Shown: one piece after another, positions 1 through 64,000 of the stretch
Layout of the letters: every line of letters starts with the position of its first letter
Numbering within the stretch: position 1 is the first letter of the stretch
Origin: Lepidodermella squamata
Taxonomy: Eukaryota; Animalia; Gastrotricha
Direction: 5' to 3'
Length of the DNA: 64,000 bases
NCBI GenBank assembly: GCA_047495785.1
Contig: JBLDXI010000103.1
Location: 62,001-126,000 of the forward strand
The notes under the pieces: generated by a model
Database searches by the model: none
Seen by the model: the letters and a program-made list of their open reading frames with translations, nothing else
Told to the model about the DNA's origin: nothing
Program-made: the position numbers and the translations under genes

Positions 1-228
1 AAATAAATACCTTAGACACAGAAGTCATAATCCTTTGCCACTCGTCAACCTGGAGTTATGTTATTACAATAGTGCATACCTTAGACACAATTAAAGTTTC
101 ATCATCCCTTACATAAGCTATAAGCCATCTTACATACCTTGGACAAAAAATGATCTGAAAAGAGGTCAAATGTGACCTCATTAAGTCAACTCATTTCAAA
201 ATTGAGTTTGATCAATTTCATTTATTAG

Positions 229-843
229 GCGATCGAGCCGATGTCAGGTCGACTTCTTCTGGCGCCAGTTTAACCTCGACCCAAACAGCCCCACCCATCG
301 TTTCAGCCATGCGCAAGCCCGGCTCCGGGCGACAACGGTTTTCAATCGCAAGTTCTCTGCCTCGCCCAAGCGTCGGTTTCAGCCCGGTACCAGAAAATCA
401 CGAAACAGGCAGTGATTCGATGAGCATATCTAGCCGTACCCGAGCGAGGCGAAGTGAACCTACCGTAGTTTCTGTCTTCGCTGTGAGCCCGGGTACTTTC
501 ATGGAGACCGACCTCTATCGACATTTATCTCCGTCTCGAAAGAGACTTATGAAGCCTTTCATTAAAACGGCAGAGATCGGAGCCATCATGATTGGGTACT
601 GCGCATCGGCTAGCGGGATTGAAAATTTATCCGGCAAATATTTCGTGTAATTTGTTCGATTTCTATTAATACTTCGTATTTTTATTGTGGCAAAATTTTA
701 ACAGGAAATGCCATCCAGTGGAACCAGCCGGAGCCGGTACTAACGATGCTTTGGCTCAAAAGTTGTGGCAGCTCTCAGCGAAAATGGTAGACATCATCAC
801 GTATCGAAAGCTGAATCCTAGTCGCAGATCATCGAAATTATGA
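229..843 (+). CDS. 3' exons of a short-chain dehydrogenase/reductase, RDH11-14/WWOX-like (5' part outside the window)
   Basis: Exons 229-646 and 705-843 (GT-AG intron 647-704) splice to ...VSVFAVSPGTFMETDLYRH...FIKTAEIGA...YCASASGIENLSGKYFVKCHPVEPAGAGTNDALAQKLWQLSAKMV..., the typical C-terminus of retinol-dehydrogenase-type SDRs. Confidence 0.8.
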
Positions 844-1959
844 TAGAAGAACAGGATATATTGGAGAAGGGCGGAACAATCAATATTCTGCTCTTGAACA
901 CTGCGATTAGCGTCATATTCGCTTCAGCGATTTTCAGCTGGGATTTTATGCGCTCATTTTTACAGACACAGACTCTGCTTGGAAATTGAATTTAATACCT
1001 GTCCAATTTTTATATGTTTAAGCTGAAAATAAAAACGATGTATTTGTATATCTTCACGCGTCCATTCAGGCAAGCATTGAATGTATGTATGCATTTGTAT
1101 CACATGTAAATCTTCGATTCCCTCACGTTGTTTTGGTAGGCTATTAGTCATAGTAAGAGCTGGAATTTATTCCAGCTGTGTTCAATATACCTGAACCGCC
1201 CTCTTGGCTCTTGGAGGTAATAAATTGCGTCGGCTAGCTTTATACATTCGGAGCCTATGTGACGTCACGAGTCACGCACACACCTGTTGACACTATAGCA
1301 TAATACGTACGACATGCTTGCGTATAAGCAATAAAGGTAGGGAAAAAAATTACACACAAACAATCTAGAAAACGGGTTCCGTGTTTCAAGAAAAAACTAC
1401 AACCACTATAATATATTCCGTATAACCTAGCGTTCGACCTTTCTTGTTCGAGAATATACGCGACATTTAAATTACTACAGCATGATGGTTAGTTGTGAAA
1501 TTTACCCAATCGCATAATGTATGCTTTTAACGCAGATTATAAAGTGTCTTTTCCCAGGTCGTAAATTTTTTAATGCAATTTGCCCCACAATTCACTAGAG
1601 CATTTGATAGTTATACGCTCTGTGATTCGCCTAATTCAATTCATCAACTTATGTCTACGATTTGCAGGCCACTCATGACACCTTGAAACTCAATAGTGAT
1701 TAAGTATGTTTCTAGGCTTCTATTTTCACATTTTACACAATTTTCTAACAACAGCCAACTTTCGGATTATGCTAATTCTTTAGAAACAGCTCGATCTTAT
1801 TTTATTTTTGCATTGCACATACCTTGGACAAATATTTATGTCATTTTTGTATTCCTAAAGATGCATACATATATTAAGGACATACCTTAGACAAAAATGG
1901 CCTATAATCTATCGAATAATTTCAACGTAGACAATTAAAATAGCTGATTTCATGCAAAA

Positions 1960-2619
1960 ATGGTGGCAGAGGCGTCAAATTCGACGGCGCCCCCAGGAAT
2001 AGACGATTCATCGACTTTACCTCTCAACGAGACAATGCTCCGAACTGGAACAAAAGTTACAAGCTCACCCGGTTCCACGAGCTCCCTACCCGATGCTCCC
2101 ATCATCCTACCGATCATTTCTTTCTTAGTCATATACGCCGTAGTTTCTACGATAGTTTTACTGCTCAAGCGAAACAAAATTCTGACAACTAGAAGCTTCT
2201 ACTTCTTACTACGACGGCTTTGCTGCTGCGAAACTCGTCAACAGCAAGAGATAGCTATTAGGATTGAAATCGAACGGCGGAGACATAGGAGGAACTTGAA
2301 CTTTCTACATAACAATCCGAGCAATGGGGTTCACGGTAACGACGAAGCTCCCCCTGCTTACACCCTGCACGGCTCAGCTAGTTGCCCGGTGGATATGAGC
2401 TACGATGAAGATCTGGAAGACCAGCCCTCGACTTCGAGCTCGAGTGCATCTATCACGCCCTGTGCTTGCACCCCGTCGCCGTCTGTGGAAAGCGTACCGA
2501 AAATGGAGTGTCCCTGCAAAGATGGTTCAGTGTTTTTCGTCAAAATCGCCCCGCCTAGCTACCTGGAATTTGTCGCAGCGGCCAAATATGTCGCCCCTCA
2601 AGATGGGGAGCATTATTAG
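1960..2619 (+). CDS. Single-pass membrane protein with two cytoplasmic PPxY motifs
   Basis: 219-aa single-exon ORF: Ser/Thr-rich N-terminus with N-glycosylation sequons, hydrophobic span IILPIISFLVIYAVVSTIVLLL, CCC cluster, PPAY and PPSY motifs. Confidence 0.65.
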   Translation: MVAEASNSTAPPGIDDSSTLPLNETMLRTGTKVTSSPGSTSSLPDAPIILPIISFLVIYAVVSTIVLLLKRNKILTTRSFYFLLRRLCCCETRQQQEIAIRIEIERRRHRRNLNFLHNNPSNGVHGNDEAPPAYTLHGSASCPVDMSYDEDLEDQPSTSSSSASITPCACTPSPSVESVPKMECPCKDGSVFFVKIAPPSYLEFVAAAKYVAPQDGEHY

Positions 2620-3614
2620 GTCAATTCCGTGTTATATAACTTCATCTTCTACCTGTTTCTTCGTGCTCTAGTTTTTATACACTTCTTTTACAATGTAAAT
2701 GAAGCTGCGAGGTGATGCCCTAATTACAGAAGCTGTGTTCCACGCCGGTGATTGTGATGACTAATAGAACAGCTTCATTGATCAACCGTAAACTGCTGCT
2801 GTAGTTGCTAATTTTCAATTTTTGTCTAATAACCTTTACGAAGCTTTAATTTTGATTACGTTGTCTTCCATGATTCATTCTATTCGGCCGCAAAACGGCT
2901 TGAAATAAATGTAATTTTTTGATCATTTCCGCATTTTTAATTGCTTTGACCCGGGATCATTTTTGGGGAGTTTTGATGAGTCGAAAAGTGTCCATTAATT
3001 TTGTATCAGACAGTTTTTTGACTGAGTTTACGCATGCCACGTTACGAGTTTTTGCCAACTTTTACGCTCAAGGGTTTTTTCAAAGGCAAGATTCCTGGAT
3101 TACTTCGAGATTTTTGTTTTTTTTTAAGCCAAAAAAGCGACATTTAATTTGCGTGAAGCATCAACAAGCTCATAACAACAGGATGAGTTAATAATGTGGA
3201 ACATCGGAAATTTCCACAAAGGTCGGAGAGTTTTCTCTCGAAACCAAGCGATGGATGTAGGTCAAATTGACAAATTTGAACGCTGGCTGGTATGAGCTTC
3301 GCTTTAATCTGGCGAAGGCTGATAGAGCACAAAATCTACAGTGGATTGAATCGCAATCGGACTAGTGCTATCCAGGAATTGCTGCGACGAAGCCCAGCGA
3401 AAACACTTTCTGCTTTCACAAGCTTCTGCTACTTGCGTCATAGATTTGCGCATTTGGCATCCATTTACGCACGACCCGGATTTTGCTAGGAGAAAAAGCT
3501 ATGCACGAGTCCAAATCCAGGGTGCAATTTATTTCAAACTTCAAGGCTGGGAAGAAAAAAGGTTTTTCAAAAAGTATGGGTATGGGATATATGTACAGTA
3601 GGTAGAAGAATAAA

Positions 3615-4877
3615 CTATTTTCTAGTGCAGTTGAATGGAATATCAGGACCACAACCAAATGTAATAAGAACGTCGTCATCTTGAACATCTTCCTCATGTA
3701 CATCTTCAACATCGGTATACCAATCGTCTTCTACATAAACACCTACTCCATCTATTAGAACAGGTTCTCTATAGATGTCTTTTTTTTCGTTGTAGTCTCT
3801 CACTTCCTCGATCTTATGCGGTTGCGAGTCGACCAAATGCGCGAGACTCACCGGCACTCCATTAAAGTCATTGGATTCTTGCGTCAGCAAACGAGCTTGG
3901 ATGTCTTTGAAATAAAGTTCCTGGCTGACATCATCGATTGAAACATGTTTGATCAGGCTACAACCTACTTCCTTGCCGGTAGTGTTGCTTAGAAAGTCAC
4001 AAAAATCCCAATTTTCAGCCTTAGCACTGTGTTCAACACTCAGTTCCGTTATGTTCGCTCCTTTTTCAACCAGGTATTGAAAAAGTTGATACTGCTGATC
4101 ATAAGCGGCTTGTTCCAAGGCTGTCCAGCCACGTTTATTCACAGGATCCTCTATTCCCACTTTTTCAGCCAGCAGAAAGTCCACGATCTCAAAATGGCCA
4201 TTCGAAGCTGCCTGATAAAACGGAGACAGATAGTTCCCGTTATTACGACCAGTAAAAGCACAGCGGCTTATCAAGAGCTTCAAAGCTGGTAGGTTTCCTA
4301 TTCTAGCCGCGATCATCGCGGGAGTCACGTCGGAATTGTGATAAGTCGCAAAGCCGAGGTCCAACATTGCGGTCAACAACCTCAAAGGCTTATCGATTTT
4401 CGCGGGGTTGTAAGATAGAACAATAGCGTTGTTTAGGATTTGCCGACCATAGATGTATGAGGTGCCAAAATCTGAGGCATTTTCGTCGATTTCTTCAACC
4501 CGCCGCATCAATTGTAGAAATAAAGCTTCATCCCCTTCAGGAAATGCAATCGATCGCATTTTCTCTAGTATACTCCGAACTTCTTCGTTCAAAATCTAAG
4601 ATTGGGAAGTAGAAGCACTACTAGCTAGTTGCTCAAATCTTACATAAGACTTATCCTTGACTTTTTCGATTGGCTGACCAGCAGGGCAAACAATTTCCCA
4701 AGCCGGTTCTTCGATAGGTTCGGGCTACATCAATCATAATAAGCCTTTCAAAGTCATTCCGAGGAGATAATTTTTTACGTCTGGCTCTTCACATGAGCAA
4801 TCTGGCTCCGCATCTTCGAATTGAGGCGTAGTCGTTTCCGGATTTGTTTGATTCAAAAGCAGTATAGCTTCACTCAT
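3615..4877 (-). CDS. Ankyrin repeat protein with acidic termini
   Basis: ORF 3615-4592 has ankyrin motifs (TPAMIAA, SPFYQAA, TALEQAA). Two upstream exons joined by ~50 nt GT-AG introns extend it in frame to an ATG at 4877 (MSEAILLL...EPD|PEPIEE...KSY|ILNEEV). Confidence 0.8.
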
Positions 4878-5071
4878 AATTTTCACCAGCTGGAACAGAT
4901 GCATTGTTCAATATTTATTCAGAGTTCAAAGCTCGGTTTCGCTTAGGTTCAGCTAAACGAAATCATGAATTTCAAATTCATTGAAATCAGTGTCTGGCCC
5001 GGTTCGTTGCGTAAGTCAGGTGACTGCTTTAAACTAGCGCAGAGCCGCATTTCCCATTTCTCTCGATTAAT

Positions 5072-6313
5072 TTGAATGAAGAGCATGGCTTCACTGTTTT
5101 TTCACGTCTTAGTTTCTTTCGCTATCCGGACAGGTTACGGATGCTCATTTCCTTTGGTCGCCCAGCAAGAAGAGGTATCCACTATCCCCCTAATATTAAG
5201 GAAAGTTCCTACAAGATTTCAATTCAGATCTCTGTCGAACAAATTTACAGGAGTCTCGTATTGAGTTTTGATGACGGCATCGAATTTGATCGAACAAAAA
5301 CGCAAATTAAGAAGATTCAAAGTCACTCCAATCACTTTGACGCCAGCTATCGCGAGCAGACCAAAATAGTTCTTTGTAACAATACAGCTTCAAATGGAAC
5401 CTTGCTCCACCTTTTATGCCTTTGCACTTGCAAATCTGAAGCTAGAAGTAAGGTTGCAAGGTTTTTGATTGAAAATGGCGCCGAAGTTAACGCGAAAGAT
5501 GGAAATGGATATACCCCTTTGATGCTAGCGACTAGAAGCGGAAATCTACAGCTAGTTGGAACCCTTCTTCAAGCCGGATGCGATCCTAATCTTAGGAATA
5601 ATTTCAACGAAACCGCATTGTCAGTTGCCGGGCTTGGGAATCGGCTTGACATTGTGAACATTTTAGTTTTGAATGGAGCAAGGATGGAGGAGCCAGAATG
5701 CAACTACGCTCTAAAAATCGCAGTAGAACTCGGACTTGGAAATGGGCTTCTCAAATTCATTTTCCAAAGCTCTGCTCAACTGAATACAGAATCCCGCCAC
5801 ACCTGGACTGGTTTGAAAGCTGCCATATACTACAGTGAAGAAGCAGTTGTGAAATGTTTAGTCGCAAAAGGAGCAGATGTAAATCTAGGCTTGGAATCAG
5901 GCCGGAATCCACCCGTTTATCTCGCAATCGTTGGCAATCACCTCAGCATCGCCAGATATTTACTCGGAAAAGGTGCCAAACTGACGTTTGCCAACAATTA
6001 CGATCATGAAATAGCAAACATGTGGATGGAACTTTTCATGCGTAATGCATACAAAATGGTACAGCTAATCGCTGATAATGGCATTAATCTGACCATCAAA
6101 GATGAAGACGGCAGGACTTTGCTCATGCATGCCGCGGCGAAGGGGTGCCTCGAAATTGTCGATACTCTGGTCAAGAAAGGCGCAGATGTGAACGAAAGAG
6201 ATAACACTGGCATGCGTGCAATTGAATATGGTAAGCAGTTTGGCGAAAATGAAATTGTTAAGCGATTGCTTGAAGTCGAAGCCCTAATACAGTGTGTCCG
6301 TCAAATAATATGA
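5072..6313 (+). CDS. Ankyrin repeat protein, divergently transcribed from the previous gene; true start uncertain
   Basis: About 8 ankyrin repeats (GYTPLMLA, NETALSVA, GRTLLMHAA...GADVN). Confidence 0.85.
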   Translation: MNEEHGFTVFSRLSFFRYPDRLRMLISFGRPARRGIHYPPNIKESSYKISIQISVEQIYRSLVLSFDDGIEFDRTKTQIKKIQSHSNHFDASYREQTKIVLCNNTASNGTLLHLLCLCTCKSEARSKVARFLIENGAEVNAKDGNGYTPLMLATRSGNLQLVGTLLQAGCDPNLRNNFNETALSVAGLGNRLDIVNILVLNGARMEEPECNYALKIAVELGLGNGLLKFIFQSSAQLNTESRHTWTGLKAAIYYSEEAVVKCLVAKGADVNLGLESGRNPPVYLAIVGNHLSIARYLLGKGAKLTFANNYDHEIANMWMELFMRNAYKMVQLIADNGINLTIKDEDGRTLLMHAAAKGCLEIVDTLVKKGADVNERDNTGMRAIEYGKQFGENEIVKRLLEVEALIQCVRQII

Positions 6314-7763
6314 GGCTATTTATAGTCCAAAAGCAACAGCAAGCGTGGCGCGTGCCAGATCTGGCGTCTCATTTTTTTCATGAGATGCAAAAAATAATAC
6401 GTCAATGAAATCGAAAGCTTTATTTACTACTGCTAGTTAAAATTTGTATGCATCAGCTAGTGTTGATGATTAAACTTTCTTCGTCTTAATTCTTTCAGGT
6501 GATAGAGAAGGTGATGTTCTGACCATCAGGAATGCTAATATTTTCCTCTTAACGAGCCGCGCCTTTAAAAATTATCTTAATTAACAGGTTCATCTCCGTC
6601 ATCACCATCTTCTCCCTGAGCCGTTTCAGTTTTTTGTTTTGCAAGGGCCATTTTGAATTCGGCCATGGCCAGTTTTACAAACCGCTTTTTTGGAATCGGG
6701 TTTCCCCTTTTTCGCGTACATCGACTTGCCCATCGACTTGGGTCTTCAACAGCCGCGGGACATTTTCTAAATTTTTTCGTAATCTTACATGTCTAATTTA
6801 ATAACTGCCGTTGAAGCATAAAATGCAACAAAAGCAACAAATGCAACAAATGCAATGAAAGCAACTAAAGCAGTTTCCATTACGACCTGGTAATCTGTTT
6901 GAAATGAGTTCCGCGTTTTGAAATAAAGGGGTAATGTCGCTTTCGCCAATTTGTGTAGCATCCGGGGCGCTATCGGCTAACCGTTATATACGTGAATTTC
7001 ACATACCCGCAAGAATACGTCCAATGGCTAGTACAAACAGTTTTAACTGAATTGGATAAGAAAATTTGCTATTTAAATGGTTATATTTTTTCCAGATATT
7101 AGGTTGACATTGTTGCGCGTTTGATCTTATTGCATGAATATTCAGGGCAACTCGTTGTCCCCAAAACTTTAGCAATGTACAAAGCTTGCAGGTGAAAATC
7201 CCGAAGCTAATGCTTTCGTTCCGAAGAATGTCCTTTATCTTGATTAAATAATTCAAATTTTGGCGGAGCAATAATTGATATTTTTCCAGCAATGAACAAC
7301 AATAGCTGTACTATCATTCAGTGCTGCGTTTTTTTTGCCTCGTGCACGACTCGTGAACAGGCGCAATTAAAATGCTATATATAGGCTCATATTATTTGAC
7401 GGACACACTGTAAGTGGATCATCCGTTGAGGAAAAAGACTTTCAACTATTTCAATTTTGAATGAATAAAATGAAGGTCTTGGGAACCAGGGGATGAGAAG
7501 TCAGAAACTTGTTTATTTTGAAGTTGAAGCTTTAAGAGTGGGAACTTGATAATAACTCGTATTTTCTTATTTCCCATAGCTTGTAGGTTCAGTCGCCGAT
7601 CTCCAAACTTGAACTTGACCCCTTCGTCTCCCTCATTCAGCTGATATCTAACGTAACGCGTGCTGCGACCTCATCTCACTTCTCACCTTCACCCTTAACA
7701 CCTTCATCCACATGGAAGTCACGCATTCACAAACCAAGCTACCCCTCAGCATTCTAAACGGCC

Positions 7764-8786
7764 ATGAAGCCTGTCATAATAGCTGTAATTCTATTAAATT
7801 CCATTGTAGTCACATCAGCAGCTGTGATTTCGGAAAGAGCTAAGCAGCGATATCCCGGTTTCAGTTACCGAACTTCTTGCTTCATCCCTATCGTCAGCAA
7901 TGGTTCATTCAGCTTTCAGCGAAACGGCAGCTCGATAACGCCGAGGACTTACATTCCAGAGGGAACTTGGATCAAGCTAAGCTGCTCGCTGAATTTCGCT
8001 CCCAAAATCAACTCAGACGTCGAGAGCATCTGTATGAGAACCAAAGGTACGGAGGAAGATGACGAGGGCTACTTATTCCCCAGCCCGACGATTTGCCAAC
8101 CTAGGAATCCGTCGCGATTTGACGGAGAAGACGGCATAGGGAAGCTATTTGGCGATGCAGCTTCACGTGGTGATTTGACAAAACTTCAAAATTTGATCAA
8201 ACTAGCGACGGATAATGAGTTTGACCTGAAAAACGGGACATCGAGAGTTGCGACGGCGAGACAGCTCTTAAATTGGAGGGACACAGACCTGGAGTACTGC
8301 CCATGTTGGTTCGCCTGCATTTCCAACGCGACAGCCCTTCTTCGAGCTACATCTTCAGTTTGCCGGAACAATTCCTTAGTAAATACAGTCCGATATTTGT
8401 TGAAGGAAGGAGCTGACCCTAACGCAGCAGATGGGAATGCCTTACTAAGGCCGTTGCATCTAGCCTCAGCGGCTAGTAATTCGAACTACGACATAGTCCG
8501 GCTTCTGATCGACTCTGGAGCTAGGGTGAATGAAACTACCGAAGACAACGGCTGGACGCCTTTGATGTTCGCCGCAGCTTGGGGTAGGACGTCGACTGTC
8601 ACGCTGCTTCTCGATCGAGGCGCCGCGATTGATCAAATGGATTCCGCAAATCACACCGCGCTCTACTACGCTGCGTTGAATGCAAGGCCTAGTACGGTCT
8701 ATACTCTGATTTTACGCGGGGCGAGCCGCGAATTTTGTACCCTAACGCTGTGCAGAGCTAACTTGGACCCGTTACTCTTCGGATGA
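7764..8786 (+). CDS. Predicted secreted protein: signal peptide, sushi/CCP-like domain, ankyrin repeats
   Basis: Signal peptide MKPVIIAVILLNSIVVTSA; four-Cys CCP-like pattern CFIPIVSNG...GTWIKLSCSLNF...SICM...FPSPTIC; then ankyrin repeats (RPLHLAS, GWTPLMFAA, HTALYYAA). Confidence 0.75.
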   Translation: MKPVIIAVILLNSIVVTSAAVISERAKQRYPGFSYRTSCFIPIVSNGSFSFQRNGSSITPRTYIPEGTWIKLSCSLNFAPKINSDVESICMRTKGTEEDDEGYLFPSPTICQPRNPSRFDGEDGIGKLFGDAASRGDLTKLQNLIKLATDNEFDLKNGTSRVATARQLLNWRDTDLEYCPCWFACISNATALLRATSSVCRNNSLVNTVRYLLKEGADPNAADGNALLRPLHLASAASNSNYDIVRLLIDSGARVNETTEDNGWTPLMFAAAWGRTSTVTLLLDRGAAIDQMDSANHTALYYAALNARPSTVYTLILRGASREFCTLTLCRANLDPLLFG

Positions 8787-10732
8787 ATGATGATTTTATG
8801 GTCCCCGGTGAATTTTTTAATAAAATGGTAGTTTTCATTTGACAAGAAAATGAATTGCGCAATGTTTTATTGCGTGATTGTGCGAGGTCAATCAAATGAA
8901 AATGGGGGTTTACGCATATTTGTTTAATTGTGTGCCATTTTTTTCAGGTCACACACACTTGATGATCATTGAGTGATGTAACGGTGAGTTCCATCAAATA
9001 ATACCCGGGCCACTCTCTTGTTCTCGTCTCTATATACTCAAGCCATACAGTGATAGCATTACAAGGCATTGAAATGTAGCATAATTTATATAGTATTCGC
9101 CTCACCTTGCGTTAATTTTTTATAATATTATACTACTACTGTCATGCTGAAACGCGCGCGTACTCGAAGCATTAGCATTATATTATAAGTGTAGTAGTAT
9201 TTTTAATACATGCATATAAAACCTTAGCGCGACGCAAACTATTCATCACATGGCATATTATAAGTACGGCAGGGTCTGAATCATCGTAAAATTATGTCGC
9301 CCGTAAAAAGCTGCCAGCAGGAAAGCGGCAGAGCAGCGACAACTTGGTTGTGAAAAGCCCATCAGAGTCAGTTAAAATATTACACCATAATTCTTATTAT
9401 TCTAGTGCTTATTCAGTCACTTGTATATGCATCAATTCATCATCGCCATCAACTCAGGCAAATTGTTCGAATATTCATTATTTACATAGGATATTTACAG
9501 AAATATGCTTATTTTCCGAGATTTTTTTAATTTCGCTTACTCGATTGTTGTAGCCTGCCTTGTTATGATGTTAAAAATTCCTCTCCCACCGGTTCATCAG
9601 GAAATGTAAAAAGGTATAATATAGCTAATTATGCCTAGGTCATTCAAAATTGAATTTTCTTTAATAATATAGTTTATATTTAAAATTATATTAATTCTGT
9701 CTCAATATAATCTCATAATGCACGGGACCGAAAATAAAGTCTTATATCATTCCATCACCTTTGACCGACGTTGACCGAATCGTCTTTTGCCCAGAGGCAA
9801 TAGCTTAAGCTGTTTGAATCATAAATTTAGGTAATTTGAATTTCTTCTCAAAGGTAGTTAGATTATAGCCACCCAGTCACCGTTGCCTGATCCTTTACCA
9901 GAGGGAAAATTGCTAAAAAAATAGCTCTATCCTTAGCGTGCATCCGAGGAAAGAAGTAGGCAGAATTCCAAGCTGCTATATGATCTAAAAAAGCTAGCTC
10001 AGCCTTCATCCTGCCTAAATTTTCGATTAAGTATTACTCAAAATTTATCGGTAAAATTTCTCCTCGTTCCTCTGCAAAATTTGAGAAAGTAAGTTGACAA
10101 TTATGTTGTTGAATGGCAAAACATAATTTCATTTTTCCTGCAATTTTTAAAATAATTTTAAATTTTTTTCAAAGATATCGCAAGACTATCAAAATTCGCT
10201 GCAATTGTTCGCAGTTTTTATTTCCTAATTATTCGGTATAGAAATTAGAGAATTTTCTGAGGGTGAAGGGCCTATTTTCAAAGTAAAATCCTAAAGCAGC
10301 AATGCACTTATATGGTCATCTTTCTTACCTGATCAAATTTTTTCATTGAAAGTTTTTCCAGCCCAATTTTTTTCTGCTGCTACAGACGTGCTGCAGCCGG
10401 TGCCAGCAGTAACACCTTTTAAGCTTCTTTACATTCAAGCGTCATTATATACATAGTTTTTTTCTGCTATTCATGTGCTACCTGATACTTACTACAACAC
10501 CAGAAAAAAACTACAATAATATTTCTACCAGCTAACAAACTTTTTTCAAACACTTTAAAATAACATGCTGAATTTTCTGTATTTTTTAGGAATTTTTAAA
10601 TTAAACATGAAAATTATGTTGAAAAATTTGAAATTATTCTCATGACAAGAGCTGATTTTTGTATCACCCTGACATTATTTTACTGCTCAAAAATCGAACG
10701 AAAAATTAACCGGTGCGCATAATAATTAAACG

Positions 10733-13700
10733 ATGACTTCACTTATTCTTTCAACCGCCCTAATTTTCACCTCAATTTTCGCGTTCAACACCGCCGAATA
10801 TTTCTCACGAGACGGCGACATCACAATAGGCGTTGTCCTGCCCATCCACGACGTCGAGGGCGTTAACAAAGGCATCGCTGGACCGGCCAAGGCCATCGTG
10901 TCCAATGGAACCGTCTGCACTGGCCCGTTGATAGGCACGCGCGCCTTTTTGGTGCCGCAATTTCGCCGGCTGATTGATGAAATTAATGCGGATGCGCGGA
11001 TTTTGGGTGGGTATAAGCTCGGCTATGAGATAGTTGATACTTGCTCGTCGCCGAATGCGGCTGCGGCGCAGGCGACGCGGTGGATGGCGGCCAAGGTGGA
11101 TATTGATGCCAATAACTTCACTCTGCCGGCTGGCTTCAAGGCTAGGCCGATGCCGTTTGTCCTGGGCGGGTATACCAGCGATATTTCACTGCCACTCGCG
11201 TCTATGCTCAATCAGGTAAATATGCCGGAATTTTCCTGGAATTGAATGCCTTAAAGAACTCACCGGGTCCACCCTAAATTTAGCCTATTTTTCATCGATT
11301 TACGACTCCATTTGATTGGGGGAAAATTATTGAAATTGTAGGAATTCCTGTAACAAGTTTTGAAAATCATGAATCCAAAATAAATTGGGAAAAAATTTGT
11401 AAACGAGATTTGCAGTGAATTTTCAATGCTTTAATTCCTAAATCTATCGCAAAATTCGAAATAAGAATAAAATTATATTTTTATCAAATTTCTCAATTTC
11501 GGGAAAATAGGATCAAAATCACTCAAAACGGGGGAAAATTTAATAAAAAAGACTTTCATAACCTTGATAAGGTGTAAATGGGAATTTTCAGGAAATAAAG
11601 GAATCGAAGCCTAATGGAACAATATTTTCCTTTCTTCAAAATTCGGGAACTTCGAGATTCATTAAAGCAATATCCAAATTAGGAATTGGGATACCATTTG
11701 GCCCTACCTGAGGGTTTGATCAACTTAGAAATTTGAAGCATTTATTGAAAATATTCGAAAATCGCCTTTTATCATGGTTCGTTTCGATGCCAAATTTCGA
11801 AATTTAGATTTTATTCCGCTTAATATGCGACTCGATTAGGAATAGCTCTTGGGAGCTCATTAAATTAATGGTGAAAATGCCAATAATTACTGAGAAAATT
11901 AAACAATTTCCTAATTAATTATTTCGAAAGGGAAACGAGAAAATAAGCACACCTCATTGTTTCAGAGGAGAAAGAAATATGCAGAGATAAGAAACGGTTA
12001 TGGAATTCAATTTAACTACAATTTAATTGGCTAGAGGTCTTAGATTTTTATATTTTTCCTAATATTTGTGTCAATTTCAGGTTGAGATTCCGATGATAGG
12101 ATTTGCTGCTACAACGCCGTTGCTAAGCAACCGCGTCGCGTTCCCACTCTACGCCCGAACGTCGGCCAGCCATCGGTTCCAAGCCACCGCCATCCGATCA
12201 ATCATGTTCCAATACTTCCGCTGGAACTGCTCTCACATCATCTACAGCGAGGGCGTCTACGGCGAGACGGGCGCGGACGCCCTGCGATCAGAATTCGACA
12301 ACAACGGCATTTGCAGGACAAGCGATGTCAAAGCCCCGTCTGGCCCACGTTCTGACCCGACTGCTGTGGCGAAATTGCGAGACATTGTCGAGACGATAAC
12401 GGCGAGACAGCCCACATCGCCGATTATTGTCTGCTTTTGCGACGAAGGGACCATGGCTAATCTGTTGATAGCCCTTCGAGATGCGTATCAAAGGCAGACC
12501 AGGGATAAAAGGTTCAGGTTTATTGTTATGGGAACTGATGCCTGGGGCATTACGCTGCCGTTGGATGATGTCCAGTCTTCAGCCAACGGTGCTATTACAA
12601 TAAGACCAGGTAAAAATATCTAATTTTCAATCCCTTGAAAAAGTACATAAAAAAATTGGTAGGTAAATATTCTGTTTTTCGAGTTTCATTTTTTACTAAT
12701 TTTTCTAATTTTTCATGGACTTATAATCCTATTTTCCGAACTCTAAAATCTAATCATTTGTCCCTTTTCAATTCAGGTGCTGGCGAAGTGCCAAATTACG
12801 CTGAATGGGTGTCTGCAAATTTGCAGTCGATCATCAGCCCAGATAATGCCGATCCTTGGATTCCTTACTTCCTGCAAGAACGCTACAACCTATCGCCACT
12901 TCAATACGAACAACAGCGTACCGCTTTGAAATTAGACCCGAAAGATGTGCCAAAGGACGACACCCTTCTGCTGATGACAATAGCCCTGAAAGCTGGAGTT
13001 TACGCCTTGAAAGCTGTTTTAGACTCTAATTGCCCGTTGTTGAGACCTGGGGCTAGTTTGAAGGAAAGGTGTGGCGCGACTTATGCGCGATACGTCTACA
13101 GCGGCAAACAGTTGTATGCCAATTTGAATGGGTCAATCTCGAATTTGCCGCCTAATGAGCGGCTGTACTTCTTGGATAACATGGACGGCCAGCCTGTTTA
13201 CGACTACTACTATTACAGGTAAGTATTTTGCCGGAAATAATAAATTGCATTATTTGAATTACAATGGAGGTTGCATGTGAGGAGGGGTATAAGTGAATCG
13301 CAACTTCAGCTCATGAGAAGATCATCCGGGAAGCCCAAATAAGAGATCCTATATCCATTATATACCTTGGGAACCTTCCGTGGACCCTTTGACCTTCGGG
13401 GCCTTTTGGGACCTCTTGATCTTTTGGGGATCCTCTGGACCTCTTGAACTTTCTGATTCTACAGGGACCTTCTATTCGTCGAAAAACATCCTTTTCGAGG
13501 AACCTAATACCTAATTCGTAAACTGATAAGCCTCAACATTCACAGTAGCTGTGTAGTATGTAGAACTACATCCCTTTCGTTTTTCATAGGTCTTCCCTCG
13601 GTTATCAAAAAATCGGCGAGTACAAGCCAGAATACCGCGGATTCGCCAAGACCTCCCAAGTTGCTGAGGACGCTCAAAATTGGCCAGATTCCGGTTTACC

Positions 13701-15417
13701 TATCATCGGAACCTGCCCAACCTCAGCCACAAATAAGCCCGACCCAAGGCAGCCAACAATCGGCAATTCCTGCCCTTCTATCTACTACTACCCGAACCAG
13801 GAACTCATCACCGACAACAAAACCCTTCAAATCTCATGCGCGTATTACTGCCGAGAGAATCAAATCAGAACAGTATGCAACAGCACCCCATCGGCGATCA
13901 TCACAGCCGCGACCTTACCGACTACTACAACAATAGCGTCAATCCTAAGTACAACCCAAGACCAAAGCGGCAAAAGTACCGTGACTGGTCTTGCAGTGGT
14001 CCTAGCCATAGTGGGATGTGCCTTAGCAGTTTGTTTAGGATTCCTGATCTTCGCAATCGTGAAATGCCGAAGGTACCGCAAGCAATTGAGGGAGGCGCAA
14101 AGGGTCCCGGTTAAGGTCCCAGCTCCTAGTGAGATTGCCTCGGAGAAATCGTTCAACCCATACGCTCAGGGCAGGAATGGAGCTTATGCCGCAATGTTCC
14201 CGAACTCAGCAGCATCAAGTTTAACCTATGCCAAACGATACCCAGGCAATAACGGCATCGAATTTTCCGACCTACAGCCGGTTTTGATGGAAAAATCACT
14301 TCAGGACGAGTTGTACCTAGTGCCTCAGTCGAAAAGTGCCTCTCAGGCGTCTCAAACCGCTAGAATTCGAAGGATCATCACTTCGTTAGGAGGCACTGAA
14401 GAATTCGTCCGAATGACTGAGCAATTTTTCGTCCCGAATGATCAGCTGATCTGGGGCGAAGCCTTCGCGGATGGCAAGTTCGGTTTCGTCTACCATGGCA
14501 CTTTGAAGAAACCTATGCCCGATGGCAGCAGTAAGGACCCAGCGTTACAGGATCTTCCCGTTGCGATTAAGGTGTTGAAATCGCGGGACGGCGAGGATTT
14601 GTTGGATTTCTTGAAAGAGGCCTACCTCATGCAGGCCTTTCATCACCCGAATGTTATGGAGTTGCTAGGCATTTCGCTGCTGTTCGACCAGCCGCATATT
14701 GTTGTGCCACTTATGACTAATGGCAACTTGCGGGATTTTGTTAGGCAGCATTTCACGAGTATCAGCGATGAGCGTCTGCTCAATTTCTGCCTTCAGGTAA
14801 CTGTCTTATCTAATTTGTTGAAAAATTATAACTTGAGATTTAGGTTGCGATAGGTATGGAGTATTTATCTCGAAACAAGTTTATCCACCGCGATTTAGCG
14901 GCTCGCAACGTTCTCGTTGATTCTGAGGGTCTGCTGAAAATCGCCGACTTCGGCATGTCCCGGCACCTGCAACAGTCCGACTATTACAAACCGGTAACCA
15001 TGGACCGGCCACTGCCCATTCGTTGGCACCCTCCAGAGTCGCTTCAAATGCGAACCTTCGACGAAAGGTCCGACGTCTGGTCGTTTGGCGTTGTGATGTG
15101 GGAAGTGTATTCTGGCGGGCAGCAGCCGTATGGCGGATTGTCCAATAACGAGGTCATCGAACACTTGGCAGCTGGGAATCGGCTGCCAAAGCCTGAGCGG
15201 TGCTCGGAGGAAATGTCAGTAATTTTTCTATAAATTGAGACTTTTCTGATTCGATTTGTGCAGATATCACGATGTGATGATGAGGTGCTGGCAAACAGCC
15301 ATCAGTGAACGGCCGTCATTCGCGCAATTGATACAATTGCTCAATACGATATCGTCGAACATGCAAGAGGCCGGGGCTGGAGCTGACAACTTGGCATTTG
15401 CTGGCAGCAGTGTTTAG
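10733..15417 (+). CDS. Venus-flytrap-domain receptor tyrosine kinase (Venus kinase receptor-like architecture)
   Basis: Six exons splice in frame: 10733-11215, 12081-12609, 12777-13218, 13590-14796, 14844-15214, 15264-15417. Domains: signal peptide; class C GPCR-type VFT (GDITIGVVLPIH, LGYEIVDTCS, IPMIGFAATTPLLS); TM LAVVLAIVGCALAVCLGFLIFAIV; tyrosine kinase (VAIK, HRDLAARN, DFG, DYY, SDVWSFGV); C-terminal SSV. Confidence 0.9.
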
Positions 15418-16198
15418 CATTCTCGCCTATTCAGGCAGCTGATATTCAATTATTTTTTATACCTTTTCTCGACTCATCTTCCTTGGTAAAATATGTGCTT
15501 TAATTGTTCGCTAGAAAATTATCTTGCAAATAACTGATTTATGCCACTTGAATGCTGTAAATACGGCGAATGATCAAATTATGTACTGAAGTATTCATTT
15601 TAAAAGTGAATGTTGGAACCGATGATGATAAATGCGTTTTTTATTTTGTATGTAACTCGTTATGGCCGCAAATATCGAAGTGATTTCGCTTCGAATTTTA
15701 CTTACGTATAATATCGTTCATGATTAATTCGCTTCACTTGAATGCTTGCGTGAGTCGAGTAGAGCATCAGCTGACACATGTGTATTTTTCAAAGGCTTTT
15801 TTACAAGTAAAAGACAGATGGACAACTTTCGTGTATATCATGCAAGGTTTGGCTTGGGTGTACCCTATACCCTGGAAGTGATAAATAATTTCCTCATATT
15901 TGGGGCTAATTTTGCATGAGTTCTGAATACACCCAGACTCCGGACAGCTTCAAAAATTGTAAGACGGTTCAATTTTCGACTTGGATTAGTGCGAGTCAAC
16001 GCAAGAGTCCTCAAGGTTTTCATTTTAATTGAACTCTAATTGAAATCTTATTGAAGTGTGATTATAATTGAAACTGTTATATAAAATCGAATCGAAAAAT
16101 GAAGTTTGATCATTCTTAAGCTAAATCAGAGATTTAATCAGGGAAACTTATGGGCGACATAGGTATGCAAGTTTTATTAGAGATATATTTGATGCCTA

Positions 16199-17312
16199 AT
16201 GTTTACGGTTTACGTCAACGAATTGTCAGCAGTTGTTACTCGGTGCAGAATAAAGCAATACGCCGACGATATCACAATTTACTTTTCAAGCAGAAATGTC
16301 AATGAATTACGATCAGTTCTACAGCAAGAGATGAATCGTGTTTGCTCATGGCTCAGCAGCAACTCTTTGGCAGTTAATGGGAAAAAGTCGCAGTTTTTGC
16401 TTTTGCTTTTTTTTTCAAAAGTTATGATCACTCTTGGCTTCACCATTGACTGCAAACTTTTCTTCAAAAAACATATCAAAGGTGCAAAGAGCAAGGCTCG
16501 ACGGGGATTGTATGCCCTCAAACTAGCTGCGAAATTCGTCGACCGAAAAACTGCCATCATGATGGCCAATGGCTTGATATTCAGCCATATCAATTACGGT
16601 GACCTAACCTTAGGTCAGGCAGCACCGACTACTCTAGCAAAGCTTCAGTCAACGCAAGATCGTGCCGTCCGAATCATATGCGGCGCTCACTCACTCGCAG
16701 ATGCGGAGCCTCTTCGCCATCGACTCGGCTGGGTCAACGTTCAACAGAAACACGCCATCCATTTGGCGACATTCATCCACAATTGCCTGAATAAACAAGC
16801 ACCAGCTGCAATTCAAACACTTTTCCAGCTGAACCCGGTCGGCAGCTACTCAACACGTAACACTGAGCCAATGTTCAAGCCGACGTATTTGTCAGTTCGT
16901 GGTACGTTGAGCCTTAGCTATCGCGGTCCCGATCTCGGGAATCAACTGCCTGCAGAAGCTCAAAATGCTGAGTCAGCTGAAGCGTGCCGCTCAAAAGTTT
17001 ATGCTTATTTTCACGAAAGAAATTCCATTGGTTTAGGCCTATGATAAATTCGATACACTATATATTTTTATAATGCTGCGATGCTGTTTTGTTGTGATGT
17101 TATTATGATTTTGTTATTTTACTTAATTCTCATCATTGTTCAATCGCTCACTCTTGCTATATGCACTTAATAACATTTTTTATGTCATCATTTGCCAATG
17201 TCCTATACCTCTGTAACCTGTCCTGCAATTATCTGTTTCATTTTCAATTCACTATTGTCAAGCTGCTCTCTCTTGGGCGTCATAGCTTTGAAATAAATAA
17301 ATAAATAAATAA
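16199..17312 (+). mobile_element. 5'-truncated non-LTR retrotransposon (CR1/L2-like reverse-transcriptase 3' end)
   Basis: ORF 16199-17044 has the QYADD RT motif and a LINE C-terminal region; an AT-rich 3' UTR ends in a (TAAA)n tail at about 17291-17312. Confidence 0.85.
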
Positions 17313-17316
17313 AATA

Positions 17317-18925
17317 CTTGCACAAAAGACATTGCGCAAACACACTTGCACAAAAATGTTTGCACAAACGCGATTTTTTTAGCTAGTTCGATTCGTCTTT
17401 AAAAATGACATATAGCGAATATATATTCCTTTATTCACTTATAAAATATGGGGAAGTAGTTTCATTTGAAACGTGTGATTTGTTTCAAAACGCAGTGTAT
17501 TTTTATATATCGAACTTATGTTAAACTACTAATTCATAAGGGATTATGCGACTATGGGGGCTGTGATCGAAAAAAAATAACAGTATCATAAATTTATAGT
17601 GAGATTTATATTTTTTATATAGCACATAAACCTAATGATTTATCGACGCTTTTATATCATCGCCTGTCTTAATCGACAACATACAAACAATCGCGTTTCT
17701 TTTAAAACATATCCCCAATAATGTCAGACATGCATTATAATGCAATAGTACCTGACATTCGCGCTAACCTGTAGGTGCTACCTAAATTACTGCCACTTGT
17801 AGCTTTCGTTTTGCGTATTTTAATTTTCTATACCATTCATCTCGTTCATAGTTTTCGTTTCATTACCTTCTTTCGAGCAAGGCGCAAAAGTATAGCATTG
17901 AGCACGCAGGTGTAAAACTGCCTTTCAAGTCTGCGTAACTCATAATAACCCGTGGATTTTTAACAGGTCCGATTCGTTATTTTCAAAAAAAACTACTTTC
18001 TCAATTTCATCTGGGGATGATAATTGTGTTGCGAACACTACCAAGATTTGACGAAATTTTGTATTTGCGGAAGGAAATTTCACTGAAGAGGAGAGCTAAG
18101 ATGAGGACGCAAAAGCGCTTTTGCGACGCCGGGGCTATGCGCCAGTTTTTATGCGAAACTTAGCGAAATTTCATTGATAAAAAGCGTGGGTGAATTTTTT
18201 TTGAAATTGTTTCGATGAAAAAATGAAAATCAATATTTTATCTACTGCGCCGCTTGCTTCTATTATTTCAATTCTTTCAGTTCCGACAGTTCTGACAGTT
18301 CTGACAGTTCTAATAATTCCATCAATTTGTATTTTTTCACTCAATTGCTTCAAACATCGCGTGTTTTCATGCCTTTTTGATAGTTTTCCAGATTTTTATC
18401 AAGGGCGTTAATTATTCTCATTCTCCTAGAAAGTTTTCCATCAATTCATAAAACTAACAAATGATTGGGCTACGGAAGATGTGGCAAAAGGAAGAGGCGG
18501 GATGATAAAAGACTGGCTGGCCAGGCTGATTTGAAAAAGATGAATATAATTGAATTCTGATTGCAATTCACTATTCTTAAATCCTCAGCTGAAGCTCCTA
18601 AAAGAGTCGAATCATACTCCAGAACACTACACACCCACGTGCAACAGGTACTGAAGAAGATAGCAAATGGGGAAATGTTTTGCAATGCCACATATAATTC
18701 AGGCAGCTCAAGTAATAAAATTTAGCACGATAATGAGTGATATACTACGATTTTTTTCTGTGTCGCACTATAAATTTGCTATAGTGCTGCTATAACTCTT
18801 ATTTACGTACGATCACAGCCCTCTATGTTATATTCGCTATGTCATTTTCAAAGACGAATCGAACTAGCTAAAAATACCGCGTTTGTGCAAAAATTTTTGT
18901 GCAGTGTCTTTTGTGCAAAATCGTT
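17317..18925. mobile_element. Non-autonomous DNA transposon remnant with ~110 bp inverted repeats
   Basis: 17317-17425 (...ttgcacaaacgcg...tagctagttcgattcgtcttt...atgacat...agcgaatata) is the reverse complement of about 18826-18925. Confidence 0.65.
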
Positions 18926-18978
18926 TGTGCATGTACAGGCATACCTGTGGAAGATTATTTGTTGGGTTCCAAGACAGA

Positions 18979-19177
18979 TGATATCGTTAGCGTCGTTGAA
19001 TAACTCGGATTTAGGCTATTTTACATCCTTTTTAAAGCGAGAGGTCACAAGTAAAAAAGCTTTTGTTTTCGCCTCTTCATTCACGTTAAAAAAGCCGCTT
19101 TTTACTTGTCACTTTTCGCTTTGAAACGGATGTAAACAAGCCTAAATCCGAGTTATTCAACGACGGTAACGATATCT
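18979..19177. mobile_element. MITE-like foldback (~200 bp hairpin)
   Basis: gatatcgttagcgtcgttgaataactcggatttaggc... pairs with ...gcctaaatccgagttattcaacgacggtaacgatatc. Confidence 0.7.
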
Positions 19178-21043
19178 GGAATATTCCCAAGGGAAAATCA
19201 CTGATTTGTAGAATCGATATACTGACCGCTTTTATAGCGCTAAATACCTTGTAATATAGAGATCTCTCAGATAGACGGGAAAATGAAAAATCCAGTGATT
19301 CGATTGAAGACCTCAAACTCCATTTTTTGAGGGATACAGTGCAGGAATATAGCCCTAGCCTTGGGAATTCAAAATGTGCGCGGAACACTGGAATTTAGGG
19401 TGTGCAAATGAAAAATTCCCAGTATATACAATTTTATCTCAACCGTGACTGTGTTTTTCTTTGTTTCGAATAAGAAGTGGAGAAGCTTTCCGCTGGTTTA
19501 GTTCAAATAGTGGCCCGAATTATGAAAATATGGGAAAAAATATGCGCGAATGCCAAATACCCGTAGCTGTTCCAATACAAGCCCATTCTAATCGACCATT
19601 CCTAAGCTTAGGTTTTTCTGACTTCTGAAGACTTCTGACAAAAGAAGGCTTTCATGAAGTCATTTCATTCCATTCTCGAAAATGTTTTTACCGCATAGCT
19701 AAGCCGAGGAAATTCCGCTAATTTGATTCGAAGCTCTAATCGACTTCAGTATGACTTCAGTATGACTTCAATTAATCGAAATGGCGGCCATTGACGTAAA
19801 AAACACATACATACTGTTCCAAAGCCCGACTTTGGGAACGATTTATCCAAGGTCAAGGTTCAAGAATAGCTCCTATTTCAAGGTTGAAATTATGGTAGCT
19901 CGAGTTGCCAGCTTCTCAAATACTATCAATTAGGTGCAATCCAAATTATAGGAGCTAGTAGATCAGAAAGCTTTAGAGAAAAATTCTTATTTTCGAAGCG
20001 CGAAGATCACTCCTCGATGATTGCCAAGTTCAGATAAAAGTAAGAATAAATTGCTTTCAGGTAAATCTACTAGGGTGCGGATGTTCGCCTCTTTTTGAGC
20101 GGGCGAACAAAGGGGTCAACTCGTATTGTTCGAAGTTTTTCGAATGAGCCAAAAGTGCTCGTGCCGGACTGGGTATCATCAAAAACCTTCTTGGCAACTC
20201 GCTTGGCAGCGTGCAGAGTACCTCGTGGCTAATCTAACTTTGAACATAACTTGCGCCGGGAATACCTTCGAAGACAGGTGAAATTTGCTGAAGACTAGAC
20301 ATACTCAATGTACAATGTACTAAAATTGAAAGAAAATCGCACATTTCCTCCGCGCGCGCTCCTATTGGCTGGGGCTTGTTGCCTTGAAGGAATGCCTCCA
20401 AGCAGCAGATGCTCAGCTTGACATCAAAATCGTCATCGGCCGCTCTAAATTGCGCCTTGGAGCCGAATTTCTTCACGCGTCTGTCTGGCCCTTGGTACGA
20501 TTTCACGATGACTGGGCGATATTCAGGGTGAAAATAAAGCGCGCAGGGTGAGATATCACAGTGATATCTAAATTTCATATAAAACCAGCCAAATATGTCG
20601 CTGGCTCGAATTTCATGATACTCGCGGCATTTGTTGAAGTTTATGGCACCATTCTCATCATAAAAGGCGTATTAATTCGAATTCGTTATTCGTTCCCCTC
20701 TGATCGATCGCTCTCATTATCGAACAAAGCAAACAGCCGGCACGTGACACAGGACTGCAGCGCGATGCGGGGTTATTATTGTTTACATTGTTACCCGCAC
20801 CCACCGCGCCCCTTTACACAGTGAACCGCAGAACATTTCAAATATTAGTGGAGATATTAGTGTTTCTCCTAGGAAAAAGCGATACATCGGGGCCTTGGCA
20901 GTCAATGAGTTAAAGGAAAATAAAAAACGACTGAATGACCGATTTTGAGGCCGTAGCAAAACAAAAAAAATCGCGCCACGCTGCGTCGTTAGTTAGCCTA
21001 TTTTTATCTTGGACTTTGTTCTTTACTAAAAATAGCCAGAGTA

Positions 21044-21844
21044 CTGTAGCGTGGTCTTATTTTGGACAAAAACCTGTTTTTCGGGCTTTGTTTTTTAAGG
21101 TGAGCGAATTTTTTTACGCGATTTACGCCAAAAGATGCGCCTTGAAAAACTGCATATCCTAGTGTTAATTGCGGTAAAAATGTACCTAAACTGACACAGG
21201 TATTCACAGGTAACTGACTCGGCTAATTTCGGACACAACTGGGGTAATTTCGGACAGCTCAGTGTGAATATTTAGATTAGGGTCAAAGTTCACATTAAAG
21301 CGAGATAATATTTGTGAGCAGATTTTAATAGAAAAAAATAAATTGCATGTTGAGGGATTTGAACCCCCGATAGTGAATTGAGCTCTCAACGCAGCTCAGT
21401 GCTATTCTCGCTAAAATATTAAATTTAAAAAACGTCATGGTCGATTGAATTCTCTGCAGTTTATGGCTGTCCGAAATAAGCCGGGGGATTTCGTTTTTTT
21501 GGCTGAATTTCAGGACAAATGAGCAATTTGAATTTGTTCTAAACATGGCCATCTAACTAAAGTCGATGCGCTCTTTCGTTTGCGCTTCTTTCCGGCGAAA
21601 TATACTGCGGAATAAAAAAGTTTGCAATTTTTTACCTCGGCGCACACCTGCGAAGAAGTGCAGCCATTATTCGTAAAAAAAAATGGCTGCGTTTCTCATA
21701 TTTCAGATGTCATTTGAAAGGCGGGACTCTGGACTATTTTCTACATTTCAAACGGTATTTTTATCCACCAGGGTTGAGGAGAAACGTGCGCTCAAAGTCA
21801 AAAGTGTCCGAAATTACCGCGTCCGAAAAAGGACCGCGCTACAG
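21044..21844. mobile_element. Tc1/pogo-like non-autonomous element (TA target site)
   Basis: TA|CTGTAGCGTGGTCTTATTTTGGAC ... GTCCGAAAAAGGACCGCGCTACAG|TA, plus internal aatttcggaca repeats. Confidence 0.7.
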
Positions 21845-22381
21845 TATTACTACGCGAACACCCTGTATATGAAAAATTCTTCGGCTTAAGAGCTGTTGAC
21901 CTATAGGGTGTTTTAAAGTCACTTCTTGAATTGTTAAACTCGCCGAGCTTATGATTTCGAAGCTAGGCGAACAACCTGCAGCTAACGACCGATACCTAAA
22001 TAAATCAGGGGGCGGGAATATGCTCACCGTTTGTTGTTTTTAACATAAAGAAAGGGTCTCTGTTTTTTTGCTTGTTTTCAAGAATTGTTTATATGATAAA
22101 GAATCGCACGCTCTGTAATGTGTAAACAATAAATCAAAGGGCTGTAAAATCCTATGAGATTAATGCGGTCTTTCAGAAATAGCCTTTTGATAACCTGTTC
22201 GCTTTTCGGTGAAAGCACAGTGACGCCGAAATTGCAAGTGTAAACAAAATTCATCTCAAGCTTACTTCTTAGTGCTTGAGTAATTGAGCAGATTGAATGC
22301 TTTGTCAACAACAAAATTATAGGGCTGTGATATTGTTGTGTATGACGTATCAGAATCATGACTTAAGCAATCTTGGATGGG

Positions 22382-22490
22382 TCAGAATACAGAAACACTT
22401 TTCTTGTACGAATGACTGTATTCATCTTCTGTTCCTGCGGAACCTCGATTCATACAGTCATGAGTACAAGAAAAGTGTTTCTGTATTCTG
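22382..22490. repeat. Short inverted repeat (hairpin), probably a MITE remnant
   Basis: tcagaatacagaaacacttttcttgtac pairs with gtacaagaaaagtgtttctgtattctga. Confidence 0.6.
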
Positions 22491-23908
22491 AGTAAATCCG
22501 AGATTGCTTTTCTCCTCTGTATCTGCTAAAAACTCGGAGAAACGTAGCTAGTAAGTGCGGGAAAAAGTGATCTTGTACGCCATTTATATAGGAAAATGCG
22601 ATAATAAAAAGTCCATCTTAATAAAAGTGTTTCTGTATTGTACAGGAATACAGAAACACTATTTCTGTATCGTTTTTTAGCCTCAATCATAGGAGAATTC
22701 CTGTTACCGTGAAAGATGATTTTTTGTTTGATCTTACGGTATGGTTGAATGTGAGTCAACGACAATACGTGCTCCCCTCTGTAAAAACAGATAGGGTATT
22801 GGCATGTGTGACTAACTTTAGATCAAGCCGTTGGTGCAAAAAATCGACTATAAAATCGACTACAAAATCGACTATAAATACCCAGAAGGCCCTTCATTTC
22901 TGCATTCTACAAGAAGAAAATGTTTGTTTTAATTTGTTTTTCGTTGTGTGCACATTCGATATTAGCACAATACCGATTCGACGAGGATGCTGTTGTAATA
23001 AGCCCACCTCAAATTACCAATTTTGGCGACCGCGGCAGCTGGGAAATGTGTCCCTCTGGCACATTCGTTGTTGGTTACAGCCAGAAAGTCGAGCCTGCAC
23101 AGGGTTCAGGCGACGATACCGCGCTTAATGGCATCAAATTGTTCTGCAGTTCAAGGAGGACAAGCAGTTACGGTACTACTACTATTTCATCATCAGTTGG
23201 CCCGTTTGGTGTTTGGGGCTCTAGTGTTTTTTGTCAGGGAAGCTACGCGATTGGATTTGCTTCGAAAATTGAGCAACCTCGGGGTACGGAGGATGACACC
23301 TCGGTAAACGGCATGAGGCTCCTTTGCGGAAATGGAAATATCATTGAAGCGTCAAATACGATGATGTTTGGCGGCTGGTCAGATGTGAAGAGCTGCAGAA
23401 ACGGCTACGCAATTTGTGGAATCTCAACGGAGGTGGAGAGTAACAAAGGAAGCCTAGGTAAGGAACTCTGATCTATAAAATATATATCCGAATTTAAAAT
23501 TTGGCCCATCCCTATTTTTCAGGCGACGACACTGCGCTGAATCATGCTTGGATGAAGTGTTGCAAATTGCCTGCTGCAAGGCCGTGCGAGCGAGGTTCGG
23601 ACAAATTCGAACAAGTCCTACTTTGTTCGAATCCAGACCAGCCTGATATCGAGGTGAAATGATACACCGCTACTGTTGGCGTCGAACGAGGAACAGAAGA
23701 AGAACGCGGCGGCTCTGAGTCTAACACGAAGGATATCACAATTTCTGGCGTCGCCGAGATCAATTTCGGTGTAATCAAAGCGACACTTGGAGCAACCGTC
23801 GGATTGAGCTCAACAACAGGCTATGACTGGCGTACGACAAGTAGCACCTTTTTTCGTGAGGAGACGACTCAGCAGATTGAGGCATCCGTTCCATATGGCC
23901 GCGAAGTA

Positions 23909-26900
23909 CCGTATTACCGCGTTTCACTAGACATGTCGTTATCAAATTGGATCAAAATTTTAAGGAGAAATAAAAACCCTCGCCTTTCGACGCTGTCGCT
24001 AGAACTGAAATAGCCCATTTTTACTCTCAATCATCAGTGCCGAAGGTGATAGTTAAGTACCCAGATCATCAACATCGTGAGGCCACTTGGAGGAATTCGA
24101 TGTAGGAATACTTGAAGGAAAGTTTCTCATTTGTTTTCCAAAGAGGCCAAGGAACAGAAAAACAATGGTGTCCCCCCCCCCCCCCCCTAACTTACTGGGG
24201 AATTTGGCTCAGAGCCGCGCCGATCGGGCTATCAAAGTTGCCCCTACAGCGTCACTTGTGATGGAAGATCACAGACGGACCTGGCAGCGGATTCATCATG
24301 TAGCCAAAGTGGGACCAACTTAACCACCCGCCGTCACCACTCAGACCCAGAACCCGCCCCTTGGGACCCAAACTATCCCGTCCTTACAAATTTTCCCAAA
24401 TTTAGAGTGGATGAGCAACTAGGATTTCGTTAGAAATCCCAGTTACCCCCCGACCCGTCTTGAAATTGCATCGCAATTTCCCATGTGCATTGTCGTTTCA
24501 GCCAGCCGAAGGCCGGCGCAGAGGGCAATCCCTCGAGTTCGCGGTGTGCTCGCCACCACAATTGCAGCAGCGAACACCCCGCAAACAAGTCTTCACGTCG
24601 TGATCTCGACCACATCTCAGGCATCTTATCGCATCGTTGCAGTTCCTAGCCAGGTGGCCGTATCGCTGGCAGTTGAAACATTGAACATTGAACCACATCA
24701 GATTGCTTGACAATAAACCATCGGAATCTTAACATGAATGGCTTGCAAATCAGGCCGTTTTTCACGCAGTTTTCAGCGAGATCGTAGTCGTTGAGCTCGA
24801 ACATAGCTTGCTTGCCGCGCAGTTCGACCATCTTATTCATCTTGTCGCCAAAGGCAGCTTTGATCGCAGTCGTTGATACAGCATCGGTGTCGAAGTTAGT
24901 CAACACAATTCGGTATTTTGGCTTAGCAGTTTGAATGATTTTCGCACCAGGAATCTTTTCCAGACATCGGATCTGAGCCGCCTGTTCGCTCGAATCGAGA
25001 CGAATAGACAGCCCATCTGCTGTTGGCTTACAGCTCTTGAAGCTGGCGTTCGGTGCCGAAGCCACGATTTTAGACCAGAGTTGTTTCCGGTCGCAGTTCG
25101 GATTCGTTTGGAGTAGAACAGTAGTTTCGCTTGTTTTCTTAGGCGGTAGGATCGGCTTAACACGTTTTTCAACGATCGGATCGGTTTCGGTTAACTGATT
25201 CAGTTTGACAATCGGCTTAATCAGCTTTGTTTGAGTTGACTTATCGTCGCAATTGGTCCGTTCATGGATGAGCCAGCGATCTTCTCCAAATTCCCCAAGT
25301 TGAATCAGATCGAGTAGGAAATCACGTTCAGACTTGTTGAACTGAAGCAAAGAGGCGTAAGTCTCAACGATGCGGTTGATAGCAGGTTTGCCGATTTTAT
25401 CGATCTGATATATGCTTTGAATTCTGGCGGAAGTCCATGGTAGAGACCCCATGTGTATTTCTCAGAACCCATCAGTTTTCTTGGTGAATCCATGCCACGT
25501 GGTTGAATCGATGAATGGGATTGCCACGCGCTCGTAGTAGTATCGATCGATGACGTACAGCTTGTTGTTGAAGCAGCTTTGTTGTTGTAAATATCTGACG
25601 AAGTTGGTGTGACGATAATAACGGCAGCAAAAATTGTTCGAAAATAATCACCAGTGCGCGTTCTAGGAACCACCACTGGGTTTCGTATCGACAGTAACCT
25701 CAGAAAAGTTATAATTCAATCGCAGATAAAACAATTGTGTAAATCTAGTTCAGAAAATGAAGAGCGACTAAATTTGTTTAATTTAAAGAGCCATCCTAGC
25801 ATGAGGAATGAACGACCGTTCATACTGTTTAGCATATTCATTATCCCGGCAGCTTGTTAGCTAATTCGATACACCATAGAAAAATGCGAGCCAGGGGCCG
25901 GCTTAGCACCACGTGAACGGCAGCTTGTGTAAACAACGCTCTGCTACAGCCTTTTCATCTAACTTCATCCTATATTCATCTTCCTATCCTCTCTATTCCC
26001 CCAAGATGATCATGCATCGTGGTCCTTGATGCGCCTATGCAAATCAAATAACATTGCCCAGCTATTTAAAGCAATTTTTTCAAATAGAGATACAAATTCA
26101 ATGGAATCAAAACCTAAGAAAACATTCAATCATACCAATCAATCGATAAAAAATAGTTATTTTCCAAATCATTAATAAATTTCAACATTATCTTTACTAC
26201 GGTCTGTTGCGAACCTTTCTGAAATCGGCAATGCTTATTGCCATTCATGTTTGAAGGCACAGCATGTCCTAATTTTCGCGATTTTCGCCATTTGGCCACT
26301 GTACCACCCAGACGAACGCCGTTCATATGTTTTCAAGGCAAATTCCTACGTATTTCATAAGGTTGTAATATTGATTCATGATTTATATTAAAAATGAGCT
26401 TAATCGTCTTATCACTGTTATATCAGCGGAAACGATGCCAAAAATAAGTATGAAACTGGCAATGAAAATTCATATGAATTTCATATTCTTGCTAAGACCT
26501 GAAATTCAGTATGAAAATAGCAAGAATTCGCCATGTGAACACCATATGATTGATAGCATTGTGAAATTCTACTACTCTGGTGATATGCATTTCATAAGAC
26601 CGGCGTTCCCAGACTTGTGTAAGATATCTGATAGTTCGGGTAATATGACTGCTATATGAAATATAGCCCCAACTTTCACTGCTATAGTAAGCCGCTGCAA
26701 ACGACCTACACGCTATATATACTATGATATATAGTAAGCCGCTGTTCAAGTACCACTGCTAGGACTAACGTAGCCAAGGACTTATTTGATGGGCCTAGAT
26801 TAACTCTGGGCCCAGCCTCGGCCTGGAAAATCACAATTTCGGCCGATATTGAGTTGATTCAACGTCTGATTGATTTCTTGAGGTTCGAGTCTCTTCCAAT

Positions 26901-27447
26901 CAAATGCTTGAAAAATCAAGTTTCAATCCGTAAAACTGATAACTGATGACTTATGAGCTATTAATTATTTTCCTCTCAAGTTTCACTTCAAAATAGCATG
27001 GCTAATCGATGCTTCAAGTGCGGAAATAATAGAGTTTGCTGGACAACAACTCACAATATTTTACCAAAACGACCGCAACAATTTAATTTATATTGACTCT
27101 TTAAAAACCGATTTTAAATTTAGAGATTAATTAGAGGCAACTGATGCAGGTAATTACTGCTAAAAATAATGAACGATTTGACAGTGAAATTCACGATGGA
27201 TAGGTAAAATAAGGATTTTTGGTTAATCAGGAAATATTTGAAAATAAAAAAAATCCTCCTTAAATAACTGGAAAACATGTTTGCTGAAAATTGTAGCGTC
27301 GACCGGGTGTCGTTATTAATGGACACCCATTCACTGATGACAAAATAAACCCTCACCTTTCGACAGTGTCGTAATAGGTGAAATATAACGACATGTCCTT
27401 GTATACAAACAATATAACGACATGTCTAGTGAAGCGCGGTAATACGG
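23909..27447. mobile_element. Pogo/Tc1-type DNA transposon (TA TSD) with no intact transposase seen, carrying a nested LINE fragment
   Basis: TA|CCGTATTACCGCGTTTCACTAGACATGTCGTTAT ... ATAACGACATGTCTAGTGAAGCGCGGTAATACGG|TA; removing it restores GAA GTA AGA ATT (E-V-R-I). Confidence 0.9.
24430..25700 (-). mobile_element. Non-LTR retrotransposon ORF1 (gag-like, three CCHC zinc knuckles), frameshifted
   Basis: QCFNCQRYGHLARNC / RCLRCGRDHDVKTC / RCCNCGGEHTANSRDC, preceded by an RRM-like region; the frame is broken by a 7-bp duplication (ttcaatg x2) near 24680. Confidence 0.8.
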
Positions 27448-28348
27448 TAAGAATTTTTCAATTGGTCGGCGTTTGCGGGCCATTTGATGTTAGAATTCCG
27501 CATTTTACTGTTAAAGCGAAGTGCATTGAAAATGTGTCTGGTACCTGCGAAGCTTCGATCACTGGTTCAAATCTCGGAGATTTGACGAGAAGAGCGATTT
27601 TTATGGCTGCTCCAATCAGACCTGCTGGATCTGCCAGCACGCAAACGCCATTCCGCATCATATATCCGACTGCTCCGACCAGACGTGCTGAATCAGCCTA
27701 CACGCAATCGCCATTCCGCCTCATATATCCGACTGCTACATACAGACTTGGGTGAAATGGCCAAGCCTAAACTACGTAGTGGACAATGAATGTTGTAATA
27801 ATGACGCAAGTCGTTACACAACCATGAGGTGTTACAACCTGCGTCACATAGGAACGAGCGTCAGTAGTTTTAAATGATCCATCTTTTTTGGGCCGAAAGC
27901 ACCCCCAGTTCGAGGGACCTACTTTGCGCACTGTTGTGTAGTTATTAGCAATTTCCTTAAGCGTATGAGCCTTAATAAAATCGATAGTAGTAACTCTTGG
28001 ACTTGTTGCGTTTGCTATACCTTCTCTTCATATATACCGTAAATTTTCAAATACTAACCCATTCGGAATAGAGGCCCACCCAAGCAACGATACATTGACC
28101 TAGAAAAGCCAATCTCGAATAGTAAGTAGCCCGGCCTATTACGTAAATTAGTGCAGCTATAACGAAGTGACTCGGTTGACCCATTATTCGCCGAGTAAGT
28201 GATGATTCTCCAGCTTCATCTCAGCAAAATGAAAATGATGATATGGTTCGATTGATGAAGGAGAGCCTGTGAATAAGAGAAATGATGAGGCGGAAATTTT
28301 TATAGCATATAAGCATAAAGTTAGCCTAGAAAGGTTGCCCCTTATACT

Positions 28349-29423
28349 CAGGGCCGGATCACCCAGTAGGCAAGTAAGGCAGTTGCCTTGGGGCCCATGG
28401 AATTTTGGCACCTCAAGTAAAAAACCACAGGGGGGACCCTTACCATCAAAGGGCCCATGAAAAAAATCGTACTCCTAACAAAATCCAAAGGCTCCCCCCT
28501 TATGTTTTATTCGCATTCGACAGTTTGCCTTATGATTTTGTTTGAAAAATCATGCTCTTAACGGTCTTCGGCTGCGCTGCATAAATCCGGCTCTCTGAAA
28601 ATGTGAGAAATGTGATGATAATCGTCAGCTAAAGCTCGCTTCGCTCGCTGCTGACTAATTTCTAGCCGGTGTGTGAATTCAGGGGGGATGGGATCCCCTT
28701 CAGCTCGGCCGGGCCATACAACAATATGAGAATTTATCCCACAGTATCGTTAATTTTGAGAAGTTGTGGAGCATGTTTTAGTGGATAATCTTTAAAATTT
28801 TCTCGCTTCGCTCGGTTTTCGGCCAAAGACTTTGTTTCCTTCCTCGGCAGCTCTAGGATCCAAGATCGCACCCTCTTTCTAGCAATTTAACATAATGAAA
28901 CATATTGGTCCTTGAAAGTGAATTCGAGGTCCGTTTAGGAATATGGGGTGTTGAAGTTTTCAAAGAGAGGAAGGTTTCCAAAATTGCGGAGCGCGAGACT
29001 CGCATCACGAAACCATCCACACGCAATTTCGAATCAATTATAGACTAATTTCAGCCAAAATTATGAAAAAATACCGTTAGCTAAAGCTCGCTTCGCTCGC
29101 GGAAAAAGTAAATAATTTCCGTTTCAATCACAACGTGACTCTTTAGAAAGCTTTTTCTGTCGAGAAACAGGGATACGGGGCATGTTATCTTAGCCGCCGG
29201 AAAGTTTCATCTATTCGTCTGTCACAAGTTTCGTCTATTCGCAAGTTTTTTAGTCTGAACACCAAAGGAAACTTTGAAAAAGACCTGGCCTATGAAATTG
29301 AACATTTTTCAAGACCAAGGGTGAAGAATGAAAGGACGTTGAGTGGGGAAGATAGGAGGGGGCCCGGAAAGAGGATTTGCCTAAGGGCCCGGAGTCAATT
29401 TTTCGTGTCATGATCCGGCCCTG
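28349..29423. mobile_element. hAT-type non-autonomous element
   Basis: TIR CAGGGCCGGATCA...TGATCCGGCCCTG with a perfect 8-bp TSD CTTATACT (28341-28348 and 29424-29431). Confidence 0.9.
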
Positions 29424-29824
29424 CTTATACTTGTTTGTATTAGCCCATTAATTAATAGTAGCTGAAACAATTGATGTTTTCTGAGTTTGTGGGAAGATGA
29501 CCCTTATTTTTCGGTAAGAAATGTATGAGGGCTCGATTTAGCTTTGAGGGGACGATATTTTTACCAACACACGCAACACGGAACGTACGTCGTAAACACA
29601 CATATATTTGGTTAAGGACAGCAGTGCAATCTGGGCCATTTAGGATTACCCGAATTCGTCCAATTAACGATTCTTGTTGATATAATGATGATCAATGTAC
29701 AATGTATTCCGCCTAATCCAATGCTAAGAGGTATTCAACTTGATCAAAATTAGTTGGATACCTCGTCTGGATAGTTATATTTTAGTCCGAAAAGTTCAGT
29801 AACTGGCGAATAATTATCAATCCA

Positions 29825-30217
29825 ATGTGTTGTTTTCCAATGTGTGTCAGGACGAATATGACACTGAACAAAATTTATTACTGGAAAGCGGTCGACCCAA
29901 GCTGGTTCTTCCCATGGGGAAGACCGCCAATAACCAGGTGGGTAAATTGTGTCGAACGAAGTCTAATAAAAATTGGTATTGCAGAGCACCGCATCATAAG
30001 GATAAGAAATCCAAATGAACCGAAAAAACGGGGAAGGCCCAGGAAATCGACCCTAAACTTGCGACGCACCAAAATTAAAATAGTAGCTGATTGGGAATTA
30101 GCTGAAATCACAGCCAGAAATAGAGATGAATGGCAGATGGCTTGCCTGACCATAGAAAATTATGAATTTTATAATAAAAGCAGGCTGTTCGCGACTGATC
30201 CCTCGGACTCGAGCTGA
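29825..30217 (+). mobile_element. Degenerate RTE-like LINE C-terminal fragment
   Basis: KIYYWK...WGRPPITRW and KKRGRPRK...WELAEITARNRDEW resemble the ORF2 C-terminus of RTE-clade elements. Confidence 0.45.
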
Positions 30218-30454
30218 TCGCCCGTCGCCGTCCCCAAAACCCGTACGGGTATTTGGAATTTGTTGCTCTTTTTGTTGTATTCCAACGGAGGACGAAAAAT
30301 AAAACAATTTCATTTGTGGTCATTTCATTCATTTGTGTTGTTTTAATTGTAATATGATGCGCATTCAAAAGCGTGAAAATCAAGACCATGATTTAAGGGG
30401 TAAGGGGTGTTCATTTTAAAACCGAACATCCTGCAGTAGTCGCGAAAAATAAAT

Positions 30455-32545
30455 CTGCCGCACTTTTTTTCGTGCACAGTGCCTAATATTAGTGTGCACG
30501 ACTCTTGCGAGGCCATCGTGCACACACACTGGGTCATTCACACATGCCAGTACTTTAAAATTTCAAAACGTTATAATTCTCCCAATTTTAATTAAAAAAA
30601 ATTGAAAATTTGCAGCCACATAATATTCGCCAAGCGTAGACTAACAAATTTTACCCGATGAAAATCGAGTAAAAAATAAGCGAGATGAAAATTATATAAA
30701 ATGCAGCCCATAATTAACAGTAATAATATAGCCGGCCACGCTAATTACCTGAGTGCGCGCGTATTCCGAAATATAGGTCAAGGCGCCAAAGAAATTTTTC
30801 ACATATTTTTCATCATTTCATTTCAAATTTTCAAGGCCATTATAAATAGTCGTAAAATTTGCAAATTCCAAATTGAAGAAAAAAACTGGATAATTAGGAT
30901 ACAATGCCGACCCTTCCTTCTCATTTCTACACTTTTGATCTATAGTCATCAAGGCCGAGAAGCGTCCAATTGGGTCTGGTGAAATTTATTTTAATTTAAA
31001 TGTAAATTACAATAATTAGAAATAACACCCATTTTTCATTTGATCAGACATCAATAGACCTGTGGCTTATTCGCTGTGTAGGTGTGCTTACGTCTTGCTA
31101 ATTTTTTCCATATTCAGACGCAAATTGTCTCTTGGAATCTGATTTCCAAATTGCAATGTCATAAACCGTTAATTTTCTACGATTTTCCGAAAATAGAGGA
31201 AAACACCCCTTTTTGTTGATCACGACAGCCGCAGCGGCAGCCCACTAGGATTCCATAGGGCTGCCGCGTAAAATTAATGAGACCCCTGCCGCGTCCGCCC
31301 GGCCCTGCCAAAAAACGTGACCCAGGTCACATTCCATCACCTGTAATAAAATCTCAAGCCCTGTATAAAGGTGTAAAGCTCCCGTAATAATGTCATGACC
31401 TGGGTCACATTCCCATCCCGGTAAAAAACCGAAACCCGGAAAATGGCACGTGCGCGCGGACCGAAGGGAGGCGCGCTCCGATAATTGACCTGACACAACT
31501 TAATGAGCCAGGTCACTATTTTTGCGCGCGCGCGAGGCCGAAGAGACAATAAATGACCCGAAAAAATAGGGATGCGCGCCGACCGCAGGGAGGCGCGTCC
31601 AGATAACAATATTATTTCTGGTTTTACCTATTATCTAAATTATAATTATCAAGCAATGCCCAGAAGACAATAAATGAACCAGATTAAAAAATGAGGTAGC
31701 CACGAGAGAAAATATATGACCCAGTTTAACAAGAACACGCGACCGCAGGGAGCGTGTCCCAGATTGATTTAAAGATTTAAAATAAAACCGCAAATACGCA
31801 AAAATAATGCGCCGGGCAAAAAATAATTTCCTAAGAATTATTAAAAAAAATAGTACTCGCGCCGACGGAGGAGGCGCGTCCAAAACAAATTACACAAAAA
31901 TTAAACGAAATAAGGTAATAATATTTTGTCTGATTTTCCCACTTCTAGTAACAAAAAACCAGTCCCAATGGGACGCTTCTCGGCCTTGATGACTATAGAT
32001 CAAAAATGTAGAAATGAGATGGATGGGTCAGTTGGTGGTAATAAAAATAGCACGCTCGCGCCGACGAAGGAGGCGCGTCCAAAAAAAATTAAAATCCAAA
32101 TCCCAAAATAAGAAATATTATTTCTGATTTTACCGTTTTTAAGGTAATAAATACGGTTGCATGTTTGAGTACAGCGTCCCGCGCGCGCTAATTACCTATC
32201 AAGGTGCGCGCACTATTCCCTATATTATATATGTTTGAGTACGGGCGCGGTAATTATCGGCGATATAATTACTGGTCCTTACTAGGTCGTGCAAGATCCG
32301 TCGTGCACAGCTAAATTTTAAACGCGACAAATTTCAAACAAATGATCTGATCCATTACATAGACCTCCTTAACCCGATATTGCTAATATAAAATTTAACC
32401 GTTTTATTTTGCCCACTTATTTTTAAAATCGACCGAAATGATTTTTAAAGCCTGACAAAAGTGAGACTGACATTTTCATCGTGCACGGCCGTCGTGCACA
32501 CTATATAAAACTGCCCAATGTGCACGATAAAAAAGTGTATTTGAA
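30455..32545. mobile_element. Nested non-autonomous DNA elements
   Basis: Outer imperfect inverted repeats rich in (t)cgtgcaca motifs (about 30460-30530 vs 32478-32540); inner inverted repeat about 30908-30974 vs 31965-32030; five copies of a cgcgccgacg(a/g)aggaggcgcgtcc-like motif between 31455 and 32080. Confidence 0.55.
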
Positions 32546-33051
32546 AATTTTTTTACTAAAATAATTTTTAAACACTATTAACAATATTTTTAATTTTATT
32601 TTCAATTGCGAAAAGCCCTTAAATTTTAGGTGTATAAAAGAAATGATAAAACTGTGACTTTGATGACTCATATTGACGATTAATAAATCCGACTACGACA
32701 GCCATACGTGCAGAGAGAAGGAATTTCGAGACATTCGATGCATCGGAGGAGAAACGACGACTGAATGGAGGCGATGCGAGGCCATTTGAGATTCTAATCA
32801 AGATTGTGCCGGGTATAATGTGGAACTAGAAACGAATCGCTGCAGCAGTCGAGGACGCTGCCGTCGAAAAACTTCCAACCTCGAGTGTCGCGACACCCCA
32901 GCTCCGGGACTCCCACCATAGGAAGGTTGAAAAAACCACAGGGTGGGCCCTTTGATTACTTCGGCTTCATTGCCCGCATCAAATTTGTGTAATCCCGGGA
33001 AGCGGTTATCACCCCATTTTCCAGAGTTCTGTTGATCAACTCGGTGCATTT

Positions 33052-33305
33052 CGTCGGCGCCGTGCAGTAATGTAGCTTAACCATGCTATACGCACATTGG
33101 AAAATAAATTTTCTTATTTTAACGAATTTTGCCTCGAAACTGGTATCAAAATGACCGTCTTGATGCGAGGATAAAGAATATGTAAAATTTGTGGCATTTC
33201 GAGCGTCCAGTGCCACGTTAAAGCTGTTTGAGCGGTTTTTCGTCCGCGTACTGTTATTATTATTAGTGTGTGTGCAAATGCATATGCATATATGATGGCC
33301 GCATG
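33052..33305 (+). repeat. Left terminal inverted repeat of the Sola1 element
   Basis: Reverse complement of about 51580-51826; it explains the near-identical spurious ORFs 32956-33216(-) and 51548-51844(+). Confidence 0.9.
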
Positions 33306-33892
33306 TAGCATCTTTTCCCGCCGTTGTTCTTTTTTCTTATTAATGCTTTGATATCTTTTAGGCTTGGGGTTAAGGTTCGGTATCTCAAAGGGTATCTCAA
33401 AAATATTTATGTCTTAGTTTTTTCTGAAATCCGCCCATAAATAACTTCTGCTGATAAAAATAAATGTTTCGTAATCTCAACAACCGTTTGACAAGTGCAA
33501 CCGATGTGCAATAAAAACGACATTACTTTTATACACCTCGCCTTCTCCCATCAATCAATTCATAACTAAAAGTTATTGCCATGTACTAGCCCTCGGAGAG
33601 TTTGTTGTGAAGCGAACCTAGCTGTTGCAGCAACGCCGAATGAACTCAACACATCATTTTAATGCGCAGCTATGAGCCGAGGGAGAATCAAAGTCGCAAA
33701 ATTGCATCGTTTTCAGAAAGGTGTCAATAGCAATATTTTTGCATAAAATAAAATTATCATTCAGCGATAATAAAACAAAACTCAGGGTTTAAAACGATTC
33801 TTTTCTTACAAATAATTATTTATTACAATAATAATAATATGCAAATGCAAAAGAGACACTTTCGGACTAGAAATTTCGCGTAAAAAGAGACA

Positions 33893-34638
33893 CTACAAAA
33901 TTACAAAAAGATAGTGGATAAATAGGTTTTTTTTACGAAAATGAAGATTGATTGATTGATTGTTGATGTCATCGCTCATTTCGATAGGTTTTTTGCTAGC
34001 TGTTTGCAACCACTGGCTATTAATCCAGCCGCAATCAACATTTTAGTCAGTTGCCATATAGCCAGACCCTTGATGTTGGAATAAAAACAATCACAATTTG
34101 AAAATCAAACGCGTTAACTTTAACTTACTTGAGCGGCATCGGAGTAGCCAGATGCAAATCGCTAAGATGACAAGAGCAAATAGAACCCAAAGAATGACCG
34201 AATAAGCGTCGGTAATATTATTATCCTGGTGGGACAGAGAAAAATGGTTAAACTTCGTGATTAAACTCAGGTACATTCAGAACAAACCGGTAAAATCTGT
34301 GAGCAATCTTTCGAAATGTTCAGCACGCTGTTCGTTAGATAGGACACTGACAGGGTCTGTGCGTTTGTTGGCGGGGTCTTTGTTTTGTCTGTTGCTGTTG
34401 TGGAAGTTGTTGATGTTGTTGTTGTTATTGTTGTCGATTCAATGAGACTGCGACATACTCTGCAACTGCCAGACTTGGCGCACCATATGATATTGGCATC
34501 TGTAAAATCATTGCTGTAAGATTTTTCTAGCAAAAACTGGCAAAAAAACTTGCCAGTGGGCTCAAGACAAGGCGGTGATCCCGATATCGTCTCCAACATA
34601 AAAACCGCCAAAATCCAACTATTAGTAAGATTAATCAT
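33893..34638 (-). CDS. Small Cys-rich type I membrane protein (transposon cargo)
   Basis: Signal peptide; Cys module (FTDANIIWCAKSGSCRVC); Thr-rich stalk; GT-AG intron; TM AYSVILWVLFALVILAICIWLL followed by RCR. A possible third exon gives FKFQWLQ, similar to FKFQKVIRWLQ in 48091-48441. The 3' end is uncertain. Confidence 0.65.
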
Positions 34639-34908
34639 CGTTAAACTTTACTATTCAATAGAAAATTATTTGTATCATACTAAATTCAGCAGTAAACAGG
34701 CAACAGAGAAACTCAGCAAACGTTAGCAGCTGAAATCCTACGTAAATTATGAGAACGGTCAAAGCAATGATGCTCATTTGAACAGTAAAAACTGGCAACT
34801 GACTGTCTGTTACCCAAATCACGAAGTCAGCCCTAAACCACTAGCGGGGCTTTGATGGAAGTTGTTTGATTGATGTCAAGTTTGTGCGAAATTTGCTGAA
34901 AACTCCAC

Positions 34909-35220
34909 TTGTCACAAGTAGAAAACAATCGGGCCAGTTTGTTACGAGTAGAAAACAGATGTGCCTATTTGTTACGAGTAGAAAACAAATATTGGAGTCG
35001 CAGTTTAACACTTGACAGGATGCTCCAAGAAGCCCAGTTTAAGATGACTTGGTCTCGACAGTAAGAGAGCCTCCCGGGCCTTCGTGATGACAACTTTTCA
35101 AAGGATTCAACATTGCGCGCGAGTGGACACTAATGGTTTAAAGTATAAGTATTTGTTACGAGTAGAAAACAAATAGGTCAACTTGTTACGAGTAGAAAAC
35201 AGATGCATCAACTTGTTATC
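34909..35220. repeat. 30-bp-period minisatellite with conserved core TTGTTACGAGTAGAAAACA
   Basis: Three units at 34909-34990 and two full units plus a partial one at 35153-35220; the ~11 nt between cores varies. Confidence 0.7.
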
Positions 35221-35567
35221 AGTCCTAAACATACGGATGAACTTGGATGCATTGATGGGTTAGTCATTTTTTGGTCATTTTACAGGATCTAGAGGTTAAA
35301 GACAAACCTCTCCGAGTAAGTTAAGCGATGGAGATGGAAAATTTAGTTATAGTTCACAAGTTACTAGTTGCTACAAGTAGTGAAGAACAAGCCGAAGTCT
35401 CACAACAGATCTTGCAAATTAAATCAAAATAAAAGCTTTAAAACGATTTCGAGGCAAATCTTCGGCGAAAATGAAAATGAAATTTCCCACGCATGAATGC
35501 AATGAGAGAGACTTCTTTATTATTTTGTTTCGTTCGACGACGTCAACTGAGACTTTTTTGTTGAAAT

Positions 35568-35732
35568 GTATGTATGTATGTATGTATGTATATTAGCGTT
35601 GGATTCGCACTAAGGCGGTCTTCCATCCAACGGACGCAGATGGGCGCGTCGAGGTAAGGTGGCGAGTTACCTCTTCTTTGTGTAGACGAAATCGTCCACG
35701 TATTCTGCTTTCAGCAGTACTTTCAGGAGTTA
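35568..35732 (-). mobile_element. Short retroposon 3' end with (CATA)n tail, copy 1
   Basis: About 135 bp nearly identical to 40885-41043, next to an (ATGT)n tract. Confidence 0.65.
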
Positions 35733-36129
35733 GCGAAACTCCTAAAACTTGAAAATAACCCGCCAAAAGACGTTCTTGGTTTTCAAATGAAATAAAATAA
35801 ACAAGAATTTTTTAATTACGTTATATTATAATGCTAAAATTAATTGAATAATGAAAAAAGCACAGCCTAGCACGCCGACGGCCAGCCTAGCACGACCGAT
35901 CGCCGAGCAAAAAAAAACGTGCTAGCAAGCTTGCCTTCTTTCACTTTCATCAACTTGATCTTGCGAAGCATACTTGCGTGGAAAAGTCTTTGTAGTCTGA
36001 AATCTGAATAATCTGAAATTTTCTATTGGTTAAAATAAGTTATTTTTCCAACAATATGGCTTTTATTGCATAGGTTTTTCATTTGATTTTTGTACTTTTG
36101 TACTTTTGTACTTTTGTACTTTTGTTGTA

Positions 36130-38052
36130 ATGGCTGAATTTTTCCGTGGTGTTTTGCCGCCGGCCGTTGGATCGCGTGCTCTCGCCAACGATGGCGTGGT
36201 CAACGACGGTGTGGCCATCAGCGGCCATCAGCGGCAATCAGACGATTTGGCCATCAGCGGTGTGGTCATCAGCAGGGAACAGCACAACTCCAACAGCACA
36301 ACGCTTGTAGGTTTCATTTACATTTTTTTATTTTTGTTACCATTTCGAATGCTCTTGATCATGCATTAAACAACTTTTGATACTGTTTCCTTCAATTGAG
36401 CCTTTTCCATTCATCTGTTACATAATACTGTAAAGCCATGAATTTCTTGTTTAGCGAATTTAATTTCTGCGTGACCGATTTTTACACCCATTTGCAAAAA
36501 GTCCTCGTAGGACATATGATTTTACATTATTTGTATTGTATTTATTTGGAGTTTATTTGTATTTTCAGGAGCATCAGTATTTCTACATAGCGATAATCGC
36601 CGTCACCAGCGTAACCGGCGCTATCGTAATTTGCTGCTGTTGCCTGTACATATTTACAAAAACCAGAGCTCTACGTGCTCGAATCGTCGGTAAGCTGTAA
36701 TTAATTTGCTTATTTTTTTTTATTCATGCTTTCTACTTCAGGCTGCCTCCGAGAGCGCGCCTTTGTTAGCGTTGACATTGGTTTGTTTGTTTTAGTTGCT
36801 AGATTCTTGTAATATTTTTTTCAACTCTAGAAACGATTCGCGGCGCGGTTTCGCCGTTGCTTGATAGTGTAGCAACGCCGTTTCGGCGTGCGTTCGCTCA
36901 CCTGAAAGACTTAAAAGATGCTGGGCAATCTGTTGCTGGTGCCAGCTCACCGGATGAAAACATTGGTAAAAGCTGAAACCCGAAATCGTAATTATCATGA
37001 TTATTCGTTTTTGCAGAATCTTGCGAATTTAAGGAGCCTGATCATCCTCAAGTGCCAGGTTTTGATTTGATTATCACACATTTCATTTGGCTAACATTGT
37101 TTTACCTAGGATCTTCTGAGATTGGGCCAACTCCTCGTGTCCCCGTGAAGCATGCTCGGGTCTGCGATGCCGATGCGAATGCCGCTGAACTCCGCGCCGC
37201 TAATGCCATGCGGCTCTTTCACATGGCGGAAGAACAGCGTGCCCGCCAAGAGGCGGCTACGCATGAAGCTGTACATTACGCTCGCGCGGCAGAGGCCCGT
37301 GCGGAGGTTGCCAATGCGCGAGCTGCGGCTGCCGAAGCACGGGTCGCTGCTGCAGAGGCGCAAGTTGCCGAGGCGATGGGCCTTCTACATGCCATCGAAA
37401 ATGCGATTACCGCTGAGCAGCAGCGGCTGGCTCAGTTACATGCTCAGTTACATCCGCCCAATTTCCATCTAACGCCTGGTTAGTTAACAATATTTTACAC
37501 CCTGTTTTTATAATTTATATATTTTTACAGGAGAGGAGGTTTCGGTCGATACAAATTTGTTCTCTACCCCAACGGCTCGCTCGCTCACTGGAAACAACGG
37601 TATCAACGATTTGTTATGCTTGTTAATTTTGTTTTAAAGTCTGAATTGGTTTTATAGACCCTACTAATGCTGCGCTGCCACCATCTTCATCTTCATCATC
37701 TTCAACTTCATCTTTACCGGAATGTCGACCCGACTTATCAGGTTCAGAGTCTGATCATGCTCCGGCTGCTTCGACTGCTCCGGCTGCTTCGACTGCTCCG
37801 GCTGGTTCGACTGCTCCGGCTGGTTCGACTGCTCCGGCTGGTTCGACTGCTCCGGCTGGTTCGACTGCTCCGACCGACCAGAAAAACATGCAGGACGCTA
37901 CAGCCGTTCGTTGCTACTGCAAAACCGGCTGTTTAGCCCAGTGCGGCTGCCGCAAAAATAACCGGCGTTGTAGCCCGGCGTGCTTCTGCGTAAGGTGGTT
38001 TAACTGTCAAAACACTGTGACAGTTAAACCACCTTGCGCAGAGGGCAATTAG
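36130..38052 (+). CDS. Membrane-anchored coiled-coil protein with a C-terminal CXC (tesmin/TSO1-like) domain (transposon cargo)
   Basis: Eight exons joined by GT-AG introns read through without stops: MAEFFRG...NSNSTTL|EHQYFYIAIIAVTSVTGAIVICCCCLYIFTKTR (TM), Ala/Glu/Arg coiled coil (about 37180-37450), (APAAST/APAGST)x6, then CYCKTGCLAQCGCRKNNRRCSPACFCVRWFNCQN; stop at 38050-38052. Confidence 0.75.
37759..37872 (+). repeat. 18-bp coding tandem repeat, about 6 copies
   Basis: (GCTCCGGCTG[C/G]TTCGACT)n. Confidence 0.9.
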
Positions 38053-38459
38053 ATTGGTTTGATCTTTGCTCTCAGATCGCGTGCTCTTCAGTCATAGAAC
38101 CATTAGATTTGTCAATTAAATTGCTGCGACATTCATAAAGTTGAGCATGCTGCTCAGTTTCAAAAATTGATTTGCTCCTCGATCTTATTTTTGATTGTAG
38201 ATTTTCGATTTTTTTGAACGATCATCTTCTTCTTATTTCTTATTTTTCTTCTTACTCGCTGCGTTAATAAATCTTCAGCATTCTTCGCATTCTTCAGCGT
38301 TAAAAAACGCTGCGTTTGCTTATTATTTCTTATTTTTCGATGGTTTTAACTCTTGATCATTTGATACTCGCGCCTGAAAAACTATTGTTTTTGACCGGTT
38401 TCGACTCTTACTTACCGTGATGCGGATAAATAAATACTACAAAATATAACTGCTCAAAT

Positions 38460-38605
38460 GAGACGTGGCAAGCGATTTCGGCCCTATCTCTATCTTCGCA
38501 GTCATTTGAAAATTGGGTGTTGCGCAATAATGATTATGCGTCAGCTGTTGCCTTTTCAAATGCCTGTGAAGATAGAGATAGGGCCGAAATCGCTTGCCAC
38601 GTCTC
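38460..38605. mobile_element. 146-bp MITE with GAG...CTC termini and a 4-bp AAAT TSD (Sola2/Sola3-like ends)
   Basis: AAAT|GAGACGTGGCAAGCGATTTCGGCCCTATCTCTATCTTC...GAAGATAGAGATAGGGCCGAAATCGCTTGCCACGTCTC|AAAT. Confidence 0.85.
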
Positions 38606-39479
38606 AAATGAATAATATCATAATATGTCGCCTAGTTGTTTCGCAACGATTATAACTCTTACGCCTGTTATACAACTTTTTCATCTTCTTCCTTCGTCTT
38701 CGTGACTGCCTTTTCCTTCGTGCCTTTTTCGTCGTGCCTGCCCTAATTTGATATTTTTTCATCTTTTTGACTCTTGCTCGTATTTTTGTTACTGCTTCGA
38801 ATCAAAACTCTTGCTGTTACGAGTTACGAGTTAGTTGTTGTTAGAGTACTCTTACTACTCCTGTTATTGCTTGACACTGTTTTGGCTCATACCTTACATC
38901 AAATTGCTCAAATTGAATATTTAGTCAAATATTTGGAATATGAATAATATTTAGTCAATAAATAGTACGATTTGGTAATTTGATAATTGATCTTTTCATT
39001 GTTTTTCATTCGAGAATCGGCGACTTTGCTGCCACAGGATGTACCATATATGCCGCAATAACATGCCATATATGCGCGGGGAAGTCGAATTTTCCTCATG
39101 AAAATGACCCGCGCGATTGTTCAAGTCAAGTTCTTAACATGAGCTGTCGATCGGTTCACTAAAGTGTGCCAGCTTTCAAATATTGGCACTGATCGTTCTA
39201 TTCATTTTGGCAATGCGAACATCAAATTCAAATCGAAAAATAAGTTCTCCCACGGAGCCGTCTGAGTCATCCCATCATTATCGAACAAGAAAATGAACCT
39301 TTCTAGCTGCAAACAGTGAATTTATTCATAACTTTCTCCTCAACACTTCATCAACACTATAATTTTAACATAACATAACTATATAATTTCAACACTGTAA
39401 TTATTGTTCTAAAATATTATAATAATGAATGCTCTGGAACAGCGCATAAATCTAACGTTTAGGTAAAGCAAAAAAATAA

Positions 39480-40285
39480 TCAAGTTTTCGGGTTACAATA
39501 ACAGCAAAACCACTTCAGCTTTACGATTGACTGAAATTGCGAGAACTCGCGATTGGTCAGCAATGAACAAGTTTTGTGAAAATACATATGGCAACAAGAG
39601 CACTCAATAGACAATTGTTCTTTTCGCGAATTAGGGTGGCTAAGATCTGAGAGACAGGCTCCGCAAGGCCATTGATATTTCAACTTTTTTGAGATAGATA
39701 CAGGAAAATGCCGACATGACCGTTTGGTGAAATTTTGAAGAACGTTTGATGACGCTGGACGGCGCCTATTGAAGGAGCCTAGGTCTCGATGTAGCAGCTG
39801 CCTTATGAAATCCTGAATCCGATCAAGGCTTGGAGTCGTTAAGAACGGGTTGTTTTCATTCATGGCTGACAACTCTTCGTGTATTTTCGAAGCTGTTTTT
39901 AGCCTGAAGTTTTCTTCTATAAACGCCTTACTGCCAACTGACATTCGAGAGATTTGGTATGGTAATGGATGAGTTGGATGGCTATTAGCAGAGCGTTGGA
40001 ATATCATTTCTCCGTTATCATAAATCGTCAATAAGGCCGTAGATCGACACTTCTCACTCGTTGTTTCGGCTAAGAACCTCCCATACCCCCTACAGCGAAA
40101 ATAAAAAGAACGTCTTCCAGAACCTGAAAAAGACTTATTATAATTAATCGAATATACCACATGTCCTGATTCTCACCAAGTTTTCTGGAATAGGTGAATT
40201 GAAGTTCTGGATAATTATCTTGTATATACTTCTTAGCAGCTAGAATTGAAGCACCAGCAGCAAATTTTACTTGGATTACATGCAT
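39480..40285 (-). CDS. WRKY/GCM1-like zinc-ribbon plus PHD finger protein (transposon cargo)
   Basis: Two exons with a phase-1 intron (gtgaga...ttcag): YSRKLG|SGRRSFYFRCRGYG...KCRSTALL...SHPTH, then a C4HC3 PHD (CGAC...IECSCCHMYFHKTC...WFCCYC). Confidence 0.75.
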
Positions 40286-40604
40286 TTCGATTTAAGTAGT
40301 ATTAATCATCCCTAGAAACTAAGAAGATGTGACAGGCGCAAAGAAGCCGTGCGCAAAAAGCATTAGCAAAAAAATCAGCAAAAAAATCAGGAAAGTTGGA
40401 GGGCGCCACAACAGCCTATAATCAGTGGCTTTTCCACTCACTCAGCGAAGCCTACAAACGCCGTCGTAGCAAGAAAGCTACCAGAAGACTTATTTGGAGA
40501 ATGATTTACAAAAGTAGAGAATATTTACATGAGGTAATTCCACGGAGCCAAAAATAGAGTATTATTTAACGCCGGAACTATAAGACACTACTATACTTCC
40601 AGAA

Positions 40605-40884
40605 CTATAAGAAAATAAAGTGTATTATCATCGGCTTGACTAGCGACGAGGGTGCCTCGTGCCTCGGGGTCTCAGGATCCCTGCTGCACGTCCACATGGT
40701 TTTAGCCGGGTGGAGCAGTCGTTTGCCTGGCACATTCACCCATCGCAATCGCAGGAGAACTTCATCAGGACTGACGTCGAGAACGGCACGAACGGCTTCG
40801 TTTTGCGCGTGTTGAAGACGATCCAGCTGGGTCTTGCAACCTTGATCGATGACGGCGTCGCAGTAGTTGAACTTCGACCCATCA
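40605..40884 (-). mobile_element. LINE RT C-terminal fragment related to the 16199 element
   Basis: NYCDAVIDQG...LDRLQHAQNEAVRAV...LRWVNV parallels NYGDLTLGQA...LAKLQSTQDRAVRII...LGWVNV. Confidence 0.7.
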
Positions 40885-41043
40885 TGTATGTATGTATGTA
40901 TGTATGTACGTTGGATTCGCACTAAGGCGGTCTTCCATCCAACGGACGCAGATGGGCGCGTCGAGGTAAGGTGGCGAGTTACCTCTTCTTTGTGTAGACG
41001 AAATCGTCCACGTATTCTGCTTTCAGTAATACTTTCAGGAGTT
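40885..41043 (-). mobile_element. Short retroposon 3' end with (CATA)n tail, copy 2
   Basis: Near-identical to 35568-35732. Confidence 0.65.
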
Positions 41044-41363
41044 CATCTCTGAGGATCTTCGGGTTTTCGGAAGATCTTATTGATGGCGGTAAGTCATTCC
41101 ACTTGCTAGCAGCACGAAATCGAAAGCTGAGATGGTGAGCTTGTCGAGGGATCAATTCATTTTTAGAAGCTTTTTAATCTTGAAGTTTATAATTTCTCTT
41201 TCAAAATGAATATCAAAATCTTTCAAGTTATGAATGTAAAATTACATTTTACCAGATTTTTATTCTCTAATAAGGGCCTTGACAGAACAAAAGCTTCCTT
41301 TGTCAATCATCCACTTTTGGCGCGCTTCGTCTTGCGTTCATTTTTTCGACTCCTTGTTGCAAA

Positions 41364-43038
41364 ATGAATGCTACGACATATTATCTGATAACAATTATCG
41401 CCATCTATGCTCATGTCGATGGAAAAATTGAAAAACGCACGGTGAAACTATCTCCTGTTTTGGAGAACCCTCTTGCTGATGCGCCAGATATCGACTGGGA
41501 AAATGTGACGGATGGGTTTTTTACCGGGCCAGTAAATACCGAGTGTGAGACAGTAGCTTACATTTGGGGTAAGTATTTGGATTCATTTTCGAACATTGAT
41601 CGCTAAAAAACATGTTTTTCTCTAAAGAGGGGCATTACTATCTTGGAAAACTTATGGCTGTAAAAACGGGCAAAGATAAACGAGACTGTGGAGATAAGGT
41701 GAGCCCTTTAACCTGACTTAAACATCATTGGGTTCGTTTTCATGACTCAGATCATCAAAGATATGAAGGAGGTTGTCAAAAAAACATTTCCTCTCACTGC
41801 AGATGATTTGGTGAGCAAATTATTTTAGTGAACATGAGTTAACTCAAGTGAATTTTATTGTTAGAAATCCTACACTTTCCGGATTCTTGTATGTATCAAT
41901 CCCTCTTATGAAACTGCCTGCAAAGAGGGAGCTGATATTTTGGCTTGTATGAAGGTTATTTAATTGCTTAATCTTTCAATTTGATGAATTTCTATTAAAA
42001 GGCCTTTGACGAGAAGAATACTGGAAACTTACTCCCTGGATTGGTATGTAATAAGCATTTTTCCAGAGCAGTTTGCTCATTTGATTTATTCTCAGATATC
42101 CATAGCTTACTTTATCGACTTCGCTGAGGACACAAGCTGCATGCTGCGTAGCTATTCGAAGGTGTGGCTTACTCAAACGCTATGGGATCTCAGTGTTTCC
42201 GTTCCGGTGAGAGAAATGTTCACAAACTGGATACCAAGTTTAGTCAGGGCCATTTCTTTGGCTCATACCCCTATTCAATCCACGCTTGAATATTTTGCGA
42301 AAAAATCCACCCTGGTCCGGGAAGTTTTAGCTCAGGTACGTTTCTGGCAAACGATGATCATAATTTTGACTTTAATTGTCTTAGATTTCAATTTTTATCA
42401 TCAGAAGTCCGAATTTTTCAGCCTATCAGTGCTATTTCTACATCGTGGTAGCTTTGTATCTATTATACCAATATTACTACTCGGGATCAGATTCTATGCG
42501 AAACAGGCTACTAATGCAACTAATGCTACTGGCGGTCTGCGGTGCCTTGGAATTAGTTGTAACAAGCTATGCAACCGAGATAAAGATTTAAGACACGGTC
42601 ATAGTAACCCAATTTGTCGCTCTATCGCTGCGTTATTTATATGTGAGCGAGCTATATCTTAACCGACCTCTGATGTGGTATTTATCTCTCATTTACATCT
42701 TATCTTTTTTGGCTGTTGCGCGCATGATTGAGAAATACATGAATAGAGAAGATGGTGGTGGTGGTGGTGTGACAAACGATTCAGACCGTGAGGTTATTGC
42801 TACTAATAAAATTGAGCCCATAGTTAATTTGAAAACTACTGAAACAAGTAGCAGACTAGCCTCCGATCCATCTTCGTCTGTCTTGCGATCTGGAAGAAGA
42901 ATCGTCCATAGCGAAAGCAGTCGTGTCATTGCCGAAGAAAAACGTGACGTGGGCAACAATGAATCGTCATCTAAGAGCGAAGAAAGTCGTTCAAGTATTA
43001 TTCAGCCTTTGATCAATCGCTTTCGGCCATTTCGATAG
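41364..43038 (+). pseudogene. Brambleberry/GEX1/KAR5-like nuclear-membrane protein (cargo; one in-frame stop)
   Basis: Six exons: signal peptide; Cys domain RDCGDKIIKDMK...LTADDLKSYTFRILVC...ACKEGADILACMKAFD...AYFIDFAEDTSC; then 3-4 hydrophobic spans (YFYIVVALYLLY...RNRLLMQLMLLAVCGALE...) and a Ser-rich basic tail. TAA at 42589-42591. Confidence 0.6.
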
Positions 43039-43411
43039 TATAGATCTTGCTACTTTAACCAGCAACAAGGAACTCTTTAGCAAGGAACTCTAGCATGTTG
43101 TAGGTAACCTAAGGAAATCTCCGCCTCTGGCTTTTTATTGATAATTGATATTGATATTTGATATTGCAAAATATTGCGTTTTATTAGTAGTCCTTTAACT
43201 CTTGTGCGCGAATCTAGCCAATTAATTATTATTTTGTGGTTATCATCTTCATTTTTCCTTTTTGCACGCCTTCTAAGAATGTAAATTCACTGTCAATTAT
43301 AATAAAATACAAGTGTGATCTATTATTTGATAATTATAGCTACCCACAACTAAGAAATAAATGTTTAATTTTCTAAATTTCTCTCACATTTTAGTCAGTT
43401 TTATTTATCGT

Positions 43412-44912
43412 ATGGCATACCGCAAATTTCACGCAGAGTTTAATGTTCTAACGATAATTTGGAGCTCAGCAATTCTATCTGAGGCATTCTGTTTAACAAC
43501 CAACAACTGCGAAAATTTCGAAGAAATTAGTGTTCCGCCGTGGGCCCTCGTTGAGGATGGGGCATACCAGATTTCCTTTTCAGACTATTCGCCGCCGATC
43601 CCTTCTCAAGTGTGCTTAACTAAGTCGGAATTATGGCAACTTAATTATTTATTTTGGATAAACAAGGTAAGGTTTTGGTTTGCCTTTTGGATATTTAATG
43701 AAAAACTTTATGCCAGTACCGAATAATACCAGCATCAATACAAGATGTGGCTAAATTGGAGATTTATACTGGCAACGATTGCTCTGAAAAGCTCGCTGCT
43801 AGATGCTGTGCAGTAACTGCAAACCGTCGTTCGCCCGGCATTCTTCAGATTATGTCACTATTTCTACCAAGCTTATTTGATGCATCAGACGAGGACGATA
43901 AAGATGCCTTCGAGACGGCGCTTGTGTCGGCCTTTGATTACTACAGCATTGCTATATGCCCCTTGAATTCGACTGTCGATCTGCAATTGGCTGAAAGTTA
44001 TTTTGATTTTAATAATTTCATTGTCACGCTAACAGGTGTTCTAATGGTTGTAGCATCGAAATGGCTAACTGAAACGAATCTAGCTTATTATAGTTTTTGT
44101 TCGATGAGCGGAAGTTAAGCGGGGATAGCTGCTGCGTTTTATTTTATATCACAATTGTACAATACTAAAAGGCCTGTTGCCTATGTGTTGCTGTCATTTA
44201 TCGCTGGATCATATGCCTCTTTTGAATACCTAAATTATACGATTGATAATGCACATAATATTTTATACGCCTTAATATTTTTGTGTTCTTGCTCTGCGTT
44301 TGTTATTTCTTGGATAAACGGTCCTTTGGTCTCGAGTAGGCCGAAAATGGCGATAAACGTTGTTTTGATCATAACGGGCTTTTTTTAATATATTACGGAA
44401 CCTCATTCAAGCCACAACATACAGCGTTATTTTTCGTGCCAAGTTTTACCTTTTTAGTTTATTCCAGCTTAAAGAATACAATTTATATGAGCCTAGCCCT
44501 AATAACTGGAAAAAAATCCGTGGAGACTGGCCCTGGAGTTGCCGTAGTTGGGAATGGTCTTGACGATGCGATAGTTGGCGCTAGCCCCAAATCTAAAGCC
44601 CCTACAGCTGTAGAGACTGAACAAGTTCCCAGCGTGGTAGCTGTAGGTCTTGCAGGAGAAGGCAGAATAGATACGCCGCCTACCAGACTCATTGCTTTTC
44701 CTTATATTTCTGAAGCAGAATTTGAGTATCAAAGTATACAATATACCGCTGAACAGCTAACTGCCTTGCGCAATTTTGCTACCGCTAATATGGCAACCGT
44801 AGTTGCTAGGATAACCCATCTTCGTCAATTTATGGCATTTCTAACCGGAGTTAATTTATATGTAGTTAGACAGGAAGCCCAGCCGTCCGCCCAGGCAAAT
44901 GATGTGCAATGA
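43412..44912 (+). pseudogene. NEMP (TMEM194)-like inner nuclear membrane protein (cargo; one stop and one frameshift)
   Basis: Signal peptide; intron 43667-43716; TM region FDFNNFIVTLTGVLMVVASKWLTETNLAYYS...NGPLVSSR; C-terminal ISEAEFEYQSIQYTAEQLTALRNF...TVVARITHLRQFMAFLTG. These match the NEMP1 motifs LSRSxxFYYS, YGPLxxxR and LTEEEYxxQGxxETxKALxELRxF...VSRIxSPxRFAxFVEG. TAA at 44116; 1-nt loss in the T-run near 44385. Confidence 0.8.
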
Positions 44913-45455
44913 CGAACATTATTATAATCTCACATGAATATGATTTATAATGCCATTATGATGAAGGTCCCGCAATATTTTTTGCATGCAATCTTTGGAC
45001 TTTCTCAATGTTCTTGCGTTACCTATAAAACCGAAAACAACTACAGTGCAAGTCGTCTAAATCGGACTCGGGTCGCGCTCGGGCCGCGCTCGGGTCGCTC
45101 GGGTCGCTCGGGTTGCGAATTCCAGACTCCCAAAATCCGTCAGGTTTATACCACCAGACCGGTTGAGAATGAAGTCCACACTTTTGGACTCAAAAACTTC
45201 CGGTTTAGACAACTTTCACTGTATATTATAAATATTATACCGATCTCATCTCACAATAAAATTATATTGTATAAGCTAGAAAGTATTTTTTATAAAAGTT
45301 TTCTTATATTTCTTATTGCTTCTTTGTTTATTTCTCCGTTTTCCGCACATTAACCAACAATTAAACCGTTAAACAACTCCGTTAAAAAGTGTGATGTGCA
45401 TTTCAGCTATTTAAATTTATTCTAACTTTAGTCGATTAATTTTTTGAGAATATTT

Positions 45456-45794
45456 ATGGCCACAACGACTTGTCGGGAGGCAACGATTGAGGAGATTGAA
45501 CGTTGCCGTTTATTCAATCTCGATTGTTCGGGTCTATGCCCCGCCTTTAACCCGACAACGTCGCCAGCCAACAATGTGCCGCCTGGCCTTTCAACCCCGA
45601 TGTTGATTGGTCTAATATGCGGGGGGGTAGTGCTTTTGTTAGCAGTCGTGGCCGCGACAGGGGCTGTAATCGTCATTTGTCGGCGCAGGCGTCGTTATGC
45701 CCCTATCGATCAACATCATCAATCTACAATTCAATTGTGCTTGTTCGCGTCGAACGAACAAGGCGCTGCCGATGAGAATGCTGTAACAGCCTGA
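45456..45794 (+). CDS. Small Cys-rich single-pass membrane protein, subfamily A copy 1 (cargo)
   Basis: C-x10-CRL-x4-C-x3-C, Pro/Thr linker, TM, RRRRRY, LCLFASNE...VTA. Confidence 0.75.
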   Translation: MATTTCREATIEEIERCRLFNLDCSGLCPAFNPTTSPANNVPPGLSTPMLIGLICGGVVLLLAVVAATGAVIVICRRRRRYAPIDQHHQSTIQLCLFASNEQGAADENAVTA

Positions 45795-46011
45795 TCAAAA
45801 CATCGACTTTGTTTTTACCTAGTTTTTTATGGCCTTGCCTGTTACTTGCCTGTAACTTAACAATAATTTTTCGAAGAATTGATTGTTCCTTAATTCGTGC
45901 AAAAAATGATATATATTATTGAAATATTATTATAAATATTATTAAACCATAAATAATTGAATTATTTTCGTTTTTTTAGATATTACATTCAATCTCGTAT
46001 TACATTCTCAA

Positions 46012-46250
46012 ATGCCTTGCGTGTCATTTAGTTTTGACGACCTGGTAAAATGCCGCCTTGAATTGTGAGACAACTGTGATAATTTCTGCAATGGGGCGAC
46101 TCCCATCACAGAGCCTGGTGTTTCCACCACGTCCGGCGCAGTAACCTCGCCTAGCCTGACTTCTAGCCTGGTTTCTACCACAACACCCACCACACCCGCT
46201 GCCGATACGCCGAAAACTGACGAAAAATCTATTGGTCGTTTTTGTCGTTT
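46012..46250 (+). pseudogene. Small Cys-rich membrane protein, subfamily B copy 1 (disrupted)
   Basis: MPCVSFSFDDLVKCRLEL*DNCDNFC...ADTPKTD is paralogous to 48091-48441; TGA at 46066 and the TM is lost. Confidence 0.7.
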
Positions 46251-46394
46251 CAACTTCCACTGCTACTTCCCCTGCAATTGTAAACTTTGGTTACCTGAGT
46301 CAACAGAGATGAAATCTCTCTCTCTCTCTCTCGTTTTTATCGAAATCATGAGCATGAAATCACGAAGTTCATGTTCAAGTCATGTTCAACTCCT

Positions 46395-46632
46395 GGGAGT
46401 TCCTGTTCTACTAGTCAAATTGAAAATCGCACAGAGCGTAAAATGCGAGCTTGGGTGCAATCACCGCGCTTCATCGAATCAAGAAGGGAGTTCCTGTTCT
46501 AGTCAAATTGATAGTCACAGAGAGCGTAAAATGCGAGCTTGGGTTCAATCACCACGCTTCATCGAATCAAGAAGAGAGTTCCTGTTCAAGTCTGACTGAT
46601 AGTCACACATGCCGTAAAAGGCGAGCTTGGTT
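46395..46632. repeat. Tandem repeat of about 90 bp, roughly 2.5 copies
   Basis: gagttcctgttc...cacagagcgtaaaatgcgagcttgggt...cgcttcatcgaatcaagaag is repeated. Confidence 0.75.
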
Positions 46633-47552
46633 TTTGTATCAGTATTAGTCTGATTTAGTCTTCCTCATTGTGTTGGAAAAGAAAAAAAAATTAGTCGGTA
46701 TAATCGAATTCAGAAACTCAGATGTACTCGATGTGTTAGATAAACGGAATTTCCATGGCCAATCGGAGACATTTCCGCAATCCGATATACTACAGGATTT
46801 GTGCCCAATTTTCAGATTTCTTCACCGGGGCCAGTGATGCGCGAAAACATTAGCGGCTGATGTGGAGAAAACGTCTTTTCTTTGCGCTTATAAAGCCCCG
46901 CTTGAATTCCTCAACTGCTTCGACAACTGTCGCGTTTCATGACAACTGTCATGTGGAGAACCAGGCCAGACTATTCCAAGTCCTGACTTCGGCCGGACTT
47001 CGGAATTTTTAGTAGTCCAGTCAGTAGCTTCGTCCAAAACGCGTCTGCATATTACGCGTCAGCTTCGTCCTTTTCGTCCGGCTACGAGAAGTTCAGTAGT
47101 TCAGCTTGCCAGGAGTTTGCCAAGGTTTCGATTCTCTAAACGAAAAATCGATTCCATGTGACAAGCATCACAGGTCTGGATATGCTTTTGTATGCAATTT
47201 TGATGGTAGAATTGTTTCCGCATTTTTGAAAATGGAATAAGTTCGCGCAGTTGATTTATAACATGCGAGAACAACGGCCGTGAATACACATACACTTCTC
47301 AAAGATTGAAATAGCGGACGGAACCCAGCTCAATTTGGAGCTTAAGAATTTATAGAAAAATAGCTTCTATAGAAAAATGTAAGGGCCGAAAAGTGTGCAC
47401 TTGGAGAATGCGAGGGACTAGAAAATCGAATGGACTGAGTGATCGTGATTTACGAAAAATTGAAATTGCTTGCATATTTAAATTTATCGAATCGAATCAA
47501 ATTTGTGTTAAATAATTGCATTTATTAAATTTTAGTGTTCAATTTTTATTAA

Positions 47553-47891
47553 ATGACTTGCATTCCACCGTCCGCTGAAGCCTATGAGCGATGTCGATTG
47601 TTGCATGTCGACTGCAACATATGTCCGCCATCAACAACGAGCTCGGTTACAACCTCAAACCCCTTGCCGCCTTCTCCAGCTGAGACGGGATTGTCTAAGC
47701 TGGAAATTGGTCTGATCTCAGCGGGGATCATTATCATTGTTATCATTGTTATCGTTGTTATCATTTCTGTCGTATATATTCGCCGTCGACGGCGTTATTC
47801 TCGGCTTGAGCAAAGCCTTCCGCTTTGCTTGTTCGCCTCTAACGAAGAGGCCGAGGGGAATGCCGAGGGGAATGCCGAAGTTACGGCATAA
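47553..47891 (+). CDS. Small Cys-rich single-pass membrane protein, subfamily A copy 2 (cargo)
   Basis: MTC...ERCRLLHVDCNIC, TM, RRRRRY, LCLFASNE...VTA; clear paralogue of 45456-45794. Confidence 0.8.
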   Translation: MTCIPPSAEAYERCRLLHVDCNICPPSTTSSVTTSNPLPPSPAETGLSKLEIGLISAGIIIIVIIVIVVIISVVYIRRRRRYSRLEQSLPLCLFASNEEAEGNAEGNAEVTA

Positions 47892-48090
47892 TATTATTCT
47901 TAGTTTATTACTTTGTATCTTGTATCTTGCCATATAATAAAGTATTGCCATAATATTATAATCTTGCCATATTACTTGCCATGTTATTTGCCGCAGTATA
48001 TAATGTTAATTTTATTATTTCATTCGGTATTAAATGATCTATCGATAAAATTCCTGCCTGTTTCCTTTTAGAAATTAAAAAATTATTATT

Positions 48091-48441
48091 ATGGCCGATT
48101 GTGTCCCGTTTAGCGAGGATGCTGTAATAAAATGCCGCCTTGAATTAAGTGCCAGCAGTTGTGTATTCTGCGACACGACTTCTACGACAGGCACCTCCAT
48201 TACTACTTCCACCACGCACGCTGGCGATACGCCGAAAACTGACGTTTTGATTATAGTTTCAGTTGTCCTATCGGTCATCGCCATTGTTGGTGTCGCTATT
48301 CTGGGATTCAAGTTCCAGAAGGTGATACGCTGGCTCCAAAATGTAATTAGCCGAAGTCGGCGAGGTTTGGAACGGCTGCACATATACCGACTTGACGGGC
48401 GTATAATTGACACAATCGAGCTACCTGAAGATAGCTTGTAG
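48091..48441 (+). CDS. Small Cys-rich single-pass membrane protein, subfamily B copy 2 (cargo)
   Basis: MADCVPFSEDAVIKCRLELSASSCVFC, Thr-rich stalk, TM VLIIVSVVLSVIAIVGVAILGF, basic amphipathic tail. Confidence 0.75.
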   Translation: MADCVPFSEDAVIKCRLELSASSCVFCDTTSTTGTSITTSTTHAGDTPKTDVLIIVSVVLSVIAIVGVAILGFKFQKVIRWLQNVISRSRRGLERLHIYRLDGRIIDTIELPEDSL

Positions 48442-48570
48442 AATTTTTTTAAATTATTCTGCTCATATCTGCATAATATTTCTTGATCATTCGATTCATT
48501 TAATGATACATCTTGGTTATTTCAAATGCTGTAGGAAAACCTTAAAATATTGGCGATTTAACTGATTATT

Positions 48571-51184
48571 ATGAGCCTTCCATCAACATCGGCTGCGACT
48601 AAGGTCGCTGATTTGGAAATCCCCGTGTTTCCCAATGATAAATTAAAGAAACCGATTCGGCGAGTAAAAACAGCTTGGGTCGATGAGGAGAAGCGAATGA
48701 GAAATTCTGGAGAATCATACGTGAGGAGGGAAATTGTTGCTAAAGACCGAGATACTGGCGAGCTGCGAAAGAAACGAAAGTTATCTGTCGTTCGGAAACG
48801 CGAGGGCAAGCGGCTGTTGAACTGCTGCAAAGAAAAGCGATGTTGGGAAAAATACACGGACGTGAAAATAGCAGAACTGAGTCAACAGTTTAGGTCGACT
48901 GGGTCCATCTTTGACCAACGTCAGTTTGTTGGGAGATTTGTCTCAAAGGATTTTGTCAAGTTTCGAAGTAGAATTACCTACACACTACCTGCAATTTATG
49001 CTACGGAGAAATTCCGAGGGAAAGCGGCAAAAATTCAGCGGATTACTGTTTGTCGCAGGTTTTTCGAGTCTGCCTTGGATGTTACGAATCGCTTTGTGTC
49101 TTACACTTTGGAGAACAAGCTTAGTCCCGACCAGTTGACTGTTTATCCGGACTTTCGGCGTGCGAAGAAAGAAGGGGGCAGAAATACCTTGAACGAGTTG
49201 ACGAGAAATTCTGTTATCAATTTTGTGAAACCGCGCTTAAAAGCGTAAGTTTCTGGCAAGTTCTATTATGAAAATGTAAATGATTGGTTATTTTTTTCAT
49301 AAATATAATACAGAAAACTAAGCCATTATCGAAGAAAAATTTCAAAGAGATTTTACGTATCAACAAGCATTACAATTGGAAGTCTCTACAGCGACTGGGT
49401 GGCTAACATACGGTCTGCACCTCAGCTTGGCGTTCGCCGATGCAATTTTGAGTCATTCCGTACGCTATTCCGTACCCATTTCAGGTGAGTGCATAATATA
49501 TGCAACTTGCCGCCGTTTTCTGAAAGCATCATTTGCATTATTATAATATACAGATCTGTCTCGTTCCAACAACCCAGAAATGACAAGTGCAAAATAATGA
49601 AAAGATTTTGCACAAATTTCTGCTTTCTCGATTTTATATTTCATTTTCTTAGGTATGCGCACGGTGGAATAACATGACGGATGCGCAAAAAAATCGTAAT
49701 CGTGCCAAGCACCAGCAGCATCTCAATGAAAAGGACGCAAGCCGAGAATTTCGGCGTTTGCGGCGTGAAAGAGCGGAAGCATCAAGGCAGCCAGGTTTTG
49801 CTGGACGGAAAAGCGCAATAATTGAGGTGATGCTTTAATTTGACAATTCTTGATTTATGAACATCGTTTCATTCAAGGTTGATGCTCAGTCAAAATTGCG
49901 CACTCCTTGCTGCGCTTTTCCCTACAAGCGGAAGCTGATAACAACCAATTTTACGATTTTTGACCTCACTGAGCGGACCACATTCAATTACTTGTTTGAA
50001 GAATTTAATGGTAGAAATTTGTTGGAAAAAATAATTCTTTTTGTCTTGAAACTGGCCAACTTTTATCTTTTCAGGATCTCTGGGTGCCGCTGAAATTGGG
50101 TCTATTCTGCACGATTATATTAAGAAGCATCTCGCTGACGATATTGTGGAATTGACAATTGTCTCCGATTCGACAGTTGGAGCTGGAAAGAATCGGTTAG
50201 TTTAATTATTGATGAAGATTTTTTTGTATCATTAATCAGGTTTTTATTGTTTAGCTTCATTCCCAACGCAATTTATCATACGCTCAGAAAAGTCAACTTC
50301 GAGCGTGTTCAACAAGGCAAGGAAAGGCTACGCTTTGTTGATTGGCTCTTTCTAGTTCCTGGTATGTTTTTAGTCGATGGGAAACTACCGACAATTTTGA
50401 ACTATTTATGGCGTTTCAGGACACACTACAATGACAGTCGACGCAATGCATAGCTGCATAGAAAAGTCCCAGAGAAGATTTGGCTCCGTTACCGACCCTG
50501 CTGAGTGGCGCGAAATTATCAAAAGTGCTCGACAAGGAAATGAAAAGGAGAAATTTCAAGTCGTGGAACTTGACTGGAGCTTCTTCTCTGATTTTCGCCG
50601 AAAGCCCAATTATTGGACAACTCTACAAAACAGCAGCAAATTTCGCATTACCGAATATCAATTTTATCGGTTCAAGATTAAAATCGGAGAGCATGAACTG
50701 TGGGCCAGAAAAAGCTATGTCGATATAGCTACAGATGGCACAGGCCCGCTAACTCCAGACCAGCGAATGCTGACAGACAAGGATGAGGACGAAAAGATAC
50801 GTTTTGATGTACACCTCACTCCTGTGAAGAATAAAGGTCCATTTGGTTATGATAACGGTAGGTAGATAATAATAACTTGCCTTCTCTGCTCGTTATTTTA
50901 TTTGTTATTTTATCATGACTGCTGAACCTGAAAAAGTGTACACTGGGCCGCGAAACCTCACGTTTGATAAAAAGATGGATTTGCTGTCTTGGATTGCGGA
51001 TGGTGTTATTCCACCGCGAATGCTTGATTACTTCAAGGCTCTACCATGTGACATTTCTTCAGAGGAGAAACGCCGGGCATATGAAAATCGGCTAGCCCTG
51101 ATTCGAGAAAAATATAAAGACAACGAATGGACAGCCGATGACGTGGATATGGCAGACGAAGAAGAGCTTGTCGACAGGCTTTGA
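48571..51184 (+). CDS. Sola1-type DDD transposase, intron-containing, probably inactivated
   Basis: Spliced motifs: VCRRFFESAL, SHYRR, NDKCK|VC, IIE|VDAQ..L.TP...YKRKL...NFTIFD, GAAEIGSILHDY, LTIVSDSTVGAGKNR, FLVP|GHTTMTVDAMHSCIE. The expected donor at 49594 reads ataatg instead of gtaatg. Confidence 0.85.
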
Positions 51185-51579
51185 ATTTTGGTATTGGTGT
51201 TATCCTCGTATTATATATAATATATAGTTTTACCTCTTGTTTTAATGGTTTCAATTATATTATTATTATTATTATTGTGCAGAAATTGAAATAAATTATT
51301 TGTTGTGTTTTAATGAAAACATGCGTTCATTAAATGCGTTGTTGTTGTTGTGTCTTTGAGCGGCTTCTGGTCAACGATGATAAACGGTGAAGAAAATCTT
51401 AGATAGCAGGCACTTGAGAACAACATTTTCAGGGGAATTTTATTATTCTTCTCGTATTTTACGTCAAGTCTCAATAAATTTTTAGTTATCGGAGCTACCT
51501 GTTACGCACAATGCAACGCAAAATAACAACGAATTTCCATAAAAGTTATGTCGCCTGCCCGCCCATGCTTTAATAAGCG

Positions 51580-51826
51580 CATCATGCACAACAACATACA
51601 TATGCGCACACTAATAATAATAATAGTACGCCGACTGAAAAACCGCTCAAACAGCTTTAACGTGGCACTGAACGCTCGAAGTGCTTCGAATTATATATAT
51701 TCTTGCTCATCGCATCAAGGCGGTCAGTATGACACCGGTTTCGAGGCAAAATTCGTCAAAATAAGAAAATTTATTTTCCAATGTGCGTATATCATGGTTA
51801 AGCTACATTACTGCACGGCGCCGACG
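51580..51826 (-). repeat. Right terminal inverted repeat of the Sola1 element
   Basis: Reverse complement of 33052-33305, followed by the ATTT TSD at 51827-51830. Confidence 0.9.
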
Positions 51827-53585
51827 ATTTGTAGATCCGAGTGAAATTGGAACTGGACCAAGCGATGCCGACTATTTTTTCAGTTCCGTTTGAGTTACAG
51901 ACGATCAAATAGCCCACTGAATTAGAATCAGATGAACCGTAAAATGAGGTGCAATCGGATCCAAAATTAATTTTCATCGAAACTTCCTGATACTTATCGA
52001 TCAAGCTCCAGAATACTTTGAAGCGTTGCGCAAAAAAAACAATTTTCAACTACCTTCAGGTATTCAGGTAGTAACCAGTAACTGTTAAATTTCGGCACCC
52101 ATCGACATCAGCTGGCCCTCCTTCGAGTTTTCTTTCGTTCAAAACAGCCAAAAAGGAATGGAATATCTGAATCGAACTACTGATCGAATCTTACTAGTGG
52201 TTCCACCATGAATTTGAGATAGGACAAACGGCGCTTGTCCGAAATCGCTGCCGAGACGCCAGTCCTTTCAGCTGATTAAACCGGACCGAATCCAAGTTAT
52301 AGCAAGTTTAAGAAATTGAGCTGGTTACTCAAAATCACGTAACTTTTTTATAACTAAGTGAGTTTTGGGCTCCATTGAGCTCTAAAAAGTCCCTATTTCA
52401 ACTGGGCCAGCTGTAAAATTACCCAGATAGTCATGAATCTCACGAAAAAGGTCATTTTTCGCCACAATTTGTGGCAGAAGAGACTTGCGCAAGCATACTA
52501 CGGATAACAAGCTATAGCTTTTTCACTTGCTTGCGAGCTTGCTACGTGTTGTCCTAGGCTTTATTTCATGCCAAAGTTGTCGAATTAATTTTTGAAGTTG
52601 ACTTCTAACCCTCTGAGTGTAAAATGATCTATCTGCTCTTCATCACTGGACTGAGGTCTCGCTTTTTTGGCTAATATTGGGAGGGGGTGTGCCTATATGG
52701 TATACCTTCTCCTTATCTCATCATCGTGTCGCAATGGGGCATATATCTATGTCCCAAATTATTGCCAGAGATGCCTGGAGCATGCCGGGATAGTGATCTG
52801 TCAATTTTTTAGGGTTTGGGAGCGTCCAGAGTTTGCCTTTGATTTGTACGAAAACTAGAATTTAAATTTTTGATCTTTAATTTTTAAATTTTAAATTTTA
52901 AATTTTATTTCCTTTGCAGACGCTTACTCTCTGCCTTCTTGCCCCCTCACTTCAAAACGCATCAAAACAAGTCTGGTCCACAACTTTCTGGAAATCGACG
53001 CCATGTTCGACCGATACACGAATAACACGAGACCTGTTGACTATGAAAATCGTTTTTCCTGCCAGGACAACCTACTGTGATGACACTTGACGAATCTGAG
53101 AAAGCTCTGATAGATCCTACGTCTCAAGTTGTACTTCTATGGGTTTCTATGAAGTTTCCTTGGCCAAAATAATGCAGTCTTAACTGGTTGAAAAATGAAT
53201 TGAACGATAATATTGAAATATTTCGATTCGGACATTGGATAACTTGTTATTCTTCGAATTAATTTAAATTCTCCTACAAAGAGATGGATTTTATCCAGAC
53301 TTTTGTCATCTGTAGCTTTGCATTGCCAAAGCCAGCTGATTACCACCGCCAGGCTCACCGCCAGGCTCACCGGCCGCCGTCTTTCACGGTTTCCTCTAAA
53401 CAGATAATTTCACGTAACTTATCAGACTACTTATCAAACTAATATTATCTACGTTCCTGCTCGCAACATTGCATCCGAGTGCTCGATAAGATAGCAGAAA
53501 ATAAAATGGAAATGTGTATTCTGTCCGTCAAGGCAGTTTTGATTTTTTTCTGCTCTTAAAGACTGACATTTTTTGCACGGGTACA

Positions 53586-56169
53586 ATGTTCCAGAGGTTT
53601 CAATCCTTCTCTGAGTTCAACAAAATCAATTGCTTGGGTAGCGGCGCCTTCGGATCGGTTTGGCACTGCAAAACTGACAAAGATGTTGCTGCTGACTATG
53701 CCGTAAAGGTCGTCAATCTGAGCGCGATTGAACGGAACTATGACAAAAATCCAGCGATGGCTAGGAAACTAGTCAATTTGGCCTGTAGTGAGGTTGTTTG
53801 TTCGTAATCTGTAAAAAGACGGCGGAATTATTGATTCTTTACCCCAGCATGCCAAACTCCACAATTTAAGACACGTAAACATAGTCGCGGTTTACGGCGC
53901 GTTTGAAGGTTAGACGCAGACTCGGAGCACTGTTAAAATACACAAGTTTTTCTTTAATACTTCCAGAAAATTTGCATGAAATTGACGATACGAACCAGGG
54001 TAAGAACAAATGGCAACAGGATGATAAGATGTACTACCTCCTCATGGAGTTTTGCCCTGGCGGAGATTTGGCAGACTACATTAAACAAACCAAACAAAAC
54101 AATGGAACCATTGGAGAACAAATGCTACGGCATTGGGCTCGCCAATTAGTATCGGCCATACGCTGCCTGCATGATTGCGGAGCGCTTCATCGGGATATCA
54201 AGCCAAAAAACATATTCTTATGTGACGATGGGAGGACTGTCAAGTTGGGTGATTTCGGATTCACGAAAATCTATGATGGGTGAAACTTTCCTGCTTTGTG
54301 CCCACAATGACGGCTTAACCTATTAATTTACAGGTCGTCAAGCAGTACTACCTTTGGACTCGGAACGCCGCTCTACAACGCGCCCGAAATTTTTAAGGAA
54401 CGGAACTCACCTGCCAGTGATTGGTGGTCTCTTGGAGTCACGTTGTTCGAATTGGCTCATCTTCGCCTACCTGTAAGCTACTTTTTTTCTGGGATGGCTG
54501 TTGATTATAATTCTTATAGTTCGAAACAACTTACGATATTATCAAGTAAGTTTCAAGACATCATGCTCCTTCGGTATTTTCCAACGACTGCTGCGAATCG
54601 GACCAAGACATACGGTTCAACTTGTCGTATATATATTTTACCTCTCTCGAATCCAGGGACTCGACACAGCCGAAATTCGACAATGTCCGCTGTTCACAGG
54701 AGTTTCAGTACTTCGTGTCATCTATGCTACGAAAAGAGCGATCGAAACGAGCCACCGCAGAAGACTTACTGGCTAGCTCTTTCTTGACGCAAAACCCGCA
54801 TACCAGTAGAGGAAATGTATTCCCACCCACGAATGACAATACTGTAGTCAATTCTGAAGCAGCTTTGAAGGCAAGCTGATGTAATCTGTAATATCACTCT
54901 GTACTATTCATTATGTATTGTCCCTCACAGATGTTGCTTAAATATTCGAGGCAAGGGAACATGTTCCCAGAGATTGAGAAATTGCTGAGCGACAGTCGAT
55001 TAGATTTGGACGTGAATAGTAGGAACGAAGACGGATTCACGCCATTGATGATTGCAGCGCAAGAGGGATTCCATGGATTTATGAAGCCATTAGTACAAAA
55101 GTACGGGGCAAACGTTGAATCAGTAGACGATCAAGGCAGAACGGCATTGTTCATAGCCGCTAAAAACGGACACTTCAAAGTTGTGCAAGTCCTCGCCAAA
55201 GATTTGAAGGCGAATGTCGAAACAGCTGAGAACGGCGGCGCGACGTCCTTATACATCGCTGCTCAGAATGGTCACTTGGAAATCGTGAAGCTTCTCGCTG
55301 GAGACTTCAACGCCGATGTGAATGCAGCGATGAATGATGGTGCCACGCCGTTGTACATCGCTGCTCAGAACGGTCACTTGGAAATCGTGAAGCTTCTCGC
55401 TGGAGACTTCAAAGCTGATGTGAATGCAGCGATGAATGATGGTGCTACGCCGTTATGGATCGCTGCTCGGAATGGTCACTTGGAAATTGTGAAGCTTCTC
55501 GCTAGAGACTTCAACGCCGATGTAAATGCGGCGAGGAATAATGGTGCCACGCCGTTACACATCGCTGCTCAGAACGGTCACTTGGAAATCGTGAAGCTTC
55601 TCGCTGGAGACTTCAACGCCGATGTGAATGCAGCGGAGAATGATGGTGCCACGCCGTTGTACATCGCTGCTCAGAACGGTCACTTGGAAATCGTGAAGCT
55701 TCTCGCTGGAGACTTCAACGCCGATGTGAATGCGGCGAGGAATAATGGTGCTACGCCGTTACACATCGCTGCTCAGAATGGTCACTTGGAAATCGTGAAG
55801 CTTCTCGCTGGAGACTTCAACGCCGATGTGAATGCAGCGATGAATGATGGTGCCACGCCGTTGTACATCGCTGCTCAGAACGGTCACTTGGAAATCGTGA
55901 AGCTTCTCGCTGGAGACTTCAAAGCTGATGTGAATGCGGCGAGGAATGATGGTTCTACGCCTTTAATGATCGCTGCGTACAACGGTCACTCCTGTGTTTT
56001 AGAATTTTTATTGAAGTCGCCTGGTTTAAACGTAAACGCCCGAATGCCGTCAAACGGATGGACGGCTCTATCTGCAGCTACGAACTGCAAGGCAAATGTT
56101 GCGCCTGAATATAAGCATAGATCCATCGAGCTATTGCGGGCGGCTGTATCTGTGCATCCTGGAAGGTAG
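53586..56169 (+). CDS. Ser/Thr kinase (NEK-like) fused to an ankyrin array
   Basis: Spliced exons give GSGAFG, YAVK, HVNIV, MEFCPGGDL, HRDIKPKNIFL, DFG, GTPLYNAPE, SDWWSLG; a GC-AG intron (54871-54930) leads into about 11 ankyrin repeats. Confidence 0.85.
55233..55990 (+). repeat. 102-bp near-identical coding tandem repeats (34-aa ankyrin units)
   Basis: GATPL[Y/H/W]IAAQNGHLEIVKLLAGDF[N/K]ADVNAA[M/R/E]N[D/N] repeated about 7 times with very high DNA identity. Confidence 0.95.
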
Positions 56170-57329
56170 ACGAGATATCCCAATGTCACATAATGTTTAT
56201 TATAATTACGATCTAAAAACGTCTAAAATTTTACTCGGCTGCTGTTTCGCACCTAATGGCTTACGCAATTGCTTGTCACGCTCAGCTTTTAGCGGTTGCT
56301 TTGCAAAATATTTTAGCAAATGTTAATCTTCAATCTTGCTGGACGCGTGCTGAACAAAAACTTATCAGTTTAGTGTTTTGATCACGTGAGCACGTGTGAC
56401 CCTTGACCTGCAAAATGGAAGTATAATCCCCTAATACCCCCTAGTTCGAGGTCCTACTTCGCGCACTGCTGTGTACTTATTAGCCATTTTCTTTAGAGTA
56501 AATATGACCGTAAATAAAAGCGATAGTGTAACTCTTGTTACGTTTGATACATTTTTGTGGCGTTACATATACATTACGTCTTCTAGCGTACTTGGTCAAA
56601 ACCAGGCGCTTTATCTAGGGTTTTTCCTGGTCGTCTAAGGTGTCTAAGGTACTTTTTCATGACATTTTCACCGCTACCTTGCGTCGTCTTGAATTTTCGA
56701 TTTTCCCGATGATAAGTGACATTTATTACTCATTCACAGTACGGTGAGTTTCGATCTGTGCCGTGGTAACACCCACTCAATGTCGGGTCCATGAGGCGTC
56801 CCCGGATCTGTCCCGGACCCGAAACGAAAAACCGACCCGGGTAAAACCTGAACCGGGGACAACTTCGCACTTCATTACGTCATACAAGAACTCACGCAGC
56901 TTAGTTTCCAAAGAATCGTACGAAAAAAAGGTTGGCCATCGCGAGCCTATGTTTATGAACTTCTGAAATTATTATTGCTTTCGATATCCAACGATCGCTC
57001 AACGCTGAAAATGTTAGGCACATATATTATTAAACGAGTTCTTTCATGACTTGAGATCCAGATTTTAGTTTCTGGAGCTGCCGTTGTTTTCATTGTAATT
57101 AAACGAATTTTCAATGCGGCTCTGTAAGGAACCGAGTATTCACTTTGAAATAATTGTACAACCGGGTTTTCTTCATTGAAAATTCAGCGTCATACTCAAT
57201 ACCTAATAAATGAAATCGTTACGTCGTTTATTCACTTCACCGCGACAAAAAAACTGATGAAAGTATAAATGAAAAAGTTATTCGAAATAGGGATCCTAAC
57301 GCTGTTATCGGACGTATTGCCGTGGCAGA

Positions 57330-58065
57330 GGCACATTTTCAGGCCCGCCTAAGTTTCCTCCACGCGCGCGCTCCTATTGGCTGGCGTTTTGTGCGCATGA
57401 TTGCGCAACACGTGTGAGCGCGCGCACAACGCGAACAAACAAAATCTCGAATTATTCCCCAATTTATTTTTGTAATTAATTTTGTCCACGATCGTGATAG
57501 CACATTGGACAGAGCAGTAAAAACTGAATATTCTTATCTAAAATTCGTATGGAATAGATTGTTTGAAATTGAAATTTAATGAATCGTTAGGACTTACAGA
57601 ATTGCGCGCGCACAAGTTAAAGTCGTGCCCGCACTTGATTTTTAGTATTTAAAAACCGCGCGCAGAAATTACAAAGGCTAACTTTCGAATTTACCGGCGG
57701 TTTTTATATCAGAATGAAATTCATTAAATTTGAAATCGATTGAATATGGTGTTCTCGCTCGAAAAATGTAAAGTAAAAATTTTTTACGTGTGATGAAAAT
57801 TTGTCGTCTGAATTTTCGTTAACGCGCGCGCTCAAAAGTTACTAGTGCGTGCGCGCGTTATTTTAAATGCACGTAAAAATTTTTGCTTTACATTTTTCGA
57901 GCGAGAACACCATATTCAATCGATTTCAAATTTAACGAATTTCATTCTGATATAAAAACCGCCGGTAAATTCGAAATTTATCCTTTATCATTCATTGAGA
58001 GTGTGGCCGACCAATCAGAGTGCGCGCGTGGAGGAAACTTAGGCGGGCCTGAAAATGTGCGTGGC
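57330..58065. mobile_element. Foldback/MITE-like element with nested inverted repeats
   Basis: Outer IR gcacattttcaggcccgcctaagtttcctccacgcgcgc vs gcgcgcgtggaggaaacttaggcgggcctgaaaatgtgc; inner ~105 bp IR 57684-57790 vs 57868-57975. Confidence 0.75.
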
Positions 58066-58414
58066 AGAGCGCAAGGCCTATCATCGCAGCCTCCTCTCGC
58101 GGTGATAATGCTATCGCACGAAGGAACATTGGCGCCGGTGGAACGTAGAAACAGGTTATAATGGCCAACTTCCTGAAATAAGATATAAACGACAGCAAAT
58201 GGAGATAGAGAGTGAATTCATGCTGAAATGCTAATTAATTGCTTCAAAAAGACCAGCCGAAGTAATAGTCCTATAATACATCACTTTTCGGTTGCGGAGC
58301 TGAAATAGTTTCCAAGTTTGACAAGCTACTTTTTCGCGATTTTGACTTTACAACAACGGTATTGATAGTCAAAGCGGTTAAATCGAAAGAAGCCCCGTGA
58401 CTGTCACAATTGCA

Positions 58415-61400
58415 ATGGACCAAGCTGCACTTATGAAATTAGTTATCAATGCGGGCATTACCAATCCCGATCATCAATCTCACCTGTGCGATGTTTTCGC
58501 TGGTAGTTTGCTATTGTTAACGTAATGCCATATGCCTTAATATTTGCATTTGTTTCACAGCTAATGAATTAGATGAACTCGGCATATCCCTATTAACAAA
58601 GGACGAAATCAAGGACTTATTTCCATCGAAATTGGGGCGCAGAAAGGCGTGTGAGGCAGTTTCTGCCTTTGCCCAAGCCCGTAAAACAGCACCCACCAAG
58701 CTAGTTGGATCGGCCGAAAGTCAATTGAAGGTTCAATTAAATCTTTATAAATCATTCCTAAACAAAAATGTTGCCACTAATTTAGCAGCAGGTCACTGAG
58801 GTAACTGCTGAAACTTCGATCAAAAAGGCTCGTGTATTCCTCAGCTATTCTTGGAGCTTTCGGGAGGATGACGTTCGCAGGGTCGCCGATGAATACCTTA
58901 GCAAACAGCCGGACTTCGATGTTTTCCTTGATGTACACAAAATCTGCGGTGATCTTGATCAAGCGATGATCGAGGTAGGTTTCATGCCCCTCAGTACCTC
59001 CTCGAGATGCCTTTTCATAAAAACAGAAAGTCGACTGGGCTGATATCGTTGTTTGCTTTCTTTGCCAGCCCTACCTCCGAGAAGGTTCCAATTCAGCCAA
59101 GGAGTTCGACTATGCTATTTTCAAGAAGAAGAAAGTTCTCCTCGTCAATTTGGAAGACAGCTTTGTCCAGCTTGGAGAATCTCGAAACCTGGGCAATCTG
59201 CTTCGCATCTTTTTGCGAACGGAGGCCATGCACTTCCACGACGATGCGAATGATATTTGCCAGCAAATCCGGCTGATACTGAAAATGCCAGCTCAGAAAG
59301 CCGTTGTTCTAAATCGATTTTACGCCCCGGCCATACCTATCAGCATTGCGAACTATTTCGAGTGGAATGAACTCAAAGCCAAAATGATGAAACATCTTAT
59401 TAAGATATGCAAGCAGCCAGCCAAGGGTATGTTTTCTTAACAAATGAGACTGTCCACCGTCGGCAGGAAAATCTACAGTGGAAATCAAAAGTTACGCACG
59501 GTCAGGAATTTCTTGAGTTAAAACTGAAAATATCTCACACCTCACACGCACCAAAACTATTTGTAGCTCCATAAATGGATTGAAATCAGCTAGTAAAAAT
59601 GAAACTTGTGACTCGGACAGATTGAAAAGTTTTAATAGTTGTAAAAATATGAATATTTATTAGCTGCTAATTAATATTCCGAAACCCTGAAAATTGATAA
59701 ATATGTCAGAAAAATTCCGGCAAAATGTTTTTGATTTGTCGCAATCTCATTCGAACTGCTCAAATTTTTCTGCGTTTTTTGGCATTTCGTCGTTGGTGCG
59801 GCTAAAAGTCCATCAAAACTCTAAATTGGGTTTTTTCGAGATCCTGACTCAGTTTTTCACGCTGGTCAATAATATGAAAACCGCATTTCAAAATTCGTCA
59901 GGGATCAAAAGTCATATCTCCACATTCGTGGATTTTTTTCCAGGTCATTCTTTTTCCATCAGGAAAAGTGCTATATCCATAGCATGATTTCGAATAGGGC
60001 ACAAAAAGTGCTATGTGAACCGCAAAAATTATTCGATCACGACAATAAATGGCGATGACTCAGTGCGGTATTCGATGCCAAGTGAAAATAAGTCGGCAAA
60101 AAATCGGCTCGCAAAGAGGGAAAAAAGCCAAAAATGAATGCTTTCGTAAGGACTCGAACCACAACCTTAAAAAACACAAACAAAAATCGAAAAAATCGAC
60201 AAAAAAGTCCTAACTGCAGCGAATGCCCTTATTGTGCAATAACGATGCGTCATCGGTAAAAATGGCCGGCGCCATTCGATCCGCCGGGTTTGATTACCCC
60301 TGGTTTTCACATCAGTGACATTTTTTACAGAACATTTTGGAAATAAAGCTGTTTTTTCGATTTATCTCGAAATAAATTGTTTTGGAGATAGGACTTTTAG
60401 CCGCACCAACTACGATTTAACTAAGAATGTCCTAGTTTCAAGACATCTCATGAATATATTCATATTCTTGAAACTATTCCCCTTTTACTGGAGCTATTTT
60501 TGGAGCTCGTACAAAAGGCGTCATTTTGGTCCGTTTTGCAGGAGACAAACAGCCGTATTTCGCACGTGCGAAATATTTCAACTAGTGTCGCGTCAATTCC
60601 ACCGTGCGGTTATTTTGATTGCCACTGTAGAAAATCTGGAATAATGGTGCAATGAAAAACTGGCGAGGAGGGGGAGATGGAGGGTATCATGCCCCCTTCC
60701 CAGTTCGCAAGGCCAAAGTGAAAACCCCCAATACCCACAGGGCTCGCAATTGAGGACTTCGGACTCATAAAATACCCCCTAGTTCGGGAATCCTACTTCG
60801 CACACTGGTTGAAATATTGCATCGTAGTCCTGTTATAGATTCAATTGGGGCTAGGTATTTGAACGTCTGCTCCAAAGCCCTAAGCCCTAAACGCATATAG
60901 AACCAAGATTCTCTAACGTCTTGTCGTTAATATAGGTTTCGCCAGTCTGCTGGTTGTGGCTGGCGAGGGAGGTGTTGGCAAGTCCGTGTTGATCGCGAAG
61001 TTACTTTGCAGCGAAAATATACCCAGAGGACTGCAATCCCCAACGGTTGTTCTATGGCTCCAGTGTTTCGATGACTTTCGATGACTCAGCCAAGAAAGAA
61101 TTCCGCGAAAGCCTAATAGCAGTGGCAAAAAAGGCCGCCTGCAGAATTCACCGGGTTGGAGTTATCTCACATCAGCGAGTATTTCCGAGACAAAAAACGG
61201 CATCGGGTTCTGGTCGTTCTTGACGACATGTTCAACGTGGAATTGCTTCGCTTCTTTGTGCAAGAGCAATCAGAAATGTCCTGCTGTGTCATCACGCGTG
61301 ACCCCTATCCGATTTTAATGCAACAGCGACAGCTCATCTACAAGTTGGAGAAAATTGATAGCCTCGAAAATGAAGCCATTGAACGTTATCTGGAAAAAAC

Positions 61401-63707
61401 ATGCGGATTGCAGGAAAAATTCAAGAAAAACGCCAAGGATAAGATTGCTAACCTTGCTAAAATGTGCTGTGGTTTGCCTTTGATCATGTCTCTCGTTGCT
61501 AACCGATTTCTCTTCGGAAATTTCGATTGGGACGAGGAGTATGAAGAGTTAGCTAGCCAAAAGACCAACGACTTTGATACTGCACTATAGCCGGAGGCGA
61601 TCCGCGCTTCAAAGAGCAAACCGTTGATTGCCTGTTACAGTTTACTCTGGAGCGATTGGGGGAGACATACAGGCTTTGCTTCTATGCTTTCTTACTTTTC
61701 GCTCCAAACACTCTAATTCCTGGCGAATATCTAACGATGTTGTGGCGACAGCTGGCAACCAACCTCAGGGCAAAGGATGTGTTCAAAGCATTTGATCAGC
61801 GGGCTGTTATACGAACAGTTGGCGGAGAATATGAACTCTCCTCCGTCCATCAGCTGCTTTGGGAAGCTGGTTTTCGACGAGCTGCTCAAGAATTTGAGAT
61901 AGCCGCCTCAAATGACGCCGATCTGTATGACAAAGTCCGATTGAGCTTTCTTCATAGAAGGAATGTTTCTAACGCCGAGATGCTGCTGTTCGAGGTTTTT
62001 AAGGGCGAAAATGGTCAAAAGCACAAATCAGTCCATCGGCAGCTGCTGCGTGATATCCTGGAGAGTTTGAGTTGCGATGCATTGTTGGATGTTTGCAAGT
62101 CTATGAGCGTAAGCGAGGCCAAGTCTTTTATCCATTTCCTATATGGCTTGGAGTGGGAAGATAATATCGGACCACCGGTAGACCATACTTTAATAGCCTA
62201 TGGAACTCACAATTCTTATCGCCTGATCTCATGGATACTTTCAAGGCTGCTTGGGAATCAAGATCTCGGTCAAAACTACATAAAATGCATAGCAGAACAC
62301 AATGATTTGGCGTTTCTGATGCAAATTTTTGACGACGATAAAATATTGATGCTGAAAAACGAGAGGGACAAAATCGTGAACTTCTTTTACGGGCACTTTT
62401 GGAAATACCAAGCAAGAACGGCTTTGAATAACCACGGAAGCTGCAAAGAAACATCCGAGTTTATTAGATCTGTTTTAAAGCGTGATTTAACATCAGTGAA
62501 ACGCCATTTCAACCCAGCTGAGGCAATCGTGGCTATGGAAATCGCAGCGCTACTGGGTGACTTGGAGATAGTAAGATTATTGGCCGAAAAATCCCCTGGT
62601 GAGAACAACAGCAGAATCCCGCTTAGCATAGCCGCTCAAAATGGACACTTTGATGTTGTTAAATTCCTAGCTGAGGAAGCACCGGAATTAGTTTCAATGG
62701 CTGACAAGGCCGGCACAACCCCGCTTTGGAGGGCAGCTCAAAACGGCCACATCGAAATTGTTCGTTTTCTAGCAGAGAAAGCACCAGCGACGGTTTCTGC
62801 GGGTGATAACAAGGGCAGAACCCCTATCGGCATAGCGGCGAAAAATGGCCAAATCGAAGTAGTTCGATTCCTGGTAAAAGAAGCACCAAACATGGCTTCG
62901 ATAGTTGACAACGCCGGTAAATCGCCCCTATGGAGGGCCGCTCAGAACGGTAACATCGAAGTTGTTCGATTCTTGGCAAAGGAAGCACCAGCCACGATGT
63001 CTACGGCTGATAGCAAGGGCAGAACCCCGATCTGCATTGCCGCTAAAAATAGCCGCATCATAGTTGTTCGATTTCTAGCTGAGGAAGCACCTGAAACGGT
63101 TTCCACGGGTGATAAGGTCGGTAGAGCTCCGATATGGGGAGCCGCTGAAAATGGCCACATTGAAGTTGTTCGATTCCTGGGGACAGTAGCACCAGCCATA
63201 ATGTCAAAGGCTGATAATTTCGGCAAAACCCCGATTTTGGCAGCCGCTACAAATGGCCAAATTGAAGTAGTTCGATTCCTGGGGAAAGAAGCACCAGCCA
63301 CGGTTTATATGGCTGATGAAAACGGCAGAACCCCGATGTGGGAAGCCGCTGGCGATGGCCACGCCGAAGTGGTTCGATTCTTGGCAAAAGAAGCACCTGC
63401 CACGGTTTTTATGGCCAATAACGACGGCTACACCCCTTTTGAGATGGCTGTTAGTTTTAACAGAATTGAAGTAGTTAGATTCCTAGCTAGAGAAGCACCA
63501 GCCACGGTTTTTATCGTTGATAAGTCCGGCAGAACTGCGCTATGGGAAGCCGCCTACCTAGGCCACGTCGAAATTGTTCGATTCCTCGCAGAAGAAGCAC
63601 CGTCGTTGGTTTCTGCGGGTGATAACAAGGGCACTACTCCTCTCGAGATAGCTCAGGTCTTTGGCCAACACGAAGTTGTGCGATTCCTGTCAGATTTCAA
63701 GCTTTGA
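58415..63707 (+). pseudogene. SAM-TIR-NB-ARC-ankyrin NLR-like gene with frameshifts
   Basis: Exons from ATG 58415: SAM-like (LDELGISLLTKDEIKDLFPSKLGRRK); TIR (VFLSYSW...VFLDV...ADIVVCFLCQPYL...AKEFDYA); after a 1.5 kb intron, Walker A GEGGVGKS, Walker B VLVVLDDM, VITRD, CCGLPL, SVHQLL; then about 11 ankyrin repeats. A 10-bp duplication (tttcgatgac x2, near 61066-61085) and two further frame changes (near 61135 and 61580) break the frame. Confidence 0.85.
59476..60627. mobile_element. Tc1/mariner-type non-autonomous element in the NLR intron
   Basis: TA|CAGTGGAAATCAAAAGTTACGCACGG ... CCGTGCGGTTATTTTGATTGCCACTG|TA. Confidence 0.8.
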
Positions 63708-64000
63708 GAGTTGGGTTCCCCCGATGAACATCAAGTGTTGAAGTTCTAGAAGGGTTTCCCGCGTAATCACTATAAGCAATCACAAGCAATGAAGGTTGGT
63801 TGGTTAATGCAAAGGAGTCACCTGATAAGTCCAGGTGGAAATCGGTTAATCTTGGACTGGGTTGAATTGCTCTCACCAGTGCATTTATCACTTTGCGAAA
63901 CAGGTCATGAGCCATTTGTTCATACTTTTTTCCTATCCAATCCTATCCTATCCCAATATCCAATAGCTATCCAATATTTTCGAGTTTTTTCAAATAAATC

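Follow-up and report, generated by a model that had tools for sequence, protein, structure and literature searches.

The 64 kb window, meaning the whole stretch of DNA analysed, contains an 18.8 kb copy of a Sola1-type element (33052-51826), delimited by a pair of terminal inverted repeats (TIRs) and flanking target site duplications (TSDs). The contig is not human. With moderate confidence, this copy is regarded as a single inserted Sola1 element of autonomous type and unusually large size that carries passenger genes. The features of the element are summarized in Table 1.

Table 1. Features of the Sola1-type element and its flanks (positions in the window)
Feature	Position	Strand	Basis
Left TSD, ATTT	33048-33051		fits AWWT preference of Sola1
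Left TIR, ~220 bp, terminus CGTCGGCGCCGTGCAG	33052-33270	+	repeat scan, self-BLAST
Putative gene for small protein with Cys motif, Thr-rich segment and TM helix, two ORF pieces	34094-34647	-	ORF list, alignment
Repeat, 166 bp, 95% identical to 40884-41043	35566-35731	-	self-BLAST
TM-anchored CXC-like gene, six exons, 390 codons, open	36130-38052	+	gene model
Palindrome, 59 nt arms (93% complementary), 40 nt loop	38454-38611		repeat scan
FLYWCH-like/PHD gene, two exons, 250 codons, open	39480-40285	-	gene model
Nested, putatively LINE-derived fragments	40608-41173	-	ORFs, self-BLAST, motif comparison
Gene with KAR5/Brambleberry-like architecture, seven exons, 453 codons	41364-43038	+	gene model
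NEMP-like gene, two exons (43361-43666, 43717-44912), ~500 codons	43361-44912	+	gene model, Pfam
Small single-pass membrane protein 1, 112 aa, intact	45456-45794	+	ORF, alignment, hydropathy
ORF with Thr/Pro-rich segment, then ~91 bp tandem repeat (46395-46633)	46069-46633	+	ORFs, self-BLAST, alignment
Small single-pass membrane protein 2, 112 aa, intact	47553-47891	+	ORF, alignment, hydropathy
Small single-pass membrane protein 3, 116 aa, intact	48091-48441	+	ORF, hydropathy
Sola1 DDD transposase gene, nine exons, 701 codons	48571-51184	+	spliced gene model
Right TIR	51607-51826	-	repeat scan, self-BLAST
Right TSD, ATTT	51827-51830		matches left copy

Element boundaries

The preliminary description of this DNA had proposed one TIR-bounded element with an ATTT TSD and a transposase at its right end, and all of these features were recovered. 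An inverted-repeat scan gave arms at 33051-33241/51637-51827 and 33236-33270/51607-51641, which were joined by self-BLAST of the window as a single inverted match of 221 bp (91% identity, E 3e-83); the inverted repeats are thus real, but about 220 bp long instead of the ~250 bp first given. The outer 34 nt, starting with CGTCGGCGCCGTGCAG, are identical at both termini, each of which is complete to the last base. When up to 3 mismatches were allowed, the terminal 24-mer had two sites in the window, the two TIR ends, against a chance expectation of 0. No further TIR copy was found within the 64 kb window by the 24-mer search or self-BLAST, no inner TIR remnant between the ends by short-word BLAST, and no additional Sola1 fragment anywhere in the window by self-BLAST. 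An inner TIR, which would mark two separate elements, is absent.

A 4 bp AWWT target is a hallmark of Sola1 (PMC3845634), and ATTT is present on both sides of the copy. Under the AWWT preference independent pairs of insertions share the tetranucleotide in about 1 in 4 cases, so the shared ATTT proves a single event only weakly. Computational reconstruction of the empty site with one ATTT restored no clear ORF.

Transposase gene

The transposase model contains zero stops and zero frameshifts. Its eight introns are short (51-79 nt), and intron 3 has a non-canonical donor, ATAATG, at 49594. Catalysis is assigned to D354, D429 and D481, which are invariant among the aligned relatives; the motifs around them are conserved. 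The DDD core carries the clade E.10 motifs, which read EVDAQSKLRTP, FPYKRKLITTNFTIFD, AAEIGSIL, IVSDSTVGAGKNRF and FLVPGHTTMTVDAMHSCIE in the window transposase and FDLEKVLTTP, YYKRKFAVYNFTVYD, SNEIGTCLL, FYSDNCGGQNRNRF and FLERGHTQS in Sola1-1_AP (PMC3985635, supplement file 5). All exons are collinear with Logan contig L001 (tblastx), and the spliced transposase matched L001 with E 3.5e-106 and metagenome ORFs with E 2e-43 to 1e-16 (tblastn). Pfam DUF7869 was matched by more distant relatives. The element belongs to the Sola1 superfamily by the catalytic core motifs, the AWWT-type 4 bp TSD and the TIRs, as had been proposed.

Cargo genes

The cargo comprises ~15.5 kb and contains at least seven further intron-containing gene models as well as nested LINE fragments; its size agrees with the ~15 kb estimated earlier, while the gene number, then about nine, is now given as this lower bound. 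The genes are densely packed, largely co-oriented with the transposase and mostly intact. Reading frames are open throughout in the transposase gene, the CXC-like gene, the PHD gene and three small membrane protein genes, and disabling lesions were found in two cargo genes only, the NEMP-like and the KAR5-like gene; the earlier picture of a decaying copy with stops in several cargo genes was therefore overstated. The intactness of most cargo genes is compatible with ordinary host genes as well. GC3 is 0.43 for the cargo and 0.45 for the transposase, just slightly lower than the 0.50 (range 0.42-0.63) of the flanking ORFs. The 45 kb of host sequence on the flanks contained no cargo paralogues. 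Mucin-like, lineage-specific membrane genes occur in the flanks too.

The reading frame of the NEMP-like gene is interrupted by an in-frame TAA (44116-44118) and shifted within a T7 run (44379-44385), owing to which the gene was searched piecewise. Adjacent ORF pieces matched Pfam NEMP (PF10225, an inner-nuclear-membrane family) at profile positions 2-43 (E 0.012, 15.7 bits) and 192-243 (E 0.038, 14.1 bits), corresponding to the TM1 region and the C-terminal domain, both below the gathering score of 28.7 bits. The odds that adjacent pieces would by chance both select one and the same family out of 24,736, and in the right order, are estimated at ~1e-6, and the two sub-threshold but collinear matches are jointly convincing. 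The model has a hydrophobic N-terminus and a Cys-containing N-terminal region of ~200 residues, followed by a hydrophobic region and a C-terminal domain; only one helix (284-302) lies above the threshold of a simple hydropathy filter. The N-terminal hydrophobic segment, the long Cys-containing region before the membrane region and the length of ~500 aa resemble the NEMP family, from which the gene differs by its sub-gathering scores, its stop and frameshift and its location inside a transposon. These data support the earlier NEMP assignment in the form of a divergent NEMP-like protein, probably a distant relative of the family.

The neighboring KAR5-like gene has one in-frame TAA (42589-42591). 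Its predicted product has a signal-like hydrophobic N-terminus, cysteines at 61, 89, 122, 131, 140 and 171, and TM helices at 278-296 and 333-351. KAR5 family members have a signal peptide, an N-terminal domain with six conserved cysteines and two to three C-terminal TMs (PMC4291462). The product thus has the KAR5/Brambleberry/GEX1 architecture, which by itself is weak evidence. No match to Pfam Tht1 (PF04163) was obtained at E up to 0.1-10 with any exon piece, a weak search, as unspliced pieces were used and the Cys-rich region is spread across four short exons. The Brambleberry/GEX1/KAR5 identity given in the preliminary description is accordingly reduced to a likeness of architecture.

The product of the CXC-like gene is predicted to have, besides an N-terminal segment, a single TM helix, an Ala-rich helical stretch, STAPAG repeats and, at its C-terminus, the cysteine pattern C-x-C-x3-C-x3-C-x-C-x6-C-x3-C-x-C-x5-C. 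The CXC piece matched nothing in Pfam at E up to 10 or in PDB at E up to 1. Of the membrane-tethered CXC protein suggested earlier, the TM helix and the cysteine pattern were found but no profile or PDB match, and the resemblance to a Tesmin/TSO1-type CXC domain is one of cysteine pattern.

The FLYWCH-like/PHD gene contains a 53 nt GT-AG intron. The N-terminal Cys/His pattern of its product, which we take to be FLYWCH-like, had no profile match. The C-terminal region (piece residues 18-76) matched the PHD fingers of Pygopus in PDB with E 1.8e-4 to 2e-3 (phmmer) and Pfam PHD (PF00628) with E 0.023 (15.2 bits, cutoff 24). By this homology the PHD finger of the proposed PHD chromatin reader is confirmed.

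Small membrane protein 1 consists of a CRL..C motif, a Pro/Thr stalk, a TM helix and the sequence RRRRRY. Protein 2 is 45% identical to protein 1, and protein 3 is 27% identical to protein 2. The ORF at 46069-46633 is probably a degenerate member of the same family. The product of the putative gene at 34094-34647 shows a weak likeness to it (18% identity in the alignment) and matched no Pfam family. A family of small single-pass proteins is thus present as described, but of the five members then counted three are intact, and the total is three to five.

At 40608-41173 the C-terminal motifs of a reverse transcriptase ORF, compared with the LINE ORF at 16193-17041, are out of order, so at least two LINE fragments would be present in this putatively LINE-derived region. 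The repeat at 35566-35731 has ORF text in common with 40608-41042 and is interpreted as the tail end of a LINE copy, 5'-truncated and nested in the element. The palindrome at 38454-38611 may be MITE-like or a hairpin.

Comparison with Sola1 relatives

Canonical Sola1 DNA transposons, for example Sola1-1_AP, were reportedly described by Bao, Jurka and Kapitonov in 2009. The DDD core motifs, the 4 bp AWWT duplication and the TIRs are common to these elements and the window copy. The distant metagenome relatives L006, L009, L010 and L012 are TIR-bounded and 5.5-5.8 kb long, and in L012 ATAT adjoins a CGTCG terminus. The mean length of Sola1 in bivalves is 5.4 kb (PMC10294476). These values fit the usual length of a few kb stated earlier. 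At 18.8 kb the window copy is ~3-4 times longer than its relatives of 5.4-5.8 kb. A single long transposase ORF is found in each of the two relatives with ORFs listed (L009 and L012), whereas the window copy contains at least eight genes; the transposase genes of the metagenome relatives are intronless, in contrast to the eight introns found here. The copy thus departs from the typical Sola1 size and single-gene description, which characterizes typical members and is no formal criterion.

No cargo homologue was found at any of 21 related loci. Searches of the window, the metagenome contigs and the protein collections gave no second copy of the element. Neither a cargo homologue nor an empty site was found in the searched collections, which apparently do not include the source genome, since exact look-ups of nine window ORFs gave no match.

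Origin of the element

A single insertion, the favored explanation, would have proceeded by binding of the right-end DDD transposase to the ~220 bp TIRs, excision of the whole TIR-to-TIR segment and its reinsertion at an AWWT tetranucleotide, duplicated here as ATTT. Everything between the TIRs would have been carried passively, including the at least seven extra intron-containing genes, which would encode a divergent NEMP paralogue, a protein of KAR5-like architecture, a TM-coiled-coil-CXC protein, a FLYWCH-like/PHD protein and three to five small mucin-like membrane proteins. The LINE insertions into the element would have come later. Because the relatives are 5.4-5.8 kb long, the extra 13-15 kb would be a lineage-specific addition, and most simply the extra genes are passengers acquired within the lineage, through the capture of a block of host genes or through expansion of the region that separates the left TIR from the transposase gene. 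The unit presumably moved as a whole and its cargo, which has no proven role in transposition, was captured. The nonsense and frameshift lesions in two cargo genes would be unexpected for resident functional host genes. The lack of cargo paralogues in the flanks also favors this explanation. That a single copy is available counts against a passenger-carrying Sola1, as do the mostly intact cargo genes, the GC3 close to that of the flanking ORFs and the empty-site reconstruction described above.

It is unlikely that there is no unit at all, and that a solo left end of one Sola1 copy and a left-truncated autonomous copy happen to be separated by 18 kb and to match in orientation, with resident host genes between them, two of these being pseudogenes. 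Such an arrangement is favored by the chance of about 1 in 4 of sharing ATTT, the 9% divergence of the TIR arms, a cargo GC3 that overlaps the host range, and interior genes that are mostly intact and resemble the mucin-like, lineage-specific membrane genes of the flanks. It requires, however, two separate truncations, each precisely deleting the inner end without trace, while the outer termini are complete and identical over 34 nt and the 64 kb window is free of any other Sola1 fragment. A long-standing accessory module of the Sola1 lineage, tethering the element or chromatin to the nuclear envelope or biasing nuclear fusion or transmission, is distinctly unlikely, although the NEMP-like gene and its neighbor of KAR5 architecture plausibly point to the nuclear envelope, the PHD finger is confirmed, and the genes are dense, mainly co-oriented with the transposase and mostly intact. 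The cargo proteins also diverge strongly from canonical families, as is frequent in fast-evolving genes borne by elements, and a literature search found no description of such an element. Against this module stand the absence of profile support for KAR5/Tht1 and CXC, the fact that both 'nuclear-envelope' genes are exactly the broken ones, the lack of cargo homologues at the 21 related loci, the TIR-bounded relatives of just 5.5-5.8 kb, and the absence of a second copy that would show conservation of content and order. The idea of nuclear-envelope 'machinery' put forward in the preliminary description derives from gene names and is speculative. It is highly doubtful that a Sola1 lineage stably carries a nuclear-envelope gene set, composed of a NEMP paralogue and a KAR5/Brambleberry-type protein along with a PHD reader, a membrane-anchored CXC protein and small membrane proteins, by which it would gain access to germline or zygotic nuclei or bias them.

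Relation to known elements

Descriptions of Sola1 elements present them as compact transposons with a single gene. A near-intact transposase together with more than 13 kb of complete spliced genes would show that Sola1 can move whole gene blocks, which to our knowledge is documented for few superfamilies of eukaryotic cut-and-paste elements only. If other copies keep the same genes, the element would be a rare DNA transposon that brings along membrane or nuclear-envelope proteins as accessories, and the role of transposon-borne host-like genes could then be tested directly; should the cargo prove unique to this locus, it would be a neat but ordinary passenger capture. If the nuclear-envelope reading were true, the element would represent a cut-and-paste transposon equipped with an accessory module directed at an organelle.

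Among the gene-capturing or composite cut-and-paste elements are Pack-MULEs, CACTA captures, Ac/Ds macrotransposons and the FB-bounded 'TE' elements of Drosophila, in which host-like genes between transposon ends are mobilised passively by a transposase, as proposed here. Captures of the Pack-MULE type usually comprise gene fragments, whereas the window copy holds several complete multi-exon genes, and composite macrotransposons normally keep their inner ends, which are absent here. Giant cargo-carrying elements are known as fungal Starships, medaka Teratorn and nematode Mavericks with cargo. These use tyrosine recombinases, piggyBac-herpesvirus fusions or integrase/polymerase modules, reach tens to hundreds of kb, and their cargo is known from several copies, in contrast to the single Sola1 copy described here. 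What they share with the window copy is a large element in which the cargo genes outnumber the mobilisation gene.

Element structure

An inverted-repeat scan and self-BLAST of the window returned a single long inverted pair, 33051-33270 against 51827-51607 (221 bp, 91% identity, E 3e-83). Both termini of the element read CGTCGGCGCCGTGCAGTAATG, with the first 34 nt identical, and ATTT target-site duplications (TSDs) flank them. Within the window the terminal 24-mer, with up to 3 mismatches allowed, is present at these two termini only (chance expectation 0), and short-word BLAST with the whole terminal inverted repeat (TIR) found no inner remnant. On the basis of the inverted pair, the duplications, the unique termini, the absence of an inner remnant and the transposase model below, the TIR/TSD/transposase structure of the preliminary description is judged to be real; its TIRs, put there at ~250 bp, are nearer 220 bp. 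The terminal 24-mer had no match in a scan of metagenome contigs, and reconstruction of the empty site by removal of the element restored no decisive ORF. The features are summarized in the table.

Features of the Sola1-type element and its interior
Feature	Coordinates	Strand	Structure and state
TSD, ATTT	33048-33051 and 51827-51830		four bases outside each terminus
Nested 5'-truncated LINE pieces	35566-35731 and 40608-41173
TM, Ala-rich helix, STAPAG repeats, CXC-like Cys pattern gene	36130-38052	+	6 exons, 390 codons, open
FLYWCH-like pattern and PHD finger gene	39480-40285	-	2 exons, 250 codons, open
Gene of KAR5-like architecture	41364-43038	+	7 exons, 453 codons, one TAA at 42589-91
NEMP-like gene	43361-44912	+	2 exons, ~500 codons, TAA at 44116-8, frameshift in T7 run 44379-85
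Small single-pass membrane protein genes	45456-45794, 47553-47891, 48091-48441	+	one intact exon each
Weaker candidate members of the small-protein family	46069-46633 and 34094-34647
Transposase gene	48571-49244, 49314-49484, 49554-49593, 49653-49826, 49878-50010, 50075-50195, 50255-50361, 50420-50857, 50937-51184		9 exons

Transposase and its relatives

The transposase gene was modeled from a three-frame translation of the right end together with tblastx alignment to a related Logan contig (L001). The product of 701 codons is free of stops and frameshifts. Introns measure 51-79 nt and seven are GT-AG; intron 3 (49594-49652) has the donor ATAATG instead of GT, its exon junction restores a conserved KCKVC motif, and the donor may be a lesion of the splice site or else a non-canonical form that is tolerated. 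The spliced transposase matched L001 with E 3.5e-106 and intronless ORFs of 583-924 aa on JGI metagenome contigs with E 2e-43 to 1e-16. Alignment of these relatives placed three invariant Asp (D354, D429, D481) within conserved blocks, which Majorek et al. 2014 (PMC3985635, supplement) also show for Sola1-1_AP of clade E.10; more distant relatives match Pfam DUF7869. The element was assigned to Sola1 because it shares these catalytic blocks and has an AWWT-type target, the latter a hallmark of Sola1 (PMC3845634). Catalytic core, TSD and TIRs all fit the assignment proposed earlier.

Eight short introns interrupt the window gene. The metagenome relatives have none, and L001, the closest relative, apparently lacks several of the eight, one ORF covering the equivalents of window exons 2-5. 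Comparison of the sequences suggests that introns may have been gained within this host lineage.

Word-indexed protein searches with the N-terminal and C-terminal exons gave no match, an uninformative result given the length window and low sensitivity of the search, which missed a protein (P0001) of 37% identity. An exhaustive search of representative proteins with the C-terminal exon returned 9 matches, the best with 37% identity over the query exon, and no close copy in that library. A profile scan of metagenome contigs identified 18 distant Sola1 loci, all devoid of cargo homologues; the scan of viral contigs gave no match. The L001 contig stops 93 bp upstream of its transposase gene and shows no TIRs. 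At four other loci (L006, L009, L010, L012) the transposase ORF is bracketed by 35-39 nt TIRs 5.4-5.8 kb apart. L009 and L012, the two with ORFs listed, have no second long ORF, and L012 has a CGTCG terminus in common with the window element and the duplication ATAT. A mean Sola1 length of 5,445 bp was reported in a survey of bivalves (PMC10294476). Judged by the compact relatives and this mean, the window copy has 3-4 times the typical length, with the extra DNA located between its left TIR and the transposase gene.

The region 4569-12626 of a 455 kb ENA contig (L003) holds a distant DUF7869/Sola1-like transposase between candidate inverted repeats of 27 nt that are spaced 8 kb apart, with an OTU-domain ORF ~1 kb outside the left repeat. 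The superfamilies reported to have left traces in human DNA do not include Sola (PMC5753468).

Interior genes

Cargo genes were assembled by eye from three-frame translations and their splicing was checked in scripts; broken genes were given an X at each break, and the pieces were searched separately. Every intron in these models is GT-AG, and with two exceptions they measure 47-59 nt. An apparent frameshift in the PHD gene proved to be a canonical 53 nt intron, and another in the KAR5-like gene was rejected since the acceptor of intron 5 sits further downstream. An alternative genetic code, tested as the cause of the in-frame TAA in each of two genes, was rejected. With breaks visible in just two cargo genes, the description of this copy as decaying was an overstatement.

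The PHD finger was recovered in searches of PDB (Pygopus PHD fingers, E 1.8e-4) and Pfam (PHD, E 0.023), as predicted; AlphaFold2 without an alignment gave a pLDDT of 36 for the whole FLYWCH-like/PHD protein. For two adjacent ORF pieces of the NEMP-like gene, Pfam NEMP was the best or sole match (E 0.012 for profile positions 2-43, E 0.038 for 192-243), each under the gathering score of 28.7 bits. The chance of the neighboring piece choosing the same family among 24,736, in correct order, is estimated at ~1e-6, and the second match is not a hydrophobicity artefact, as it lies in the soluble C-terminal domain. The NEMP assignment is accepted in qualified form, as a putative divergent paralogue with two collinear matches.

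The Brambleberry/KAR5/GEX1 likeness is one of architecture only. The product has a signal-like N-terminus, exactly six Cys in residues 61-171 and C-terminal TM helices, an arrangement that fits the published description of the family (PMC4291462). No exon piece matched Pfam Tht1, a weak test given that the Cys-rich region is spread across four short exons. For the CXC protein the cysteine pattern was found and nothing beyond it. The small membrane protein encoded at 47553 is 45% identical to that at 45456 and 27% to that at 48091; a word-indexed protein search with their alignment detected no relatives.

Repeats and host flanks

A 166 bp direct repeat (95% identity) occupies 35566-35731 and 40884-41043, 5.2 kb apart inside the element; as C-terminal motifs of a reverse transcriptase lie next to the second copy, both resemble tails from a single LINE family. 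A distinct LINE copy in the left flank (16193-17041) has a 283 aa ORF for a reverse-transcriptase C-terminus. A near-perfect hairpin, GGTGGTTTAACTGTCA...TGACAGTTAAACCACC, at 37989-38030 in the CXC gene's final coding exon, directly after the Cys pattern, explains the tblastn match of the CXC protein to its own reverse strand. In the interval from the CXC gene to the PHD gene, the palindrome at 38454-38611 (59 nt arms with 93% complementarity, 40 nt loop) is possibly a MITE or foldback element. At 46395-46633 a ~91 bp tandem repeat (87% identity) lies within an ORF, beside a Thr/Pro-rich segment resembling the small membrane-protein family.

Two inverted-repeat pairs, 17315-17423/18829-18935 (110 bp, 87% identity, 1.4 kb spacing) and 30909-30980/31958-32029 (72 bp, 93% identity, 1 kb spacing), are likely to represent further small TIR elements of the host flank. 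The contig is judged not to be human on account of its introns of 47-79 nt, its Sola1 element and, by eye, its arrays of ankyrin-repeat genes; it resembles DNA of an invertebrate or early-branching eukaryote. Tandem 102 bp (34 aa) arrays at 55141-55990 and 62598-63689 fall in long ORFs that appear rich in ankyrin-repeat motifs; one such ORF, 61120-63704, comes after a putative NB-ARC/NACHT-like segment. A putative kinase followed by ankyrin-type repeats and a putative family-C-GPCR-like gene are further features of the flanks.

Discussion

A single large Sola1 element carrying passenger genes is the reading we hold with moderate confidence, favored by complete matching termini, identical TSDs, the lack of inner ends and the lesions in two interior genes. 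Caution is due because the AWWT preference gives a shared ATTT roughly a 1-in-4 probability by chance, most interior genes are intact, and codon GC3 of the cargo overlaps that of flanking ORFs. These same points would suit two unrelated fragments bracketing resident genes, an arrangement that the matched termini make unlikely; GC3, with overlap among the cargo, the transposase and host ORFs, is not decisive.

Cargo homologues were absent from 21 fetched loci and from the window's own flanks, and none of nine window ORFs was present in an exact look-up against a 15-billion-protein collection. That the interior genes form a true accessory module of the element is more doubtful still: the NEMP-like and KAR5-like genes are the two that are broken.

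For a single element with passengers, ordinary Sola1 cut-and-paste is the best-supported mechanism. The DDD transposase would recognize the TIRs, and the DNA from TIR to TIR would be excised and integrated at an AWWT site, giving the 4 bp duplication, with the interior genes carried passively. The interior may have grown by capture of a host gene block in gap repair or by mobilization of a distant left end.

Full-text literature searches found no papers connecting Brambleberry or NEMP1 with transposon cargo. The element, a transposon and neither a virus nor a toxin, belongs to Sola1 by its catalytic core, TSD and TIRs but departs from described members in size and gene content. It is also similar to gene-carrying or composite cut-and-paste elements, from which it differs in having whole multi-exon genes and no inner ends.

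Follow-up and report, generated by a model that had tools for sequence, protein, structure and literature searches.

A transposon-borne, spliced membrane-protein gene of Lepidodermella squamata, paired with a NEMP-family gene and possibly related to KAR5/GEX1/Brambleberry

The spliced gene, its product and the state of the window copy

The window, a stretch of 64,000 nt from Lepidodermella squamata (GCA_047495785.1 JBLDXI010000103.1:62001-126000), was analysed together with the surrounding genome of 121 Mb in 151 contigs, and gene positions are counted from the first letter of the window. On the forward strand, 41364-43038 holds a gene with seven exons and six introns of 47–59 nt, all of them GT-AG and all keeping the frame (Table 1). 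Once spliced, a single frame is open over 453 codons, with the exception of one TAA triplet. A sequence-only reading of the window had proposed a spliced gene concealed by five introns. The gene is real and the peptide motifs quoted from it are found in the spliced product, but the introns number six.

Two public runs were found to contain the stretch, denoted X1 (a DNA contig) and X2 (spliced contigs). A 1280-nt spliced contig from X2 skips exactly introns 4, 5 and 6, the last at joint 42335/42385, and extends to 43279 in the 3' UTR, while loose ends of the X2 contig connect 41698 with 41751 and 41810 with 41865. Five of the six introns are thereby seen spliced in reads, as had been proposed for verification of the junctions. 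Intron 1 lies outside the read coverage, and its junction is supported by homology, the uninterrupted AYLYEGFY of the paralogue on C4 matching the spliced AYIW/EGHYY (slash, exon junction). As the X2 contig lacks the introns, X2 is derived from RNA, and the gene is expressed and spliced by the host as modelled.

The genome has five copies of the gene including that of the window, at 99.7–99.9% identity. Position 42591 is T in the four other genomic copies, in the X1 DNA contig and in the X2 spliced contig, which gives TAT (Tyr), and the intact form, e.g. on C32, encodes 453 aa. Thus, the TAA noted at 42589 in the sequence-only reading does exist in the window DNA but belongs to this one copy and not to the gene as such. 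The window copy also has a private Y213H change, and is a recently inactivated copy. Similarly, the NEMP-like gene next to it carries a TAA at 44116-44118 (TTA>TAA at 44117) and has lost 1 bp near 44379, lesions that are confined to the window copy, the other copies and the transcripts being intact. Since private lesions are found also in this neighbour, the whole window element looks like a dying copy.

The product has the layout common to the family, in which a signal peptide and one to three tandem Cys modules are followed by a short helical linker, by the membrane helices and finally by a charged tail. In the window product a hydrophobic signal-like segment lies at the N-terminus, and the six Cys predicted to be luminal are at residues 61, 89, 122, 131, 140 and 171. 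A signal peptide is indicated, by hydropathy only, also in the relatives on C4, C54, C11, C102 and C7. The linker of about 80 aa contains four Pro, its longest Pro/Gly-free stretch being 29 aa. Four membrane helices are predicted in exon 7, the first 127 residues of which gave a four-helix model (pLDDT 71), compared with three in the relatives on C54, C11, C7 and C102. Three helices thus represent the arrangement in most relatives, to which the window and C4 types add a fourth, and one Tyr, one Glu and one Arg are invariant in the membrane helices of six lineages. The signal peptide and the TM spans of the earlier reading are accordingly retained. Owing to the fourth helix, it is uncertain on which side of the membrane the tail of the window type lies. 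The tail itself is charged, rich in Arg and Ser, and ends R-F-R-P-F-R, an RXR-type motif.

Table 1. Coordinates of the gene, its carrier element and its relatives (unprefixed positions refer to the window)
Feature	Position	Strand	Remarks
Left terminal inverted repeat	33051-33241	.	191 nt, 91% complementary to 51637-51827; copies elsewhere in genome
Exon 1	41364-41568	+	Start codon, signal-like hydrophobic segment, family-specific Cys C0 (C61); junction backed by C4 paralogue
Exon 2	41628-41698	+	Cys Ca (C89), equivalent of C1 of GEX1/Kar5p; X2 loose end runs from 41698 into exon 3 bases
Exon 3	41751-41810	+	Canonical C2 (Cb) position, a non-Cys residue in window lineage
Exon 4	41865-41954	+	Cys Cc, Cd, Ce (C122, C131, C140), C-x8-C-x8-C; spliced X2 contig begins here
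Exon 5	42002-42043	+	X2 joints 41954/42002 and 42043/42096
Exon 6	42096-42335	+	Final luminal Cys (C171, Cf2), helical linker with NWIP...YFAKKS motif
Exon 7	42385-43038	+	Four predicted helices (Tyr, Glu, Arg invariant in six lineages), charged tail ending R-F-R-P-F-R
Nonsense codon TAA (Tyr305 to stop)	42589-42591	+	Private to window copy
NEMP-family gene	43361-44912	+	Adjoins the gene in every element lineage found; intron 43665-43714; broken in window copy
Transposase region	48571-51200	+	Homologues beside relatives on C4, C7, C11/C6, C54
Right terminal inverted repeat	51637-51827	.	191 nt
C54 relative	L031:1012-2748		578 aa, 2 Cys modules
C11 relative	L035:1009-2487	-	492 aa, 2 Cys modules
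C102 relative	L022:3586-5241		552-aa open frame, 3 Cys modules
C7 relative	L021:4884-6590	-	569-aa open frame, 3 Cys modules

The carrier transposon, its NEMP-family gene and the wider family

The gene sits within an 18.8-kb transposon with terminal inverted repeats (TIRs), 33051-51827. Collinear copies of the element are found on C19, C32 and C40, and short derivatives have the ends alone in common with it. A further locus, on C4, is collinear with the entire element at a protein identity of just 30–50%, with a matching order of PHD-like ORF, gene, NEMP-like gene and transposase. Its version of the gene is 29% identical over 305 aa (E 3e-31) and has decayed, as its frame shifts downstream of the signal peptide and is also interrupted by a TAG. 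In combination, the 191-nt TIRs, the five near-identical copies, the transposase and the collinear C4 element bear out the earlier assignment of the gene to a transposon.

Several other features of the element were recorded. A 226-aa ORF on the reverse strand (39480-40160) has a C-terminal Cys/His pattern of PHD-like type; it is 31% identical in the C4 element and gave no match in Pfam. Small single-pass membrane proteins, in each of which an N-terminal Cys motif is combined with one TM helix and a stretch of basic residues, are encoded at 45444-45794, 47553-47891 and 48091-48441, and the divergent elements on C4 and C54 have similar ones (L008:296-631, reverse strand, and L029:5877-6221). Because they recur in divergent elements, they represent a third conserved type of cargo. 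Just upstream of the gene, a fragment of a reverse-transcriptase-like ORF lies in 40605-41105, along with a run of (TGTA)n. The copies L004 and L005 part from the window upstream of about 41106-41151, and hence the region 5' of the gene varies between copies. The segment 46486-50275, which includes the 5' part of the transposase, is 91% identical to C32:1127152-1130948, as compared with 97–99% for the rest of these copies, a pattern that suggests recombination between element subfamilies. In the C54 element, the transposase region L029:4462-4866 gave a weak Pfam match to DUF7869 (E 8e-4, below the cut-off).

NEMP is a nuclear-envelope membrane protein that is needed for fertility in animals. 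An intact copy of the neighbouring gene (L017:4528-5724) matched the Pfam NEMP model (PF10225) with E 2.6e-13 and 50.6 bits against a cut-off of 28.7, and by this match the neighbour is a true member of the NEMP family. A six-frame NEMP search of the genome returned 15 matches, namely the canonical host gene on C9 (C9:3791409-3792122, 163 bits) and 14 others. At least nine of the NEMP loci are divergent, several of them beside transposase homologues, and the transposon copies reach 41–50 bits versus the 163 bits of the canonical gene. A four-copy NEMP set on C33, C17, C24 and C61 showed weak matches to the Cys-module and membrane profiles. A word-indexed homology search with a NEMP-like exon as query gave no match. 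The similarity to the NEMP (TMEM194) family lies in the adjacent gene, whereas the present gene itself has none. All element lineages found with a relative of the gene also have a NEMP-like gene, and this pairing gives the gene a nuclear-envelope context.

Relatives of the gene were located by the genome search with the NEMP model, followed by inspection of the loci on C54, C11/C6, C102 and C7. Such relatives occur in five or more divergent lineages of this transposon family, each time beside a NEMP-family gene and a related transposase. On C54, C11, C102 and C7 the relatives are intron-poor, and a membrane-domain ORF comes next after each. Their homology to the window gene is based on Smith-Waterman z values of 5–6 relative to shuffles, on HMM matches with E 1e-23 and 9e-19, and on the common neighbourhood and conserved motifs. 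Four divergent lineages have kept intact ORFs, a sign of long-term constraint, and the integrity of the ORFs in lineages 15–40% identical argues for purifying selection. The transposon family has thus long included this gene.

A profile of the Cys modules, searched against the genome, found no non-transposon copy but only degraded fragments; two apparent host copies, at C9:3886302 and on C74, were ruled out as degraded transposon fragments. Exon 6 is present in the five genomic copies at 99–100% identity, and in addition as fragments on C28 and C33. The latter loci, L006 (C28:1791954-1795094) and L007 (C33:235945-239139), were rejected as genes, as they contain exon-6-like pieces of about 45 aa (NWIPGL...YFAKKS) inside another repeat; the flanks of the pieces are similar at the two loci. 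A search for a retrocopy with the exon 3/exon 4 junction pattern found none.

Taken as a whole, the gene is a conserved accessory gene of a large TIR DNA transposon family. TIRs, recent multicopy amplification and ends-only non-autonomous derivatives are shared with other large cargo-carrying TIR DNA transposons. In contrast to these, the present elements carry a conserved set of intron-containing membrane-protein genes, and a literature search found no report of TIR transposons with such a set.

Comparison of the Cys modules with the KAR5/GEX1/Brambleberry domain

Members of the KAR5/GEX1/Brambleberry family are defined by a signal peptide, a six-Cys Cys-rich domain (CRD), coiled coils and two or three C-terminal TM helices (PMC4291462; PMC7586128; PMC9324357). 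Every orthologue is reported to have all six Cys of the CRD (PMC4291462), and one to three coiled-coil regions, forming a hairpin in GEX1 models, lie between the CRD and the TM helices. From C1 to C6 the spacing is 11/22/13/10/24 in Kar5p (Cys 56, 68, 91, 105, 116 and 141; PMC4291462) and 11/19/12/8/22 in plant GEX1 (supplementary alignment of PMC7586128).

The family-wide alignment of 12 transposon modules and its comparison with GEX1 are new here. Conserved Cys in the alignment are C0, Ca, Cb (often CxC), Cc, Cd, Ce and a CC doublet (Cf1, Cf2). The median spacing of the canonical positions is 13/19/6/8/25, with ranges of 11–14 for C1-C2, 18–20 for C2-C3, 5–8 for C3-C4, 8 for C4-C5 (5 in the C4 copy) and 22–29 for C5-C6. 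Four of the five spacings consequently differ by 0–3 residues from GEX1, whereas C3-C4 is shorter (5–8 vs 12–13). Under a null of equal span with the inner Cys placed at random, a fit of this quality has P=0.003 for GEX1 and P=0.008 for Kar5p, values that apply to a comparison family chosen post hoc. The six-Cys framework fits at the level of the transposon family, the window protein keeping four of the six. In the window lineage the C2 column is occupied by Lys, in line with the missing second Cys of the earlier reading, and the C6 column by Ser, and C1, C3, C4 and C5 are retained together with the family-specific C0 and Cf2. The losses are co-ordinated, as the window lineage has lost both Cb and Cf1, and module 2 of C54 and of C11 has lost both Cd and Ce, which suggests disulfide pairs C2-C6 (Cb-Cf1) and C4-C5 (Cd-Ce). 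The AF2 model of a Cys module from one of the relatives is all-helical, with six helices (pLDDT 84).

The register of the similarity was assessed with the residue sets of 41 conserved non-Cys columns of plant GEX1, read at the same Cys offsets in the 12 modules. At register 0, 121 of 492 cells matched, compared with 64.8 ± 7.0 when the non-Cys residues were shuffled, and registers shifted by 1–6 gave 36–78 matches. Permutation of whole columns, which allows for the relatedness of the modules, left the signal at z 4.8 (0 of 20,000, p<5e-5), and with the hydrophobic or polar class of the columns held fixed it was z 2.6 (p=0.007). Most of the signal derives from hydrophobic columns that follow C2 and C5 or precede C3 and C6, at positions i±3, 4, 7 and 11 from Cys on the face of the helices that bears the Cys, and is in part what would be expected of any helical domain with buried Cys. 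The polar columns are mildly enriched, with 39 matches vs 29.3 ± 4.9. The CWQxAY motif of plant GEX1 had no match in the transposon modules, and the window protein is the lowest-scoring module, matching at 7 of 41 columns.

Pfam, AlphaFold and homology searches were run on single exons or on the intron-poor relatives, and the spliced 453-aa protein was analysed in scripts. The profile comparison proposed in the sequence-only reading was negative for Pfam Tht1 (PF04163), with no match at E≤10 on single exons or on four contiguous relatives of 490–580 aa. Likewise, Tht1 searched against the six-frame genome yielded no candidate, a result that constitutes weak evidence since the control genomes were prokaryotic. 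Pfam Tht1 covers essentially the fungal branch, GEX1 and Brambleberry being placed under a PANTHER/InterPro model instead, and for this reason the Pfam negative does not settle the kinship. The sole Pfam match from single exons, a weak one to DUF4149 (E 0.013), was set aside.

Searches of the databases were similarly negative. Exon 7 of the intact copy gave 0 matches among 1.84 billion representatives, and word-indexed searches returned no match either with module 1 of C54 or with the C54 and C11 alignment, a query that was probably swamped by low-complexity words. A feature search of the ESM Atlas with exon 7 and with module 2 of C54 gave no usable match, and a metagenome scan found no relatives. 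The matches of the module profile to PDB sequences of polybromo were rejected as chance. Fold searches of the PDB and the Atlas with the model of the Cys module matched nothing, including, in the PDB, any known fusogen, and an Atlas search with the model of the membrane region matched only generic helical bundles. Among the PDB entries searched there is no solved structure of the KAR5 family.

The comparison can be drawn together as follows. Like GEX1, Kar5p-Tht1 and Brambleberry, the transposon proteins have an N-terminal signal peptide followed by an N-terminal Cys-rich domain, here luminal by prediction. With GEX1 in particular they share three C-terminal TM helices in most relatives, in the window protein an RXR tail as proposed for GEX1, and conserved hydrophobic positions that precede C3 and C6 and follow C5 in the same register. 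Unlike the family, they have no detectable sequence or profile similarity to it (Tht1 negative), they have 1–3 tandem modules in place of a single domain, and they are encoded by a multicopy transposon and not by a single host gene. The modules differ from GEX1 in the absence of CWQxAY and in a C3-C4 loop about 6 residues shorter, and from KAR5/GEX1 in their extra Cys (C0, CxC, CC doublet). In the window lineage, C2 and C6 are lost, and the window protein, with its 29-aa limit on Pro/Gly-free linker stretches, probably has no long coiled coil. The Brambleberry/GEX1/KAR5-like identity assigned in the sequence-only reading is supported in part by the Cys spacing and the hydrophobic register, both of which beat chance, but the negative Tht1 result, the lack of CWQxAY, the tandem modules and the retention of four of the six Cys count against it.

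Possible origin and function

With these points weighed, the Cys domain may descend from, or fold like, the KAR5/GEX1/Brambleberry CRD, a kinship that we put forward tentatively and at slightly below even confidence. It would then be a highly divergent offshoot, or a structural look-alike, of that domain. Almost as likely is that the proteins form an unrelated orphan family, lineage-restricted and encoded by transposons, of membrane glycoproteins of the ER or the secretory pathway, in which the Cys likeness reflects chance or the convergence of disulfide-stapled helical domains. Such an origin would account for the lack of any profile, sequence or fold match wherever searches were made, for the 1–3 tandem modules with CxC and CC doublets, which are undescribed for KAR5/GEX1, and for the apparent lack of a coiled-coil hairpin. 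It is also consistent with matching columns that are mostly hydrophobic and placed at i±3, 4, 7 and 11 from Cys, and with a KAR5/GEX1 comparison chosen after the fact. However, chance or convergence sits less easily with four of five Cys spacings within 0–3 residues of GEX1, and with a match that peaks sharply at register 0 and survives both column-permutation and class-matched nulls. The constant pairing with a bona fide nuclear-envelope family gene, and the GEX1-like three TM helices of the relatives and RXR tail of the window protein, likewise speak against it.

Quite improbable, by comparison, is a surface (envelope-like) glycoprotein that moves the element between cells or individuals, in the manner of the fusogens of other large mobile elements. 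A signal peptide, a Cys-rich ectodomain and a TM anchor would suit this function, as would the several small type-I membrane proteins carried by the element (45444-45794, 47553-47891 and 48091-48441). Against it, the 18.8-kb element showed no genes for a capsid, a polymerase or packaging, PDB fold searches show no likeness to known fusogens, and both the NEMP partner and the RXR-type motif favour residence in the ER and nuclear envelope. Least probable of all is a decaying, functionless fragment of a captured host gene, since the nonsense codon of the window copy, the nonsense and frameshift lesions of its NEMP-like neighbour and the frameshift and TAG of the C4 relative are countered by four other intact copies with correctly spliced transcripts, by intact ORFs with invariant Cys and TM residues in lineages 15–40% identical, and by the failure to find a non-transposon host copy in the genome.

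As a working model, the most likely interpretation is that the gene encodes an ER/nuclear-envelope membrane protein with a luminal Cys domain, acting with the NEMP-like partner. It is the CRD-like character of the Cys domain that would place the protein in the ER and the nuclear envelope, where this domain would face the perinuclear lumen. The protein and its NEMP-like partner may act jointly on nuclear envelopes in the germline or the early embryo, which would benefit the transposon. A role in nuclear fusion is something that we purely infer. In its fullest form, the proposal would be that the transposon family has retained, across deep divergence, a nuclear-envelope toolkit of its own, consisting of the NEMP homologue and a GEX1/KAR5/Brambleberry-derived protein, which acts on germline or cleavage-stage nuclei (e.g. 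in pronuclear or karyomere fusion) and thereby promotes transposition or transmission; we regard this as an unlikely, if conceivable, scenario.

Cut-and-paste transposons are normally thought to need a transposase alone, and a whole transposon family is here seen to retain an expressed, intron-bearing pair of membrane-protein genes, in one of which the Cys framework fits the sole conserved domain of the eukaryote-wide nuclear-fusion proteins. Should the link to the CRD prove false, the modules would still define a protein family that is new, has a helical fold predicted with confidence and is unmatched in the libraries searched. Should it prove true, these elements would be the first mobile elements known to encode nuclear-envelope remodelling factors, and they would provide a natural, fast-evolving set of KAR5/GEX1-like domains, with tandem repeats and lost disulfides, for dissecting the role of this domain.
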